Shown here piece after piece: positions 1 through 64,000 of a DNA stretch of 64,000 nt. Under the pieces are notes generated by a model. That model had not been told where the DNA came from. It worked only from the letters and a program-made list of their open reading frames with translations, and searched no databases. A program made the translations under genes and the position numbers. Source of the DNA: Candidatus Bipolaricaulota bacterium (lineage in GTDB: Bacteria; Bipolaricaulota; Bipolaricaulia; M55B111); NCBI GenBank assembly GCA_021735245.1, contig JAIPHJ010000003.1, positions 15,717 to 79,716 of the forward strand, written 5' to 3'. Numbering within the stretch: position 1 is the stretch's first letter; each line of letters starts with the position of its first letter.

Positions 1-701
1 AACGTAAACGGAGAGGACAGTACGTCGCACAGCTTCCTGCTGTTTCTGTCATCGGCGCAGATAATCGTTTCCTCCGATTGCCGGGCAAATTCCTTGAAAC
101 CTTCAAGGATTTCGTCCTGATTTTTATAAGTATCCAGATGATCCTTGCCTATATTTGTTATCACCGAGAGGTCAGGCCTGAGCTGGGTAAAGTGTCCGTC
201 GGACTCGTCGACTTCCGATATGAAGTGCTCTCCATCGCCGAGTTTGGCGTTACCGTCGAGTTGGTCGCAGTTGGCCCCAATCATGTATGTCGGGTCCTTA
301 CCTCCGAACTCGAAAAGTGTCGAAGCCATGGTCGTGGTGGTAGTCTTTCCATGGGTTCCTGCTACTGCTAAGCTTTTCTTTTCCTCCATTAATTTTGCCA
401 TAGCTGTAAGTCTTTCCTGAACGGGTATCCCTCGACTTTTTGCTTCTCTCACCTCTACGTTGTCGTCTGAGATCGCGGAAGAAACCACTACTGCATCCAC
501 GTCCCTGGCCAGGTTTGAACTCCTGTGTCCGACGTAAACTTCCGCCCCTGCGTTCCGCAATACTTTAGTGTTTGGATCTTCCCTTATATCCGACCCAACG
601 ACCCTGGCACCTAATTGGAGTAATACCCTGGCGAGTCCGCTCATTCCGTCTCCTCCGATTCCAATCAAATGGTATTTTTTGTCTGGGTTTATCGTTAACA
701 T
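1..701 (-). CDS. murC: UDP-N-acetylmuramate--L-alanine ligase MurC, N-terminal ~233 codons (3' end beyond window start)
   Basis: Own minus-strand translation from ATG (699-701): MLTINPDKKYHLIGIGGDGMSGLARVLLQLGARVVGSD...SLAVAGTHGKTTTTTMAS...ITNIGKDHLDTY. This is the Mur ligase N-domain plus the GTHGKTTT P-loop. Overlaps the murG stop by 7 nt. Absent from the ORF track because it has no stop in the window. Confidence 0.9.
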   Translation of the reverse strand, partial: MLTINPDKKYHLIGIGGDGMSGLARVLLQLGARVVGSDIREDPNTKVLRNAGAEVYVGHRSSNLARDVDAVVVSSAISDDNVEVREAKSRGIPVQERLTAMAKLMEEKKSLAVAGTHGKTTTTTMASTLFEFGGKDPTYMIGANCDQLDGNAKLGDGEHFISEVDESDGHFTQLRPDLSVITNIGKDHLDTYKNQDEILEGFKEFARQSEETIICADDRNSRKLCDVLSSPFT

Positions 702-1810
702 AACTCTCCTTCACTTATGGTATCTTTTAGTGTTTTCACTACTTCTCCTGCACCGCTATCCCCGTCCATATAGCTGTAACTTTCTGACATTTCCCTTAGT
801 TTATCCCTGGATGACAGTAAGTCCGTTAGGGTTTCAACTAGAGGATAGTCGAGCCATTCCGTTTCCTCGACAAGAAAAGCAGCCCCCTTTTGTTCCAGAT
901 ACTTTCCGTTATAGTACTGATGATCTTCGGCCGCCCCGCTCCAGGGCACGATAATTGCCGGTTTTTCCGCCGTTACCAGCTCCGCCATCGTACCGGCCCC
1001 ACCCCTGCATATTACCAGATCGCTCATCCTATAGACCTCGCCCATGTTCTCAATGTATTCGACCACTGAAATTTTTTCCGATGGTAAGGACTCTACCCGC
1101 TCGCTAAAGGGCGGATAGTTATTTCTGCCAGTCTGAATCAGGAATTGAAACGGTATATCGGTTTTTTCGTCCATTTGTTCAAATTCCTGGATAACTTTTT
1201 CGATCAAAATCTTTGAGCCTTTAGATCCCCCGAATAAAAGTATTATAGGGGAATCTTGCTTCAGACCAAAACTTTCCGGGTTTGCTGGGGCACGATCTTC
1301 GTCGATCTCCCTTCTCACGGGGGTGCCTGTTACCTTTGAATCTCGGACTGTAAGGTGTCTCCGGGTATCCGGGTAGGAAAGAAGGACTTTCGTTACAAAC
1401 CGGGAAAGGATCCGATTGGTTACTCCCGGTTTGAGATTCAACTCGTGAGTCAGGACCGGGATTCTCAGGATCAAGCCCCAGAAGGCGGGAGGAAACGTCG
1501 TATACCCACCGGTTCCGTAAATCACGTCGGGATCGAACTTTCTGATTGCGAAGAAAGCCTGGACCAATCCCAGCGGGAGTAACGCCAGGCCTTTGAGAAA
1601 GCCGGTTAAACTCTGACGGCTAAGTCCTCGAATGGTTATGGTTTTGAATTCCAGCCAGTCATATTGAGGTGCTATTCTGGCTTCAAGGCCCCTTCCCGTA
1701 CCGATATAACAGATTTTGTGTTCCTTGCTCTCTTTGTGGAGCTTTTTCATGACCGCCAGTGCTGGATAAAAATGTCCACCCGTGCCTCCTCCCGCCACCA
1801 GTAATCTCAT
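695..1810 (-). CDS. murG: UDP-N-acetylglucosamine--LPS/lipid I N-acetylglucosamine transferase MurG
   Basis: 371 aa. N-terminal MRLLVAGGGTGGHFYPALAV is the MurG G-loop; C-terminal GGAGTMAEL motif; lies between ftsW and murC as in dcw clusters. Confidence 0.92.
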   Translation of the reverse strand: MRLLVAGGGTGGHFYPALAVMKKLHKESKEHKICYIGTGRGLEARIAPQYDWLEFKTITIRGLSRQSLTGFLKGLALLPLGLVQAFFAIRKFDPDVIYGTGGYTTFPPAFWGLILRIPVLTHELNLKPGVTNRILSRFVTKVLLSYPDTRRHLTVRDSKVTGTPVRREIDEDRAPANPESFGLKQDSPIILLFGGSKGSKILIEKVIQEFEQMDEKTDIPFQFLIQTGRNNYPPFSERVESLPSEKISVVEYIENMGEVYRMSDLVICRGGAGTMAELVTAEKPAIIVPWSGAAEDHQYYNGKYLEQKGAAFLVEETEWLDYPLVETLTDLLSSRDKLREMSESYSYMDGDSGAGEVVKTLKDTISEGELC

Positions 1811-2883
1811 GAGTTAGCTATGCTGACTATACACCCTACCATTGCCAGCGAGACGATAAGTGACGATCCTCCGTAACTGACAAACGGCAGAGTCAATCCG
1901 GTCACCGGTAAAAGTCCAAGTGTGACGCTGAAATTCAGCAGAGCCTGAAAGAAGATTACGAAGGTAAAACCGCCCGCTATAAGCCCCTTTATCCTGTCGT
2001 CCTGGTTGAGTGCTATTTTGAAACCTTCCACTCCCAGAACCACGAATAGACCTATTATTATCAGCGTGCCAATAAAACCAAGCTCTTCCCCTATTATCGA
2101 GTATATAAAGTCGTTGTAGCCCGCCGGCAGGTAAAGAAATTTTCCGACCGATTCCCCCAACCCTTTTCCGAAAATTCCGCCGGAGCCGAAAGCTATTAAA
2201 GATTGTCTCAATTGATAACCCGTTCCCAGTTGATCTTTGCCGGAGCCGAAGAACGAAATCAACCTCTGCAATCTATACGGTTTAAGGACAAGTAGTCCAC
2301 CAAGCAGAGGAACTCCCAGGGCGAGAACCTTTCCCAGGCCCAACAGCCTGGCACCCCCGAGAAAAAGGAGGAATCCGGTAGTGGATATAAGGAGGAGGGT
2401 CATGCTGAAATCTGGCTGAAGCAGTGTTATGAGCGAGATCGAGCCGATTACGATCAGGAACGGAACTATTCCCCGGGAAAAATCCCTGATCCTATCTCCC
2501 AGGTCTACAATGGCAAGAGAGGTCCAGGTAATCAACCCGAACTTCAATCCCTCCGTCGGTTGAAAGGAGAAAGGACCCAGATCGAGCCACCTTCCTCCGG
2601 AAGAAATACCCGGAACCAGGGTCAGGAGTGTCAGGAAGGTAAATCCGGCGAGCAGGTAACCGCTCAGGTCGACAATCCTGGATAAATCTACCTTTGCAAA
2701 GAAGACCAGCGCGGCAAATCCTATTACCGCCGCGACGGTCTGCTTTACTAGTAGATAGTACGAGCTTCCATAATAATAATCCGAGTACGCCCAACTAGAA
2801 CTATATACCATAATCAACCCGAAAGAAGTAAGCAAAAAGGCACTTAACAGTAGCCTGGAACTCGACCCGTTGAAATCTCCCAT
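1807..2883 (-). CDS. ftsW: FtsW/RodA/SpoVE (SEDS) family cell-division/peptidoglycan polymerase
   Basis: 358 aa polytopic membrane protein with SEDS-like motifs (GYQLRQSLIAFGSGGIFGKGLG, LPAGYNDFIYSIIGEELGF, LPFVSYGGSSL). 4-nt overlap with murG; dcw context. Confidence 0.85.
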   Translation of the reverse strand: MGDFNGSSSRLLLSAFLLTSFGLIMVYSSSWAYSDYYYGSSYYLLVKQTVAAVIGFAALVFFAKVDLSRIVDLSGYLLAGFTFLTLLTLVPGISSGGRWLDLGPFSFQPTEGLKFGLITWTSLAIVDLGDRIRDFSRGIVPFLIVIGSISLITLLQPDFSMTLLLISTTGFLLFLGGARLLGLGKVLALGVPLLGGLLVLKPYRLQRLISFFGSGKDQLGTGYQLRQSLIAFGSGGIFGKGLGESVGKFLYLPAGYNDFIYSIIGEELGFIGTLIIIGLFVVLGVEGFKIALNQDDRIKGLIAGGFTFVIFFQALLNFSVTLGLLPVTGLTLPFVSYGGSSLIVSLAMVGCIVSIANS

Positions 2884-3012
2884 CAGTTCACCAGCCCGGA
2901 GTATATTTTATATCTCGAATGTCCCGCTTCTGCAAGGATTCCCGTCTCGTCTGCGTTTCTGCGCTGTCATTCCACTGAGTGATGTATGTCGTAAGATATC
3001 AAAAAAACCCGG

Positions 3013-4302
3013 TTAATTTGCCAGCGAGTTTACGATTTCCTTAAATCGTTCTCCTCTCTCTTCAAAGTTGTTGAACCTGTCGAAGCTCGAACAACCCGGC
3101 GAAAGAAGTACTATTTCTCCTTGATTTGCATCTACAAAAGCTTCCTTGACCGCTTTGGCCAGGGACGGATAAGTTTGGAACTTGGCTACCTCTGCCCGTC
3201 TCAATATTTCAGCGAGTTTTCCTTTAGCCGACCCAAAGAGGTAGGTGGCGCGGACCGAGTCCGGTTCGATTATTTCAACTAGCTCGTCATAACCGGACAT
3301 TTTGGCCTTTCCACCCAGTAATAGCCTAACCGGTTGGTCGAAACCCTCAATGGCGGCTATCGTTGCAGCGGGATTGGTGGCTTTGGAGTCGTCGACGAAC
3401 TTGACCCCATTTAACGTACCTGCAAACTCCAATCTGTGTGGTAGATTGAGCCCCCGGTTGACCGGTTCGGAGGGCGGACTATCGAGTTCCGGTCCTTCCA
3501 GCAGGCAGTTTGCCGCCGCGAGAGCCGCCCCGACGTTTTCTTTTTGGTGTGGCGACAGTTCCATTCCTCGAGGTTCCCTGGGCCGGAATTCGACCTCTGT
3601 CGGCTTTTTATTGGGAATTTTCAGGTCAAGCCCATCCTTAATCACGGCGTAGTCTCGCTCGTTCTGATTGTTAAATAGTCTCAGTTTTACTTCGCGGTAA
3701 TTTGCGAACGAACCGTGCCGATCCAGGTGATCGAGCGCCAGATTGGTGAGGACGGCTACACGAGGTCGAAACTTTTCCGTGGTCTGGAGTTGATAGCTGC
3801 TGACCTCGACTACCGCCGCGTCGTCCGGGGCCAGTGAGGGGATCATGCTGATGAACGGTGTTCCGATGTTGCCACAGGCGATTGAACTCGTCCCCATGTA
3901 CTTGAGGATTTCATATATAAGATTTACCGTGGTCGATTTGCCGTTGGTACCCGTTACCGCAACAATCCTGTCTGTCGGCGACAGCCTGTAGGCAAGTTCT
4001 ATCTCCCCGATTGTCGGTATCCCAAGGTTTCGTGCTTCCTTCACCAGTTCGTGGTCGGGCGGTACGCCGGGAGAGAGGACTATTAGATCGGAATTCAGGG
4101 CTCTTTCCGAATGGCCGTCCTCCTCGAACTTCACTCCCCTCTTACGAAACCTATTTCTGGTCCTCGGATCAATCTCGTCCTTCTCAGTCACGAATACTTT
4201 TACGCCTTTCGAGGTTAGGTAATCTACGACGGCTTGTCCCGTCGCACCGGCCCCGAATACCGCTATTTCTTCGTATTTTGCGAGCAGACCATCTTTAGCC
4301 AA
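3013..4302 (-). CDS. murD: UDP-N-acetylmuramoylalanine--D-glutamate ligase MurD
   Basis: 429 aa. N-terminal VFGAGATGQAVVDYL Rossmann fold, VTGTNGKSTT P-loop, C-terminal DDSKATNP and LLSPGCSSFD motifs typical of MurD. Confidence 0.9.
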   Translation of the reverse strand: MAKDGLLAKYEEIAVFGAGATGQAVVDYLTSKGVKVFVTEKDEIDPRTRNRFRKRGVKFEEDGHSERALNSDLIVLSPGVPPDHELVKEARNLGIPTIGEIELAYRLSPTDRIVAVTGTNGKSTTVNLIYEILKYMGTSSIACGNIGTPFISMIPSLAPDDAAVVEVSSYQLQTTEKFRPRVAVLTNLALDHLDRHGSFANYREVKLRLFNNQNERDYAVIKDGLDLKIPNKKPTEVEFRPREPRGMELSPHQKENVGAALAAANCLLEGPELDSPPSEPVNRGLNLPHRLEFAGTLNGVKFVDDSKATNPAATIAAIEGFDQPVRLLLGGKAKMSGYDELVEIIEPDSVRATYLFGSAKGKLAEILRRAEVAKFQTYPSLAKAVKEAFVDANQGEIVLLSPGCSSFDRFNNFEERGERFKEIVNSLAN

Positions 4303-4544
4303 TTTCCTCCACTCCTGGATGCATTTGGAAAACTTTACTTTTTCCAGGGGAGAAGATCAACGACTCCTGTCCTTTTCCTGGGCGAACTGGAAGAAGGGAC
4401 GCCCGGGTTGAGGGTGGTAGGTAAAAGTCCGAATATCTTCAGGGGTAATTCCCAGGGGGGATTTTTTTGATCGGCTTGATTGGTAATATTCCGGGGCTAT
4501 GGAAGACGACGACCAAAGGTAGAAGATAGTAGCCTCGGAGAGTT

Positions 4545-4592
4545 AAAAAATTAAAAAGGCGAACTACTCCCGAAATAACGAGGTAGTTCGCC
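4545..4592 (-). terminator. Rho-independent terminator downstream of the 4634-5002 gene
   Basis: Perfect 10-bp stem ggcgaactac (4558-4567) / gtagttcgcc (4583-4592). On the minus strand it is followed by a T-rich run (complement of aaaaattaaaaa, 4545-4557). Confidence 0.6.
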
Positions 4593-4633
4593 GGTAGAAA
4601 TATTTACCAGGTACGATGAAAGATCGGATGTGG

Positions 4634-5002
4634 TTATATTATCTCCATTACCTTTGTTTCAAGCTCCTCCGGGGAGACCAGCTCCACGTAGTCTCTTGAC
4701 TCAGCCATCTTTTCTTTCGCTTTTTCCTTAAATTTGTCCGCTACGACTATGATAACCGGTATATCGTGTCTCCGGCAGGCGAAAAGCCTGTCATCGATTG
4801 AAACGTGTTCCATTCCGGTTACCGAAACCAGTTTATGGAGGTAGGAAATTATTACATCAAAGCCATCTGAACTGGTGACGTGAGCAATATATTTTCCGTG
4901 TCCGTCAGTGCCGTTTCCGAGAGGAAGCGTATCGTTTCCTTGAGCACAGAGGCTGCTTAATAAATCCGGATCCGTTCCTTCCATGTATCCAATTAGGGCC
5001 AT
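4634..5002 (-). CDS. hypothetical protein (122 aa)
   Basis: Clean ORF followed by a terminator; no family recognised from memory. Confidence 0.5.
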   Translation of the reverse strand: MALIGYMEGTDPDLLSSLCAQGNDTLPLGNGTDGHGKYIAHVTSSDGFDVIISYLHKLVSVTGMEHVSIDDRLFACRRHDIPVIIVVADKFKEKAKEKMAESRDYVELVSPEELETKVMEII

Positions 5003-5075
5003 TTAAATCACCTCAGGTTATTATATAGGCGAAGGCGCCTTCCCTTCAAATACAGGGCAGGCCAAACATTCTCGA

Positions 5076-5720
5076 TTACCCCTCTTCAAGAATACCCAGG
5101 TAAACGTGAGTTAACACCAGCGTTACCCACGTCTGGAATACGGTGGTAAGCAGTAGGCTTACCGTCGCTCCCCAGCCGGGTGGGAGTGCTCCCAGACTGA
5201 AACTGATCAATAAAAGCGGTACTTCAAAGATCAGGATAATTCGGAAAATATCGCCCCACCTGTTGGTCGTATGATTCCAGCTACTTTCCAGAGCTTTAGT
5301 GATATCGGTTTTCCTGCCAAGGAGGACTTCCTGGTTGGTGAAGATAAGTTTTACGTAAAGGTAGACTCCGGGAACTATGAACAGGAAAAACCCGAGAACG
5401 ATTGCCGTCCAGGCCACGAGATTCACCGCTATTAGCGGTAAATAGTTTGGCTTCACCCTGTCGAATGATCCTGTTAAATTGGGGGATTCGCCGGAGTAAA
5501 CGTTTCTGTCGAGAAAGATGGTCATTCCCGAGGTGAGGGGCGTAAGAAGCAGTAGAACCAGTATTCTCAGGACTATACTCCAGCCCGGCCCGAGAGCCGA
5601 GATTGCCCGATCCGAACCAAGAATGGCGTTTAAGAACGCGGAAAAGAAGAAAGGGGCAAATAAGACGGGGAAGCTAATGGTTTCTTTTATCGCCCCTTCT
5701 ACCAATTCATTTATCTTCAT
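5076..5720 (-). CDS. hypothetical integral membrane protein (214 aa)
   Basis: Several long hydrophobic segments; abuts the stop of the upstream aminotransferase gene (5721). Confidence 0.6.
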   Translation of the reverse strand: MKINELVEGAIKETISFPVLFAPFFFSAFLNAILGSDRAISALGPGWSIVLRILVLLLLTPLTSGMTIFLDRNVYSGESPNLTGSFDRVKPNYLPLIAVNLVAWTAIVLGFFLFIVPGVYLYVKLIFTNQEVLLGRKTDITKALESSWNHTTNRWGDIFRIILIFEVPLLLISFSLGALPPGWGATVSLLLTTVFQTWVTLVLTHVYLGILEEG

Positions 5721-6989
5721 TTAGTTAACCATTTCTTCCTGGACCTTCGAGATTGCTCGTCCGATTATCTCCAGCCCTTCGTCCAGGTATTCTTCCTCTA
5801 TTACGAGAGGAGTTAACAGTCTTATTACATTGCCGTGTAGGCCGGCTGTAGGTAGAATAAGTCCGTCCTCCAGGGCGAGATCGACGATTTCTTGAGTAAT
5901 TTCCGGAGCGGGTTGCTTTGTCTTTCCGTCTTTTACCAGCTCCATAGCTACCATTGCTCCGAGACCCCTGACGTCTCCGACTATTTCGTACTCTTCTTTC
6001 ATTCTGTTGAATTCTTCCGTTACTTTTTCCCCGATTTCCGAGGCACGCTCGAGGAGGCCCTCTTCCTCAATGACGTCCAGTACGGCGAGGGCCGATTCTA
6101 TTGCGACCGGATTTCCCACGTAAGTACCTCCGATGCTTCCCGGATCCGGTGCGTCCATTATCTCCTCTTTTCCGATAACTCCTGAAAGGGGTAACCCGGC
6201 GGCAAGAGACTTTGCCACTGTTATGAGATCGGGTTCAACGTCGTAATGTTCGCAGGCAAAAAATTTGCCGGTCCTGCCCGTTCCGGACTGGATCTCGTCG
6301 AATATTAAATCTATTCCGTACTTGTCCGTCAGATCTCGAAGGTAGGGTAAAAAATCGTCCGGCGGAACTAGAAAACCGCCCTCACCCAGTACTGGTTCGA
6401 CTATTATCGCCGCGATGTCTTCCGGGTCTACCATGTTTTTTAGCTTCACTTCGAGTTCTTTTACGGGAACTCCCCCCCTGTACTGGTTGGGATAAGGAAG
6501 CCTATAGACGTCCGGAGCGAACGGGCCAAAGCCCGCCTTGTACGGTTTCGCCTTGTGAGTCAGCGTCATAGTTAGCAAGGTTCGGCCGTGAAAGCCGCTT
6601 TCGAACGCGACGAGTGCCCCCCTGTCGGTATCAGCTTTTGCGAATTTTACAGCGTTTTCGACTGCCTCCGCCCCGCTGTTGAAGAAGGCAGCTTTTTTGG
6701 GGGTTTCTCCCGGAGCGAGTTCGGAAAGCCTGCCGGCGAGTTCGGGATAACTCTCGTAGGGAATGGCGCTAAAGTCCGTGTGGAGAAATTTTTCCGCCTG
6801 GCTTTTTACAGCATTTACCACTTTAGGATGACTGTACCCTACGGCCATACAGCCCCAACCTCCGCTGAAGTCGATGTAAGTATCCCCGTTTTTGTCGTAG
6901 ACTAACTCTCCCTGACCTCTTTCGATATATTCCGGTACTAACGAACTCATTGATTCCGGTAAATAACCTTCTGGATTTTCTCTATTCAT
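5721..6989 (-). CDS. class-III pyridoxal-phosphate aminotransferase (GabT/ArgD-like)
   Basis: Motifs DFSGGWGCMAVGYSHP, FFNSGAEAVENAVK, IFDEIQSGTGRTGKFFA (class-III AT signature). Start moved to MNRENPEG (ATG 6987-6989), which is preceded by GAGGGGGAAG. The longer track ORF to 7130 adds a non-homologous extension. Confidence 0.85.
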   Translation of the reverse strand: MNRENPEGYLPESMSSLVPEYIERGQGELVYDKNGDTYIDFSGGWGCMAVGYSHPKVVNAVKSQAEKFLHTDFSAIPYESYPELAGRLSELAPGETPKKAAFFNSGAEAVENAVKFAKADTDRGALVAFESGFHGRTLLTMTLTHKAKPYKAGFGPFAPDVYRLPYPNQYRGGVPVKELEVKLKNMVDPEDIAAIIVEPVLGEGGFLVPPDDFLPYLRDLTDKYGIDLIFDEIQSGTGRTGKFFACEHYDVEPDLITVAKSLAAGLPLSGVIGKEEIMDAPDPGSIGGTYVGNPVAIESALAVLDVIEEEGLLERASEIGEKVTEEFNRMKEEYEIVGDVRGLGAMVAMELVKDGKTKQPAPEITQEIVDLALEDGLILPTAGLHGNVIRLLTPLVIEEEYLDEGLEIIGRAISKVQEEMVN

Positions 6990-7229
6990 TATACTTCCCC
7001 CTCGACTCGAAATTTTTGTCCCCCTCCCTTTTCGACCATCAGGGCCAGTAGTGGGTAAGTTACCTAGCGGTCGAACTAAATTATGATAGTAAAGCAGGAA
7101 GGTGATTGCAATGAACCAGGATTTTAACAAGTGGTTGTCTGTACTCGGACTTTCATTCGGGTACTTGCTTTTGATCGCATAGCTTTAATGAGCTAATATT
7201 TGCTGAATTAAATTATCGGGGGCGGTACT

Positions 7230-8573
7230 ATGAATCGAAAGAGATGCTTTTTGATCCCCTTCGTTTTTGGTTTGGTCCTGGTTTTGTCCCTGGGGATTCA
7301 GCCAGCAAAGTGTTATTCCGAGACGAGAAAGATCATTACCCTCTACCAGAGTGGTCCTTCACTGGTTATAGAAAAGGAAGATGTAAAACTGGAAGAGGGG
7401 TTGAATAGGTTAACCAGAAAGCTACCCGCATCTGTAGTGACGCGGACCGTTTTTACTTCCAGCCCCGGGGCGAGTCTCAGGAGTTCAAGAACGGTCCCGG
7501 CGGTAAACTCACAGGATGGTTTACTAAAGGAACTGATCGGCACCGAGGTTTCAGTAATTAAACGGGGAAGTCCAGAAACCGCTCTGGAAGGTACGCTGGT
7601 GGGAATCTTTAGCGGCAAACCTTTGCTCAAAACTCCGGACGGGGAAATGAGGTTGATCACTAATCCGGAGGAGTACCGGTTCCGGGGGTTTTCTCTGGAG
7701 AACAAATACTCCAGCCTGGAACTTGAGCTGACCGCCAGGGAGAAAGTTGAGACGGATTTGACCATCGGCTATCAACTTTCCGAGTTGAACTGGTCACCCC
7801 AGTACGTCGGATTCCTGAGCGAAGAAAAGGAATCGTTGGATCTCCGCGGAATAGGCCACGTCGATAATCAAACTGGCTGGGATTTCCGTGGAATAGAGTT
7901 GAGGCTGCTGGCGGGAGAACCGAAAAGAAAAAATAGTGGGCCGAACTTCGTCGCGGCAGCCAGGAGTCTCGACCGGCAGGAAACTTCTAGCCCCGAGCAG
8001 GTATTCGAATATTATCGCTACAAAGTTGGGTTCCCCGTGGATTTGGCCAGCGGTATGGAAACGCAGGTTAAGTTTCTCCACAGGGATTCCGTTAACTATC
8101 GAAAGTATTATTTGTTCGAACCTTACTCCTCCTCTGCAGTAAGGACGATGATAGAACTTAACAACACGGAGGAAGAAGGTCTGGGGGTTCCCGTTGCTTC
8201 CGGGACGATAAGGATATACGAGGCTTCCGACGAGAAAACTTTTATTGGTGCCGATTCGCTGCCCAACCTCCCGGTAGGAAAGGAGGCGGAACTGGAACTG
8301 GGTGACTCGTTTGACGTGGAAGGCCGGAGGAAAAGGATCGATCACGAGAGGATAGGCGAGAGGATCTGGAAGGACCGGATTGAGATAACGATTGAAAATA
8401 GGAAAGAGAAGCAGGTTCAACTGCTCATTAAGGAAAAATTGCCTGGTGATTGGGAGATACTCCGGTCAAATTACGAATACAAAAAGGTTAATTCGGAGAC
8501 AATTCAATACGAAGAGTCCGTGCCGGCCAAGGAAACGATCGAGATCTCATACCTTGTCCAGTACGAGCTTTGA
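7230..8573 (+). CDS. secreted DUF4139-like protein (447 aa)
   Basis: N-terminal signal-like hydrophobic segment. Overall pattern (LNWSPQY, repeated beta-rich segments) recalls DUF4139/DUF4140 proteins; assignment from memory only. Confidence 0.55.
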   Translation: MNRKRCFLIPFVFGLVLVLSLGIQPAKCYSETRKIITLYQSGPSLVIEKEDVKLEEGLNRLTRKLPASVVTRTVFTSSPGASLRSSRTVPAVNSQDGLLKELIGTEVSVIKRGSPETALEGTLVGIFSGKPLLKTPDGEMRLITNPEEYRFRGFSLENKYSSLELELTAREKVETDLTIGYQLSELNWSPQYVGFLSEEKESLDLRGIGHVDNQTGWDFRGIELRLLAGEPKRKNSGPNFVAAARSLDRQETSSPEQVFEYYRYKVGFPVDLASGMETQVKFLHRDSVNYRKYYLFEPYSSSAVRTMIELNNTEEEGLGVPVASGTIRIYEASDEKTFIGADSLPNLPVGKEAELELGDSFDVEGRRKRIDHERIGERIWKDRIEITIENRKEKQVQLLIKEKLPGDWEILRSNYEYKKVNSETIQYEESVPAKETIEISYLVQYEL

Positions 8574-8617
8574 TCGATTCCCTGGAATTATGATTGATTA
8601 AATCTTAAGTTTTAACC

Positions 8618-8848
8618 ATGCAAAATGGAAATGAAGGGTTTAATTACGCTAGATATGCTGGAGCAATTGAAGAGGCCCTGGATAGGTTAGCTGCAAAGAA
8701 CGGAGTAGTTAAAACGAGGCAGATTCAGCTGGAAACGTCCGTTCCAAAGGACCTGATAGTTGAAGTTCTGGATAGAGGAATGGTGGACTTTCCCGATAGA
8801 ATAGACGAGATAATCGATCACGAGGAGGGTAAAAAATGGAAGAGATAA
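8618..8848 (+). CDS. hypothetical small protein (76 aa)
   Basis: ORF overlapping the start of the next gene by 13 nt (possible coupling); no recognised domain. Confidence 0.4.
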   Translation: MQNGNEGFNYARYAGAIEEALDRLAAKNGVVKTRQIQLETSVPKDLIVEVLDRGMVDFPDRIDEIIDHEEGKKWKR

Positions 8849-10290
8849 GTTTTGGGACCGACGGCTGGAGAGGAGTTATCGCCGATGATTATACCTACGA
8901 AAACCTTGGCCGGGTAGCGGAAGCGACGGCCAGTTATTTAAAATCTTCGGAACGTAAAGAGCTTGAAGTATACAACCAATGGGGCACTCCATACAGGTCT
9001 TCCGACGATGGTGTAGTTGTAGGTTACGACGGCCGGTTTGCATCGGAAAACTTCGCTCTGTACGTAGCCAGAGTATTAAAGGAATCCGGCGTGCCAGCCT
9101 TCGTGTCTAAGTCGATGGTTCCCACGCCTGCATTGGCTTTTGCCGTCAGGGAAATGGAAGCGGCGGCGGGTGTAATGATTACCGCCAGCCACAATCCTCC
9201 CGAGTACAACGGTTTCAAGGTAAAAATCGAATCGGGTGCTTCCGCCCCTCCGGTGGTAACTGACAGGATAGAGGAAAACTTACCCGCCGAGTCGCCTGAA
9301 GTAGATCCGGGATTGGAAGTCGATAGAGTAGACATTTCTTCCGACTACGTCGAGGCCCTCGGAGAGATCGTCGACCAGGAAATGCTCACGAAAAACCCCG
9401 TAATGGCAGTTATAGACTCCATGTACGGTTCGGCTCAGGGTTTTACCGGGAAGGTACTCGATAAATTTGGAGTTCCATCGGTGGAGGTGCGGGGTGATTT
9501 CAACCCGGGCTTCAATGGAATTAGGCCGGAACCGCTGGAGGAGTATCTCGACCCTTTGAAAGAAGAAATCGCGGAACAGAGGAAAGAAAACGATAAACCG
9601 ATAGTCGGCGTGGTAACTGACGGGGACGGAGATAGGGTATCGGCTGTAGCGGAAGATAGTTCGTTTATAGACGCTCATCGGACCTACGCACTGTTGATGA
9701 GATACCTGATAGAAGAGAAGGGCTGGGAAGGGAAGGCGGTCAAGAACTTTCCTCTTACGGACATGATCTTCAAGATAGGGAAAAAGCATAATAGAGACGT
9801 GACCGAAACGCCGGTTGGATTCAAGTTTATCGCCGAAAAGATGGTGAAAGAGGATGTCCTCATCGGGGGAGAAGAAAGTGGAGGTATTGGTCTGAAGAAT
9901 CACATACCCGATCGTGACGGAATTCTATGCTCGCTAATACTGATAGAAATGGTAGCTCGATCCGGCAAACAGCCGACGGAACTGGTGAACGATATGATGG
10001 ACGAGTTCGGGGGTCACCACTACAGAAGGAACGACATCCACCTGGAAGCCAGACAGGAAGTCGAGAATAAATCTACGGAGGACCCGCCGGAGAGTATTGG
10101 AAGCTATCGGGTTAAGAGCGTGGAAAAGACGGACGGGGTTAAACTGAGGTTCGACGACGGGTGGTTGCTGATAAGAGCTTCCGGTACGGAACCTCTGTTG
10201 CGTCTTTACTGTGAGATGGACGAACCAACCAAGGTTGATCAAGTATTGTCCGAAGCGGAAAAATACGCGCGAAACCTGGCAGGTGAATAA
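8836..10290 (+). CDS. phosphoglucomutase/phosphomannomutase family (alpha-D-phosphohexomutase)
   Basis: FGTDGWRG N-terminus, catalytic-Ser loop TASHNPPEYNGFK, metal loop TDGDGDR, sugar loop GGEESGG, C-terminal RASGTEPLLRLY. Confidence 0.9.
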   Translation: MEEISFGTDGWRGVIADDYTYENLGRVAEATASYLKSSERKELEVYNQWGTPYRSSDDGVVVGYDGRFASENFALYVARVLKESGVPAFVSKSMVPTPALAFAVREMEAAAGVMITASHNPPEYNGFKVKIESGASAPPVVTDRIEENLPAESPEVDPGLEVDRVDISSDYVEALGEIVDQEMLTKNPVMAVIDSMYGSAQGFTGKVLDKFGVPSVEVRGDFNPGFNGIRPEPLEEYLDPLKEEIAEQRKENDKPIVGVVTDGDGDRVSAVAEDSSFIDAHRTYALLMRYLIEEKGWEGKAVKNFPLTDMIFKIGKKHNRDVTETPVGFKFIAEKMVKEDVLIGGEESGGIGLKNHIPDRDGILCSLILIEMVARSGKQPTELVNDMMDEFGGHHYRRNDIHLEARQEVENKSTEDPPESIGSYRVKSVEKTDGVKLRFDDGWLLIRASGTEPLLRLYCEMDEPTKVDQVLSEAEKYARNLAGE

Positions 10291-10296
10291 AACGAG

Positions 10297-12870
10297 ATGA
10301 AAGAAGTGTCCGAAGACTATAACTTCGAGGAAATCGAAGACAGGTGGAGAGACTACTGGGAAGAGGAAGGTACTTTCAAGACGGACCTGGAAGAGACTGA
10401 GAACAACTTCTATTACCTTAACATGTTTCCCTATCCTTCCGGGACGATGCACGTTGGCCACGGAAGGAATTACATAATAGGGGATACCTTGGCCCGTTTT
10501 ATGCAGATGAAAGGGCTAAACGTTCTGAACCCCATGGGGTTCGACGCTTTCGGTCTTCCCGCGGAGAACGCCGCTATAGAGAGGGGAATTCAGCCCGGGG
10601 AATGGACTCAGGAAAACATTGCGGACTTTAAGAAACAGTTCCGTCAGTGGGGAATTGAGTACGACTGGGACAAGGAAGTACAGACTCACGATCCGGGTTA
10701 CTACAGGTGGACGCAGTGGTTGTTCCTCAAGCTTTTCGAGGAGGACCTGGCCTACAGGGACGAGAGCCCGGTAAATTTCTGCCCCCACTGCGATACGGTT
10801 CTGGCCAACGAACAGGTCATAAATGGTAGGTGCGAACGGTGTGACACGGAAGTTGAGGAAAAACAATTAGAGCAGTGGTTCTTCAGTATTACGGATTACG
10901 CTCAAGAGTTGCTGGATGATCTGGATGATCTGGACGGGTGGCCCGATCACGTGAAGAAGATGCAGCGGGACTGGATTGGCAGAAGCGAAGGCGTGGAGAT
11001 AAAATTCAATCTCGCCGATCGTCAGGGAGAGCTGGACGTCTTTACCACGCGGCCGGACACTATTTATGGCGCGACTTACATGGCTCTCGCCCCCGAACAT
11101 CCGCTCGTAGAAGACATAATCGATGACGTAGAAGACGAAGACCAGAGAGGAAAGTTAAGGTCGTTCGTGAAAGAGACGAAGCGGATCGACCAGACCAGGA
11201 GAGCGGGAGGAGACCTGGACAAGGAAGGAGTTTTTACCGGCGAATACGCTGTCAACCCGGCAACCGGGGAAGAAATCCCGATATGGATAGCGAATTTCGT
11301 TCTTACCGAGTACGGTTCCGGTGCGATAATGTCGGTCCCCGCTCACGATCAGAGGGACTTCGACTTTGCCAGGAAGTACGACATTCCGATAATGGAGGTC
11401 GTAGCCCCCGAAAAAGGAAATCCCACAGGAGAGCTGGAAGAAGCTTACGAAGAACCTGGGTACATGGTCAATTCGGGCGATTTCGACGATCTGGATTCGG
11501 ATACGGCTTACGAAGAAATCGGAGAATGGTTGAAGGAAAAAGGAAAAGGTGAATTTACGGTAAACTTCAAGCTTCAGGACTGGCTGATAAGCAGGCAGCG
11601 TTACTGGGGTGCCCCGATACCGATGATCCATTGCCCGGACTGTGGGGTTGTCCCCGTGCCCGAGGAAGATTTACCCGTGAAGCTTCCCGAAGTAGACTTC
11701 ATTGGCAATAAAGGCCTATCGGCGATTGACGAGTTCGTCGAGACTACCTGTCCCGATTGCGGGGGCAGAGCAAGGCGGGAAACAGATACCATGGATACTT
11801 TTGTCGACTCCAGCTGGTACTACCTGAGGTACATTTCGGCCGGAGACGAGGAGCGAATATTCGATCCCGAGAAGGTAAACGACTGGCTCCCGGTCGATCA
11901 GTATGTCGGTGGCGTCGAACACGCGATCCTTCACCTGCTCTATTCCAGGTTCATCACCAAGTTCCTCGAGGATATCGACCTGGTCGACTTCGAGGAACCG
12001 TTCGAGAAGCTCTTTACCCAGGGCATGATATCCCATCGAGCTTACCGCTGTCCCGACCACGGCTGGGTGCGACCCGAGAACGTGGAAGAGGGAGATCGGT
12101 GCCCGGAGTGCGGGGAAGCCCTGAAGGTCACTATGGAGTCGATGTCCAAGTCGAAGAAAAACGTCGTGTCGCCAAAGGAACTTATAGACGAATACGGCGC
12201 CGATACTGAGAGGATCTATACGCTATTTATCGGTCCGCCGGAGAAGGACGTCGAATGGAGCGACAGGGACGTAAAGGGAAGTCACCGATTCCTGACCAGA
12301 GTCTGGCGACTGGTTGTTCAGTACCTCGACCTGTTCGAGGAAGAACACGAACTGGACGTCGAGGACCTTGACGACTCTGAGACCGAACTCTGGCGGGTGG
12401 TAAACCAGACAGTGAAAGATGTAACGGAAGATCTGGAAAACTTCAGCTTCAATACCGCCGTTTCTTCGATTATGGAACTGACAAACGAGTTCTATCGAGT
12501 GATATCCGAAGGAGGTACCGACAAAGGCCTGCTGAAGGAAAGCATAAGGAGACTGGTCCTGATCACGTCACCGTTTACACCCTTCATCGCTGAGGAACTA
12601 TGGCACAGGATGGGAAACGACTATCCAGTTGCCGAGGCAGATTGGCCCGGCTGGGACGAAGAGGCCCTGCAGAAGGATCGAACTGAGCTGGCAGTCCAGA
12701 TAAACGGCAAAGTTAGGGCTCACCTGGAAGTCCCGGCAAATATAGCGGATGACGAGGAAAAACTTCGCAAAAGGGCCCTCAAGCTGGACAGGATAAGTGA
12801 GCGAGTCGACGGCAAGGAGATAAAGAAATTCATTGTCGTCCCCGGCAATCTTGTAAACATAGTAATTTAA
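10297..12870 (+). CDS. leuS: leucine--tRNA ligase
   Basis: 857 aa. FPYPSGTMHVGH (HIGH), SMSKSKKN (KMSKS), LeuRS-type Zn/CP1 segments, typical YLNMFPYPSG start. Confidence 0.95.
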   Translation: MKEVSEDYNFEEIEDRWRDYWEEEGTFKTDLEETENNFYYLNMFPYPSGTMHVGHGRNYIIGDTLARFMQMKGLNVLNPMGFDAFGLPAENAAIERGIQPGEWTQENIADFKKQFRQWGIEYDWDKEVQTHDPGYYRWTQWLFLKLFEEDLAYRDESPVNFCPHCDTVLANEQVINGRCERCDTEVEEKQLEQWFFSITDYAQELLDDLDDLDGWPDHVKKMQRDWIGRSEGVEIKFNLADRQGELDVFTTRPDTIYGATYMALAPEHPLVEDIIDDVEDEDQRGKLRSFVKETKRIDQTRRAGGDLDKEGVFTGEYAVNPATGEEIPIWIANFVLTEYGSGAIMSVPAHDQRDFDFARKYDIPIMEVVAPEKGNPTGELEEAYEEPGYMVNSGDFDDLDSDTAYEEIGEWLKEKGKGEFTVNFKLQDWLISRQRYWGAPIPMIHCPDCGVVPVPEEDLPVKLPEVDFIGNKGLSAIDEFVETTCPDCGGRARRETDTMDTFVDSSWYYLRYISAGDEERIFDPEKVNDWLPVDQYVGGVEHAILHLLYSRFITKFLEDIDLVDFEEPFEKLFTQGMISHRAYRCPDHGWVRPENVEEGDRCPECGEALKVTMESMSKSKKNVVSPKELIDEYGADTERIYTLFIGPPEKDVEWSDRDVKGSHRFLTRVWRLVVQYLDLFEEEHELDVEDLDDSETELWRVVNQTVKDVTEDLENFSFNTAVSSIMELTNEFYRVISEGGTDKGLLKESIRRLVLITSPFTPFIAEELWHRMGNDYPVAEADWPGWDEEALQKDRTELAVQINGKVRAHLEVPANIADDEEKLRKRALKLDRISERVDGKEIKKFIVVPGNLVNIVI

Positions 12871-12949
12871 CCTTATATCTAACAGCTGAGATTACCGAAA
12901 GGATTAACGATCCGGTCAGTAAGGGAGTCCTGGTTTTTCGGTAGCGATC

Positions 12950-12978
12950 TTGAATAGCTGGTGCGGTGTAGTTATAAT
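12950..12978 (+). promoter_or_regulatory. sigma70-type promoter for the tRNA-Cys / tRNA-Val locus
   Basis: TTGAAT (12950-12955), 17-nt spacer, TATAAT (12973-12978). The tRNA starts 11 nt downstream. Confidence 0.55.
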
Positions 12979-12988
12979 ATTTTTACCT

Positions 12989-13061
12989 GGCGACGTAGCC
13001 AAGGGGCCTAAGGCAGGGGATTGCAAATCCCCCATCCCCGGTTCAAATCCGGGCGTCGCCT
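12989..13061 (+). tRNA. tRNA-Cys (GCA)
   Basis: Hand-folded cloverleaf: acceptor ggcgacg/cgtcgcc, anticodon stem gggga/tcccc with loop ttGCAaa, T-arm cccgg-ttcaaat-ccggg. CCA not encoded. Confidence 0.9.
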
Positions 13062-13117
13062 CACTGATTTTCCCGCGAATTGTGGGTCCTTAGATCCCTG
13101 GCTTAAAAGGAAACAAA

Positions 13118-13158
13118 ATGGGTGGTTAGCTCAGCTCGGGAGAGCGCTTGCTTGACGT
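13118..13158 (+). repeat. left copy of 41-nt direct repeat = first 39 nt of tRNA-Val plus 2 upstream nt (att-like; truncated tRNA-Val)
   Basis: atgggtggttagctcagctcgggagagcgcttgcttgacgt is identical to 34530-34570. Identity ends at the 3' edge of the anticodon loop; no T-arm follows here. Confidence 0.85.
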
Positions 13159-13264
13159 ATATGAGAATCAACTGAGCTGGTCGGTTTTTAGTCAACTTAC
13201 CCACCCTTTCTTCCTATAATAGGGTCTTTTCAATCTATTCCTATCTTTAGCCTGCTTCCCAAAT

Positions 13265-14266
13265 ATGGCCTCGAAAAATTACAGGCAAACGAATGATTAC
13301 TTTCCTGATAATGAACCACAAAAACACAGTAAAACTCCTGAAGGTAGAGAAAAAACACAGCCTGCCATGGAACTAACTGATGCCATAGATGAATTTATGC
13401 TTATGGCAAAAGTGGATGGACGGGCTGAGAGTACAATTAATCTTTACGAATATGTTTTCGACCGATTCACTAAGGAGATAGGCAAGGAGACCTCAATTGG
13501 TAACATCACTACTAAGGATGGGAGAAAGTTCTTAGCTGGTCTTATGGATGAGGATTTGAAGAACACTACGGTCTCAATCTATCATAGGGTTCTAAATGCT
13601 TTCTTTAACTGGCTTTGTGAGGAATCCTTTATCGAAACAAGTCCATTCAGCAGAATAGATGAACCAAAGACCCCAGATAAGTTTCCGAGGTTTCTTGATG
13701 AGGAAGAGGTAGAAGCACTTCTGCAGGCTGAAAGGGACCGTGATGGTACTTGGGCAGGATATAGGAATTATGTAATGCTATTAGTATTTCTCGATACGGG
13801 GATAAGGCTCAGCGAGTTTATAAACGCTAAGATAGAAGATTTGGATATTGAAAACCGCTCCTTGAAGGTACATGGCAAAGGGTCAAAAGATCGAAACGTA
13901 TTCTTTGGAAGAAAGACAGCAAAAGGGTTAATACGCTGGCTACGGATCAGGGATAATGTGGAGAAAGTATGGGCAGATACAATCTTCATTTCACAGAATG
14001 GAGATAAACTCAAGGATAGGAATGTACAGAGACTGATTACCCGTATCCAAAAGCGTGCTGGACTGGAAGACAAGAAGGTATCGCCTCACTGTTTACGCAG
14101 AACTTCGGCGACGCTTGCTGTAAAAAATGGTCTGGATGCTTTTTCCCTTAAGAGGCAGTTTGGCTGGAGTAAAATAGAAACAGCAATGCGTTATGTACAT
14201 ATGACCGATAGTGAAATAAAAGAGACTTATCGGGATTCGTCTCCTTTAAGTGATATCAAAGAGTAG
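13265..14266 (+). CDS. tyrosine integrase (int1), XerC/D-like phage integrase family
   Basis: N-terminal SAM-like core-binding domain and catalytic region with R (DTGIRLSE), HCLRRT, RYVH (His-x-x-Arg and Tyr). Paralog of the 33411 and 34681 genes. Confidence 0.9.
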   Translation: MASKNYRQTNDYFPDNEPQKHSKTPEGREKTQPAMELTDAIDEFMLMAKVDGRAESTINLYEYVFDRFTKEIGKETSIGNITTKDGRKFLAGLMDEDLKNTTVSIYHRVLNAFFNWLCEESFIETSPFSRIDEPKTPDKFPRFLDEEEVEALLQAERDRDGTWAGYRNYVMLLVFLDTGIRLSEFINAKIEDLDIENRSLKVHGKGSKDRNVFFGRKTAKGLIRWLRIRDNVEKVWADTIFISQNGDKLKDRNVQRLITRIQKRAGLEDKKVSPHCLRRTSATLAVKNGLDAFSLKRQFGWSKIETAMRYVHMTDSEIKETYRDSSPLSDIKE

Positions 14267-14309
14267 AATAGTCTGAAATTAATCCCAGGAAGTATAGAGG
14301 TGGTAACCA

Positions 14310-14441
14310 ATGCCTGACGACTTTTTACTACTCGAATTACTGGATGAGTGGAAAGAAGACGAAGACCCTCTACCACAAGAGGAATTAACCGAATATGAGG
14401 ATTCAGATACAGAAGATGCTGGCGAGGATCAGGAAGAGTAA
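14310..14441 (+). CDS. possible very acidic 43-aa peptide
   Basis: ATG preceded by AGAGGTGG; MPDDFLLLELLDEWKEDEDPLPQEELTEYEDSDTEDAGEDQEE. Below the ORF-track length cutoff; weak support. Confidence 0.25.
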   Translation: MPDDFLLLELLDEWKEDEDPLPQEELTEYEDSDTEDAGEDQEE

Positions 14442-15066
14442 ATATCAATTACGAGTTAGAATTCCAGAAGTTCTTATACAAATTTTCAATTTGGGTTTAG
14501 GTAAACTGGTATGTAGCTAATATTTAATAAAACTCGTAGAACTCAGTGAGAGACTGACTTTTAAGGTATAAAACGTCATATATATTGTGGTCTGATGGTA
14601 AAGGTTGCAAACTAAAATTGCTCACTGTATAAAATTTTGCTTATTCATACATTAAAGACCAATTAAGATGGCGAAATAACCCTTAAAGTTGCCAATAAAT
14701 GCGATTTCTTATCTATATATAGGATTTGATGTAATTCACGTCGACGTTATTATGGTAGCCTTAAGTGAAACCCGTTGGTACCAAATGATTGCCTTAAAGT
14801 TGCTATAAATCGCTCTCAGCTAAAATGTGTGGCCATAGATGGCTCCAGGATTTCTTCTAGGATGCAGAAAGGAATAGAGGAAAACAGAGAGTAGCTTCCC
14901 AGCTTATTCTTACCAACAGTCGACCTGTCTTTATAATAACGTGCAAGTTATCTTCGGTTATATCTAGTGATGGCCGTGGAAAGTTCTATTATTATTGCTC
15001 TTATTAACACCTGAAATGAGGTTAAGTGAGCTAGAAAGCTCCAATTTTTCTTCTTCGGTAGGTCCC

Positions 15067-16221
15067 TCACAGAATCCACTTATAATATTCTTTCACTTTA
15101 TCGGCAGCAGGTTTCTTGGAGTAATCATCCCTAAAAACACCCATATCGTCTACGTAATCATTCTCGGGGTTATAGGGATTATCCCTGAAAGCTTCTTCAG
15201 GGTGGTCATTTAATTCCCAGAACATGAGACCCGAGAGGTCCTCCTCCATAGACCATTTCAAAATTTTCTTGTAGTACCACTCCTGGTCATCTTCTCCCCT
15301 CCATTTGCTCCCCGTTGTTGGCAGGCCAAATTCCTGGAGGACTATTGGTTTATTGGTCTGTTCTTTTATTTTATCAACAGTCATTTTAAACCATTCAAGA
15401 TACGTATAATAATGAAAGCAATAAAAATCCTCGTGTTCGATATATTTGGGTAATGCTTGGATTACTTTTTCTTTGGCCTCATTTTCTGGTGTATTCTTAG
15501 GTATCTCCTCGGCGGGATGGGTATCACTTAATCCAATCGTAACAGGATGGTTTGGGTCAAGGTTTTTCAAGGTGTCGGCAATTCTCCTTGTCCATACAGG
15601 ATAGCTATAGTTAGAAGGAAGGTCCCACTTTGAAAAGTTCTCCTTAGCTATTTCTGATTCATTAAAAGCATCCCAAGCAAGAATCCGCTCGTCATCTTTA
15701 AAGTCAGGCACCCATCCTTCTAGATATTCCTTAGTTATGTGGAAGTTACCTTCTTTCTTTAGCTCGGCATTCCAAGGATGAATAATGACTGTGGGCATTA
15801 CCTTGATTCCCTTACTGTCGGCAATCCCCAAGAAGTCTTCGAAATTATCGAAGTTCTGTAGAGATATTTCTGAAAGAGGTTCGGCATCTGGCCCTAATCC
15901 CGTAGCCTCGCAGAAATTTATACCTACTCGTACGGCATTTATCCCTAGACCACTTGCCATTTCTAGTTCCTTGTCGATCTGTTCTGGGTCGTACTCGTCA
16001 AACATCCGCCATGGGTGGTCCCGTGTGAGGTAATTAGCCCCTTTAATCGTATATTCCTCTCCACCCATATAGAAGCTACCGTCCCTGATTTCCAAGAACT
16101 CTTTGTCGGAAGATGGAGACGATTTACCCAAGTAATTGATGATTGTGGGTGCAACTAGAGCTGAAGAACCAGCTAAAGTCGCTTTGAGAAAGTCTCGTCG
16201 GGTGAATTTATGGTCTGACAT
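15067..16221 (-). CDS. secreted glycoside hydrolase family 5-like (cellulase/mannanase fold), Tat signal
   Basis: Twin-arginine leader TRRDFLKATLAGSSALVA. Acid/base region AWDAFNESE and nucleophile region VLQEFGLP are typical of the GH5 (beta/alpha)8 fold. Confidence 0.8.
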   Translation of the reverse strand: MSDHKFTRRDFLKATLAGSSALVAPTIINYLGKSSPSSDKEFLEIRDGSFYMGGEEYTIKGANYLTRDHPWRMFDEYDPEQIDKELEMASGLGINAVRVGINFCEATGLGPDAEPLSEISLQNFDNFEDFLGIADSKGIKVMPTVIIHPWNAELKKEGNFHITKEYLEGWVPDFKDDERILAWDAFNESEIAKENFSKWDLPSNYSYPVWTRRIADTLKNLDPNHPVTIGLSDTHPAEEIPKNTPENEAKEKVIQALPKYIEHEDFYCFHYYTYLEWFKMTVDKIKEQTNKPIVLQEFGLPTTGSKWRGEDDQEWYYKKILKWSMEEDLSGLMFWELNDHPEEAFRDNPYNPENDYVDDMGVFRDDYSKKPAADKVKEYYKWIL

Positions 16222-16230
16222 ATTGCCCCC

Positions 16231-18324
16231 TTATTTTGAAAGCTCGACCGTGTAAGTCTGCCAGCCCTCCTCGAAATCTATGTGATCCACTAGTTCACCG
16301 TTCAGGTATACATCGGCTTCGATATCACCACTGATTGGTATGGCGTTCATCTTCAAGTAACGTAAATCCTCAAATTTAGGAATATATATTGACGATTTTT
16401 TATTCTTTCCACTGCCGAATCTCCCTTTTTCTGCAGGTATAGACCACCCTCTCCCCATATGCTCTAATGCTTGATCAGTATCAAGGTCAAGTGTAAATTC
16501 AGGATCAGAAATACTATTCGAACTGTAGAACTTAAACCAGGCAGGTCTCATAGTTAATTTTCTGTTATCCGAGCTCTCAGGTACTTGGTATTTATTAAAT
16601 CTAAATTCTAGGTGGTCTAACCTGTCCTTTAGTGTTTTCTTGGGTGTATAACCAGCTAATTCTTCCTTTACGATTTCTAGATATGTGTTACCCCAACTTT
16701 TACTGGGTTCTATCTCGTGATCCTCCAGCCAGCCGTTAAATGAGGTTATTAGAACTGCTTTCAGCTTTTGATCTAAAAGTTCCTTCGCTTTTTCTATTTC
16801 ATACCTAAAACCCTCTTCGTTTCTCTTAACAACTTGTAGGTCCGATGCTGGCTTGTTAAAGCCAGGTATTATAGTAGGTATGTAATCTTTATCCATCTCC
16901 TGGGCGTCAAAGTAATTCTCTCTTGTCTGAGGTACATATCTCTTTTTAATTTCCTCTTGAGTTAACTCCCAGTCTTTACCTGGAGACCAAACCCAGTCAA
17001 ACCAATGAATAAGAGGATTAAAGTCGGTAATTCCGTCCACAGCCTCTCTTTGCATTTTCTGAGAAGATGATAGGGAGTGACTGTTATCTCCGATCCAGAA
17101 AATGTCATCGGTAGCCTCCGCCATTTCCTCAGCTTTGTTAAAATAACTCTTAAAAGGCCCTGTAAAGTCATCTTCATCATATAAGTAGATTACGGGCTTA
17201 TTTTTAAGTTCGAAGTAGTTTTGATCATCGATGAGATGATCCGTTATGTACTCCATATCCTGCATGAACTTGTCGGTAACTTCTTCTTCCGAGAAGTCGA
17301 ATAAACCAGATTCGGTGCGGCTGACCTCACTGCTATGAACGTCCCATAGGATGAAGTAATCTATCTCATCGGAGAGAGGATTATCGAGATACTCCTGTAG
17401 CCTCTTCTTCATGTCTGAATTACCCCACCAGTTGATCATGAAGGCATCGATTCCGTGTCCCGTGGCCCAGTCTATATGTTTTGCTACCACTTCGTCATTC
17501 TTGGAGCTATATTCTCCTATTTTAGGCTGATGAACACTCCTATATCGGCCCTCCCAGTTTACTCCTGGAGAAGAGCCAGGGCTAGCGTACCAAATATTGT
17601 AAAGAGCAGCTATTTTTATCTCGTCGTCATCGGCTATATTCAGGAACTCCCTGGGGTAAACTTGGAACCTGACCAGCTCGGACCCTTCTTCTCTTTTGAA
17701 TTTTAATTGGCCTTCGTAGAGGTTACCTTCATTCAAGTTTTTCAGACGGTGAGAAAACTCTTCTTGGGCTCCACCTTCGGGGGAAAGCTGTTTTTCTCCG
17801 TTCAGCAATAATTTCACCTCATCTATCTTGTTATCTTGGTGGTTGATAGTGAAATTCACGGTGGAGTCCTGTAAGTTGCCTTGGTCGTAAGAAAACTCGA
17901 AGTAGAAGTCGGATATTTCTATCGCTTCGGTCTGGTCCAAAGTTATTTTGGGCTCCCTAGTGTAAGTACCATCTGGAACATTATCGGGTGCAGAATCTGG
18001 TTCTTCAGTAGCCTTCGGAGAGGACTCTTTCCCTGCATAACCCTCTTCTTCCAAATATTCTTCACTAACCCACGATACAGGTACGGTTACTTTCTGTTTT
18101 GTTAATTGCTTCGCAGATAGTTTATCCGTTTTTACCACTTGATCTATCGGCACGGTTATTTTCTTTTCATTAGCTAAGATCATTAGATCGGCAGGAGAGA
18201 TGAAAGTTAGAGTACAAACAATTAAAGTTATGACCAGTATAGTCGTAGCCTTTTTGCGAGTGGCGTTTTTAACTTGGGGTATTTTGACGTTACCTAGCCA
18301 CGTAAAAGTTTCTTCAACTTTCAT
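16231..18324 (-). CDS. membrane-anchored GH99-like/TIM-barrel glycoside-hydrolase-like protein, paralog A (697 aa)
   Basis: N-terminal TM anchor. Core YNIWYASPG...PKIGEYSSKNDEVVAKHIDWATGHGIDAFMINWWG resembles GH99-type enzymes (tentative). C-terminal ~40 aa nearly identical to the next gene. Confidence 0.6.
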   Translation of the reverse strand: MKVEETFTWLGNVKIPQVKNATRKKATTILVITLIVCTLTFISPADLMILANEKKITVPIDQVVKTDKLSAKQLTKQKVTVPVSWVSEEYLEEEGYAGKESSPKATEEPDSAPDNVPDGTYTREPKITLDQTEAIEISDFYFEFSYDQGNLQDSTVNFTINHQDNKIDEVKLLLNGEKQLSPEGGAQEEFSHRLKNLNEGNLYEGQLKFKREEGSELVRFQVYPREFLNIADDDEIKIAALYNIWYASPGSSPGVNWEGRYRSVHQPKIGEYSSKNDEVVAKHIDWATGHGIDAFMINWWGNSDMKKRLQEYLDNPLSDEIDYFILWDVHSSEVSRTESGLFDFSEEEVTDKFMQDMEYITDHLIDDQNYFELKNKPVIYLYDEDDFTGPFKSYFNKAEEMAEATDDIFWIGDNSHSLSSSQKMQREAVDGITDFNPLIHWFDWVWSPGKDWELTQEEIKKRYVPQTRENYFDAQEMDKDYIPTIIPGFNKPASDLQVVKRNEEGFRYEIEKAKELLDQKLKAVLITSFNGWLEDHEIEPSKSWGNTYLEIVKEELAGYTPKKTLKDRLDHLEFRFNKYQVPESSDNRKLTMRPAWFKFYSSNSISDPEFTLDLDTDQALEHMGRGWSIPAEKGRFGSGKNKKSSIYIPKFEDLRYLKMNAIPISGDIEADVYLNGELVDHIDFEEGWQTYTVELSK

Positions 18325-18352
18325 TCTTTCAACCCCCCTTTTCCCGTCTCAT

Positions 18353-20470
18353 TTATGACAGTTTTATTTCGTAGGTCTTCCAGCCTTCCTCGAAATCTAT
18401 ATGATCAACAAGCTCACCATTAAGGTATACATCGGCCTCGATATCGCCACTGATTGGTATAGCCTTTAACTCCATGTATGCTAAATCTTTCGAGGCAGGT
18501 ATATAAATTGAGGACACTCCCATGTCGCTGGCCCACCTCCAATTCTCCTCCTTGTTTCCCTCACGGGGATACCAACCTCTGCCGATGTGTCTTATGTCTT
18601 CTTCGGAGCCTATGTTTAAGACGAACTTAGGGTTCCAGAAATTAGGGGAATCGGAGAACTTTATCTTGGAGGTCCTTATTGTCATTTTTCTTGGATCGCC
18701 TCCTTCTGGGCTTACCGTCTTGTTGAAGTCGAACTTTATATGATTCAATTCGTCTCGGAGAACTTCCTTAGGCTTGTAACCCGCAAGTTCCTCTTTAATT
18801 ATCTCTAGATATTCAAATCCCCATTCTTTTGATGATTCCACTACTGTAGCTTCGATCCATTCGTTAAAGGAGTTAATAAAGATGGTCTTTAGGTCCTTAT
18901 CAATCATTTTCCTCGCCTCTCTAATTTCATACCTGAATCCTTCTTTGGTTCTTTCAATTACCTGCCAATCCGTGGATATCCTGTTGAAACCAGGAATAAT
19001 AGTAGGAATATAGTGTTTTCCCCTGTTCTTAGCGTCAAAGTAATTCTCGAATGGGAAGGAAAGATACATTTCCTCCAAGTTTTCTTTCGTGAGTATCCAG
19101 TCTTGATCCGCACCTTTAACCCACGGGGACCACTTAAAAATCGGGTTGAATTGGGTGATGGAATCTACAGCTTCTCTTTGCTTTTCCTGTGATGTAAAAG
19201 GTTCGGCGTTCTGACCAATCCAGAAGATGTCTTCAGGGGTTTCTACTAGCTCCTCAACCTCTTTTAAAGCCTCCACAAAAGGTCCTCTATAATCATGTTC
19301 AGCGTTGAGATATATTACGGGTTTACCTTTGAGTCTGAGATAGTTTTTGTCCCCGAAGAGGTTATCTGCTATATACTCCATATCGTTCATAAATTTTCCC
19401 CTTACTCTTTCCTCTGAAAAATAAAACAGGCCATCGGTGCCTCTAAGTTGAGCGGCGTTGCAATCCCAGAGTATGGAGTAATTTATCTCATCTGATAGTG
19501 GGTTTTCGAGGAAATTCTGTAGTCTTCCATTCATATCTTCGTTTCCCCACCAGCTGATCATGAAGGTGTCGATCCCATGACCCGTGGCCCAGTCGATGTG
19601 TTTTGCTATAACCTCATCGTTTCTGGAGCTATATTTCCCCAGTTTAGGTTCGTAGGCACTCCTGTAATTATCTTCCCAATGCACTCCTTGGAAGGTTCCA
19701 GGTTTGGAATACCAGATATAATAGGCTGCGGTTATATTTATCTCGTCATCGTCAGCAATGTTCAAAAATTCTCTGGGATAAATTTGGAACTTTATTGAGT
19801 CGGTTTTGTTTTCTCCTTTGATCTTTAAAGAACCTTCGTATAAATTCCCTTCTTCTAGGCCCTTTAGGTCATAAGAAAATTCTTCGGTAGCCTCATCATA
19901 GGCTCCATCTTCGGGAGTAAGCTGTTTTTCTCCGTTAAGTAATAAATTAACCTCTTCAATATTTCCGTTCTCGTTCTCTACCGTGAAGTTGACTGTCGAT
20001 TCCTTCAAATTCCCCTGATCGTAGTCGAACTCGAAGTTAAAGTCAGAGACAGTGATTGATTCGTTTTGCTCGCTGACAATCTTGGGGCTTTCGGTCAGGA
20101 CTCCATCTGGAATATTGTTGATATCTTCGCCAGGAGACTTTGTATCTGTAACTTCAGTTTGAGTTTTTTCTTGTGGAAAATGCTCCTCCAAATAATCTTC
20201 GCTGACCCAGGAACGGGGAACTGTTACCTCGGCTTTGGTTAGCTGTTCAGCAGATAATTTGTTAGTTTTGACCACTTGATTGATCGGTACTGTAACCTTT
20301 TCCTCGTCTGCGAAGGCGGGCAAATCTGCAAACAGGCAGGCAAAGATTGCAACTATAACTATGAAACCGACGAGTGTATTTCTGACCCACTTAAATAATT
20401 TGTTCCGACGGGAGAGATGATTCTTCAAGTATTTCACCCCTTCAGTTACGGGATAATGTGCTTCATTCAT
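18353..20470 (-). CDS. membrane-anchored GH99-like/TIM-barrel glycoside-hydrolase-like protein, paralog B (705 aa)
   Basis: Collinear with 16231-18324 along its whole length (e.g. KVTVPINQVVKTNKLSAEQLTK, HIDWATGHGIDTFMISWWG, AIPISGDIEADVYLNGELVDHIDFEEGW). Confidence 0.6.
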   Translation of the reverse strand: MNEAHYPVTEGVKYLKNHLSRRNKLFKWVRNTLVGFIVIVAIFACLFADLPAFADEEKVTVPINQVVKTNKLSAEQLTKAEVTVPRSWVSEDYLEEHFPQEKTQTEVTDTKSPGEDINNIPDGVLTESPKIVSEQNESITVSDFNFEFDYDQGNLKESTVNFTVENENGNIEEVNLLLNGEKQLTPEDGAYDEATEEFSYDLKGLEEGNLYEGSLKIKGENKTDSIKFQIYPREFLNIADDDEINITAAYYIWYSKPGTFQGVHWEDNYRSAYEPKLGKYSSRNDEVIAKHIDWATGHGIDTFMISWWGNEDMNGRLQNFLENPLSDEINYSILWDCNAAQLRGTDGLFYFSEERVRGKFMNDMEYIADNLFGDKNYLRLKGKPVIYLNAEHDYRGPFVEALKEVEELVETPEDIFWIGQNAEPFTSQEKQREAVDSITQFNPIFKWSPWVKGADQDWILTKENLEEMYLSFPFENYFDAKNRGKHYIPTIIPGFNRISTDWQVIERTKEGFRYEIREARKMIDKDLKTIFINSFNEWIEATVVESSKEWGFEYLEIIKEELAGYKPKEVLRDELNHIKFDFNKTVSPEGGDPRKMTIRTSKIKFSDSPNFWNPKFVLNIGSEEDIRHIGRGWYPREGNKEENWRWASDMGVSSIYIPASKDLAYMELKAIPISGDIEADVYLNGELVDHIDFEEGWKTYEIKLS

Positions 20471-20770
20471 AGTAAATCAACTTTGAGGGAAACATGCAAA
20501 CTTTCGGGGTGGATCGATGAGTAATGTGCTTGGCAGAAATGATCCTTCGTTGGAAGGAAGTTAGTTATGGATAATGTCTTCGTCGACGTGGGAAGAGCTT
20601 ATATTATCCTACCAACAATTGAGGGGTGAAAAGGGTTATCGTAGAAGGGGGAGCATAACTACCTCTTAGGATAGAATTTGACTAATACCCCCTCAAATCG
20701 TTATCACAGACTTGGTTTGCAAGAATCCTAGTTGCTTTGATATAATGCTGGGAAGGGGGGGTCAATAAGC

Positions 20771-20941
20771 ATGAAAGCAGTGATAGTACCTAGCTTAATA
20801 GTAGCGGTAATATCGGGGATTGTGAGTTCTTCTATTGCGGCCATTAAAAATAGAAATTGGTTCCTCTGGTTCTTTGCAGGTCTCCTTTTATCGGTCCTAG
20901 GTGTTATATGGATTGCATTGATGCCAAAATTGTCCTCCTAA
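20771..20941 (+). CDS. possible 56-aa two-TM membrane peptide
   Basis: MKAVIVPSLIVAVISGIVSSSIAAIKNRNWFLWFFAGLLLSVLGVIWIALMPKLSS. Resembles the N-terminal membrane part of the 21131-21754 protein; below the track cutoff. Confidence 0.35.
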   Translation: MKAVIVPSLIVAVISGIVSSSIAAIKNRNWFLWFFAGLLLSVLGVIWIALMPKLSS

Positions 20942-21130
20942 AAAATGTAGAGAATAATATGCACGTGGTCCTACCGACGAAAACAGGAAGGGCCTTTATA
21001 GCCCTCTTCATGTCGATATCGGTAGAGGTATTGAGAATTATATTCCCCCAGATAAGTATTGTAGGTCTGATATTAGCTAAGGCTCTGCTTACGGGGTAAA
21101 TATCAGTTATTTCACGATAGGTTTTCTCGC

Positions 21131-21754
21131 TTATTCTTCTTTCTCTACATTTTCACACTTTACCCAAACTTCATAGCCTCCTAGACGGGGATGAGAATCC
21201 TCTACTTCAACTTTCAAGCACTCATCAGGACCACTAGCAGGGTTAGACAGGACAGAAAACTCTTGCCCAGAAACCCTTATCTCTCCAGATGGCGATCCTG
21301 AATATTCGCAATCGTCCTGTGATTCGTAAACATGAGCAGCTTCTCCGAACCCGACTAAAAACTCATCACCCACTGAAGAGCACGGGTTGCTACCTAGATT
21401 GCCCCCTGCGAAGATAAAGAATATTATAGCAGACAATATCAAAAGAACTATCCCCGCCGTTAGCATCCCACTGTTATTACCTTTTGCTTTCTGTTCATTA
21501 GCATCTATTTTTGTTGAGATGCTGGTTCCGCAATTGGGGCATATATTTGCTTCTTTGTTGATAATCTCCGCACACTGAGGGCACTTTTTCTTGCCAGGTG
21601 CGTTTTCGTTCGGGTCAATAAGTAGAGCGTGAGGTAATGCGGCAATGAATATAGCTCCCCCGTACAACCACCATAGAAAGAAGCTTCTACCTTTGTTGCT
21701 GGCAATGTAAGCAGGAATCAAACCTATAATTACTACAATCAGTAATATCGGCAT
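21131..21754 (-). CDS. membrane protein with zinc-ribbon domain (207 aa)
   Basis: Two TM segments flank CPQCAEIINKEANICPNCG (CxxC...CxxC). Confidence 0.6.
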   Translation of the reverse strand: MPILLIVVIIGLIPAYIASNKGRSFFLWWLYGGAIFIAALPHALLIDPNENAPGKKKCPQCAEIINKEANICPNCGTSISTKIDANEQKAKGNNSGMLTAGIVLLILSAIIFFIFAGGNLGSNPCSSVGDEFLVGFGEAAHVYESQDDCEYSGSPSGEIRVSGQEFSVLSNPASGPDECLKVEVEDSHPRLGGYEVWVKCENVEKEE

Positions 21755-21975
21755 AACTTCTTACCCTCTTGTTTGATACTACATTTCCTGATCTCATTCA
21801 AATTAGCTCTCCTGAAGAAGCTTACTTTAGACATTCAGTTATATATAACAGGGACTGGGAAGATTGCTTGATTAGGTTTTCAGCTGTAACTTATACGTGA
21901 CTATAAGCTGTGAGATGGCCTACAAAACTTTGGAGAGACAAAACGGATTGCCGTATAAGGTGGATAATTTAGTTC

Positions 21976-22575
21976 TCAAGCTCCGACTGGTTGTCTTTCT
22001 CCTGCACGAAAGGATTTCATTGCACCCTCCAGTTCTTCGTCAACTATATGGGTGTAGATCATAGTAGTAGAAAGGTCAGCATGGCCTAAAGCTTTCTGGA
22101 CTAGCCTGATCTTACCTGTTTCTCGATAGAGGTCTGTGGCGAAGGTGTGTCGGAGGGTATGTGGGGTAACGTTTTTGCTTATTTCAGCTTTCTCCGAATA
22201 GTTCTTGACCATCTTCTGCACATAGCGGGGGCTCAGGGAGTCTCCGTTACGTGTGGTAAATACATGTTTAAGTGACTCTTCTAGCCATTCGGTCTGTCTC
22301 TCCTTCCACTTTCGGAGCTGCTCAAGCCTATTTTCGCCGATCCAGAGAGTTCTATCTTTGGCTCCTTTGCCTTCTCTTACCATAACCTTACCACTAGTTA
22401 GGTTGACATCTTTCCATCGCAAAGAGACGGCTTCAGCTAGCCGTAGACCTGTATCCAGCATCAACTGAATCATCATTTTATTACGGTGAGAGGTCGGATA
22501 GCGGTCATTGAACTGATCAATTAACTTTCTCTGCTCTTCTTCTGTCAGGACTTCGGGAATCTTTCTTTTAGTCAT
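21976..22575 (-). CDS. small tyrosine recombinase (199 aa, catalytic domain only)
   Basis: DTGLRLAE (Arg I), HTLRHTFAT (His-x-x-Arg), LGHADLSTTMIYTH (catalytic Tyr region). Confidence 0.85.
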   Translation of the reverse strand: MTKRKIPEVLTEEEQRKLIDQFNDRYPTSHRNKMMIQLMLDTGLRLAEAVSLRWKDVNLTSGKVMVREGKGAKDRTLWIGENRLEQLRKWKERQTEWLEESLKHVFTTRNGDSLSPRYVQKMVKNYSEKAEISKNVTPHTLRHTFATDLYRETGKIRLVQKALGHADLSTTMIYTHIVDEELEGAMKSFRAGERQPVGA

Positions 22576-22587
22576 TGTTTACCTCCT

Positions 22588-22974
22588 CTACTGTTGGCCA
22601 AGAAGTTTTTCTTTTGCTTTTTTAAACTCCTCGTCCGTTAAGTCTCCCTTTTCATGTAATTCGCAAATTTTCTCCAACTTGTCCGATAAATCTTCTTCAG
22701 GCTCTTTAGGTTCTTCAGGAAGTGGAATAGTGCCCTCAGTCCAATCATAATAAGAGTCCTTATTAAATATAGCTCCAAATGGGTGTTCTCTATGCCTCCT
22801 AACTTTCCAGTGAATAATTCCGTCCTCAACCCATATCTTGGTTTGAGTGCTTCTACTTGTCCCCTCTGCTGCTTCCCTGGCCTGCTTTCTAGCCTCTTTC
22901 ATTAATGAGCTGTATTTATCTTGCATACTAGAGCTAGCTTCAATGTCAATCTCATGTTCACTTCGATCTACCAT
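22588..22974 (-). CDS. SHOCT-domain protein (128 aa)
   Basis: C-terminal LEKICELHEKGDLTDEEFKKAKEKLLG matches the SHOCT short C-terminal motif. Confidence 0.55.
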   Translation of the reverse strand: MVDRSEHEIDIEASSSMQDKYSSLMKEARKQAREAAEGTSRSTQTKIWVEDGIIHWKVRRHREHPFGAIFNKDSYYDWTEGTIPLPEEPKEPEEDLSDKLEKICELHEKGDLTDEEFKKAKEKLLGQQ

Positions 22975-23408
22975 TTTTACCCCCTTTTTGGGTAATAGCT
23001 CGGATACTGCCTCTTATATGTACTTATTCACACACAAATCCAGTTTATAAGAGAATTGTTCAGAAGTCAAGTATTTACCGTACTTATTCACAGAATTTAG
23101 GGGATCAGCAGACTAACGCTTTATTAATAAAAGAGCTGCTGACAAACTTCACAACTTTCAGTAACTTAGCACCTTCGGTTTTAATTAGCTGGAGTTAAAA
23201 TAAGTGGTTAAGGAAAGTTACTTGGGTGTAGTTTATTAATTGAGAAGCGAGGATAGTTATTTGCGTAAGAAATTGGATCAAAAGAATTAAAACTAACCTT
23301 CTACCCGTTACCTAAGAAGAGGGGGAGAGGAAGGACGAATTTGAAGAGCTTTCTCTAGTTCAGGTCGTGAAGAAGTGGTTTATGACAAAGACTTAGCTGA
23401 GGTAAGAA

Positions 23409-23630
23409 ATGCCACTATTAACAGAACAAGCGATACACAGCGTAGGGGAGAAAGTAGAAGAAAGCACAGAGGCTATTAAAGAATTAACTGAGGAATTAAA
23501 AAAGCATAGAAACTCCTCCGAAAAATTTTCTAGGCGGCTACTCTGGCTAACTTGGTCTTTGGTAGGGCTAACAGGAGCATTGGTTTTACTTACGGTGGTT
23601 TTAATACTACAAGGGTTTGGTTTTCTGTAA
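23409..23630 (+). CDS. hypothetical small membrane protein (73 aa)
   Basis: Charged N-terminal half followed by a single C-terminal TM segment. Confidence 0.4.
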   Translation: MPLLTEQAIHSVGEKVEESTEAIKELTEELKKHRNSSEKFSRRLLWLTWSLVGLTGALVLLTVVLILQGFGFL

Positions 23631-23707
23631 TTATACTCTGTAATCCAGCGGTTTTGGGTTTTGCTTTGGCTGTAGTGCTAAAATAGATTCAAAGTACCTC
23701 TAGTAAG

Positions 23708-23983
23708 TTATTCAAACTCTTCCGCTAGCCCCAACATAGTTAATGAGTGTAAAGTAATAAATCCACAATTCTCGCAGATAGTTACAGCGGCGGGTAAACT
23801 CACATTTCTAAACGAACCCTCAGATAACTTGGATTGTACACTAAGCTTCGTCAAAAGGTGCTGTATTTGAAAACTAGAATTGTTACACATTGGACAATTT
23901 GCCTGAGCACCTTTTTCTACCAGCTTACTTCTTATTTTATCAATTTTTTCATCTGATAGTTCATCTGGTAATTCATCTGACAT
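23708..23983 (-). CDS. hypothetical zinc-ribbon protein (91 aa)
   Basis: CPMCNN...CENCGF cysteine pairs; RBS-like GGAGG upstream. Confidence 0.5.
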   Translation of the reverse strand: MSDELPDELSDEKIDKIRSKLVEKGAQANCPMCNNSSFQIQHLLTKLSVQSKLSEGSFRNVSLPAAVTICENCGFITLHSLTMLGLAEEFE

Positions 23984-24200
23984 TGTTTACCTCCTTTGAG
24001 ATAATTCATTTTTCAATCGCTATGCTAACAAAATTGATTTTCTAATTCAAAATTTCCTTCTCAAAGACCCTAACCCGCCGAGTCAATAAAAACCGCTTTA
24101 AACGGCAATGAGAAGTTGGAATCTTGGCCGATTGTAGGTAGTTACAAGAGTAGAGATTAATCTCTTGATTGGTTTTTATATGCTTGAAAAACTTTTTTAG

Positions 24201-24869
24201 TTACCTTTCTATGTAATACTGTACATCTAAATCATAATCATCCACTTTATCTCTAGCAGCTGGGTTCATCATATCAGAGATTACAAAAGAAGAAGTGTTA
24301 TTAGGGGGAATCTTACGAAGGTTAGCTTGCCCCATTCCTACCCCTACAACACTCCCACTACTATCGTACAGAGTAGCAGTAATTACAACAGATTTAGCTG
24401 GTTGATCCTCATAATTTTTTACTTTCCCTATTATTTTATAGGTCTCTGCCTCCTTATCCACCCACCCATCACTCTGTAAAATTTGAACATCACGCCTCGG
24501 TTCTGATCGGGCACTTCGCCAACTTAACTTTAATTCCGCTCTGTCTGCTTCTCCCACATTGCCTTCAATATCCTTGGGCTGTAATGCAAACGGAACAGTT
24601 TCGCCAGGAGCTATCTTGCTTATCCATGTTCTCCACGACCCAGTAGCTACCATATTCCCACTTAAATACCATGTTACAGAACACTGAACAGAAGTCACTG
24701 TTTGATCCCCAGTATTCTTAACTTCACCATAAACTGCGTAACCAGCAAAACTTTTGTACCAGTCCCAGTCGGTGACTTCTAGGTCTGCTTGGGCCACAAC
24801 TGAGAAGACCAGAATAGTGGTTATCGTTACAACTAGCAATTTTGGTTGGTTTTTCATGTTACCCCTCAT
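24201..24869 (-). CDS. secreted two-domain protein, FxLYD-like repeats (222 aa)
   Basis: Signal peptide. Two similar beta-rich halves, each with VKNTGDQ/VKNYEDQ followed by an xLYD-like segment (ATLYDSSGSVVG). Confidence 0.5.
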   Translation of the reverse strand: MRGNMKNQPKLLVVTITTILVFSVVAQADLEVTDWDWYKSFAGYAVYGEVKNTGDQTVTSVQCSVTWYLSGNMVATGSWRTWISKIAPGETVPFALQPKDIEGNVGEADRAELKLSWRSARSEPRRDVQILQSDGWVDKEAETYKIIGKVKNYEDQPAKSVVITATLYDSSGSVVGVGMGQANLRKIPPNNTSSFVISDMMNPAARDKVDDYDLDVQYYIER

Positions 24870-25505
24870 TTAATCCTCTAATTTCTTCTTTAACTTTTCC
24901 TTTCGTCCTTCCCAACCCATTTTAGTATTAGCAAATACGTTATGCTCTAAAGCTTTATTGCATATTTCAATTGCCTTTTCAAACTCGCCCTGCTTCTCGT
25001 AAATTATTGCTAACCGTCTGAAGGAGTAGTAATCGATATTTATTTCTTTTCCGTTAGGCCCTTTTTTCAGCCTTGGAAGGACTTCATCTACCTGGGCTAT
25101 ATCCTTTTTGCATAACTCAATACACTTTTCTAGTGCCTCGGGGTCTTCATCTCTTTGTTTATAGAGCAACTTCTCCCAGTTTATATAAATAAAATGCCTG
25201 TCTTTTGGATTTTCATCATCCGCTTCGAGAGATTTTTCAAAGACTTTTTCAGCTAGTTCCCTATAGCCTGACTTCCAGACCATCTCAGCTATCATACCCA
25301 AAGTTTGTTGTTCAGTACGTCCAAGTTCCTCGTTCTCCGTATGTACATCAAGTATTTTATCCTTTGTTAACTTGGGGCCAACTACATCCTCTAAAATATT
25401 TTGCTCGTGTTCACTTAAACTGGTAAACCAATCCTGAAGGGAAAAGTGAGAGATATACCCCTGAATCTCTTCCTCTTCTTTGCGAAAGAAATCCAAAAAA
25501 CCCAT
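24870..25505 (-). CDS. hypothetical helical (TPR-like) protein (211 aa)
   Basis: ORF abutting the 24201-24869 gene; helical repeat character; no firm family. Confidence 0.45.
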   Translation of the reverse strand: MGFLDFFRKEEEEIQGYISHFSLQDWFTSLSEHEQNILEDVVGPKLTKDKILDVHTENEELGRTEQQTLGMIAEMVWKSGYRELAEKVFEKSLEADDENPKDRHFIYINWEKLLYKQRDEDPEALEKCIELCKKDIAQVDEVLPRLKKGPNGKEINIDYYSFRRLAIIYEKQGEFEKAIEICNKALEHNVFANTKMGWEGRKEKLKKKLED

Positions 25506-25991
25506 ACAACCTCCCCTACAGCACTTGCATTATAGCTAAAGTGGAGAAGATGGCCAAATTAGAAGCCATGTGGTGTTAGGTGAGCTGTATCTGTCTCCCG
25601 TCGACGTGAATCCTTATAGCTGAGAGGAAAGAGTTCTGAGATGCTCATATATCGATAGAATGGGGGCATAATTGCCTAGATTAACCTTTATAGGGCCTAT
25701 GAAATTGTTAATGTGTACGTGATTAACTTTACTCCATTTTGAGTATTTATTACCCCCCCACCCCGAAAAATCTTGAGAATTTCTTGGCTTGGGCGATTAC
25801 CCCCTGTAAGTTGGAGAACCAAAAAATACCTATTAAATTAGCTGGGCCAGTGAGCTTATTTATTTAGCTTTGTGCAAAAAGTACAGGTTTAGCCACAGCA
25901 ATTTGACAGGCAAGAATTTCGTGGATAAAATGCTTGAGGTGCTACTAAATAGGTGGAGATTACTCCGTGAAGCGTCAAATGCCCAAAAGTT

Positions 25992-27989
25992 TTATTCCCC
26001 CTCGGTAGTCAGGCATTCTTCCCTTGACCAATCGGTTTTATTAAGGGATTTATCACGTGCCCTTACCATATAGCAATACTTGGTCCCAGCTTCCAGGTTA
26101 TCATCTTCATAAGTGGCACTTGTCTGCCAACCGCTATCATTTCCGTCCGAATTTCCCGTCCTTTCCTCGAAGTAATATTCTACTTCGGAACCTTCGGGGT
26201 CGGTGGCAGGAGTTGCCTCCATCTTTATAGTAGTTGAGCTGGATGCATGTGGTGGTGCCTCCCAGGTCATTGGGTTCGGTGATGGCGGATTTGTATCAGA
26301 GGATAGGATCACTGGAGTATTGGAAAGTGCTTTGAGGGTAGTGCTTGTTTCCTGGGAGGGAGCTTGCAAGGTCCAAGTATTTTCGAGGTTGGACTTATTA
26401 AAGCTAATTTGCACTTCTGCCTTTCCTTCCGAATTAGTGGTGGCGGTATCGACTACTTCTCCGTCCGAGTTGAGCAATTCGACTGTTTTATTCGGTAACC
26501 GTTCACCGTTTTTATCAAGTAACATTATTGGATATCTACGGGTTAGAGAAAGTTCCTCTAAACCGCCCCAATCGCCAATTTCCTTGTTTTTTATTGATAA
26601 TTCTCCAGAAATTGTCGTGTTCGCAGAAACAACTAGAGCAAGATTTTCGACTTTCGAACTTTCGAAGTGTAAATCCCCAGTATTAGCATAAATTTGAAAG
26701 AACCTGGCGTATATATTCTTAGCTTCCAGATTTTGACTTACCTGTAATTTATTTAAGGTTGAATTCACCACTTTTAGGTCTGCCCTGCCGCCTAAATTAA
26801 TACCAAATTTCCCATTTTTAGGACAGTGAGAGCTGGTCCCTCCGAAACTTGAATTGATTAGCCTAATTTTACGGCTTGGTTGGTCTACTATAACACGATC
26901 GGAATAGAAACCACTTTCTGGTAAACCATAATATTCATGGTAATTTTTATTCCCTAAGTTTAGATTACATGTACTAGTATCTTCGAGTATTACGTTACCG
27001 TCTCCCACGGAATATAAATCTAGAAGGGCGGAATCTACGACGTGGAGGTTTAATTCTCCTTCGCTTTCAGTCCCTACATTTGCAATACTTATTGAATCCA
27101 TTTGACAGTTTTTCAGCTCAACGCTAAATTTTTTTAGGTTAAAGGCGAAGCTCTCCATGCTTGGTTTGAGACCTTCAAGACGAAAGTCGCCTGAAATCCC
27201 ACCAAGGCGAAATTTTAACCCGTCAATAACTGATGATTGAGCACTTACTGTTCCTCCCTCTTCTATTGGACCTTCGGTCCCCCACACTTCTAAGGTGTCC
27301 AAAAAATCCACTCCTTCCAAGTCAATTTTTCCCCCTGCTCTCAATGTCACATGAAACCCACCCAAGTTCTCGTCCCTACCCAGTCTTGAGCTTTTTATCT
27401 CAATAGAAGCATTAGGACTTGAAGAGGTGATGTAGGGAGGAATATATGGTTCACCTTCGAGGTGGGAGTTCTCAATTGTCAAGCTTCCATGTACGTGAAT
27501 GTAGTTGTCGGCGTGGTCTTGACCGAGCATGTACAAATCACAATTCCGAATGATTAAGCTGCCGCCTTCCTCGATGATAAGATCGGTCGGAGTTTCCGTG
27601 GATATGTCTTCCAGTATCACCTCCTCACCCGATTCGATTATCCATTCTTGTCGGTCTTGTAGTTCATCAACTGTACCCATGATAGTGGTATCTATAGGAG
27701 AATCTTTGGGCTTCACTTCTTTTTCACTATCTTCCCCTTTGGGTTCTTCATTCTCTGTTTTTTTCTTAGATAGGTTTTCTTCAAGCCAGTCCTGATTTAC
27801 ACACTCTTCTCCTACTTCAGACAAAGCAAACTCCGCTTTAGACATGTCTATCTTGCCGTAACAACTAGATTTTATTTCTTCCAAAGGAACTTTTATCTCT
27901 TCGGCTGATAGAGCAAAACCCCCAAAGATAAATAGAGATATCAGCAGTAATGAAGCTACCTTTTTCATGCTGTATCGCCTCCTTTCCAC
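25992..27989 (-). CDS. secreted beta-helix-like protein with C-terminal fibronectin type III domain (665 aa)
   Basis: Signal peptide. Repetitive segments of the LxIxNSxL type (IIRNCDLYM, LTIENSHLEG, VVNSTLNKL). C-terminal PPSPNPMTWEA...YYFEE...GWQ...LEAGTKYCYMVRARD is Fn3-like. Confidence 0.6.
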   Translation of the reverse strand: MERRRYSMKKVASLLLISLFIFGGFALSAEEIKVPLEEIKSSCYGKIDMSKAEFALSEVGEECVNQDWLEENLSKKKTENEEPKGEDSEKEVKPKDSPIDTTIMGTVDELQDRQEWIIESGEEVILEDISTETPTDLIIEEGGSLIIRNCDLYMLGQDHADNYIHVHGSLTIENSHLEGEPYIPPYITSSSPNASIEIKSSRLGRDENLGGFHVTLRAGGKIDLEGVDFLDTLEVWGTEGPIEEGGTVSAQSSVIDGLKFRLGGISGDFRLEGLKPSMESFAFNLKKFSVELKNCQMDSISIANVGTESEGELNLHVVDSALLDLYSVGDGNVILEDTSTCNLNLGNKNYHEYYGLPESGFYSDRVIVDQPSRKIRLINSSFGGTSSHCPKNGKFGINLGGRADLKVVNSTLNKLQVSQNLEAKNIYARFFQIYANTGDLHFESSKVENLALVVSANTTISGELSIKNKEIGDWGGLEELSLTRRYPIMLLDKNGERLPNKTVELLNSDGEVVDTATTNSEGKAEVQISFNKSNLENTWTLQAPSQETSTTLKALSNTPVILSSDTNPPSPNPMTWEAPPHASSSTTIKMEATPATDPEGSEVEYYFEERTGNSDGNDSGWQTSATYEDDNLEAGTKYCYMVRARDKSLNKTDWSREECLTTEGE

Positions 27990-28235
27990 ACTAGCATTAT
28001 CCGTAAAAAGGAATAAAAAACCAAATTATGTTGATAAGTCCATCCCGTCCCCGTGATTTAAATAAACTGAGAAGGGAAGGGCCTTAAATGATCTCCTGTC
28101 GATAGAATGGTGCTTAATTGCTCTGGCTTAACGTAGGGCCTACCTTTCCCAGGGCCTACTTCGGCGTATTTCTCACGTGCACGTGAAATTACTTTAATAA
28201 AGGAAAAACGTTGAAAGCCTCTATACTGCAGAGAA

Positions 28236-28760
28236 TTAATCTTCTAAGTCGTATTCTTCCTTAATTGAAGGAAAGGATTCCCCGTCATAACTTTCCCAGT
28301 ATAGTCTTGAAGTCCGTTGCAGGCAGAAGAAGTAATTGAGTTCAAGCGCATCGCAAATAGCTTTTAACGTATGTCGATTGAGCAACGTTTCGCCCTTCTC
28401 AGTTCTAAATATGGTTTTTCGGCTTAATGACTTCTCCTCAGACACATTCTCGACCTCGTCCACTAACTCTTCTTGTGTCATCTCCAGCTCCTTCCTTCTC
28501 CTCCGAAGGACTGCTCCTAAACATTTCCGTGCGGTCCTTTTCCTGGCATCGCTGGCCTCCATCCTCTCGTTGGAGAGATATTCCAGAAGAAAGCAGGAGA
28601 TATTGTAAGGGCCCACGAGAATCTCGTCTTCCCCAACTCTTTCCAGCGGATAGTAGGAATCCCTATCTTCGGCTGACGAACCTTTTGGATATTCCTTCTG
28701 ATCAATGAAAATGTCGGGAAACAGTTTTAAAAAGTAAATAAAATCTTCCCCGTTAGGCAA
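28236..28760 (-). CDS. XRE-family helix-turn-helix regulator (174 aa; repressor-like)
   Basis: LGAVLRRRRKELEMTQEELVDEV...LSRKTIFRTEKGETLLNRHTLKAICDALEL is a Cro/C1-type HTH. Divergent from a promoter cluster. Confidence 0.75.
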   Translation of the reverse strand: MPNGEDFIYFLKLFPDIFIDQKEYPKGSSAEDRDSYYPLERVGEDEILVGPYNISCFLLEYLSNERMEASDARKRTARKCLGAVLRRRRKELEMTQEELVDEVENVSEEKSLSRKTIFRTEKGETLLNRHTLKAICDALELNYFFCLQRTSRLYWESYDGESFPSIKEEYDLED

Positions 28761-29081
28761 ACCTGCAGCAATTGCTGGAGCAAAGTTTTCAAATTTGATG
28801 ACTAAACCTCACCTCAATTTTCAGAATATAGCAAAAGAACTCCCTTCTCAACTGGATAACATCCAAACCTAAAAAGCTGGGAAAAGAATACTATCCCCAA
28901 TGAAAGGACAATAGCTCAGATTGGGACATACTGTAGGCAGTTGTAAAGTAAAATTTTGACCCGTAGCGGGTTTTTGTAATTCGCACTGAATCCCGCTGGC
29001 CAGAGCGAATAATTGCGAATCGAAAATTCACCTCTAAACCGATGTGACATATTGCTAACCCCTGTAAAATCCCTTGCAGAC

Positions 29082-29110
29082 TTGATTATAGAGGGTTTAT
29101 CTGTTATAAT
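29082..29110 (+). promoter_or_regulatory. sigma70-type promoter P1
   Basis: TTGATT, 17-nt spacer, TATAAT (29105-29110). Shares the box ATCTGTTATAATT with P3. Confidence 0.5.
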
Positions 29111-29166
29111 TTATAGTGAAAATTAGGGAGAAGTACCTAGTAAGAACTTTTTTTCACTGATGGGGG

Positions 29167-29195
29167 TTGACAAATTTATTTTTATGTGGGATAAT
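29167..29195 (+). promoter_or_regulatory. sigma70-type promoter P2
   Basis: TTGACA (29167-29172), 17-nt spacer, GATAAT (29190-29195). Confidence 0.55.
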
Positions 29196-29211
29196 TAAGG
29201 TTTAACTAGCC

Positions 29212-29240
29212 TTGAAATTTAGACTCTCATCTGTTATAAT
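29212..29240 (+). promoter_or_regulatory. sigma70-type promoter P3
   Basis: TTGAAA (29212-29217), 17-nt spacer, TATAAT (29235-29240). Confidence 0.6.
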
Positions 29241-29246
29241 TGTAGT

Positions 29247-29436
29247 ACAATTACCCACCGCCAAGAAGAATAATATCAACTAACTTACGTATCTGCTTGA
29301 CGCAACAAGCGAAAAGGAAGCATCGATAAGCCACCCTATATGGGTGGCAAATTTTATTTGGTACTTTCTTGGCGGTGAATTTACAGGAAGTCCGCTTAAA
29401 GGCTTGCTTGCCGAACTAGGCAAGTGGGCCTTTTTT
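29247..29436 (+). ncRNA. candidate ~190-nt small RNA in the XRE switch region
   Basis: Starts just after P3 and ends at a strong intrinsic terminator. Long-range pairing caccgccaagaa / ttcttggcggtg plus hairpin gccaccc-tatat-gggtggc. Only a 12-codon ORF without RBS inside. Confidence 0.5.
29401..29436 (+). terminator. Rho-independent terminator
   Basis: 12-bp stem 29401-29412 / 29419-29430 (core cttgcc/ggcaag plus three G-U pairs that are valid only on the plus strand), followed by TTTTTT. Confidence 0.75.
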
Positions 29437-29586
29437 AAATTCGATCAAGTTAAGTTCGAGTTAATTTCCAAATCTTAATTAGGGGGTGATTTATATGAAT
29501 ACAGCCAGGCAAATGAACGAATTTAACCGCTGGCTCTATTTGCTGTGTAAATGGTAGCGAAGATTGAATTGTACCTTGAATTAGCA

Positions 29587-29692
29587 AACCCCCAGCTGTA
29601 ACTGGGGGTGTGAGAGACAGCTAAGCTTAACTGATACCATAATTAGTATACACTGCCCCCAAGCTTTTATCAAGCTTCCCAGCTGTCTCTCC
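29587..29692 (+). repeat. leader element copy 1 (hairpin plus 11-bp long-range inverted repeat)
   Basis: aacccccagctgtaactggggg hairpin, then gagagacagct ... agctgtctctc. Paralogous to 30292-30398. Confidence 0.7.
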
Positions 29693-29770
29693 AAATTATC
29701 CTATCCAAGAACGAGTTTGTTTCTAGACGAAATCTTCAAAGTCACAAATTTTTATGGAGGTAATTTACTT

Positions 29771-30208
29771 ATGATTGATGCAATAGAAGATTTGAGAGAA
29801 GAATTTAATGTCAGCAAAGAGCAAATGGCACGAAAGTTGGATGTGAATTTAAGAACCTATCAGAATTGGTTCACTGAAGACGTAGAACCTTCTTATGAAA
29901 ATAAGCGTAAGATGGAGGAACTAATTAACATTTTGCTATATACAGAATATCTCTATTGTGGGCAAAAAGGTTTATTCTTAATTACCTACGATCGGGATAG
30001 ATTCGGAATTTTTCAACCATGTCCGATTTGTAATGAGCCCGCCTGCGATTGGGGATACAAGAGTTTCGATGAAGTTTTTCGTTTTGAAGACATAGAGGGT
30101 CCAGACCCCGAAAAGCTATTTTACTGGATTGAGGACTTCAGAATTATTTACGATCCTAAAAATGACGAGCGTTTCGAAGGGACCATTGAAAAGACGGAGG
30201 CCCCATAA
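29771..30208 (+). CDS. HTH-containing protein of the replication module (145 aa)
   Basis: Start moved to ATG 29771 (GGAGG 9 nt upstream) rather than the TTG at 29717. N-terminal VSKEQMARKLDVNLRTYQNW is HTH-like; C-terminal half has Cys pairs. Confidence 0.6.
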   Translation: MIDAIEDLREEFNVSKEQMARKLDVNLRTYQNWFTEDVEPSYENKRKMEELINILLYTEYLYCGQKGLFLITYDRDRFGIFQPCPICNEPACDWGYKSFDEVFRFEDIEGPDPEKLFYWIEDFRIIYDPKNDERFEGTIEKTEAP

Positions 30209-30291
30209 AAAACGATGTTATTGAGGAGAAAAGATGAATGGCAGAAACTTGATAGCGAGCAACAAGCTTCAATTTTATTGCTCGAATGAAT

Positions 30292-30398
30292 AACCCCCAG
30301 CTGTAAATGGGGGTGTGAGAGACAGCTAAGCTTAACTTATACCATACTTAATATACACTGACCGCGGGCATGTCGCAAACATTCCTAGCTGTCTCTCC
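30292..30398 (+). repeat. leader element copy 2
   Basis: Same 5' ~70 nt as copy 1 with a few substitutions, a different interior, and the same closing agctgtctctc. Confidence 0.7.
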
Positions 30399-30471
30399 TA
30401 ACTTTTACGTCATATGTAGATTTTAGAACTCAAACTTGAGAAAGGTGTCCCATTAATAGAGGGGGAGACGT

Positions 30472-32985
30472 ATGTCTAATATTGAATATAAATCTTTCAT
30501 CATTAATTTACTCGGTAAACCAGAAAGAAGAAATCAAGCTGAATGGACCTATAAATGTCCGTTTGAAGGAAGACACGAGGGCGGTGTGGACATTGATCCT
30601 TCATTCCACTTCAACGTTGATGAAGGTGTCTACCACTGCAAGGCTTGTTCTGCCCAAGGAAACGCCCTTGAACTCTATTCCAAACTGAAAAACTTGGAAA
30701 TTTCGGAGGCTAAAAGAGAACTGAACGAGAGATACAGGTTAGATTATGAAACCGAAGGGGCTCAAAAGCTAACTCTTGAAAGGTACGCCAGTTCGAAGAA
30801 TCTTCGAGAGGAACTACTGAAAAAGCTGGATGTACGGAACGGGGAAGGGGGAATAAAGATTCCCTACAAGAACACAGAGGGTGAAGAAGTTTCGGTAAGG
30901 ACGAGAACGAAGATGTACGGGGAGAATAAGTTCATCTGGAGGAGCGGGGACGAGACCACTCTTTACGGACTCTGGAGGAAAAATAATTATAATGCGGAAA
31001 AGCTAATACTATGCGAGGGTTCCTCCGATGCACATACACTCTGGCAACACTCTTATTCTGCTCTTGGCCTTCCTGGTATCGGCCACTTCAAGGAAGAGTG
31101 GGCCGAAAAGATCGAGGAGCTAAACCCAGGGAAGATAGTGATTATCCAGGAAGACGGGGCAAGGAGAGAAGTGCTGGAAATTGCCAAGACTTTGGATGAA
31201 TTGTCGGAAAGGGAAGTCAATATACTGTCTTTACCCATCGATGACGTATCGGATTTTTACCTAAAATCGCCCGACACCTTCAAAAAGAGGTTCGAAAAGC
31301 AGCTGAGCGAAGGGAACTTAGAAGAGGCGAACTTCTCCAGGGATAAGTTAAGAGCGGAATACCGCTGCCTTACCCAGAGTGGGCCGAAGTACAAAGGGGA
31401 GACTTTTCGGGTCCACTATCCATACCTCTTGGACGATAAATTGCGAAAGTACAAACACCAGGGAAGTAACCTAATAGATATTGCGAGTAGACCTATCTAT
31501 ATTGGCGAAAAGATAAAAGATCAGGTCGAGAAAGATAAGGAATACGTAACACTGGTATGGGAAAACGGAGGAATTAAATACCAAACTATTCCTCGGCAAA
31601 AAGCCTTTAACCACTACCAAAGCGGAATTCAGGAGCTTGCGAACTACGGAGCTCCAGTGAATTCCACGAATGCAAGAAATATAGTCGAATTCTTCGATAA
31701 CTTCGAATCCTGGAACCACAATAAGCTGTCTCCGATACCAGGCTCTTCCCAGTTCGGATGGGTCGACCTCGAAACTCTAACGTTTCTTATCGGTGAAGAA
31801 TCGATAGGTGGAGAATGCAGGTTTATAGCGAAAGGAGATGAGGAGAAACGGCTGGCCCGAGGTTATCAGGAAAGCGGAGAAAGGGCTGAGTGGGTCAAGT
31901 TATGGAACCAGCTGGAGACCCCACAAGCCAGATTCGCCGTCTCTTCGCTGTTTGCGTCTCCACTAATCGCTTTACTCAAAGAAAGACCAGCACTGCTTTA
32001 CATCTACGGGGAAAGCGGAATAGGGAAGACCGCAGCAATGAAACTGGGACTTTCCGCCTTCGGCAAACCTGAAGCGATTATGGATACTCCTTTCTCAACC
32101 CTTGTGGGTTTAGAGGAAAAGGCAGCCCTGCTGAATGACTTACCGCTAGCAGCGGACGAGAGGCAATCTTCTGGTGAGGGGGGCTTTCTTGAACAGTTCG
32201 TATATATGCTGTCGGGAGGCCAATCCAAAAGCCGAGGGAAGAAGGACGGTGGACTTCGAGTAAGCAAACGATGGAGATTGTTTGCAGTCATGACGGGAGA
32301 GGAGGATTTGACCACAAGCCAGCTAAAAGGCATTGAAAATAGAAGCCTCCAGCTTCATTTAACGGACTTGCTGGAAGAATCACTGGCCATAGAAATCCAT
32401 AAGAAAACGAAGACACATCACGGGCACGTCGGTAGAGAATACATCAGACACCTGATTAACAAAGGGCGAAAAGAAATCAGGGAAGATGCCAGAGAAATAT
32501 ACGAGGTACTTTACGAAGACGTCAATATGCCTGGCGGAAAGCTCACCATCCTGAAACTCATAACTCTGGCTGAAAAACTACTACTGGAAACCCTGTCGAA
32601 AGATGATGCCAGAGACGTGGCTCTGAACGACGCCCGTACCGTTACTTCCAACCTAAGCCAGCAGGAAGGAAAGACGATGGCCGAACGGGGAAGAGAGTTC
32701 ATCTTTAACAAAGTAGATGAGTACGATTCCGACGAAGGTTCAAACTCCATAAGGCGGAAGGAAGATGAACTCTGGATCAAGTCGGACATGTTCAAGGATT
32801 GGATTAGAAATGGAGACTTTACCAAGAACAGACTCCTTAACGACTTCGAGGCTAAGGGGTGGATTAAAAAGAGGGGTAGCTCTGGTTACACGATCAAAGA
32901 CAGGGTCGACGGCAGTCAGATTTATTTCTACATATTCGACCTTGATGAGATGGAGGATGAAGATGAGGTAGATATTCCGTTTTAG
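30472..32985 (+). CDS. bifunctional primase-helicase (CHC2 zinc finger + Toprim + DUF927/D5-like P-loop helicase)
   Basis: YKCPFEGRHEGG...YHCKACSAQGN (CHC2 Zn finger), LILCEGSSDAHTLW (Toprim Glu), IYGESGIGKTAAMK (Walker A), LAADE (Walker B-like). Confidence 0.85.
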   Translation: MSNIEYKSFIINLLGKPERRNQAEWTYKCPFEGRHEGGVDIDPSFHFNVDEGVYHCKACSAQGNALELYSKLKNLEISEAKRELNERYRLDYETEGAQKLTLERYASSKNLREELLKKLDVRNGEGGIKIPYKNTEGEEVSVRTRTKMYGENKFIWRSGDETTLYGLWRKNNYNAEKLILCEGSSDAHTLWQHSYSALGLPGIGHFKEEWAEKIEELNPGKIVIIQEDGARREVLEIAKTLDELSEREVNILSLPIDDVSDFYLKSPDTFKKRFEKQLSEGNLEEANFSRDKLRAEYRCLTQSGPKYKGETFRVHYPYLLDDKLRKYKHQGSNLIDIASRPIYIGEKIKDQVEKDKEYVTLVWENGGIKYQTIPRQKAFNHYQSGIQELANYGAPVNSTNARNIVEFFDNFESWNHNKLSPIPGSSQFGWVDLETLTFLIGEESIGGECRFIAKGDEEKRLARGYQESGERAEWVKLWNQLETPQARFAVSSLFASPLIALLKERPALLYIYGESGIGKTAAMKLGLSAFGKPEAIMDTPFSTLVGLEEKAALLNDLPLAADERQSSGEGGFLEQFVYMLSGGQSKSRGKKDGGLRVSKRWRLFAVMTGEEDLTTSQLKGIENRSLQLHLTDLLEESLAIEIHKKTKTHHGHVGREYIRHLINKGRKEIREDAREIYEVLYEDVNMPGGKLTILKLITLAEKLLLETLSKDDARDVALNDARTVTSNLSQQEGKTMAERGREFIFNKVDEYDSDEGSNSIRRKEDELWIKSDMFKDWIRNGDFTKNRLLNDFEAKGWIKKRGSSGYTIKDRVDGSQIYFYIFDLDEMEDEDEVDIPF

Positions 32986-33169
32986 TTCAGCAGAAATGAA
33001 CCACATTAAAAGCAGTTGGAGACTGTATTACGGGTGGGTGGTTCAGGAGGTTCACGTACATAGGGATAAGGCTAAGAGGGGTAATAGGTATCTTTAATAT
33101 ATTTATTACTCTGATAATCTAGTTATTAATGAAATACTGAACCATTCCCTCCCAGTTAACCTTATATCG

Positions 33170-33240
33170 GTAAAGTTCAGTGGTTCAGCTTTGGTTCAGC
33201 TGGTTCATTACGGGGATCAGGATGAACCGTTCAAGGTAGA
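33170..33240 (+). repeat. cluster of (G/A)GTTCA iteron-like repeats
   Basis: AGTTCA 33174, GGTTCA 33182, 33193 and 33202 (9-11 bp phasing), inverted TGAACC 33223. Further copies at 32984, 32997, 33040, 33049 and 33138. Confidence 0.5.
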
Positions 33241-33410
33241 AGTTGGCATCTGTTGAGAAAGAAAGAAGTTCTATAAATAGAATTCTACTCCCACCCTCAG
33301 ACCTTACGTTGGGACAACACTGGACGGGCTGGGTGGAGAGAGTAACTAATTAGATAAATATATTTAAATTAATAATTCAAATATATCTAAAATTAGGAGG
33401 ATATATAATT

Positions 33411-34418
33411 ATGCAGACAGCAATATTAACATATAAATCTAGCCTCAAAAATTTAGGTAATAACGGTAGAAACAGCAAAACCAATGCTGGGCGAGATTCT
33501 GACTATTGTGATTTGTCATTGAGAGAAGCAATTAATGAATTTATCCGAGCAAAAAGGATTGCGAATCTCTCGGAGGCAACATTTAACATCTACGATTATG
33601 TTTTTGATGAGTTCACCGATTTCTGGAGCGATGATTTAAGTGTCGGAGCTTTTGATAAGGAGGATTTCAGGAGATATCTAGCAGAACTTCAAAGAAGGGA
33701 CATCAAACAAAGCACTGTCTCCATACATTACCGTAATTTGAACACTTTATTCAACTGGCTAGTTTCAGAAGACTATTTGGAGGAAAACCTGCTTAATGAA
33801 GTACCTGAGCCTAAAACCGAAGATACGAATCCAAATGTTCTAAGCGAAGACCAAGTAGACACGCTTCTGAAAACCGCAAAAACTGAAGTAAATCGGTGGA
33901 CTGGTCAACGTAACTACGTGATGTTGCTAATGTTCGTTGAAACTGGACTGCGGGTAAGTGAATTGATCTCGGCAAAAATTTCCAAATATAAACCCTCTGA
34001 GCACGAACTTACCGTATGCGGTAAAGGGAGGAAAGAAAGAATAGTTTCTTGGGGAAGCAAGGTTGCTAAACCTTTTAGGAAATGGTTAGATAGGAGAGAC
34101 GAACTCGACAAGATATATGATGACACGATATTTATTTCAGAGAACGGGGAAAAGCTAAAACGGAGAAATGTTCAGAGAATAGTTACTAGAATCCAAGAAA
34201 AAGCGGGTTTAGGGGATGAAAAGGTATCGCCTCACTGCCTTAGGAGGACCTCAGCGACTCTTGCTGCCAAGTATGGGATGAGAGAGCGTGATTTAAAAAA
34301 AGTTTTTGGCTGGTCCAAGTCAGTGACGGCGGAAAGATACGTTAACCTCTCAGGAAGGGACGTAAAAGATGCTTATGAGGAAAGCTCACCGATTGACAAT
34401 TTGTGGGGAAATGATTAA
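33411..34418 (+). CDS. tyrosine integrase (int2), paralog of int1/int3
   Basis: AGGAGG RBS. ETGLRVSE, TIFISENGEKLKRRNVQRIVTRIQEKAGL, SPHCLRRTSATLA, ERYVN. Confidence 0.9.
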   Translation: MQTAILTYKSSLKNLGNNGRNSKTNAGRDSDYCDLSLREAINEFIRAKRIANLSEATFNIYDYVFDEFTDFWSDDLSVGAFDKEDFRRYLAELQRRDIKQSTVSIHYRNLNTLFNWLVSEDYLEENLLNEVPEPKTEDTNPNVLSEDQVDTLLKTAKTEVNRWTGQRNYVMLLMFVETGLRVSELISAKISKYKPSEHELTVCGKGRKERIVSWGSKVAKPFRKWLDRRDELDKIYDDTIFISENGEKLKRRNVQRIVTRIQEKAGLGDEKVSPHCLRRTSATLAAKYGMRERDLKKVFGWSKSVTAERYVNLSGRDVKDAYEESSPIDNLWGND

Positions 34419-34529
34419 TATTAACCACACTATTCGTTAGAGATAGTGGAGGTGAACAGACACGCAGGCGAATGTTAGGAGTATTTAAAAAGACCCTGTT
34501 CGCCTTATCGCCCTGTAAAAGGGGCTTTT

Positions 34530-34570
34530 ATGGGTGGTTAGCTCAGCTCGGGAGAGCGCTTGCTTGACGT
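34530..34570 (+). repeat. right copy of the 41-nt direct repeat (inside the intact tRNA-Val)
   Basis: Identical to 13118-13158. Confidence 0.85.
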
Positions 34571-34608
34571 GCAAGAGGCCGCTGGTTCAAGTCCAGCACC
34601 ACCCACCA
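34532..34608 (+). tRNA. tRNA-Val (GAC), CCA encoded
   Basis: Hand-folded: acceptor gggtggt/accaccc, D-arm gctc-agctcggga-gagc, anticodon stem cttgc/gcaag with loop ttGACgt, T-arm gctgg-ttcaagt-ccagc, then discriminator A and CCA. Confidence 0.92.
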
Positions 34609-34680
34609 AGCTCACCTTAATCCCCGGCAGTCGGGGCAAATAGCGCTTAAAAAATTTTCTGCTTGCTTCCGAATATTTAC

Positions 34681-35679
34681 ATGAACTGGCGCAAGCAAGC
34701 GTACGGGTCCCCCCCTAAAAATCACGATTTTTCAGACGAGAGGGAAGGCAAAAAAGCGATCCCTCAGCTTAGGCAAGATGCCACCCTAGATGAGGCTGTG
34801 GAAGATTTTACACTTATGGCTAAGGTAGAAGGTCGGGCTGACCAGACTTTAAAACTCTACGACTACGTGTTTGAAAACTTCTCGGAAGCTGTGGGCGAGA
34901 AAACCCAAATTGGGGATATTGAAAAGAGGGATGTTAGAAAGTACCTCGCCAATCTGATGGACGACGGATTGAAGAATACATCTGTCGCAATACACCACCG
35001 GGTACTGAATGCGTTTTTCACTTGGCTCGTAGATGATTCTTACATAAATAAGTCCCCAACAGAAGATGTAAAGGAGCCGAAAACTCCAAGCAAGTTCCCG
35101 AAGTGTCTGGACGAGGAGCAAGTCGATGAACTCCTTGAGGCCGCGCGGAGCAGGAAACGTGAGTGGTCCGGCTACCGCAACTACGCCATGCTTATCGTCT
35201 TCCTCGATACCGGTCTCCGGTTGGACGAATTTGTAAATGCTACCCTGGAAGACCTGGACATGAAGAGGAGGTCAATTAAAGTCCATGGAAAGGGAGCAAA
35301 GGATAGGAAAGTCTTCTTCGGAAAGAGGACATTCAACTGCCTCCGGCACTGGCTGAGGATACGGGAAAAAGTTGACAAAGTCTGGGACGATACCATATTT
35401 ATCTCCCAGAACGGTGACAAACTTAAGAAGAGGAATGTTCAGAGACTAATCACGAGAATCCAAGATAGGGCAGGCCTGGAAGATGTTCAGGTTTCACCCC
35501 ACGTTCTAAGGCACACAGCGGCCACTTTTGCGGTTCAAAACGGACTGGACGCATTCTCCCTCAAGCGGCAGTTTGGATGGGAACAAATGAGGACTGCGCT
35601 GCGCTATGTCCATATGAGTGACAAAGCCTTACAGGAGTCCTATAATAACTCTTCACCGATGGATAATTTTGAAAGCTAA
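34681..35679 (+). CDS. tyrosine integrase (int3), close paralog of int1
   Basis: Start set at ATG 34681 (the track ORF begins at a TTG at 34663). DTGLRLDE, TIFISQNGDKLKKRNVQRLITRIQDRAGLED, SPHVLRHTAATFA, LRYVH. Long identical strings shared with int1. Confidence 0.9.
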   Translation: MNWRKQAYGSPPKNHDFSDEREGKKAIPQLRQDATLDEAVEDFTLMAKVEGRADQTLKLYDYVFENFSEAVGEKTQIGDIEKRDVRKYLANLMDDGLKNTSVAIHHRVLNAFFTWLVDDSYINKSPTEDVKEPKTPSKFPKCLDEEQVDELLEAARSRKREWSGYRNYAMLIVFLDTGLRLDEFVNATLEDLDMKRRSIKVHGKGAKDRKVFFGKRTFNCLRHWLRIREKVDKVWDDTIFISQNGDKLKKRNVQRLITRIQDRAGLEDVQVSPHVLRHTAATFAVQNGLDAFSLKRQFGWEQMRTALRYVHMSDKALQESYNNSSPMDNFES

Positions 35680-35728
35680 TCTGTTTAAGAGCTTTCAATC
35701 ATCGAGCAGGAGATTGAGAACGTAAACG

Positions 35729-35756
35729 AGAGGTGTTAAAAAGCACCTCTTTTTTT
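35729..35756 (+). terminator. Rho-independent terminator after int3
   Basis: agaggtg-ttaaaaag-cacctct followed by TTTTTT. Confidence 0.8.
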
Positions 35757-35952
35757 GCTCCAAAAAGCCCCCGGACCTCTTTTAACCATGCTAGGGACTA
35801 CTTTAGCAATCCAGCGGACTGAATCTTCGGGGTAAAAACCCCCGGCGAGGTTTTTTACCCTACTAAACTACCCCCTATAAAAAAGGACCGCCCGCTTTAC
35901 CCCCTGAAGCACAAAGTCCTTACCAGGAGGTACAGACTTTGGCTTCTTCCCC
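35729..35952 (+). ncRNA. structured non-coding module, copy A (function unknown)
   Basis: Paralogous to 45767-45994. Conserved hairpins at 35809-35824, 35830-35860 and 35912-35941; no ORF. Confidence 0.45.
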
Positions 35953-36185
35953 AAAGAGGAGGAAATAAACAACCAAAGTTGAAATCACCCAAAAGTCTAT
36001 GCTGGAGGAGAAAAAGAAAAAAATCGATCGAAAATTGAAAGTGTTGGCGAAGGTATTTTTGGCAATAATTTTTCGCAAAAAACTGGGTACTTGAAAAATG
36101 GAAGTTTCACTTGAGATAAATTAAGGAAAGATTAACCTCAACTATGCAGACATTTATAAACACTTAAAAGTTCAGGTTAGAAATC

Positions 36186-39100
36186 ATGAGTTTACAAGGA
36201 GCCCGAAAGGGTTATTTATATCAAGATCTAATAGTCGCAACCCAACTTGTTGATGTTATATTGGGCGAAACAGATAAAGTGTGGGTTGATGAGAAAAAAA
36301 CTAACCCGGACAAATTTGATGATTTTGCCTCAAGGTCTATCCAGGATGATCATGAGCTAATTCAAATAAAACATACTGATCAAGATAAAAGATTACTGGA
36401 ATTACAAGATTTTAATAATAGTGATAATAGTGACCCTTATTTAGAAGATTTATTATCAACTGCAATTGCTTATAAAGAAGGTCCGGGGGCTGATGCATCT
36501 AATATTACTTTTCGTTATTTCGCTAACTATGGAGAACCAAAAGAAAAAATCAAGCAACTTTTATCGGAACCGGGAGAGTCTCTTCCTCCTCTTCTTTCTG
36601 GTGACCAAACTAGGCGTTTTAAATTCGATGTTAACACTCTTTGGTCATTTATTGGCCAGGAGGGTGATATTAAGGATCATTTTGGCTCCTTACGTGAAAA
36701 TTTTGACGAGGAAGACGTAAAGTGGTTTTTAAAGAGGTTTGTAATTGAAGTGGGCGCCCCTGAAGCTAGTTTCGATTCAAGAAAACCAGGAGAGCTCGAA
36801 GGATTGCTGATTAACCGGCTAAAACAAGAAGTTGGTGCGGGCTCTTATCCAAATACACATCGCGACCCGATTGACGTCGCCGCAGCACTAATTGAAACTG
36901 CTAAAGGAGCAAGGGTAGGGGAAGTCCATATTACTCGTCAAGAGTTACTAAAAAGTACGAGATTGCAGAGTGACTTTGGTTCTGTCTCTAAAGCTAATCC
37001 GGTAAACAAGAACATTGAAGTTACTCGGACTGAAGCTACTGAAGAGGTTATCAGCAAATCTGAACTAGCTGCAGATAACGGTATACCTCTCCTTATAACT
37101 GGTCCACCTGGCCACGGGAAATCGTGGATCATGAAGCAAGTATCAAAAAATTTAGATAATCAATGTTGGGATGTAGTGGAGCATTATTGTTATATTGAAG
37201 GTTCAGAACAAGAACGGGAGGCTCGGGTAAAAACTAGTTCGATAATAGGGAGCTTCATTAAAAGGCTTGAAGAGAAGTTTCCAAATGTCGTAGAGGAGAA
37301 ACGCCCGCGGTATGCTGCTACAGTTGAAAAATTAGAAAACATTTTACAGGGAATTTTAACAAAATATCCGGAAAAGAGTATAGCGGTTATAGTTGACGGG
37401 TTAGATCACGCTACTAGGGTTCGTGGCAGGAACACAAATGAATTAGATCCTGCCAGAATAATTGCTAATAATTTAGCAAAAATTGATCTGCCCCTGAACA
37501 CTACTCTGATAGTAGCTAGTCAACCGGGAGAACACCTTGAACCATTGAGGGAACTGGAGGCAATAGAAATGGAGGCACCACCTTTTTCCCGGGAAGACTT
37601 AAAAGAGCTTGCTCAAGCATTGGGAGTTTTACAAAAGACGAGTGAAGCTTCAAAACCAACGCAAAGCCTAATAGAACCTGAGAATGACAGCCTTCAAAGA
37701 GATTTTTTCGATGCCTTAGAAGAGCGTTCGGCAGGGAATGCTCTTTACGCTACTTACCTTTGCCAAGAACTACTTGGTTCTTCGAAAGCCCAGATAGACC
37801 CCGTCCAGATTATCTGGGATCTGCCCGAGTTTGATGAGAACCTCGAAGGTTATTATGAATATTTATATACTAAGTTAGGGGAAAGTCATGTTGCAGAACT
37901 TTTAGGCTTAGTAGAATTCACAATTACAAAAGACGAAATTGCGGACATTAAAAATATCCGACCCGAATTCATAGGGAATGTTCTTACAACACTTAGACCG
38001 GTTCTAAAGGAAACTCAAAGTGGGTACGGAGTTTATCACGAATCATTCTCCCGATATTTAACAAAAAAACTTGAGAAAAACCCCGAAATAAAAGCTGGTT
38101 TACTCGATGAAGTAATTGATTGGTTAACTGGTATAGGGTTGTTTACGGATGGACGTGCATACCGGTTCTTGCTACCTACAAAAGCTAAAGCAGGTTACGA
38201 CCAAGAAGTTGTTAAACAAGTTGACAAAGATTTTCTTGTAAACTCAGTAGAAGCTGGTTTTATGCCTTCAGCTATTATTAAAAACATTGAAACTGCAAGT
38301 AAGTGTGCTGGAAACACGGGTAATTGGCCAGCTTTAGCAAGATTTGTTGAACTGTCCAAAGCTGCAGCAAGCTACGAATACGAAAGAATTGATATCCTTA
38401 TAGAATTTTTTGATGTATTAACTGAGCAGATTGAAGCAGATAAGGTAGCCGAACGCTTGCTTTTTGGTGGGAAAACTACTGTTCCCTCTAGAGAAGGGTT
38501 ACAGCTTTGTAAAAAGGTGGATGAACACGGGGTGGTGGCTCCTTGGGAAAAGTACATAGATATTTATGAAAAGGAGCAAGAGGAAAATAACACGTCTTAT
38601 GGAGAAGCTTCCGAAAAGCGAGTTGCATTAGCATATCTCCGGGGGAAGTTAAGAACTATTTTGGACAAAGCTTCTGAAATAAGGAAGACTGATGAGGATG
38701 GTCCCGAGGTTATTTTCCTTGTTTCTGGGGATAATTTAATAGAACCAGATGATAAAACGATAAATGAGCAGTTAGAAAAGGAAAAGATTTTTAGCCTGGA
38801 TAGACTTGCTGATTGGATAAATAATAACGACGGTTTGCCTGCGGATGAAATAGTTGGGACCGTCTGGGATGTAATTGGCCCACCTGTTTTACCTGAGTTA
38901 TTTGACCTACTTCAAGATCCTTTCACGTATAAACTGGCGTTTGCAGAGAAAGTAGATTCTGAGAATCCAACCTCGATAGAACCTTCAGCAACGGGCATTG
39001 CTTGCTCGGTAGCTGAGGGCTCCATACCAACCGGAAGTGTAAACAGGCTTTTCGAAATGAATGTCCCTTTAAAAAAGATTTCCTCTGGTGAAGACGAAGA

Positions 39101-42100
39101 CCTACAAAATCCACTAATTGAAAAAACCAAAAACCTCCAGGAAGAAAATGCGCACCTTGAACCTGAAAGAATTAAAGACTGGCTGGACATATGCAAGATC
39201 AATGCAAGACTCGACCCTTCTGGAATAGACGAAGCGAAAAGTATTCTATCCGGAGAAGGTTGGTACCCTTGTTGGTTAAGTTTTGTGCTAGACCTTTGTA
39301 AAGCTGAAGAGAAAGAAGACAATAATGAAAAGTCTAAGGCAGCTTTAGAGGCACTGAATATATTGACTCAAGATGTAAGGCCTTTTGCCGGAAGCCCTAG
39401 GGCAAGTGACCTACACTCTATTCGGGGAATTATCAAATCGACCATTGGTCGTGCTCTACAACTTATAGAAGATGAAGAATGGTCTCCCGCTTTAGAGGTA
39501 CTTAAAACAATTGGCAAGAGACTCGGTCTCAAATTACGAGGAGCAATGGCGGGCCCAGTACGGATAGATTCACTACTTGAACTAATAATCAATAATAATA
39601 ATTCTGCTCGCCAAGAAACTAGTATGGCATATTTAGATTCCATTATATCAGAGCATTCGGAAGAACAATATTACGGGAATTTAGCACGCTTTCACCTTTT
39701 TAGAGCTAGACTTGCAATGGCAGGAAACGATTCTGCCAAGGTGGAAGAAGAATGGAACAGTGCCTGTGAGTTGTTTACTTCTTACCGTTTTCATAAGGAT
39801 ACTACTATTTTTGAATTACTTGAACCACTACCTTCGCTAATAAATGAGGATGAACTTCATTCCCGTGTTCTACTTGAAAAAACCCAGTCACTTTGTCTAC
39901 GAGCACTGAACCATTCCGACGGCAAGGAAACGAATGGCGCCCTTCCAAAATGGTGGAAGTTACTCGCAGAGGCTGACCCTCTTGGTTTGGTTCAAATTAT
40001 TGGTCCAGAGTTGCTAGATGATTGTAATATGCCGCAAGAAAGATTAGATAAAACACGACTGGATTTGTGGCGCGCCCACCGCCAAAAAGTAAACCCTTTG
40101 GTTGCCGGGGCATTAAGGCTTACCCTAATGTCTGGTCTTGAAAAAGAGGATCCGGATTTAATGGAACGGCTGCTCAATAGTTTAGATGATGAAAATAATA
40201 CGAGATTTCTGGCTAAAGCACTCTTATCTAGAGTGGATGAGCGACCACTTCAATACTCTAATTCTGGAAGCAATGAATTGTTAAAGAAGGACTCTCAATA
40301 TGTACAGCAGTTGAATGAACTTGCTGAGAAAAACAATATTCGAACACTCAACCACAATCGCCTGTCAAATTTATCCCAGAATACTAGGAAAAATAAGTTT
40401 GGAAGATCCCCGGAGAAGCAATCTACCCAAGAATTCCTAGACAGCAAAATTATTAGAAGTTTTGGCAAAGGAAAAACTGGGCTTCGTGAAATTATCAGAA
40501 CTTGGCATAATTCGACTATCAATAACTCTGGATCAAAGTGGGCCGTAGATAGGTTTGTAAATCTCATTGGCTACCGGATGCATGAGCTTATCGAAAAAGA
40601 CATGGTAGACGAGGTAAGAACTGCTATTCGAAGGTTAGCTTCTATCAACTACTCAGATTCTAAAGACATGGAGCTTCTATCTAAACTAGGGAAAGGTTTC
40701 GAGAGATTGGGAAGGGAAGATCTGACCGCTCTCACCTACACCCTAAGATGGACCAGAGCAAGAGGTGGAGGTGGTTGGCTTACGTTCGGAGGAAAAGAAG
40801 GCCTAGACGATCTCTCTAAAGCAGCTTCGATTAATTCTGATCTAACCTTGCATTTAGTTGCTGAGGAAGTTGGCCGGGCCATTGCAAGTGATCCTATTGC
40901 CGTAAACGGAATTTCACAAGCACTCATTTTCGCATTTGCGCACATTGATTTTGGTGAGTTATTTACAAGTTCGTCTGTTGAAATCGCGTTTGATTGCTGG
41001 GAAGAAGCATTTTCGATAATTGACTCGCGATTACCTCGAGTAGGAGACCGAGATGACCCATCACCGAAATATGAAAATTTAACTCAATTACCTCCAAGGG
41101 AAAGTTATTTTCCTAAAGAGATGGTGAGGTCAATAGCTCAAAACGAAGGAAAAGTTTCCCGCCAGATAGAATTTAATAAAATTCTTTCTGCTGCTACCGT
41201 TGCTGGTCTTGCGCATCCGGGTAGAGAGCAAAAGCGTCGTTCTCTAATTGCCATAAGTATGTTGCTGGAAGAAAGCCCCGAGTCAATCGCTAGTGGTATC
41301 AAAATGAGCCTCGATACAATTTCCGATTGTTCAACATTGTCCTGGCTTTTAAGTTATTTGAAACAATTAAATTGCAATTTGGAACCCGTATTAAGGCACT
41401 GTAAACCCGAGCTAAGAGCTCTACTTAAATCAAATAAATTAACAGTGCGAGTTCTTGCGAGGAAGCTGCTAAAAACAATTCAAGACGATCTTCCCTCGCC
41501 TCCAGCAACAGAACCAGCAGGGAAGTTGTTTAGACATTCCAGCAGCCTTGTTTCAAGATTTGGAAAAACTGATAGTGAAGTGAAGCAGGATGCCAAAGAA
41601 GAGCATGTAAAGATAGCAAAATCAATTGTAAAAGAATTCGCAGAAAGTAGAATCGCGAAAGCCGAACAGTTAGTCCCAAATTTACGGAGGGAGGTCATGA
41701 ATCAGCTTGTTGCAAGGGTTTCCTCTGATATTTTCCAGGAAAGGTTTCAAGCGCAAATCGACGCCCTCTCCTCTGGAAATAAAAACAGTTTGCCTAATGC
41801 GATATTAGAAGACTTTGAGACTACGGAAGAAATTTTACAAAGGCTTGCGGCAGGGGCACGTATTGAGAAGGCACAAAAAGGTAAAATAATTAAAGACGCC
41901 ACTTCTTGGGAAGACCGTCTTGCGCAAACAATTCTAGATTCACCCAGTTTACCCCTTAAAATTGAAAAAACACGTAGACCAAGGCCAGAGAAACCAATTC
42001 CCCCGGATAAAGGTGCTAAAGTGTGGCAGGTAGCGGAGGAGTCCGCAATAACCGGACAGTACAAGGAAAAAGAATCCATCGTGGATTCTTCAATTTATAA

Positions 42101-42737
42101 AGATTCTATTAGTGCTACACTAAAAATAAATTCAGGAAAAGATTTACCTACGGTTAATAGCGGGCCTAGAGAAGGGTGGCGAATTATTGCCTCGGCAGAA
42201 CGCAGAGAGATAAACCAAGGTCCAGCTCATGATGAAGACTTTGTTACAGGTAGCAGATTTTGCGGAATTGAACATAGACCCAAAAATATTACAGAAGGGC
42301 TCGATGTTTTCCCCTTTGCTGCTGGAAATGCTAAATATTGGATCCAGGACTTGCGAAGACAATATTATAACAACAAATTTGAAAAAAGAGCCACCCCGCT
42401 GGTTGGAATAGATCTTGATAGTGATTTTCTAGGAGATATGGAAAGCGGTTTAGGGTGGTCAGTACCATTATTGGTGCCAACCGTTTTATTTAAGCAAATT
42501 TTACAGCTTAGCACATCTACAAAAGGGCTCACCCTTGAAAAAAATGGGCGTGTTGCTATGGAGTTAATTACTTGGAGGAGCTATTACACTACAAGCGACT
42601 ATGAACTCAAAAGACCACAGCTATATGGTTCGCAGGTAATTCTGCGACCAGATGTTTATGAAGCCTTACTTGAGATCAAGGGGGCCAAAATAGTGTTTCG
42701 CGAGTTCATTCGAGGATCCTTAGGGTTAACTGAATAA
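36186..42737 (+). CDS. giant STAND-type NTPase with N-terminal Cap4/DUF4297-like PD-(D/E)xK nuclease domain (2183 aa; Avs/bNACHT-like defence protein)
   Basis: N-terminus GARKGYLYQD...DDF...ELIQIKH (G-[FY]-x-[FY]-Q and D...E-x-K). Walker A LLITGPPGHGKSW (nt 37101-37124). Walker B IAVIVDGLDHA (nt ~37386-37409). About 1700 aa of helical-repeat-like sequence, then a distinct beta-like C-terminal ~300 aa. Confidence 0.8.
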   Translation: MSLQGARKGYLYQDLIVATQLVDVILGETDKVWVDEKKTNPDKFDDFASRSIQDDHELIQIKHTDQDKRLLELQDFNNSDNSDPYLEDLLSTAIAYKEGPGADASNITFRYFANYGEPKEKIKQLLSEPGESLPPLLSGDQTRRFKFDVNTLWSFIGQEGDIKDHFGSLRENFDEEDVKWFLKRFVIEVGAPEASFDSRKPGELEGLLINRLKQEVGAGSYPNTHRDPIDVAAALIETAKGARVGEVHITRQELLKSTRLQSDFGSVSKANPVNKNIEVTRTEATEEVISKSELAADNGIPLLITGPPGHGKSWIMKQVSKNLDNQCWDVVEHYCYIEGSEQEREARVKTSSIIGSFIKRLEEKFPNVVEEKRPRYAATVEKLENILQGILTKYPEKSIAVIVDGLDHATRVRGRNTNELDPARIIANNLAKIDLPLNTTLIVASQPGEHLEPLRELEAIEMEAPPFSREDLKELAQALGVLQKTSEASKPTQSLIEPENDSLQRDFFDALEERSAGNALYATYLCQELLGSSKAQIDPVQIIWDLPEFDENLEGYYEYLYTKLGESHVAELLGLVEFTITKDEIADIKNIRPEFIGNVLTTLRPVLKETQSGYGVYHESFSRYLTKKLEKNPEIKAGLLDEVIDWLTGIGLFTDGRAYRFLLPTKAKAGYDQEVVKQVDKDFLVNSVEAGFMPSAIIKNIETASKCAGNTGNWPALARFVELSKAAASYEYERIDILIEFFDVLTEQIEADKVAERLLFGGKTTVPSREGLQLCKKVDEHGVVAPWEKYIDIYEKEQEENNTSYGEASEKRVALAYLRGKLRTILDKASEIRKTDEDGPEVIFLVSGDNLIEPDDKTINEQLEKEKIFSLDRLADWINNNDGLPADEIVGTVWDVIGPPVLPELFDLLQDPFTYKLAFAEKVDSENPTSIEPSATGIACSVAEGSIPTGSVNRLFEMNVPLKKISSGEDEDLQNPLIEKTKNLQEENAHLEPERIKDWLDICKINARLDPSGIDEAKSILSGEGWYPCWLSFVLDLCKAEEKEDNNEKSKAALEALNILTQDVRPFAGSPRASDLHSIRGIIKSTIGRALQLIEDEEWSPALEVLKTIGKRLGLKLRGAMAGPVRIDSLLELIINNNNSARQETSMAYLDSIISEHSEEQYYGNLARFHLFRARLAMAGNDSAKVEEEWNSACELFTSYRFHKDTTIFELLEPLPSLINEDELHSRVLLEKTQSLCLRALNHSDGKETNGALPKWWKLLAEADPLGLVQIIGPELLDDCNMPQERLDKTRLDLWRAHRQKVNPLVAGALRLTLMSGLEKEDPDLMERLLNSLDDENNTRFLAKALLSRVDERPLQYSNSGSNELLKKDSQYVQQLNELAEKNNIRTLNHNRLSNLSQNTRKNKFGRSPEKQSTQEFLDSKIIRSFGKGKTGLREIIRTWHNSTINNSGSKWAVDRFVNLIGYRMHELIEKDMVDEVRTAIRRLASINYSDSKDMELLSKLGKGFERLGREDLTALTYTLRWTRARGGGGWLTFGGKEGLDDLSKAASINSDLTLHLVAEEVGRAIASDPIAVNGISQALIFAFAHIDFGELFTSSSVEIAFDCWEEAFSIIDSRLPRVGDRDDPSPKYENLTQLPPRESYFPKEMVRSIAQNEGKVSRQIEFNKILSAATVAGLAHPGREQKRRSLIAISMLLEESPESIASGIKMSLDTISDCSTLSWLLSYLKQLNCNLEPVLRHCKPELRALLKSNKLTVRVLARKLLKTIQDDLPSPPATEPAGKLFRHSSSLVSRFGKTDSEVKQDAKEEHVKIAKSIVKEFAESRIAKAEQLVPNLRREVMNQLVARVSSDIFQERFQAQIDALSSGNKNSLPNAILEDFETTEEILQRLAAGARIEKAQKGKIIKDATSWEDRLAQTILDSPSLPLKIEKTRRPRPEKPIPPDKGAKVWQVAEESAITGQYKEKESIVDSSIYKDSISATLKINSGKDLPTVNSGPREGWRIIASAERREINQGPAHDEDFVTGSRFCGIEHRPKNITEGLDVFPFAAGNAKYWIQDLRRQYYNNKFEKRATPLVGIDLDSDFLGDMESGLGWSVPLLVPTVLFKQILQLSTSTKGLTLEKNGRVAMELITWRSYYTTSDYELKRPQLYGSQVILRPDVYEALLEIKGAKIVFREFIRGSLGLTE

Positions 42738-42893
42738 ATTGTTTTGTAGGTCCCTCTAATTTAAATAAGGTTTGCTACAGAGTGGTTAAAAAGATAAAAT
42801 CTATTAATTTACTAATAATATCTGTTTTAAATCGCATTTGTAATTAGGCAGTTTTAATACAGGATAATTTTTTCTTGAGTTTAATTTTTAAAC

Positions 42894-42917
42894 CCCCGCC
42901 AGCCGGGGAGATTTTTT
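42894..42917 (+). terminator. Rho-independent terminator after the giant gene
   Basis: ccccg-ccagc-cgggg followed by agaTTTTTT. Confidence 0.65.
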
Positions 42918-43119
42918 ATTTGAAAACCGCTTGGTCTTTTCTCGCACTTTTAATTATGTAGCAGCATCCCGGCCTGGCGTAAAGGACAACCCAAACGCTT
43001 ACACGTTCCAGCTCGTTCCTCCTTGACCCCAGTCCGGCCCGGCTGCGTTCTCGCAGGATAGCGAGAAAAGCCAAGCTCGCAAGTAACTGTAGTCGGCTTT
43101 GAAAGGCAACGTTTCAACC

Positions 43120-43476
43120 ATGACGAAAAACCAAACTGACGCACGCCAGGTGGTCAACTACGAGCTCTACGCCAACCAGACCCTCCTGGTAAACGACCTG
43201 TTAAAGCACGGCCTTATCTCATGGGATAAGGCGTACAGCTCCGGAAGCGGCATAGAAGAGGGCACTGAGATATTCGAGTGGTGGCTGGTCTCAAATGATT
43301 TAGCTCGATTGCTGGTTGACGAGGAAGAAACGGTCATCGAGGAGTACGGCTGCTACTGGTGGGGCAGGACGACCACCGGACAGGCAGTCTACATGGACTA
43401 TGTTATAGAAGAGATTGCCGCTTCCTACTTCCCGGAACCGGACACGGACGCGACACGGACCGGTGCCAGAGGGTAG
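43120..43476 (+). CDS. hypothetical protein (118 aa)
   Basis: ATG at 43120 preferred over the TTG at 43099. Visibly GC-richer than its neighbours. Followed by a hairpin (43488-43510, contains plus-strand G-U pairs) and a T-rich tract. Confidence 0.55.
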   Translation: MTKNQTDARQVVNYELYANQTLLVNDLLKHGLISWDKAYSSGSGIEEGTEIFEWWLVSNDLARLLVDEEETVIEEYGCYWWGRTTTGQAVYMDYVIEEIAASYFPEPDTDATRTGARG

Positions 43477-43680
43477 TAACTACTGGGCGGGGCAGTTCAC
43501 GCTGTCCCGTCCATTTTCTTTTTTCGTTTCATGTTATCATGACTTCAATTGATGTAAACCTTCCGCGAAAAAATCTCCCGGCTGGCTGCCCGGCACGCCC
43601 CAACCCCCTGAAATACAGTAAGGAAGGTGAAATGTCAATATTTGACATTTCACAAAATAAAAAAACTGTGCTATAATGAA

Positions 43681-43713
43681 AAGTAGCTGGATTCCTTCCA
43701 GCTACTTCTTTTT
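43681..43713 (+). terminator. terminator-like hairpin
   Basis: 10-bp perfect stem aagtagctgg / ccagctactt, 7-nt loop, then a T-rich tail (cttttt). Lies directly after a TGCTATAAT box, so it could instead be an operator or attenuator. Confidence 0.4.
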
Positions 43714-43885
43714 CTTTCCTTTATAAAATGACCCTTTCCTCTTCCCGGCCGACCCGTCCTGGCGAAGAGAGGACTCCTTCGGGCCCAGTCAAGGAGACCG
43801 GCCTCCCAGGAGCCTGACGCCCGCAGGTTCCGGGGGGTGGAAGGGTCAGACCCCACTATTACTACATTTACATAGAGGTGGTAGC

Positions 43886-44182
43886 ATGCCAAAAGAAGTT
43901 GGTGTTACCTTCAACCAGGCCAAACGTGCGGCAAGGAGCCTCAACTACCGCAGGCGGTTAAACGATCAGCTACCCGAACTCGAGGGTAAACTGGTACGTT
44001 ACATCCGCCAGCAGGTAGGTGAAAGTTCGGACGTTTCTGCGCTAATCGGACCTTACAAGGTTAAACTATATGAGGGTGAGATCTCCATCAAGGAAGTCGA
44101 CCCTATAGATCCAAACCAACTGAAGTTCGAGTTCTTCGACGAAAACGTAGAGGAGGTAGAAGATGAAACAAGGCATGGTTGA
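43886..44182 (+). CDS. hypothetical protein (98 aa), first gene of a four-gene coupled operon
   Basis: GAGGTGG RBS; overlaps the next ORF. Confidence 0.55.
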   Translation: MPKEVGVTFNQAKRAARSLNYRRRLNDQLPELEGKLVRYIRQQVGESSDVSALIGPYKVKLYEGEISIKEVDPIDPNQLKFEFFDENVEEVEDETRHG

Positions 44183-44528
44183 GAAAGTAAAGAAGGTCAA
44201 CTCCAACGAGTCAAGCTATTATAAGTTAAAAATTGACGGAGAAACCTATAGCTTGTGGTCCAGTCTGCCCAAGACGGTCGGTAAGGGCAGCGAGGTAAAG
44301 TTCAAATACCAGACCAGAGAAAAGGACGGCAAAGAGTTTAAGAACATCACGGAGCTTAAACCACTCGAGAACGGCAAACCCGACCACACCGACAAGCGGA
44401 TACTGGCACTTTCCATAAGCGGCTGGCTGCTGGATAAAAAAGACGAACCAATTGAACTGATGGAACTGTTGAAAAAGGCGGCCCGAATCCATTCCTGGCT
44501 TAAAGGTGATCCGGATGCAATTGAGTGA
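44163..44528 (+). CDS. hypothetical protein (121 aa)
   Basis: Overlapping starts and stops with both neighbours; no family recognised. Confidence 0.55.
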   Translation: MKQGMVEKVKKVNSNESSYYKLKIDGETYSLWSSLPKTVGKGSEVKFKYQTREKDGKEFKNITELKPLENGKPDHTDKRILALSISGWLLDKKDEPIELMELLKKAARIHSWLKGDPDAIE

Positions 44529-44877
44529 GTACGCAAACCAGAAGATAAAGCTGATTCAAGGCATATCCGGTGTCTTTCACACTCCATATATCATTGAAGG
44601 TGAAATTTCTTCTACCGGCAAGACGATAGAGGTAGAAGAAAAGCACGGAAGCAGAACTTACCGGCTGGATACCGAGAAAATCCTTACCGGTGGAGTAGAA
44701 GTGAGACGGGCTACCACGTTTAAGCTCTATACGAGAAAGAATTACCTCTCCCAAAAGAGAGCAAACTACGATCCGGCAAACTACCGGAATACGGATACCG
44801 ACGAAGTTGCCGAGGAGATGGCCAGAGGAGACTTCGTAAAACCGACCCACCAAGAAATCCAAGATGGAGGTGGATAA
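44506..44877 (+). CDS. hypothetical protein (123 aa)
   Basis: Coupled to both neighbours; the true start may be the internal Met at 44515. Confidence 0.5.
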   Translation: MIRMQLSEYANQKIKLIQGISGVFHTPYIIEGEISSTGKTIEVEEKHGSRTYRLDTEKILTGGVEVRRATTFKLYTRKNYLSQKRANYDPANYRNTDTDEVAEEMARGDFVKPTHQEIQDGGG

Positions 44878-45065
44878 TGGAAGGCAGACTAGCGGTAGAG
44901 TTGACCGACTCAGGTAAAGAGTCCTCACCGGATCCAGACGAGGAGGACCCGGAAGAGAAGATCTTCAACGCAATCTTCGCGGAAGAAAAAGAAGAAAAGC
45001 TGGAACGGATAAGAATGTTAGTTGAAGTGGAGCTGATGGAACGGGACCTAAAAGAGGAAAGCTAA
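44877..45065 (+). CDS. hypothetical acidic protein (62 aa)
   Basis: ATG overlaps the upstream stop (ATAATG). Confidence 0.45.
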   Translation: MEGRLAVELTDSGKESSPDPDEEDPEEKIFNAIFAEEKEEKLERIRMLVEVELMERDLKEES

Positions 45066-45155
45066 GTTCTTTTTTATTCGAAGTCAAAAATCCACGCCGA
45101 AATTTTACCCCCGCTGACCCTCATAATTCCAAACAACTTTCATTGAGGTGATAGA

Positions 45156-45320
45156 ATGGATAGGAACGAGGAATTGAGGAAGCTGAAGCAAGCAGTTTAC
45201 GAAGGAGCAGTAGATTATACCTGCCCGAACTGTGGTTCGATGATAAGAGGTGAGCCGGACGCCAAGAGACTGTGGTGTCCGACCTGTGAGAAGCACGTAG
45301 AGGTAACGCCGGTCGTTTAG
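45156..45320 (+). CDS. small zinc-ribbon protein (54 aa)
   Basis: Own translation: MDRNEELRKLKQAVYEGAVDYTCPNCGSMIRGEPDAKRLWCPTCEKHVEVTPVV. GAGGTG RBS; followed by a terminator; below the track cutoff. Confidence 0.6.
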   Translation: MDRNEELRKLKQAVYEGAVDYTCPNCGSMIRGEPDAKRLWCPTCEKHVEVTPVV

Positions 45321-45354
45321 ATACGGCTAAGATAAATTCAACAACCAATTTTCG

Positions 45355-45381
45355 AGAGGTGCTAAGCGGCACCTCTTTTTT
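45355..45381 (+). terminator. Rho-independent terminator
   Basis: agaggtgc-taagcg-gcacctct followed by TTTTT. Same stem sequence as the terminators at 35729 and 45767. Confidence 0.8.
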
Positions 45382-45480
45382 CGGAGTACCGTTAGTTATA
45401 AGTTAGAAAGACCCGAGCGAGTTTTTTTGCTAATTTTCTGAAAATCTTTAATACTTAATTGGCTGAGAAAGGAGGTCAAA

Positions 45481-45660
45481 ATGCCAAAATGGGTGATCGA
45501 CGAGGGTGATAGTTGTCCAAAATGCGGAGCAGACATAGAAGTTTTGGTGGATGAGGACAATAAGTTTAATGTGGAAGAAGGGATTGAATTTCCTAAGGCG
45601 GAAAGGTGCACGGAATGTAAGTGGGAACATAAACTGGAAGGGAGTAAAACAAACGGGTGA
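45481..45660 (+). CDS. small zinc-ribbon protein (59 aa)
   Basis: Own translation: MPKWVIDEGDSCPKCGADIEVLVDEDNKFNVEEGIEFPKAERCTECKWEHKLEGSKTNG. AGGAGG RBS. Confidence 0.6.
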   Translation: MPKWVIDEGDSCPKCGADIEVLVDEDNKFNVEEGIEFPKAERCTECKWEHKLEGSKTNG

Positions 45661-45766
45661 AATGGCCAGTTAGAATAAATTAACTACTATGGGACTGACT
45701 TTTTGGATTGTTGTAGGAAAGAGAGAAAAGATTTTTGAGATATTTTAGCCTTATCAAAGTATCTAA

Positions 45767-45794
45767 AGAGGTGCTCAAAAGCACCTCTTTTTTT
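45767..45794 (+). terminator. Rho-independent terminator
   Basis: agaggtg-ctcaaaag-cacctct followed by TTTTTT. Confidence 0.8.
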
Positions 45795-45994
45795 ATTGCT
45801 TCAAAAAAGCCCCCCGGACCTCTTTTAACCATGCTAGAGACTAGATTAACAATTCAGCCAAACTGAATCTTCGGGGTAAAAACCCCGGCGAGGTTTTTAC
45901 CCTACTAAACTAGTCCCTATAAAAGAGGACCGCCCGCTTTACCCCCTGAAACACAAAGTCCTTACCAGTAGGTACAGACTTTGGCTTCTTCCCC
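45767..45994 (+). ncRNA. structured non-coding module, copy B
   Basis: Collinear with 35729-35952. Hairpins at 45852-45868, 45874-45902 and 45954-45983. Confidence 0.45.
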
Positions 45995-46011
45995 AATTAA
46001 GAGGTGTAAGA

Positions 46012-46151
46012 AATCACAAAAACCAGCTCCGCAGTACCACCGATCCAAACCCCGGCGTGGTTTGGCGGTTGCATTCTCGTTTGTTTACTTCAGAAACTGA
46101 AGACCATGCTAAACAAACTCCGAAAACTACTTTGGAGCAGGTTTTGTGATT
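46012..46151 (+). ncRNA. additional ~140-nt multi-hairpin element directly after copy B
   Basis: Closing stem 46012-46030 / 46134-46151 (about 17 bp with one bulge and one mismatch). It encloses ccaaacc-ccggcgt-ggtttgg and gtttgttta...taaacaaac, which contains cttcag-aaa-ctgaag. Confidence 0.35.
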
Positions 46152-46506
46152 AAAAAAATTGCACCCTACTCAGCGGGTTTTACTTTCATATTTAGCTAGG
46201 CTCTCTCAGAAGTGGTCAAGGCAGCCTCTCATTTACATTCTAAGCGGTTTTTGACCAGGATCGGATGGTTACCACATTGGCTAAAGCAAGTTCGCTGTTT
46301 ATTATCTGATAAAAAGCTGGAGTCACAATTTCTTTTCACACTACTTACGCTTCTTATCCTTTTATAGGTTTACCTAGTTTGTGAAAACATGACTCGACCG
46401 CTACCATTAATGGGCTTCCCGTGGCACCTGAGGATGTTTAGGAGCTTGGGGTTGAAATTAGAGCTTGAAAGGAAAAGCGAGTCGGTAGTGAATCGGAGGT
46501 AAACTT

Positions 46507-46944
46507 ATGGAAAAAGACCTAAAGGAGCTGGCCAGCAAATACGATTCGCTGACCGATCTTGAAAAGATCGATTTAGAAGTGAAAGCACACGGAGAGGCTA
46601 CAAATGAGTGGTTTTTAAACAGACCTGAAGAAATAGTTAACCTGATGACTTCCAGTTGGTTTCACCTTCATGAACTCGGCCTAGAAATAGGTGAAGACGG
46701 GCGACTCAGATTAAAGAAAGTAATTATCTCCGAAATCCCGGAAGGAGAAATAAAAGAGAACCTTAAATCTGCCAGTGATTTCATCTCCAATTATTTCACT
46801 ATTGTCGTCAAATTCCTCGAAAACCCCGAACTGATAAAATCCGAACCTCCCAACCAGGACGATTCTGGCGATTGGGGCGAGGAGGAATTCCTCATCGGTT
46901 TGCTAGATAAGAGGCGGGGTGGGGGCTTCGAACTATTTGAATAA
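46507..46944 (+). CDS. hypothetical acidic protein (145 aa)
   Basis: GGAGG RBS; upstream of the helicase gene; no family recognised. Confidence 0.55.
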   Translation: MEKDLKELASKYDSLTDLEKIDLEVKAHGEATNEWFLNRPEEIVNLMTSSWFHLHELGLEIGEDGRLRLKKVIISEIPEGEIKENLKSASDFISNYFTIVVKFLENPELIKSEPPNQDDSGDWGEEEFLIGLLDKRRGGGFELFE

Positions 46945-47106
46945 TCAGACCCGTAATTCACCTTAGCTATATTAACGCTTATTTGGACACCACGAACTAT
47001 TTTCACTTTACTTCTTTCTTTCAAATGTTTGGATAAATCACTTTGTTTCTTTACCCTATATTAACTAATAAATGCACAAAAGCCTTGATTTCAGGAGGCA
47101 AAGAAC

Positions 47107-50100
47107 ATGGAACAAAGGCTCGAAGAGGGACAGCTCGTGGAAGCACCTTTCTTAAGTGGTAGAGGGGAACTAAAGTCAGTTAAGAAAAGGCCCGGCTACC
47201 ACAAACTCGAAGTATTGATAGAAGATACCAACCAACTCAAAACGTTCACCCTTACCGAAGAGGAAGTAGATAAGATAAAAACAATTGACCAAACGGAGAG
47301 GATGATTGAGGACAGCGAGGACTTTTTCCTGGGGATAGAAGCTTCCCGGATCCGGCTTGCCCACCAGTTTGACCCAATTCTCGCAGTAAATACCGCAAAG
47401 ATCGACCCCCTACCGCACCAGATGGAGGCAGTTTACGAGTACGCGCTGAAGAACAGCCCCAGAGTGAGGTTCATGATCGCTGACGACGCCGGTGCCGGAA
47501 AGACAATCATGGGCGGGCTGTTAATTAAGGAACTACAGTACCGCAACCTGGCAAATAGGATACTCATAGTTGTCCCCGGGCACCTAAAGTACCAATGGCA
47601 AAGGGAAATGAAAGATAAGTTTGATACCAATTTCCGGATGATAAACCGAAATGCAATTAAAACATCCTTTTCGGAAAATGTCTGGGAAGAACACAACCGC
47701 TGTATAGCCACAGTAGACTTCCTAAAGCAGGACGATATTCTAAATTCTATAAAGGGAACCTACTGGGACCTGGTAGTGGTAGATGAGGCCCACAAGATGG
47801 CCGCTTACAAGTACGGAGATGACGTAAAGAAAACGGACAGGTACCAGGCCGGCGAAGTTCTATCCGATCAATCGACTCACATGCTTTTCCTTACGGCCAC
47901 ACCACACAAAGGAGATAAGGAAAACTTCCGTCTATTTCTTAACTTACTCAGGCCCGGCTACTTCTCAAAAGAAGGCTTAATAGAGAAATCCGTCCAACAA
48001 GGAGACAACCCAGTATTCATCAGGCGGTTGAAAGAGGACCTCCGGCGGTTCGACGGCTCAAAGATATTTCCTCCCCGCCACGTCATCACGGCAAAGTTCA
48101 ACTTGACGAAAGCAGAGCGGCATCTCTACGAAGGCGTAACTCGTTATGTCCAGGATTACTACGACCAGGCAAAGGAGAAAAGACATATCGGATTTGCCAT
48201 GATGATTCTCCAGCGCCGGTTGACCTCCAGCACAAATGCCATACTGGAATCACTAAAGACAAGAAAAGACAAGCTACACGACCTAATGGAACTGCCAGAA
48301 AAGATACAGCAAAGCGACGAGTACGACGAAGTACTGAGAAAGTCCGATGAGCAGCTGGAAGAAGAGATGGAGGAGATGGAGGAAGAAAAACGCTGGGAAC
48401 TGGAACAAAAGCTTACCAATCTAACTATTGCCAACAACCTAGAAGATGTGGAGAAGGAAATTGAGAAGGTCAGTGAGCTAATAGAGCGGGCGAAGAAAGT
48501 AAAAGAACAGGGAATAGAAAACAAACTGAAGAAGCTAAAAGAGGAAGTCCTCTCGGAACTACACGGTAGGAAGCTGCTCATCTTTACCGAATTCAAGGAT
48601 ACTTTGGAATACCTGGTCGAGAAGCTTACCGAGTGGGGCTACAGCACGACACAAATCGAAGGCGGAATGAAGATGGAGGAAAGAGTTGACGCCGAGAAGG
48701 AGTTCAAAGAAGACAAGCAGATAATGGTTGCAACTGAAGCCGCAGGTGAGGGAATTAACCTCCAGTTCTGCTCGCTTATGGTCAACTACGATATTCCCTG
48801 GAACCCGACCCGATTAGAGCAGCGCATGGGAAGGATTCACCGGTACGGTCAGGATGATGAAGTCTACATCTGGAATATAATAAGTAAGGACACCAGAGAG
48901 GGCCAGATTTTGGGTAAGCTATTTACCAAACTTGAACGGATGCGCAAGGACCTTGGCACGGATAGGGTGTTCGATATAATAGGTGACGTAACACCCGGTA
49001 CTGACTTCGGCCAGATGTTCAAAGAAGCGATCTTCGAACAGCGAAAGATCGACGAGATATACGGCGACATAGATCGAACCAGCAGCGACAAGGCGGATGA
49101 GCTTCTCGAGAAGGCAACTGCCGAGGGCTTGGCAACAAAGCACCTAAACTATACAGGAATGGAAAAGCTACGCATGAAGGCCAAGGAAAACCGCCTGGTC
49201 CCCGAATACATAAAGGACTACTTCCTCAGAGCGTTCAACAAACTTGAGGAAGGAGAGATAAAACAGGTAAGGGATTACTACCGCATTGAATCCGTTCCTT
49301 ATGAGCTGAGAAAGTATAATAACGATGCAGAGTTTCTGGACCAATACGGGGAAATAAAGAAACTATACAAAAAGGTTGCTTTCGATAAGGAAACTGCAGG
49401 CCAGGAAGGCTACGAGCAAATCAAACCCGGACACCCTCTTCTGGAGGCACTAAATAAGAAGACTTTACAGAAGTTGAAAAACCCTGGACAGTTTGCCCTA
49501 TTTGCCGATTCCACTGGTAAGCTAGAAGGTACTTTATGGTTCTATAGGGGAGAAATAGAAGATGGCTCTGGTGCTGTTGCAGGCAAGAAGATTTTTTGTC
49601 TCCACGAAAACCCCGACGGTGAAGTAAATCAAGTAAATCCGTCCGTACTCTGGGATCTGGATCCAAAGGATCCGGAAGAAAGAGGTAATTTAGAGGTAGA
49701 TATCGAAGACTACAAAGGTTCCGAGGAAAACGCGGAAGACTATTTGGTTAATAAGCTATTATTTCCTTACAAGGAAGAACTGGTTGAAGAACGAGAAGAA
49801 GAGGCCAAGATCAAGAGGAAATACGGCTTAAAATCACTTGACTACCTTATAAGCGAGTCCAATGATAAACTGCTCGAATACGACCAGAAGCTTTCGGAAG
49901 GCAAAGACTACGATATGGTAATTAGACAAGAGGAAAAAAGAAAGCAAAGGTTAGAACGCAAAAGAGATGAACTAGAGAAAGAGATCGAACAGGAAACAAA
50001 TTTGAAGGTCTCAGGAAGCACTGTAAAAGGCAAAGCGATAGTTGTGCCTACAAAAGAAGAGTCTGAGACAACTGGCAAGGATATGGTGTCGGATGAAGGA

Positions 50101-50472
50101 ATAGAAAAAGTTGGAATGAAGGTAACAGAGGAATACGAGGAAGACCATGGGTGGGAGCCGGAAGACGTCTCCGATGAAAATCTTGGTTTTGACGTTCGCT
50201 CTATCAAGTACGCTGAGGATGGATCAGTAGATGGAAAAAGGTATATCGAAGTCAAAGCCCGCTCAAGAGAAGGTGGAGTCCGTCTATCAGCAAACGAGTG
50301 GAAAAAGGCCAAGAGATTTAGCGATGAGTTTTGGTTATACGTAGTTATGAACGCTGGCACTAATAATCCTGAATTACGAAGGATCAATGATCCTGCAAGC
50401 AAGTTTAGTTTGGAAGAAGATATTTACGCCACCGGCTATAAAATACCGCAAGAGAACCTTAAGGAGGTTTGA
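47107..50472 (+). CDS. SNF2-family helicase with C-terminal DUF3883 domain (1121 aa)
   Basis: Motif I IADDAGAGKT, motif II VVVDEAHK, motif VI QRMGRIHRYGQ. C-terminal GFDVRS...RYIEVKARS...LSANEWKKA...FWLYVV matches DUF3883. Confidence 0.88.
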   Translation: MEQRLEEGQLVEAPFLSGRGELKSVKKRPGYHKLEVLIEDTNQLKTFTLTEEEVDKIKTIDQTERMIEDSEDFFLGIEASRIRLAHQFDPILAVNTAKIDPLPHQMEAVYEYALKNSPRVRFMIADDAGAGKTIMGGLLIKELQYRNLANRILIVVPGHLKYQWQREMKDKFDTNFRMINRNAIKTSFSENVWEEHNRCIATVDFLKQDDILNSIKGTYWDLVVVDEAHKMAAYKYGDDVKKTDRYQAGEVLSDQSTHMLFLTATPHKGDKENFRLFLNLLRPGYFSKEGLIEKSVQQGDNPVFIRRLKEDLRRFDGSKIFPPRHVITAKFNLTKAERHLYEGVTRYVQDYYDQAKEKRHIGFAMMILQRRLTSSTNAILESLKTRKDKLHDLMELPEKIQQSDEYDEVLRKSDEQLEEEMEEMEEEKRWELEQKLTNLTIANNLEDVEKEIEKVSELIERAKKVKEQGIENKLKKLKEEVLSELHGRKLLIFTEFKDTLEYLVEKLTEWGYSTTQIEGGMKMEERVDAEKEFKEDKQIMVATEAAGEGINLQFCSLMVNYDIPWNPTRLEQRMGRIHRYGQDDEVYIWNIISKDTREGQILGKLFTKLERMRKDLGTDRVFDIIGDVTPGTDFGQMFKEAIFEQRKIDEIYGDIDRTSSDKADELLEKATAEGLATKHLNYTGMEKLRMKAKENRLVPEYIKDYFLRAFNKLEEGEIKQVRDYYRIESVPYELRKYNNDAEFLDQYGEIKKLYKKVAFDKETAGQEGYEQIKPGHPLLEALNKKTLQKLKNPGQFALFADSTGKLEGTLWFYRGEIEDGSGAVAGKKIFCLHENPDGEVNQVNPSVLWDLDPKDPEERGNLEVDIEDYKGSEENAEDYLVNKLLFPYKEELVEEREEEAKIKRKYGLKSLDYLISESNDKLLEYDQKLSEGKDYDMVIRQEEKRKQRLERKRDELEKEIEQETNLKVSGSTVKGKAIVVPTKEESETTGKDMVSDEGIEKVGMKVTEEYEEDHGWEPEDVSDENLGFDVRSIKYAEDGSVDGKRYIEVKARSREGGVRLSANEWKKAKRFSDEFWLYVVMNAGTNNPELRRINDPASKFSLEEDIYATGYKIPQENLKEV

Positions 50473-50474
50473 TT

Positions 50475-53324
50475 TTGCAGAGAAAATTTATCGAACACGA
50501 TTTACCTTTGAAAGAGATATCGGAAGAATCAGCTCGAGAGAAAAACATTAGGCACGGACACCCCTCTACCCTACATATATGGTGGGCAAGAAAACCTCTA
50601 GCTGCTTCTAGGGCAGTTGCACTAGCTACTTTATTGGATGATCCCGGGGAAGAGAATCCCGAAAAGCGTGAAGAGATAAGAGATCTTATAAAAGAAATTG
50701 TCCCTTGGGAAGAAGTAAAAAACGGGAACTCAGACACCATTAAAAGAGCCCAAGAGTTAGTAGAAGAACAGTATGGTGATAACCCACCAAAGGTTCTCGA
50801 TCCTTTTGCTGGCGGAGGCTCTATTCCTTTGGAGTCTTTAAGAGTTGGGGCAGAGACCTATGCAAGTGACTACAACCCTGTTGCAGTCTTAACTGAAAAG
50901 GCAACTGTTGAATGGCCTCAGAAGTTCGGTGTTGATGTGGAAATTCCGGAGAAATTAAAAGGAGAAAATGAGGCATCTGATGTACTATCTTTGGGATCAG
51001 GAAAAAATAATACAAACCTCCTTGCTCTCATGGTTGAACGTTGGGCAAACAAGGTATCGGAAGAGGCAAAAGATGAAATCGGTCAGTTCTATCCCGAGGA
51101 AGGAGGTACGGGACTCGTAGGAAAAAAAGGAGCATCGGAGAATGATGGATGGATTCCTGTGGGTTATTACTACAATCGCACAATTACTTGCCAAAATCCT
51201 AACTGCAATACAAGTATACCGCTTACGGCAAATTTCTGGCTTGCAAAGAAGAAGAACAAAAAAATTGCCTACCGCCCTATAACTGATAAAGAGACTAACA
51301 AAATAGACTTTGAACTATTGCAAGGAAAAGCGCTTGAAGCAGCAATGAACGATGGATTTGATCCAAGCGAAGGAACAGTTTCTCGGGCTAATGCAACTTG
51401 TCCCTTATGTGGTCAGGTCACTAAGGCAGAGCAAGTACGTCAACTTGCCCGCGGAGGAGACATGGATCAAGAGATGATAGCTGTTGTTTTACACCATCCT
51501 GATGAAACGGGAAAAAAGTACCGTTTAGCAAACGAAGATGATTTAAGCACTTTTAAGGAGGCCAAAAGTTATTTAGAGAAAAAGATCCAAGATTGGCCAT
51601 ACATGGAAAACCCTTTGCCGAATGAAGATATTCCTAATCTTCGTGGTGTAATTAAAACACCTCTATATGGTATTGAGAAATGGAAAGATTTATTTAATTC
51701 CCGCCAACAGCTAGCGATGATTACTTTTCTAGAAAAGATTAGGGATTCATATAAAGATATCAAGAATGAAATGGAACAGATTCTGGAAAAGAATCAAGAT
51801 TTAAATATTAAATGTGAAGCTTTTGCAAAAGCTATAATGGGCTATTTAGGAATTATTCTTGATCGTCAGGCAGATTATAATTCTACTCTTGCGATTTGGT
51901 GTACAGGTGGTTTTATCTCCCACACTTTTGGAAGGCAAGCTCTTCCAATGACATGGGATTTTTTTGAACTTAATCCCTTTAGCTTGTCAACAGGAGATTG
52001 GAAGGGTGCAATGGACTGGGTTCTCCGTTTTATTAAAAACAACCAAAGGCCAGGGAGAACCAAGGCTACCACAAAACAGACTTCTGCTACGGATCTCCCT
52101 TTTGCTGACAGCTCCTTTGACGCAATTGTAACAGACCCTCCTTATTACTATGACATTACCTATGCTGATCTATCTGACTTTTTTTATGTGTGGTTGAAAA
52201 GGTCAATTGGGGAATATTTTCCGGAACTTTTTTCAACCCCCCTGATTCCCAAGGAGGAAGAGATTTTGGAAGGCTCATTTTGGGACAAAGAACTATATCA
52301 ACACAAAGATAGCGATTTTTTCGAGGAAAAGCTTAAAAAAGCTTTTAACGAGATGAATCGTGTTTTGAAACCAGGTGGAATTGCAGCAATTATTTATGCC
52401 CATAAAACTACAGAAGGATGGGAAACCATGCTAAATGGCTTGTTAGAAAACGGCTTTGTTGTGACAGCATCTTGGCCTGTTCATACAGAGAGGGATGCTA
52501 GACTTTCAGCTGCTCGTTCTGCATCTTTAGCTTCTTCGATTTACATGGTATGCCGCAAAACGGAAAGAGAAGAATTGGGCTTCTGGAAAGATTTGAAGCC
52601 GAATATTGAAAAGAGAGTAGAAGAAAAGTTAGATCAATTTTGGAAGGAGGGAATTGTTGGAGGAGATCTGTTTATTTCTGCAATAGGTCCCGGTATGGAA
52701 ATTTTTAGCCAGTACAAAGAAGTGCAGAAGTACTCCGGTGAAGAAGTATTAACTCTGGAATTACTTACCTTTATCAGATCAATTACCACTGATTTTGTCG
52801 TGAATAGATTGCTGAAAGATGCCTCACCATCTGAAATAGATAAGGAATCCCAATTCTACCTTGCCTATCGCTGGACCTATTTAGATAACAAAGTCGAGTA
52901 CGACGCGGCAAGAAAGATTGCCAGTGGAATGGGCGTGGATATAGAAGAAATGGATGATGAGACCGGTTTTGTCAAGAAGACGAGGAAGTACGTTAGAGTT
53001 TATGGCCCGGAAGATAGGACCGATTACGAGGATAATGTAGACGACATTGAAGTCAATACAATGGTAGATGCCATGCACAAAAGCTTGCTACTTTGGGAAG
53101 ACGGAAGGAAAGAAGAGATTAATGAGTTACTGGCAGAGACTGGTTATGCCGAACAGGGTTCGTTCTGGCAGTTCTGCCAGGCGGTTTCCGAAAGCTTAGT
53201 CCAGGGAAACGATGAGAAAAAGAAATTAGAAGGCTTCTTGATGGGCAGAGATAAATACGTGCAATCCGCAAAAGAAATGAACGAACAAGCCGAAAAGACG
53301 AAAGATATGTTCGAGGAGGATTAG
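50475..53324 (+). CDS. DUF1156-type DNA methyltransferase with Zn-ribbon (COG1743-like, N6-adenine/N4-cytosine class)
   Basis: RHGHPSTLHIWWARKPLAASRAV (DUF1156), CQNPNC...CPLCGQ zinc ribbon, IVTDPPYYYD (motif IV DPPY). Start taken as TTG 50475, 7 nt after AAGGAGG (the track ORF starts at 50469); overlaps the helicase stop. Confidence 0.88.
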   Translation: MQRKFIEHDLPLKEISEESAREKNIRHGHPSTLHIWWARKPLAASRAVALATLLDDPGEENPEKREEIRDLIKEIVPWEEVKNGNSDTIKRAQELVEEQYGDNPPKVLDPFAGGGSIPLESLRVGAETYASDYNPVAVLTEKATVEWPQKFGVDVEIPEKLKGENEASDVLSLGSGKNNTNLLALMVERWANKVSEEAKDEIGQFYPEEGGTGLVGKKGASENDGWIPVGYYYNRTITCQNPNCNTSIPLTANFWLAKKKNKKIAYRPITDKETNKIDFELLQGKALEAAMNDGFDPSEGTVSRANATCPLCGQVTKAEQVRQLARGGDMDQEMIAVVLHHPDETGKKYRLANEDDLSTFKEAKSYLEKKIQDWPYMENPLPNEDIPNLRGVIKTPLYGIEKWKDLFNSRQQLAMITFLEKIRDSYKDIKNEMEQILEKNQDLNIKCEAFAKAIMGYLGIILDRQADYNSTLAIWCTGGFISHTFGRQALPMTWDFFELNPFSLSTGDWKGAMDWVLRFIKNNQRPGRTKATTKQTSATDLPFADSSFDAIVTDPPYYYDITYADLSDFFYVWLKRSIGEYFPELFSTPLIPKEEEILEGSFWDKELYQHKDSDFFEEKLKKAFNEMNRVLKPGGIAAIIYAHKTTEGWETMLNGLLENGFVVTASWPVHTERDARLSAARSASLASSIYMVCRKTEREELGFWKDLKPNIEKRVEEKLDQFWKEGIVGGDLFISAIGPGMEIFSQYKEVQKYSGEEVLTLELLTFIRSITTDFVVNRLLKDASPSEIDKESQFYLAYRWTYLDNKVEYDAARKIASGMGVDIEEMDDETGFVKKTRKYVRVYGPEDRTDYEDNVDDIEVNTMVDAMHKSLLLWEDGRKEEINELLAETGYAEQGSFWQFCQAVSESLVQGNDEKKKLEGFLMGRDKYVQSAKEMNEQAEKTKDMFEED

Positions 53325-53325
53325 T

Positions 53326-56061
53326 ATGAAAAACTGGTACGAGGTGGCTGAACCTCACGAAGATATAAAGAACGAAGAGTTCGGGATGGACGTTTTTGCC
53401 GCTGACATCGGAGACGTAGTTACCGACTCCGCTCCAATGGACTACAATGACCCGGACACCTTTGCCCGGAAGACTTATTATACCGAAGGTTTAACCGGGC
53501 TTTTGGAAAAAGTTCAGAAAAGACTTACCAAGGGTCGAGGGGACTCGATAATTCAACTGCAGACCCCATTTGGGGGCGGAAAGACCCATTCACTGCTCTC
53601 TATTTATCATTACATAAATAGCGGGGCACAGATAAGTAATTTACTACCGAGTGAAGTATCACCGGTAGAGGCAAAAAGCGCAGTTTTACCCTGTGATCAT
53701 TTAAACCCCCAGGAAGGTCGAAGAGAAGATGGAATAAATATACAAACTCTCTGGGGAGAGATTGGTTACCGCCTGGATGGAGAGGAAGGTTATGAAGAGT
53801 TCTCTGAAAACGACGAGAACAGAATCGCCCCCGGAGCTGACAAATTAACTGACTTTCTACAAAGCCAGGAACCGTTTGTTCTATTGTTTGACGAGGTCTT
53901 GGAGTACATCTCAAATGCCCTGGGTGTAGAATACGCAAAGTCCAACTTGGGATCTCAGACTTTCAGTTTTCTGAAAGGCTTAACCAAAGCTGTTGGGTCT
54001 GCGGATAACGGGCTTTTGGTCGTAACGCTACCTTCAAGTGAACTTGAAGACTTTACACCGAAAAAGGAAGAGGGGCTCGCGACTCTAAACAAGATTTTTG
54101 GTCGGGTGGAAACCATAGAGTCGCCAGTTAGAGGCGACGAAATCTATACCATTATCCAAAAAAGGCTCTTTCAAAACCTGGATGAGAGCAAAAGAGACGA
54201 CGTTGTCCATGAGTACTTCGAAAATTACAGAAGCCACAAGGAGGACGTACCGGCAAAGGCAACGGAAAAGGAATATAAAGAAAGACTTAACTTAGCTTAC
54301 CCATTTCACCCGGAGACAATCGACATCTTACGAGAGAAGTGGGGGACATTTTCTAGTTTTCAACGGACTAGAGGCGTACTGAGGTTGTTGGCTCAAGTGG
54401 TGGGGGACCTTTACCAAAGCGAGAAGAACATCGACATGATACTGCCGGCCGACGTAAGCCTTGACGATGAGAACATAAGACAGGAGTTCACCAAACATAT
54501 TGGAACACAATATGATAGCATTATTGCCTCCGATATCGCCGGCCCCGACGCGAAAGCACAAGCCTTGGATAGAAGCAACAAAGAATGGAACCACCTGGCA
54601 GAGAGAATAACGACTGCAATCTTTCTCCATTCGTTTACTGCCGAAGACAGCGAAAAGGGCTCCGGGCTTGAACAGATAAAACTGAGTACAATGAGACCGG
54701 AAACGAGTCCTCCTATGGTTACTGAGATCAAGGAAAAACTGGCAGGGGAACTTTGGTACCTAAACGAACGTGACGGAAATTATTACTTCTCTACGATCCC
54801 CAACCTGAATCGGATGATCCGGGATAAAAAAGAATTGTTGCAGAGCGAGGAAGAAAAGATTAGGAAAAGGCTTAAGAATACGATCAAGGACGAAGTGGGA
54901 AATGCACTAAAGACTTTCGTATGGCCAAGGAGACCAAACGATATCCCGGATAATCAGCAACTAAAGTTAATAGTCCTAGATCCGGACCGGGAATACGATT
55001 TAGAAAAATGGATCACTAAAAGGAAGAACAAACCTAGAACAAACCAGAATACTCTGATTTTCGGTAAAGCCAGCTCAAAAGGTACCGGTAATTTGAAGGA
55101 CCAAATAAAGGAACACATGGCTCTAGTTGAGATAAGAAAAGAAATCCGTTCCGGCGAGAACGAAAGCCTAGAGACCAAGCTAGAAGAGGTGCAAGATAGA
55201 ATAGACCAAATTGAAGGGGATTTCTCTTACAACGTCCGGAAAATGTATAATATTATCCAGGTTGGTAATCGAGAGATAGATATAGGAATGCCGTCTGCCG
55301 GCCGAGAGAGCCTTTCCAACTGGTACCGACAGCAGTTGGAAGACGAAGAAGAAATCCTTACTAACCTTCACTATCGGATGATTATCAATAAGTTCCTTGC
55401 AGATAAGGATGTCCTTAAAACCAAGAAGGTATTAGAACAATTCTACAAGGATAGAAGCAGCCCGATGTTAGAAGACGACGATTTGGTAAAAAGGGCGTTA
55501 GCTCGGGGAGTTTCCGACGGACAACTAGGAATTGGCCAGAAGGAATACGAAGACATTGATCCCGATTCGGTGTTTTTCGATGAACAAATTAACAAAGACC
55601 GGATTAGCCTTAGCGAATCGGAAGTAATGATAAGCAAGGATAAAGCAAAGAGCTTAATCGAAATAGGAGAAGAGGAAGAAGAGAAAACCGGAGAAAAGGG
55701 TGGGGGTGAAATTGAGCAACCAGGGCCGGAGGTTCCTACTGGTGTCGGTGGTGGGCCAGGCACAGCCACTGAAGAGGGTGGAGAACAAAAGGTGGGGACC
55801 AGTGAAACTGGATCCGATACCCCGTCGACGAAAAAATACCGAAAACTAAATCTTAGTATAGATAACCTGCCGACAAATAGTTTTGCCGACTTCTTCAAAG
55901 GCGTAATAAAGCCACTTACGAAAGAGATTGGTGGATTTGAATTAAAAGTAGAGATTGATATTGAAAATGAAGATGGTGTAGATGAAGAGATTTATGAAAA
56001 AACAATTAAGGAAACAATAAATCAACTTAAGGCCAAGCTAACAAGAGAAGAGCTCGAATAG
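53326..56061 (+). CDS. DUF499 P-loop ATPase (COG1483; BrxC/PglY-related) (911 aa)
   Basis: N-terminus WYEVAEPHEDI...FAADIGDV and TPFGGGKTHSLLSIYH are the DUF499 hallmarks. ATG lies 1 nt after the methylase stop. Confidence 0.85.
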   Translation: MKNWYEVAEPHEDIKNEEFGMDVFAADIGDVVTDSAPMDYNDPDTFARKTYYTEGLTGLLEKVQKRLTKGRGDSIIQLQTPFGGGKTHSLLSIYHYINSGAQISNLLPSEVSPVEAKSAVLPCDHLNPQEGRREDGINIQTLWGEIGYRLDGEEGYEEFSENDENRIAPGADKLTDFLQSQEPFVLLFDEVLEYISNALGVEYAKSNLGSQTFSFLKGLTKAVGSADNGLLVVTLPSSELEDFTPKKEEGLATLNKIFGRVETIESPVRGDEIYTIIQKRLFQNLDESKRDDVVHEYFENYRSHKEDVPAKATEKEYKERLNLAYPFHPETIDILREKWGTFSSFQRTRGVLRLLAQVVGDLYQSEKNIDMILPADVSLDDENIRQEFTKHIGTQYDSIIASDIAGPDAKAQALDRSNKEWNHLAERITTAIFLHSFTAEDSEKGSGLEQIKLSTMRPETSPPMVTEIKEKLAGELWYLNERDGNYYFSTIPNLNRMIRDKKELLQSEEEKIRKRLKNTIKDEVGNALKTFVWPRRPNDIPDNQQLKLIVLDPDREYDLEKWITKRKNKPRTNQNTLIFGKASSKGTGNLKDQIKEHMALVEIRKEIRSGENESLETKLEEVQDRIDQIEGDFSYNVRKMYNIIQVGNREIDIGMPSAGRESLSNWYRQQLEDEEEILTNLHYRMIINKFLADKDVLKTKKVLEQFYKDRSSPMLEDDDLVKRALARGVSDGQLGIGQKEYEDIDPDSVFFDEQINKDRISLSESEVMISKDKAKSLIEIGEEEEEKTGEKGGGEIEQPGPEVPTGVGGGPGTATEEGGEQKVGTSETGSDTPSTKKYRKLNLSIDNLPTNSFADFFKGVIKPLTKEIGGFELKVEIDIENEDGVDEEIYEKTIKETINQLKAKLTREELE

Positions 56062-56223
56062 AAAAAGATATGAATGTGGGCCTATGCATTGGAAAAGTTT
56101 GAATGGAGTTGAGTTTGTTTAAAAGTGTAGCAAAATAACGTTGTGCTATATGCTAAGGAACTAGATAAATCAGTGGCTGAAAGTCATTAATGTAAGTAAA
56201 ACCGGGGGTGAGTACTTAATAAA

Positions 56224-58065
56224 ATGGAATCCAATACTCTAACTTTAAGTGACGTATTTACTAAAGATATTAGATACGTAGTCCCAATGTTCCAGCGGCC
56301 CTATGTTTGGAACGAGGAAGAACACTGGAAGCTTTTATGGGAAGATATTCTACAGGTTGTAAATGAAGAATTAGATAAACAGAATGAGATGTCTGGTAAA
56401 GAAGCTATAAGTCAAAGAGATTCCGAGAATAAGGCATCGCCACATTTTTTAGGTGCTATTGTGCTTGATCAAAAAACAAATCCGATAAAGAAGTTAGAAA
56501 CACGCGAGGTCATAGACGGACAGCAACGGTTAATTACACTACAAGTTTTTTTATCAGCAGCCCAGGAATTTGCCAAAGAGAACGGATTCAACAAAAAATC
56601 CCAAATCTTTAAAAGACTTATCTATAACGACAAGGTTATCATCGAGGAAGATAAAAGTCTGTTCAAAGTGTGGCCTATTGAGAGAGATCGTGAGGCCTAT
56701 AGATATTTGATGGAAACAGGTAATGGAAAAGAGCAAACAAGTTCAGAGATAGAAGAACATCAAATATACCAATGCTACCAATATTTTTTAGAGAGGTTGA
56801 ATGAATGGGCTGAAGGAGAAGAAGAGCCTATAGGGAATTTACTAGAAGCATTAGAAACGACAATATGGCATCTCATCAAACTTGTCGTCATTGATCTCGA
56901 TTCTAACGACGATGCTCAGGTGATTTTTGAAACATTAAATGCACGTGGCACACCACTATTAGCAGCTGACCTGATAAAGAATTATTCATTAAGAGAAGTA
57001 ATACATACTAAGCAAAAAACGGAAAGCCTATACGAAAATTACTGGAAAGAGTTTGATGAAGATAAATGGCGAGAAGAGGTAAGTCAAGGTAGATTGGAAC
57101 GGCCTCGAATTGACGTATTCATTATGCACTGGCTCACGATGAAAACGGCGAAACAGGTTCGGGCCAAGAAGCTGTTTCCATCTTTCAAGAAATATCTTGA
57201 TAGAACAAACGATGATATCGAAGACCTTTTAAAAGACATTAATCATTATGCGAATGTATATCTCGGCTTTTCAGATTCGGAACGTGAGGACCGCATTGGT
57301 TTGTTCTTTAACAGGCTTGAGGTAATGGACACTACCACTCCTTACCCTCCTCTTCTATGGATGTTTGGTAATAACTCAATCCCTGATGAGCAAAAGAGAA
57401 CAGCAGTGGAGGTTATAGAAAGCTGGTTGATAAGAAGAATGCTGTGTAAACTAACGACGAAGAATTATAACAATATTTTTATTGACTTGTTAGAGGCACT
57501 AAAAAACAGTAATCCTGACGAAACCGGGCAAACTGTCGTAGAGTTTTTCCGGTCAAAGGAAGGTGAGAGCGAATATTGGCCGGACAATAAGAAACTTAAG
57601 GAATCAATAGTTGAGTTGCCCTACTGGGGGAGAATTAACCAGCGTAGGTTAAAAATGGTTTTTCGAGCTCTGGAGAGAGAGCTTAGGAAGGAAGGATTCA
57701 GCGAATCTCGCGAAATAACCGAGACACTTCATATTGAACATATTCTTCCTCGGGAATGGGCTCATAACTGGAGTTTGCCTGGAATACAGCCCGAAGAAGT
57801 TGAACGGATGGAAAGGGACAAAATGAAACATACATTTGGCAACCTGACAGTTTTGACGGAAAAGTTAAATTCGTCAGTCTCAAATGCGAGTTGGGATGTA
57901 AAACAGGAGAAAATACACGACCATTCGGTCCTTACACTAAACAAAGAATTAATAAAAAAATGGCCTGATCGATGGAACGAAGAGACAATTAAAGAGCGAG
58001 GCTTAGAACTTGCTAAAGTAGTAGTAGAGGTATGGCCGGAACCGGATTCGAGTTACTGGGATTAG
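56224..58065 (+). CDS. GmrSD-family type IV restriction-like enzyme (DUF262 + DUF1524)
   Basis: N-terminus YVVPMFQRPYVW and DGQQRLITL (DUF262/ParB-like). C-terminus HIEHILPREW...GNLTVLTEKLNSSVSN (DUF1524 His-Me finger). Confidence 0.88.
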   Translation: MESNTLTLSDVFTKDIRYVVPMFQRPYVWNEEEHWKLLWEDILQVVNEELDKQNEMSGKEAISQRDSENKASPHFLGAIVLDQKTNPIKKLETREVIDGQQRLITLQVFLSAAQEFAKENGFNKKSQIFKRLIYNDKVIIEEDKSLFKVWPIERDREAYRYLMETGNGKEQTSSEIEEHQIYQCYQYFLERLNEWAEGEEEPIGNLLEALETTIWHLIKLVVIDLDSNDDAQVIFETLNARGTPLLAADLIKNYSLREVIHTKQKTESLYENYWKEFDEDKWREEVSQGRLERPRIDVFIMHWLTMKTAKQVRAKKLFPSFKKYLDRTNDDIEDLLKDINHYANVYLGFSDSEREDRIGLFFNRLEVMDTTTPYPPLLWMFGNNSIPDEQKRTAVEVIESWLIRRMLCKLTTKNYNNIFIDLLEALKNSNPDETGQTVVEFFRSKEGESEYWPDNKKLKESIVELPYWGRINQRRLKMVFRALERELRKEGFSESREITETLHIEHILPREWAHNWSLPGIQPEEVERMERDKMKHTFGNLTVLTEKLNSSVSNASWDVKQEKIHDHSVLTLNKELIKKWPDRWNEETIKERGLELAKVVVEVWPEPDSSYWD

Positions 58066-58137
58066 AGGTCTAATGAAGCCATTGTTGCCTCAAAATAAGT
58101 AAGGAAACAATACGAGCGAGTTCAATATCTTTCGGAA

Positions 58138-58529
58138 ATGAATTTTCTTATAGACACGAACGTATTCTATCCTCTCGAACCAGCCACTGTCAAAGATATT
58201 GAGAGTGGAACTGGACCAGCTGCTAGGTTTGCTAGGCTTACTAGAAAAGAGGGACATAAGGTATTTCTTCACCCGGCATTCAAGCATGATCTCGAACAAG
58301 ATCGGGATGAGGAGCGAAAGAAACTAAGAAGTGTTCTGAAGGATAAGTATCCTCTTATCCCAAACCTCCACCTATTCATGAAGATGTAGAAGATATTGTT
58401 AGCAAGATTGAAAGAGGTTCTAATAATGAGACGGATGCAAAATTACTTTTTGCCGCCTTGTATAGCGCTATTGAGTATTTAGTAACGGAAGATAGGGGCA
58501 TCTTAAAAAAGCAAATCAACTGGGAATAA
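58138..58529 (+). pseudogene. PIN-domain nuclease gene interrupted by a frameshift
   Basis: Frame 1 (58138-58389) starts MNFLIDTNVFYPLE (PIN first acidic motif) and stops at TAG 58387-58389. The reading continues in another frame as EDIVSKIERGSNNETDAKLLFAALYSAIEYLVTEDRGILKK (PIN D...LVTxD) up to TAA 58527-58529. Confidence 0.6.
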
Positions 58530-58572
58530 GGGACCCGGTTTATTTCGTTTCAATAATCCCAAACTTATCCAC

Positions 58573-58600
58573 TTGCAAATTGGTTATGACGTGATAAAAT
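58573..58600 (+). promoter_or_regulatory. possible sigma70 promoter for the HTH gene
   Basis: TTGCAA, 16-nt spacer, TAAAAT. Confidence 0.35.
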
Positions 58601-58645
58601 GAGCTAACCTCACCCGTCGTTAACCTCCACTAATTTTTCTCCATT

Positions 58646-59173
58646 ATGTCAGAAAGCAACCAGACAAAATCCGGGAACGAGGATTACGAGCTCTCCGTAA
58701 AGCAGGCGGCAAAAGCCCTGGGTAAGTCGACTCGAACTATTCACAGGTATATCGAAAAGGGCAAGCTTTCCCGTACTTACGTCACAACCGAGAACGGGAA
58801 GGAAATACGCCTAAAAAGCGGGGAAATCATCCGGTTGGCGGCCAAGCTCAATGAAAGCGATGGCAAGCCACCCGAAGGCGATACCGGTGAGGAGGGCCCC
58901 GGTCCCTTCGGATCCGATGATCCAACCCACCTCGACATAAGGGAGGTCCTATCCCGGTACGAAAGAACTTTATATCAGCTGGGAGAGATGTCGGAGAAAC
59001 TAAAGGAGGCAAAACAAAAGAAGGAAGAACAAGTCCGGGAACTCAAACAGGAGCGGGACCAGCTGAAGGTCCGACTTACCAACAAGAAATCCCAGATAGA
59101 GACTCTGCGGGAAGAGGTCCAGCGTCCCTTCACTTTCCTAGAAAGGATCCTCGGCCACCGGAGAGAAAGTTAG
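58646..59173 (+). CDS. MerR/excisionase-type HTH protein with coiled-coil tail (175 aa)
   Basis: LSVKQAAKALGKSTRTIHRYIEKGKL (HTH_17-like), then a heptad-rich C-terminus. Confidence 0.65.
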   Translation: MSESNQTKSGNEDYELSVKQAAKALGKSTRTIHRYIEKGKLSRTYVTTENGKEIRLKSGEIIRLAAKLNESDGKPPEGDTGEEGPGPFGSDDPTHLDIREVLSRYERTLYQLGEMSEKLKEAKQKKEEQVRELKQERDQLKVRLTNKKSQIETLREEVQRPFTFLERILGHRRES

Positions 59174-59199
59174 TAATATCTCCGTGACGTAAATACCAT

Positions 59200-59364
59200 A
59201 TGCCTACCATAATCGACAGAGAGGCCCTGCCAGAGGAGGTTTGGGCTTTCCTCAAAAAGACCGAGAAGGAGATCGAGGACGACCAGCTGGTCGTCAGCCG
59301 GGAGGAGAAGAAGCTGGTCATTAAACCTTTGACACAATGGCTGGAAGACACCGAGGAGGGGTAA
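59200..59364 (+). CDS. possible 54-aa protein
   Basis: Own translation: MPTIIDREALPEEVWAFLKKTEKEIEDDQLVVSREEKKLVIKPLTQWLEDTEEG. Below the track cutoff; the two minus-strand track ORFs here look antisense-spurious. Confidence 0.35.
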   Translation: MPTIIDREALPEEVWAFLKKTEKEIEDDQLVVSREEKKLVIKPLTQWLEDTEEG

Positions 59365-59400
59365 GACACCCGGAAAAACCTCCGTCATAATCCCCCGGAG

Positions 59401-59599
59401 TTATCCACCGGCAATCCACAACGGGGGCTTTGAATGAAGTATTAGGGGGCGTTGTGTGAAGAAATCACGGGCTTTGTCTGAAGTATTAGGGGGCGTTGAA
59501 TGAAAAAAATCAGCTCTTAAGCCAAGCCAGCCGGCGAAACCACCAATTTACATTCTTTATATTATTTTTATTTAATACATTGTCAAAATAATCCACAAC
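59401..59599 (+). other. putative plasmid-type origin (oriV): DnaA-box-like sites, iterons, AT-rich tract
   Basis: TTATCCACC (59401), AATCCACAA (59413) and TAATCCACA (59587) resemble the DnaA box TTATCCACA. Two 30-nt iterons. AT-rich tract 59548-59590 directly upstream of the rep gene. Confidence 0.6.
59425..59498 (+). repeat. two 30-nt iterons, 44-nt period
   Basis: gggctttgaatgaagtattagggggcgttg (59425-59454) and gggctttgtctgaagtattagggggcgttg (59469-59498). Confidence 0.8.
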
Positions 59600-60508
59600 A
59601 TGTCCACCGACAAAAAGCTCGTGCCCAATCGACTTAAAGAAAAACCCTCCTTTAAGGGGAAGAAAATGCCCTCGGAGGCAAACCTGCTGTTGTTACCGTT
59701 TTTTGCCCTCTCCCGACAGGACGCAGCCAGTAAGGAGAGGATGAAGTACGAAAAAGAGGTGCAAAGGGACGAGGGCAGGGAGGTAATAACCTGGGAGGTA
59801 AGTGCCTCCAGCAAGTACGGCTACCCCGGACCGTTCGACAAGAATGTCTACAAGGCGGTCGAGGAGATAATTACCAGAGAGGACTTTCCGGTAAAGAACC
59901 CGATAGAGTTTAGCCTCTATAAGTTATTAAAACTGATGGGAAGGAAAAGCCCTGGCGGCAGGGACTACCGCCAGGTCAGACAGTCTCTGGAGAAACTGAC
60001 CGCCACCACGATCAAGTCAAAGGGAAGCTTCTACCTCAAGGGTAGGTGTAAGTATTTGGACGATGTATTTAGCCTGTTTTCCCGGGTTACGTTTACCGGA
60101 GAAGAGAAAAAAGACGGGGGAAGGGCGGAGAAGAATTACCTCTTCCTTAACTCCTTTTTCTTAGAGAACATAAACGAATTCTACATGCGCCCCCTAGACT
60201 ACCAATTTTACAAAGGATTAGATGGAGAAATAACCAAGAGACTTTACGAGCTTCTGGGTGTAAAGTTTTTCCCGATAGTAAAACAGGACAAGCCTTCCTT
60301 GCGGTTCTCCTACGATACCCTAACTAAACTAATCCCGTTAAGGAAACAGGACTATCCCTCAAAAGCCAAGCAAGTATTGTCTCCCGCTCACAAGGAGCTT
60401 GCCGATAAGGACTTCCTTTCTGGGGTAGACTGGAAAAAGAAGCGGGATAGTTTACTTATTTACTACTACCCGGGCGAGCGGTCGGTTCGAGAGATAAAAG
60501 GAAATTAA
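59600..60508 (+). CDS. replication initiator protein, RepA (RPA-family)-like (302 aa)
   Basis: N-terminus ANLLLLPFFALSRQD followed by winged-helix-like segments. Pattern recalled from plasmid 'replication initiator protein A'; iterons lie upstream. Confidence 0.7.
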   Translation: MSTDKKLVPNRLKEKPSFKGKKMPSEANLLLLPFFALSRQDAASKERMKYEKEVQRDEGREVITWEVSASSKYGYPGPFDKNVYKAVEEIITREDFPVKNPIEFSLYKLLKLMGRKSPGGRDYRQVRQSLEKLTATTIKSKGSFYLKGRCKYLDDVFSLFSRVTFTGEEKKDGGRAEKNYLFLNSFFLENINEFYMRPLDYQFYKGLDGEITKRLYELLGVKFFPIVKQDKPSLRFSYDTLTKLIPLRKQDYPSKAKQVLSPAHKELADKDFLSGVDWKKKRDSLLIYYYPGERSVREIKGN

Positions 60509-60586
60509 GATAATAGATACAAAATACTAATACGAAGAAAGTAGCCACGTTAAGTGGCTCCTTTAAAGAATAAGGAAGAAAATAAT

Positions 60587-61413
60587 ATATGCCGCCGCCG
60601 AAAATCAGTCGGGCGCTACGCTCCGACTTAACCGTTACTCTTATTGTTGCACTTACCCAGAAATTATCATTGTTCCGATTTGTCACAATCGATAATTTCT
60701 TTTTTTCGTTCAGCCCCTTGGCTGAACGTTTTAACTTTAACCTCACCTGCTTAATTCTGTTGAATTTAGCTCCGGTTAAAGTTATTAGGTTCGTGCAACC
60801 CCCTACATCGACCCCCACATTTGGGTACTCATCTTTAGAGTTGAAGGGGTCGATGTAGGGGTGGGGACTTGTTAGCCCCCACCAATCCGATATCTTCGAG
60901 TAACGGTTAAGCCGGGCTTACGCCCGACAACCCTGTCTCGCTTCGTGGTTTTTCCCGAAAAATAATCCGCTGAATTTTAAATTCAGCCGCCATCTGATGA
61001 TGTCGATTTTTCGGGTCCCGCAAACCACGAAGCGAGAACCTTCCGCGCGCCCGTTATGAATAATTTATCGTCGCGCGGAAGCCCTCGGTTGGCCATCAAG
61101 TTGGTTGATACCAACTTGATTGGCTCGTCTCTGTTGAGACGAGAGGCTCCCTCAGCCAGCAGGTTGGAGCTGTCTTCGGTCGCCTGCACAACCTTCGGGA
61201 AGGTTCTCGGGTAACCAAGCCGGAAGACCGGCTTGTTTATCTCACCTCCTTGAGGTGAGACCGACCTCACACTAGAAAATATTAAACGTGTTCGGTCGGT
61301 GCTACCCTTCGACAGGGTTGTCGGGCGCCTCGGCTTGCTTGCCGTTCAGCTGCTGGCTACGCCAGCGCTTCACGGAGCAAAGCCGGGCGACGACTGATTC
61401 GGCGGCGGCATAT
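60587..61413. ncRNA. candidate large (~827 nt) ornate structured RNA, family unassigned
   Basis: At least 17 hand-verified nested helices, including a 23-bp closing stem (60587-60611 / 61391-61413) and long-range perfect helices of 13, 15, 14, 16 and 11 bp. No credible ORF. Strand unresolved (see findings). Confidence 0.6.
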
Positions 61414-61574
61414 TTAAAAGAACAGATTACTCGCTATTAGATGAATGAATTAGTAAAGAAAAAAGATGAAATCTGTACCGGAACCACCTGTTCCGCCTTA
61501 ATATATAGGGTTTACAGGGTTTTAGATGACGTTATAATGATATTGAAAGGTGATAAATAAAGGGGCGACAAAAT

Positions 61575-62648
61575 ATGGTTGAGTGGGAAGAAATAATCGA
61601 TAAATTGAGAAAAATGGAGCGAGACGAAGAAAATGCGGACAAAAGAGAAGTATTAGTAATGTTCGCAGAAAGGGCTTTGGAGAAGCGTCCGGAAGATCAG
61701 AGAAGCCTAAATGAAAATCTGAAAAAGCTGTTTGAAAGGATTTTACCTAAGAACAAAAGAAAGGTTTTCTTCGATCTGATAAAAAAAGTAGCTTATATAC
61801 AAAAGCAATTAAAAGAAGAAGGGTTCCTGGCTTCGGAGGATATAAGACCTCTCACAGAAGCTGCGGATTTAGCTTTAGTTTCTACTAGACAATATAGGAA
61901 ATACCTTAAAGGAACTGCTATTCCAAGTGCAAAAAAGTTAAATAATGCTTTTGACAATTTCAGTCAATCTTATAGGGTCTCCATATTGTACCATGATTTA
62001 CTGGATAGACTGAAACTTATATACGATGAATTTCCCGATTTAGCAGAATCCAGTCTCGAAAATTCAAGTTTAAGTCCAGCAATATTACCCTCTGGTTGGG
62101 GTGAGGAAGGTTTAGGTAACAGGTATATGACGGGTGATCCCCGGTATAACTTTTACCAAGAAGATGGTGAATATATACTGGAGTACGAAGGTTATGGTTT
62201 CACATTCTCAACTATTAAATTTAAAGCCGACGAAGAAGATATCAAAGATTTTTTCGATTCTGAAGCTTCTCCTTTTCAAGGGGATTGGGGCGGTTTTAAA
62301 GAAAAATTGGATTCCACGTCGAAAAAATTGCCTCGGTTGGAAGGTAATCCTGATCTATCAGAGTATGTCTGGGAAAGAGATTTGGTAAAACATATGAGAG
62401 AAGGGACCTTGGAATCAATCATTGGTGATTCTAAAACACCACCGTTTGCGGAGGATATGATACTTTTTTCATATTACCGAGCAATGATTCAAGGTTTAGA
62501 GGAAGGGCAAGAAGACTCGGACATTTTCCGGGGGTATCCAGAGAAAGAGATCGAAAGAATTTTGGAGTTTGCGGAACAACTTGACCTAAATGAAGAGAAG
62601 AAATCAGAACTTAATAGGCTACTTAATGAGGGCAAGGAAGATGAATAA
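61575..62648 (+). CDS. hypothetical protein (357 aa)
   Basis: TATAAT-like box at ~61537 and GGGGCG RBS; acidic; no family recognised. Confidence 0.6.
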   Translation: MVEWEEIIDKLRKMERDEENADKREVLVMFAERALEKRPEDQRSLNENLKKLFERILPKNKRKVFFDLIKKVAYIQKQLKEEGFLASEDIRPLTEAADLALVSTRQYRKYLKGTAIPSAKKLNNAFDNFSQSYRVSILYHDLLDRLKLIYDEFPDLAESSLENSSLSPAILPSGWGEEGLGNRYMTGDPRYNFYQEDGEYILEYEGYGFTFSTIKFKADEEDIKDFFDSEASPFQGDWGGFKEKLDSTSKKLPRLEGNPDLSEYVWERDLVKHMREGTLESIIGDSKTPPFAEDMILFSYYRAMIQGLEEGQEDSDIFRGYPEKEIERILEFAEQLDLNEEKKSELNRLLNEGKEDE

Positions 62649-62730
62649 TGTGTCGACAATTGCAAATTTGCTTATAAGAGTGGGTCGCGTAGACTACGCG
62701 GGAGGTGAAATGACTATGGCGAAGTAAAAA

Positions 62731-62763
62731 AGGGCAAGCTCTTGGGAAGCTTGCCCTTTATTA
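62731..62763 (+). terminator. Rho-independent terminator
   Basis: agggcaagc-tcttgggaa-gcttgccct followed by TTATT. Confidence 0.6.
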
Positions 62764-62946
62764 AGGGGTTACCTTTGACCATGTGGCTTATTGAACAACA
62801 CAGTCTAAGCAACCCGACTCTAACTTCATTATAGCTGCAAGTTCTTTTCAGTCAAGCCATCCAGAAAGGTAACCCTCTCAATATTACCCCAATAGTTTAC
62901 TAATTTTTGTGATTCATAGTACTGACAAGTATACGGAGGTAACACT

Positions 62947-63660
62947 ATGACAAATCTAGAAACCAATCCCCAAACTACGGGACATCTGGAAGGCTCTATT
63001 CAAATAGACACAGGTAAGACCGAAATTCTATCCAACCTAAATCAGTTGGAAAGTCAGCTTCAAAACTTAAGCTCAGAACTATCAACGACCAGCTCTCAAC
63101 ACTCAGAACTGGTAAAGCGTCTATCCGACGAATTAACAAACAATATAAGAGACCTAAAAAAAGAAACTCTAAATAAACTCAGAGAGCAGGAATCGATCTT
63201 GACAACGATACGGAAGACGTTAGCTAAACTGGATTCGAGGCAAGGTAAGCAGGCAAAAAGAGAAGAAGAGATACTCCGAACTACGAAGGAACTTCAGGAC
63301 CAATTCGTATTCGAAGAGCGGGTCCTGCCAGGCGTGCAGGAGATAATTAAAGTCCGAGACGATGTAGTGGGTCAGTTAACTGATATGGAGCAGAACAACC
63401 AGCGCCACATTTTTCTACAAGCCTTGGATACTGCCCTACTGAAAACGTTAAAGAAGTTTGGCGTTGAAGAGGTCAACTCTTCCGATGACGGGAAGTTCGA
63501 CCCTGAAATTCAAGAAGTAACAACAAAGGAAACTACGTTGGAGGCCAGACAAGACAAAAAAGTAGTTGAAATTTTAAAGCCCGGCTATACATGGAAAGAA
63601 AAATTGATCCGACCTCAAAAGGTTAAGATCGCTGAATTTAAAGGAGGTAAAAATGAATAA
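62947..63660 (+). CDS. GrpE-like nucleotide-exchange factor (237 aa)
   Basis: Long N-terminal coiled coil. C-terminus LKKFGVEEVNSSDDGKFDPEIQEV...VVEILKPGYTWKEKLIRPQKVKIA follows the GrpE pattern (KFGVE..FDP...GY...IRPA.V.V). Confidence 0.7.
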   Translation: MTNLETNPQTTGHLEGSIQIDTGKTEILSNLNQLESQLQNLSSELSTTSSQHSELVKRLSDELTNNIRDLKKETLNKLREQESILTTIRKTLAKLDSRQGKQAKREEEILRTTKELQDQFVFEERVLPGVQEIIKVRDDVVGQLTDMEQNNQRHIFLQALDTALLKTLKKFGVEEVNSSDDGKFDPEIQEVTTKETTLEARQDKKVVEILKPGYTWKEKLIRPQKVKIAEFKGGKNE

Positions 63661-64000
63661 AGAAAAAGTATTTTCCGTAGATTTTGGGACGACTTTTACT
63701 GAGTACGGGTTTTTAGGGGAGGACGGAAGGCCAAATATACTGAAGACGCCCTCAGGCAGTCGTAAATTACGATCAGCAATTTGGTTTAGGAACGGCCAAG
63801 GGACTAAGTTCGGAGACTCGGCGGCCAGGGCGGCCCCGGTCCACCCAGATCACGTTCTTAAGAACTTCAAACCTGAGATGGATAAGGCAGAAACAAATTT
63901 CTCAGTCGATGGGCGAAAACTAAAACCAGTAAAAGTGGCTAAGCTTTTTTATTCACACGTAAAGAACCAGATAGAAGAAAGTACAGGCCAAAAAGCCGAA
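63653..64000 (+). CDS. Hsp70/actin-fold ATPase-like protein, N-terminal 116 codons (continues beyond window)
   Basis: Own translation: MNKEKVFSVDFGTTFTEYGFLGEDGRPNILKTPSGSRKLRSAIWF... (phosphate-1 motif DFGTT). 8-nt overlap with the grpE-like stop; AGGAGG RBS. Confidence 0.65.
   Translation, partial: MNKEKVFSVDFGTTFTEYGFLGEDGRPNILKTPSGSRKLRSAIWFRNGQGTKFGDSAARAAPVHPDHVLKNFKPEMDKAETNFSVDGRKLKPVKVAKLFYSHVKNQIEESTGQKAE

Follow-up and report, generated by a model that had tools for sequence, protein, structure and literature searches.

A conserved, base-paired non-coding module carried by integrase-bearing mobile elements of Bipolaricaulota

Described repeated elements and the Bipolaricaulota module

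For uncultured phyla, Bipolaricaulota among them, the expression, copying and exchange of mobile elements are, to our knowledge, almost wholly undescribed. The module reported here is a conserved, base-paired, non-coding backbone part of ~190 nt in integrase-bearing mobile elements of this phylum. It occurs twice in the window, the 64,000-nt stretch of Candidatus Bipolaricaulota contig JAIPHJ010000003.1 (assembly GCA_021735245.1) that was analysed, and its closest described counterparts are repeated non-coding regions of plasmids and integrative elements.

Frpo1 and Frpo2 of plasmid F, which are 92% identical, are single-stranded DNA promoters (PMC9849209), and elements carry roughly two Frpo homologues each, ahead of genes among which are methylases (PMC11541004). 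The F plasmid carries two ~545-nt direct repeats, 90% identical and 5.4 kb apart, each ending just before a leading-gene block, and folding of their T strand is more favourable than that of the coding strand (-147.6 vs -132.5 kcal/mol); a simple scan did not place the -35 and -10 boxes of the F Frpo elements. Like the Frpo/ssi elements of F and ColIb-P9, the module forms non-coding direct repeats of ~90% identity within one element, before co-oriented gene blocks, folding favours the template or transferred strand over the coding strand, and relatives are spread across many elements; weak, putative promoter boxes of the module likewise fall within helices. As for Frpo, the module is intergenic and upstream of genes templated by the folding strand, which as a single strand forms a stable imperfect stem-loop according to both covariation and DNA energies. 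In contrast, the module is shorter (192 nt, or ~480 nt with its extension and tail, against ~330-545 nt), folds into a three-way junction and an extra hairpin rather than one long hairpin, and lies 230-735 nt from the next ORF, whereas the F repeats end ~20 nt upstream. Its host belongs to an uncultured phylum, and its cargo consists of defence rather than anti-defence genes. A blastn search (word size 11) of positions 35700-36000 against 72,556 plasmids of PLSDB, F included, returned no plasmid match and no sequence similarity to Frpo/ssi.

Single-strand origins (sso) belong to rolling-circle plasmids and to integrative conjugative elements, sometimes in redundant copies (ICEBs1 sso1, of pBAA1 type; PMC4595007). 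They are strand- and orientation-specific non-coding regions of ~150-300 nt in which several stem-loops matter above sequence, and they recruit RNA polymerase or primase on single-stranded DNA; the module is like them in its structure and strand bias. The replication protein encoded here differs, being an iteron-type RepA/Rep3 and not a rolling-circle Rep. The hairpin-2 loop of the module (AGCGA/AGCGT), on the + strand, may resemble the ssoA CS-6 motif. In plasmid p576, the repeated Reg576 regions are repressor-controlled promoters of establishment genes (PMC6294495), and they share with the module the placement of conserved, repeated upstream regions before several gene blocks of a transferable element. 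However, Reg576 consists of short duplex operators, while base pairing is constrained over ~190 nt in the module.

Extent, neighbours and distribution of the module

Copies A (35729-35975) and B (45767-46010) are collinear direct repeats, as the initial annotation had claimed, with 89% identity in pairwise alignment (211/238, with 27 mismatches and 15 gapped columns) and an nhmmer E value of ~1e-89 for each. No third copy was found by nhmmer in the whole window, no further diverged copies by a covariance model run over 200 kb of the window and related loci, and the flanks of the two copies do not align with each other. The repeated unit had been drawn as ~225 nt starting with a terminator. The two repeats are real, but the unit conserved in populations comprises only 35763-35954 (~190 nt): in four metagenomes, depth across copy A was 100-900 within this core versus 0-30 beyond it, with sharp edges at 35762/35763 and 35954/35955. 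The core of copy B is 45805-45996, and the covariance model scores the two cores at 209.7 (A) and 213.4 bits (B); cores, helices, extension and tail are given here without assignment to a strand. Relative to the population consensus, copy A has additional mismatches. A conserved small ORF inside the module was ruled out by 1-nt indels between the copies at 35815-35818, 35839 and 35851.

The terminator stem is indeed reused, being present at 35729, 45355 and 45767 (repeat family D3). In the terminator scan, the + strand stem at 35729-35756 (GAGGTG-loop-CACCTC followed by T7) is the intrinsic terminator of the integrase gene 34663-35679, and that at 45767-45794, also on the + strand, follows a 59-aa zinc-ribbon ORF (45481-45660) ahead of copy B. 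Although such a stem precedes both copies, it is a separate, constant neighbour outside the conserved core rather than the start of the module; upstream flanks in metagenomes are mostly terminators whose stems and loops differ.

On the other side, the 140-nt element noted 3′ of copy B (46013-46150) is a real, closed multi-hairpin domain kept in 3-4 other loci (L015, L016, L007 and L008). Its fold is 92.9% paired, with covariation that is not significant, and its first hairpin, CCAAACC-CCGGCGT-GGTTTGG, has a loop motif in common with hairpin 2 of the module. This extension is followed by a conserved tail (46152-46267, including CATTCTAAGCGGTTTTT), recognized by depth that stays raised up to 46267 and by nhmmer matches in L008 and L015. 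Copy A lacks extension and tail, and copy B lacks an integrase; a search by tblastn found no integrase or HmaA remnant 5′ of copy B. The earlier suggestion that the pair is a relic of two related elements therefore holds in part, given these absences and the extra mismatches of copy A.

A lack of homologues outside this locus would have spoken against the initial annotation, but homologues exist, located 3′ of related integrases on four other contigs in the usual order of integrase, terminator, module, 140-nt extension, tail and variable cargo. Several integrases of the family have no module and are followed by other cargo instead. The module had also been described as preceding defence cassettes, which is true in the window, where copy A precedes a STAND/Avs-like gene and copy B precedes HmaABC and GmrSD. 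It is not, however, specific to defence: the module of L015 precedes a bMG3-domain gene and that of L008 precedes sugar-metabolism genes. In its behaviour the module resembles a backbone part of the element family, placed after the integrase, rather than a regulator of defence.

In hypersaline, brine and lake metagenomes, the module is 10-200x deeper than strain-specific flanks, indicating that it is present in many contexts; the integrase 3′ end and the HTH-iteron-RepA block are likewise deeper than such flanks, which fits a backbone function. Many contigs end directly after the integrase because the module repeat breaks assemblies. L015 encodes a T4 coupling protein, a Replic_Relax relaxase and a DUF87/TrwB ATPase beside a GrpE block that is also seen at the end of the window. 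The element family looks transferable and is integrative, plasmid-like and probably conjugative or mobilisable. Conserved among many of these elements, in hypersaline as well as other aquatic communities, the module offers a handle on them: it sits exactly at the start of variable cargo, defence systems included, and can be used as a sequence and structure probe for elements and cargo boundaries in metagenomes.

An Rfam gathering search of the window returned only two tRNAs, and permissive Rfam searches with both copies gave chance-level matches far below cut-offs. A blastn search found no phage match, and viral contigs searched with four DNA patterns and the integrase gave one chance match inside a phage gene and otherwise nothing. 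The 20-mer CGCCCGCTTTACCCCCTGAA had only chance matches in genome and metagenome collections, in unrelated coding or tRNA-flank sequence, and the lineage seems to be absent from the scanned collections at this stringency.

Fold, covariation and strand bias

Covariation supports a fold of the module in which a long-range stem and a three-way junction that includes hairpins 1 and 2 are followed by hairpin 3. The fold contains 67 pairs and is 89.3% paired, versus 34-51% for slid controls; compensatory double changes occur in 19 of the 67 pairs, a number reached by none of 500 shuffles. Independent single-sequence folds of wB, L015 and L007 have the identical architecture. Substitutions preserve pairing far more often than they break it, where equal frequencies would have told against the hairpins proposed in the initial annotation, and a structured, functional non-coding module is supported.

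All three of those hairpins are present in both copies as described, but the long-range stem S1 (35764-35784 paired with 35878-35898; helices 1 and 2) and a second helix, P1 (35792-35808 paired with 35861-35877; helix 3), had been overlooked. Together they close hairpins 1 and 2 into a single three-way-junction domain, with a conserved bulge, ACCATGC (35785-35791), between the 5′ arms of S1 and P1. In S1, compensatory changes occur at 35776/35886 and 35777/35885 (both CG to GC) and at 35764/35898 (AT to TA), while P1 has double changes in 5 of 15 pairs, and its population variants at 35795/35874 and 35796/35873 co-vary. Hairpin 1 (35809-35824; helix 4; copy B, 45852-45868), ATCCAG-CGGA-CTGAAT with a variable loop, is 100% paired on the minus strand, and its C35811.A35822 mismatch in copy A becomes T-A in copy B. 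Hairpin 2 (35830-35860; copy B, 45874-45902) has 11-bp arms, to which copy A adds one T, around the conserved loop CC(G/A)GCGA, with compensatory changes at 35832/35858 (GC to AT) and 35838/35852 (AT, TA and CG). Hairpin 3 (35906-35946; helix 6; copy B, 45948-45988) combines a long bulged stem, an internal loop, a short stem and a purine-rich loop (AGGA in copy A, AGTA in copy B). Double changes occur in 6 of its 16 pairs, and natural populations vary less here than in any other part, with no variant of at least 15% across 35889-35954. The alternative pairing of GGGGTAAA with CTTTACCCC, also proposed earlier, did not hold up: in the diverged homologue L007 it is neither kept nor compensated (GGGATAAAA vs CCTTAACCCC), unlike hairpin 2, which is compensated there.

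The exceptions to Watson-Crick pairing are biased to one strand. Across five related sequences, 13 sites have a non-Watson-Crick pair that reads A.C on the + strand, and so G.T on the minus strand, whereas 4 read G.T on the + strand (17 sites; one-sided binomial ~0.025). When copy A is compared with copy B, or L015 with L016, every one-sided helix difference is of the A.C type. Under RNA parameters, the minus strand folds better in every homologue; under DNA parameters, it does so in most and is equal in L007, with minus-strand energies of -40 to -48 kcal/mol and, for copy A, -40.8 kcal/mol versus -29.5 kcal/mol for the + strand. The minus strand is 92.3% paired. The asymmetry and the better minus-strand folding suggest that the folded strand is probably the minus strand, the template of all downstream genes, the ORFs from 34663 to 64000 being all on the + strand. 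Part of this bias could stem from the + strand being rich in A+C.

Covariation-supported multi-domain folds are a hallmark of functional RNAs, and tolerance of G.U on the minus strand would suit RNA as well as DNA. The module might accordingly act as a minus-strand non-coding RNA of ~200 nt (~450 nt with extension and tail), or as a + strand 5′ leader that is made from an internal TTTACC/TATAAA promoter or by read-through and controls the cargo operon via attenuation, processive antitermination or stability; a structured RNA is possible but rather doubtful. The long conserved stretch from module to ORF (hairpin 3, extension and tail) would be sensible as a leader, and unpaired + strand parts are A/C-rich, as in many RNAs. 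Nevertheless, the A.C mismatches fall on the + strand, a terminator lies 6-12 nt before the module, and the long-range stem spans the putative promoter, so that a transcript from ~35888 could not form domain 1; the leader role suggested in the initial annotation is weakened in its + strand form by the strand asymmetry. For a minus-strand RNA gene, neither a conserved promoter to the right (extension and tail are missing from copy A, and the right flanks of A and B are unrelated) nor a convincing terminator to the left was found, the T-run after S1 being missing in L007, and the absence of an Rfam match counts against an RNA of either orientation. The module is present in a marine metatranscriptome (run X24) at a depth of 33-100, with strand not distinguishable, but the module/integrase depth ratio of ~3-5 equals that of DNA metagenomes and the contigs continue into the upstream gene, a signal in which DNA carry-over and read-through are not told apart.

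Promoter-like boxes and candidate functions

Read from the sequence, a -35-like TTTACC (35854-35859, + strand) lies in the 3′ arm of hairpin 2 and is followed after 16 nt by a -10-like TATAAA (35876-35881, + strand) at the P1/S1 boundary. Both boxes are thus within helical parts at a conserved position, recurring in copy B (45896-45901 and 45918-45923) and, in the same columns, as TTTATC/AATAAT in L007. They are weak (4/6 and 5/6), and a promoter scan made no call with a consensus that may not suit Bipolaricaulota sigma factors. Populations vary most at 35862-35874, the spacer that separates the two boxes, and the near-invariant part starts ~7 nt after the -10 box.

By analogy with Frpo1/Frpo2 of the F plasmid, the module is tentatively read as a single-stranded DNA promoter or priming element, a function ranked first here and absent from the suggestions of the initial annotation. 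It would be a portable backbone cis-element that acts in folded, single-stranded form, most likely as the minus strand. Once the element is single-stranded, having entered by conjugation or while being copied by rolling circle, this strand would fold into the three-way-junction domain and hairpin 3, with helical segments rebuilding the TTTACC and TATAAA boxes. Host RNA polymerase could then initiate at these boxes and make + sense RNA rightward, for early expression of the cargo behind each copy, complementary-strand priming, or both, while the upstream terminator would insulate the module against upstream transcription. Whereas the repeat, its spread over many contexts, the covarying fold, the minus-strand bias and the co-orientation of the genes are observed, a folded molecule of DNA rather than RNA, the recruitment of RNA polymerase and single-stranded transfer of the element are inferred.

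Several observations run against a single-stranded DNA promoter. The arm opposite the boxes in the minus-strand fold is interrupted by hairpin 1 and the 7-nt bulge, and hairpin 3 and the extension, both downstream of the predicted start, are unaccounted for. Single-stranded transfer is an assumption, with the relaxase, oriT and leading region of the element lying beyond the window. The distance to the next ORF, the defence cargo in place of the usual anti-defence genes, and the family integrases with no module behind them also argue against it. If the module is nonetheless a single-stranded DNA promoter or priming site, the Frpo/sso strategy would reach far past proteobacterial and firmicute plasmids and would place defence and methylase cargo, beyond anti-defence genes, under entry-triggered expression; should it prove to be an RNA or a recombination site instead, it would represent a new family in both cases.

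The geometry of hairpin 2 can be compared with that of recombination sites. Xer/dif core sites, used by Xer-type recombinases, are ~28 bp long, with two ~11-bp arms around a 6-8-bp spacer; hairpin 2 has a layout of 11+7+11 nt, and L008 carries a hybrid in which the left arm of the module is joined there, at a shared 17-mer, to the right arm of the extension. The recombination site proposed in the initial annotation, read here as one for the neighbouring tyrosine recombinase, is still a candidate but an unlikely one, whether it would act as a folded DNA single strand, in the manner of integron attC and of the attP hairpin of CTX phage, or with hairpin 2 as a duplex core site of 11-bp inverted arms around a 7-nt spacer. 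Blocks between the copies would then be exchangeable cassettes. Consistent with this, the module is usually directly 3′ of a tyrosine integrase, its two direct copies bracket ~10 kb, its flanks vary on both sides among metagenome contexts, and hairpin 2 and the first extension hairpin share the spacer/loop CC(G/A/T)GCG(A/T) on differing arms. The L008 hybrid, joined at the shared loop, is the product expected of site-specific deletion, but homologous or slipped deletion across the 17-nt near-identity explains it equally well. Moreover, identity between copies A and B continues through hairpin 2 with no mosaic break, and the STAND block of the source population (run X1) is as deep (13) as its flanks (12-16), such that no excised variant is visible. 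A role of the module as an att arm of the element was ruled out, since the integrase lies between it and the tRNA-Val junction.

Integron attC sites carry R″-L″...L′-R′ boxes, span 57-141 nt, occur one per promoterless cassette and are used by an IntI-type integrase. The module is similar to attC sites, such as the Vibrio cholerae repeats, in comprising repeated imperfect dyads that lie beside a tyrosine recombinase, bracket genes and would function as folded single-stranded DNA with a strand preference; its minus-strand preference parallels the use of the attC bottom strand (PMC2727003). It differs in the size of its 192-nt core, in high sequence conservation, and in having no R/L box pattern and two copies rather than an array. 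Between the copies lie about nine ORFs, with internal terminators of their own, and not a promoterless single gene, and the integrase is co-oriented and of a generic Xer/phage type (Phage_integrase and SAM-like domains only). An integron-like system of independent origin in Bipolaricaulota mobile elements, in which the adjacent tyrosine recombinase captures and swaps multi-gene defence cassettes at a folded-DNA site, is unlikely; the L008 hybrid would be a footprint of such cassette recombination if that reading holds.

The same neighbourhood can be read as double-stranded regulatory DNA. An ordinary promoter/operator, duplicated or joined by recombination of two related elements, would explain the symmetry as protein-binding palindromes, for which Reg576 offers a precedent (PMC6294495), and would account for the terminator ahead of the boxes and the variable spacer between them. 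An HTH regulator (58646-59173) belongs to the conserved backbone, and repeated upstream blocks are found elsewhere in the window as well (29587/30292). On the other hand, operators are short, compensatory changes over a ~135-nt long-range pairing and in hairpin 3 would be unexpected for them, and a wobble bias toward one strand would be meaningless for protein binding to a duplex, all of which makes an operator improbable as the function of the module. A second, short conserved element (36046-36113; no strand assigned) lies between copy A and the STAND start codon (36186), with a metagenome depth of up to 1600 versus 3.6 in its flanks and a weak match in L017, and may be an ordinary promoter or operator of the STAND gene.

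Repeat pair and its host element

The two copies of the noncoding module, described in the initial annotation as collinear direct repeats, were borne out by alignment: copy A (35729-35975) and copy B (45767-46010) are collinear, with 211 identical positions, 27 substitutions, and 15 gapped columns (89% identity), and a profile built from the pair recovered each copy at E ~1e-89 in the 64-kb window, where it detected no third copy. The sequences flanking the copies do not align with each other on either side; together with the collinear identity and the E values, this establishes the repeat as real and far beyond chance. The proposed hairpins 1 to 3 were located at 35809-35824, 35830-35860, and 35906-35946, with small differences between copies A and B as described, the terminator stem said to be reused has three occurrences (35729, 45355, and 45767), and the 140-nt multi-hairpin element reported behind copy B (the extension) is real and spans 46013-46150. 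A conserved small ORF within the module was ruled out by 1-nt indels between the copies.

The module-bearing element begins directly after tRNA-Val (34532-34608), and all genes from 34663 to the window end lie on the + strand. Its left part comprises a tyrosine integrase (34663-35679), a terminator, copy A, a gene for a STAND NTPase of 2183 aa (with a weak match to Avs1b in the NTPase region), and about eight small ORFs. These are followed by a terminator, copy B, the extension, a conserved tail (46152-46267), HmaA, HmaB, HmaC, and a GmrSD type IV enzyme, and then by an HTH protein, three iterons, a RepA/Rep3-like gene, a block of nested inverted repeats, and GrpE. The iterons (22 bp each, 59425-59508) are directly upstream of the RepA/Rep3-like gene (59600-60508), indicating that the integrated element carries a theta-type plasmid replicon. 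The region 47107-58065 encodes a complete Hma defence system (HmaA helicase, HmaB DUF1156 methylase, and HmaC DUF499 ATPase; E values 1e-204 to 1e-147) and then the GmrSD-type type IV restriction enzyme. A conserved element of ~68 nt (36046-36113, containing TTTTTGGCAATAATTTTTCGCAAAAAACTGGGTACTTGAAAAAT) is located between copy A and the start codon of the STAND gene, with a depth of ~1600 versus 3.6 in its flanks in one brine metagenome; it is short, independent, and conserved very widely, and may be a promoter or operator.

Further to the left, the window contains tRNA-Cys (12989-13062) and a 21.4-kb element (13118-34570) inserted in tRNA-Val. The latter is delimited by two direct 41-nt copies of the tRNA-Val 5′ half (13118-13158 and 34530-34570), with an intact tRNA-Val regenerated at its right side, and has a tyrosine integrase at either end (13265-14266 and 33411-34418). 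The three window integrases are paralogues, the second and third being 43% identical, and all named homologues of the integrase are from Candidatus Bipolaricaulota (Acetothermia). Inside the 21.4-kb element are a DUF927 primase-helicase (30472-32985) and a second noncoding direct-repeat pair (29587-29680 and 30292-30385; 94 nt, 84% identical), each copy of which precedes a gene (ORF 29717-30208 and the primase, respectively). Elements of this kind seem prone to repeating upstream blocks.

Covariation and strand preference of the fold

Single-sequence folds of copy B and of its homologues on two public contigs that encode integrase relatives (L015 and L007) gave one common architecture, comprising a long-range stem, S1 (35764-35784 with 35878-35898), a second helix, P1 (35792-35808 with 35861-35877), a three-way junction bearing hairpins 1 and 2, and hairpin 3 separate from the three-way-junction domain. 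In a six-sequence alignment, the 67 pairs of this fold are 89.3% paired and 19 of them have changed on both sides. The observed pairing and covariation values were not reached in any of 500 column shuffles, and sliding the partners by 1-3 columns lowered pairing to 34-51%. The set comprises only five independent sequences and two close pairs, and these same sequences served to derive the structure. Compensatory changes are present in each long helix, including CG to GC at 35776/35886 and 35777/35885, GC to TA at 35794/35875, and GC to AT at 35832/35858; AT, TA, and CG all occur at pair 35838/35852, as do CG, GC, and TA at 35912/35941. Variants in natural populations agree with the fold as well: G35795>A and C35874>T rise in step, and many others mend mismatches specific to copy A (35811 C>T, 35862 A>G, 35871 C>G, and 35883 A>G). 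Pairing in the extension reaches 92.9%, with most pairs invariant and no significant covariation.

Among the non-Watson-Crick cells in the helices, read on the + strand, 13 pair sites have A.C and 4 have G.T, to which the extension adds three A.C and one G.T. An A.C on the + strand is a G.T on the minus strand, on which the module is 92.3% paired. One-sided helix differences, both between copies A and B and between L015 and its near-identical relative L016, are all of the A.C type on the + strand. The minus strand is more stable than the + strand in every homologue with RNA parameters, and in most homologues with DNA parameters, under which the two are equal in L007. The strand test is modest (one-sided binomial ~0.025), and the + strand is A+C-rich. 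Even so, the A.C bias, the one-sided differences, and the folding energies all agree in pointing to the minus strand, the template of all downstream genes, as the one that probably folds. An ordinary duplex promoter or operator, the least probable of the functions considered, leaves both the long-range compensatory changes and the wobble bias unexplained.

Distribution among related elements

Exact-pattern scans for the module in viral, genome, and metagenome collections returned only chance matches, and homologues were obtained instead via contigs encoding relatives of the window integrases. In L015 and L016, the order is integrase, terminator, module, extension, tail, and a bMG3-domain gene; L007 has two tandem integrases, a module ~70% identical to the window copies, and an extension. 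Some integrases of the family precede other cargo without a module, and a covariance model found no further copies in the window and these loci. In related strains, tandem integrase pairs occupy the same tRNA-Val hotspot after LeuRS (L007 10001-12180, L008 201-2322, and L015 8547-10867). Many public assemblies stop within a few hundred bases behind the integrase; the probable cause is that short-read assembly fails at the repeated module.

In twenty public metagenomes, from lake water, hypersaline lakes, brines, seawater, and sediments, 10-60% of the copy A region's 31-mers are present; the element itself occurs in the hypersaline-lake communities sampled in runs X1-X6 and X26. Depth and edges were read from metagenome contigs placed on the window: the module has a depth of 100-900 versus 0-15 for strain-specific flanks, with edges so sharp (35762/35763 and 35954/35955) as to define a natural unit of 192 nt. 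To its left lie mostly intrinsic terminators, which differ from one another in stem and loop, and its right neighbours vary, a copy-B-type extension being one frequent continuation. Around copy B, the conserved stretch is 45784-46267. Population variation clusters in 35788-35817 and 35862-35887, and no variant at ≥15% occurs in 35889-35954. Depth is similarly elevated at the integrase 3′ end and across the HTH-iteron-RepA-structured block, indicating that the module belongs to the conserved backbone of an element family and is not tied to particular cargo. The module is real and more general than the initial annotation had recognized: it is a conserved, covariation-supported, and strand-biased backbone element common to many Bipolaricaulota mobile elements, at which variable cargo begins.

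Copy A lacks an extension and copy B lacks an integrase, of which tblastn found no remnant nearby. Just ahead of copy B, 45410-45527 (including the start of a zinc-ribbon ORF) matches the post-integrase sequence of L018. The present arrangement thus appears to have arisen by recombination of related elements. The 59-aa zinc-ribbon ORF and its upstream region (45410-45660) are homologous to L018 1314-1559; in L018, L019, and L020, the ORF homologue comes immediately after an integrase, with a type I restriction-modification system behind it.

That the module itself is a recombination site appears unlikely. Hairpin 2 has the look of a 7-nt spacer between 11-bp arms, the extension contains a related site that shares this spacer, and L008 has, behind two integrases, a hybrid in which the module 5′ half is joined to the extension 3′ part at a 17-mer common to both, AAACCCC(N)GCG(N)GGTTT. 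However, this junction fits a simple deletion across 17 nt of near-identity equally well, just two copies surround a multigene block, and an excised variant is not visible in the source population (metagenome run X1). Identity with integron attC sites was rejected, the module lacking the defining attC features.

A candidate single-stranded promoter or priming site

The 3′ arm of hairpin 2 contains TTTACC, followed 16 nt later, at the P1/S1 boundary, by TATAAA; the same columns in L007 read TTTATC and AATAAT. The variable patch 35862-35874 forms the spacer between the two boxes, and the invariant part of the module starts ~7 nt past the second, -10-like box. A polymerase initiating on the minus strand would make + sense RNA toward the cargo. 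In L015, a coupling protein, a Replic_Relax relaxase, and a DUF87/TrwB ATPase adjoin the same GrpE block, and by gene content the element family looks transferable.

A structured RNA is the second most plausible function, not far behind the one ranked first, although still a doubtful one. An RNA gene on the minus strand would need a promoter at its right and a terminator at its left, whereas a folded DNA strand needs neither; no conserved signal of either kind was found at these positions, and the right flanks of copies A and B are unrelated. An RNA from the + strand would need a start upstream of 35763, only 6-12 nt before which a terminator ends, and this strand bears the mismatches. In a metatranscriptome with strandless contigs, the module/integrase depth ratio is the same as in DNA libraries, and this signal counts neither for nor against an RNA.

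The logic of the module matches that of Frpo/ssi promoters and single-strand origins. Plasmid F carries a pair of ~545-nt direct repeats that share 90% identity and are separated by 5.4 kb, each ending just before a leading-gene block oriented toward oriT, and folding is better for their T strand than for the coding one. Frpo1 and Frpo2 have been shown to promote early expression on ssDNA (PMC9849209), similar sequences are found repeatedly ahead of leading genes, methylases included (PMC11541004), and the ICEBs1 sso is structure-dependent and orientation-specific (PMC4595007). In strand, fold, gene orientation, and repeated copies before gene blocks, the module resembles the Frpo/sso class; by sequence, it is not a member of Frpo/ssi.

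Given the missing RNA signals, the placement of the boxes, the apparent transferability, and the Frpo/sso parallel, the module is tentatively assigned, ahead of the other functions, as a promoter or priming site active on ssDNA. Under this assignment, the active form would be DNA rather than RNA, polymerase would be recruited to it, transfer would be single-stranded, and hairpin 3 and the extension may have a role. The module is not a member of any Rfam family, and no description of a comparable element in Bipolaricaulota was found in the literature searched; it represents a solid new family, with a putative mechanism that is testable and rather unexpected.

Right behind the RepA-like gene is an 841-nt noncoding block (60580-61420) of nested, mostly perfect 16-18-bp inverted repeats, which has no Rfam match and is conserved in metagenomes jointly with the HTH-iteron-RepA backbone. 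Its DNA fold reaches -252 kcal/mol, with shuffled versions at -118 ± 6 (z = -22.6). Candidate identities for the block are an oriT, an origin, or a large structured element, and it may represent the element's single-strand-related site.
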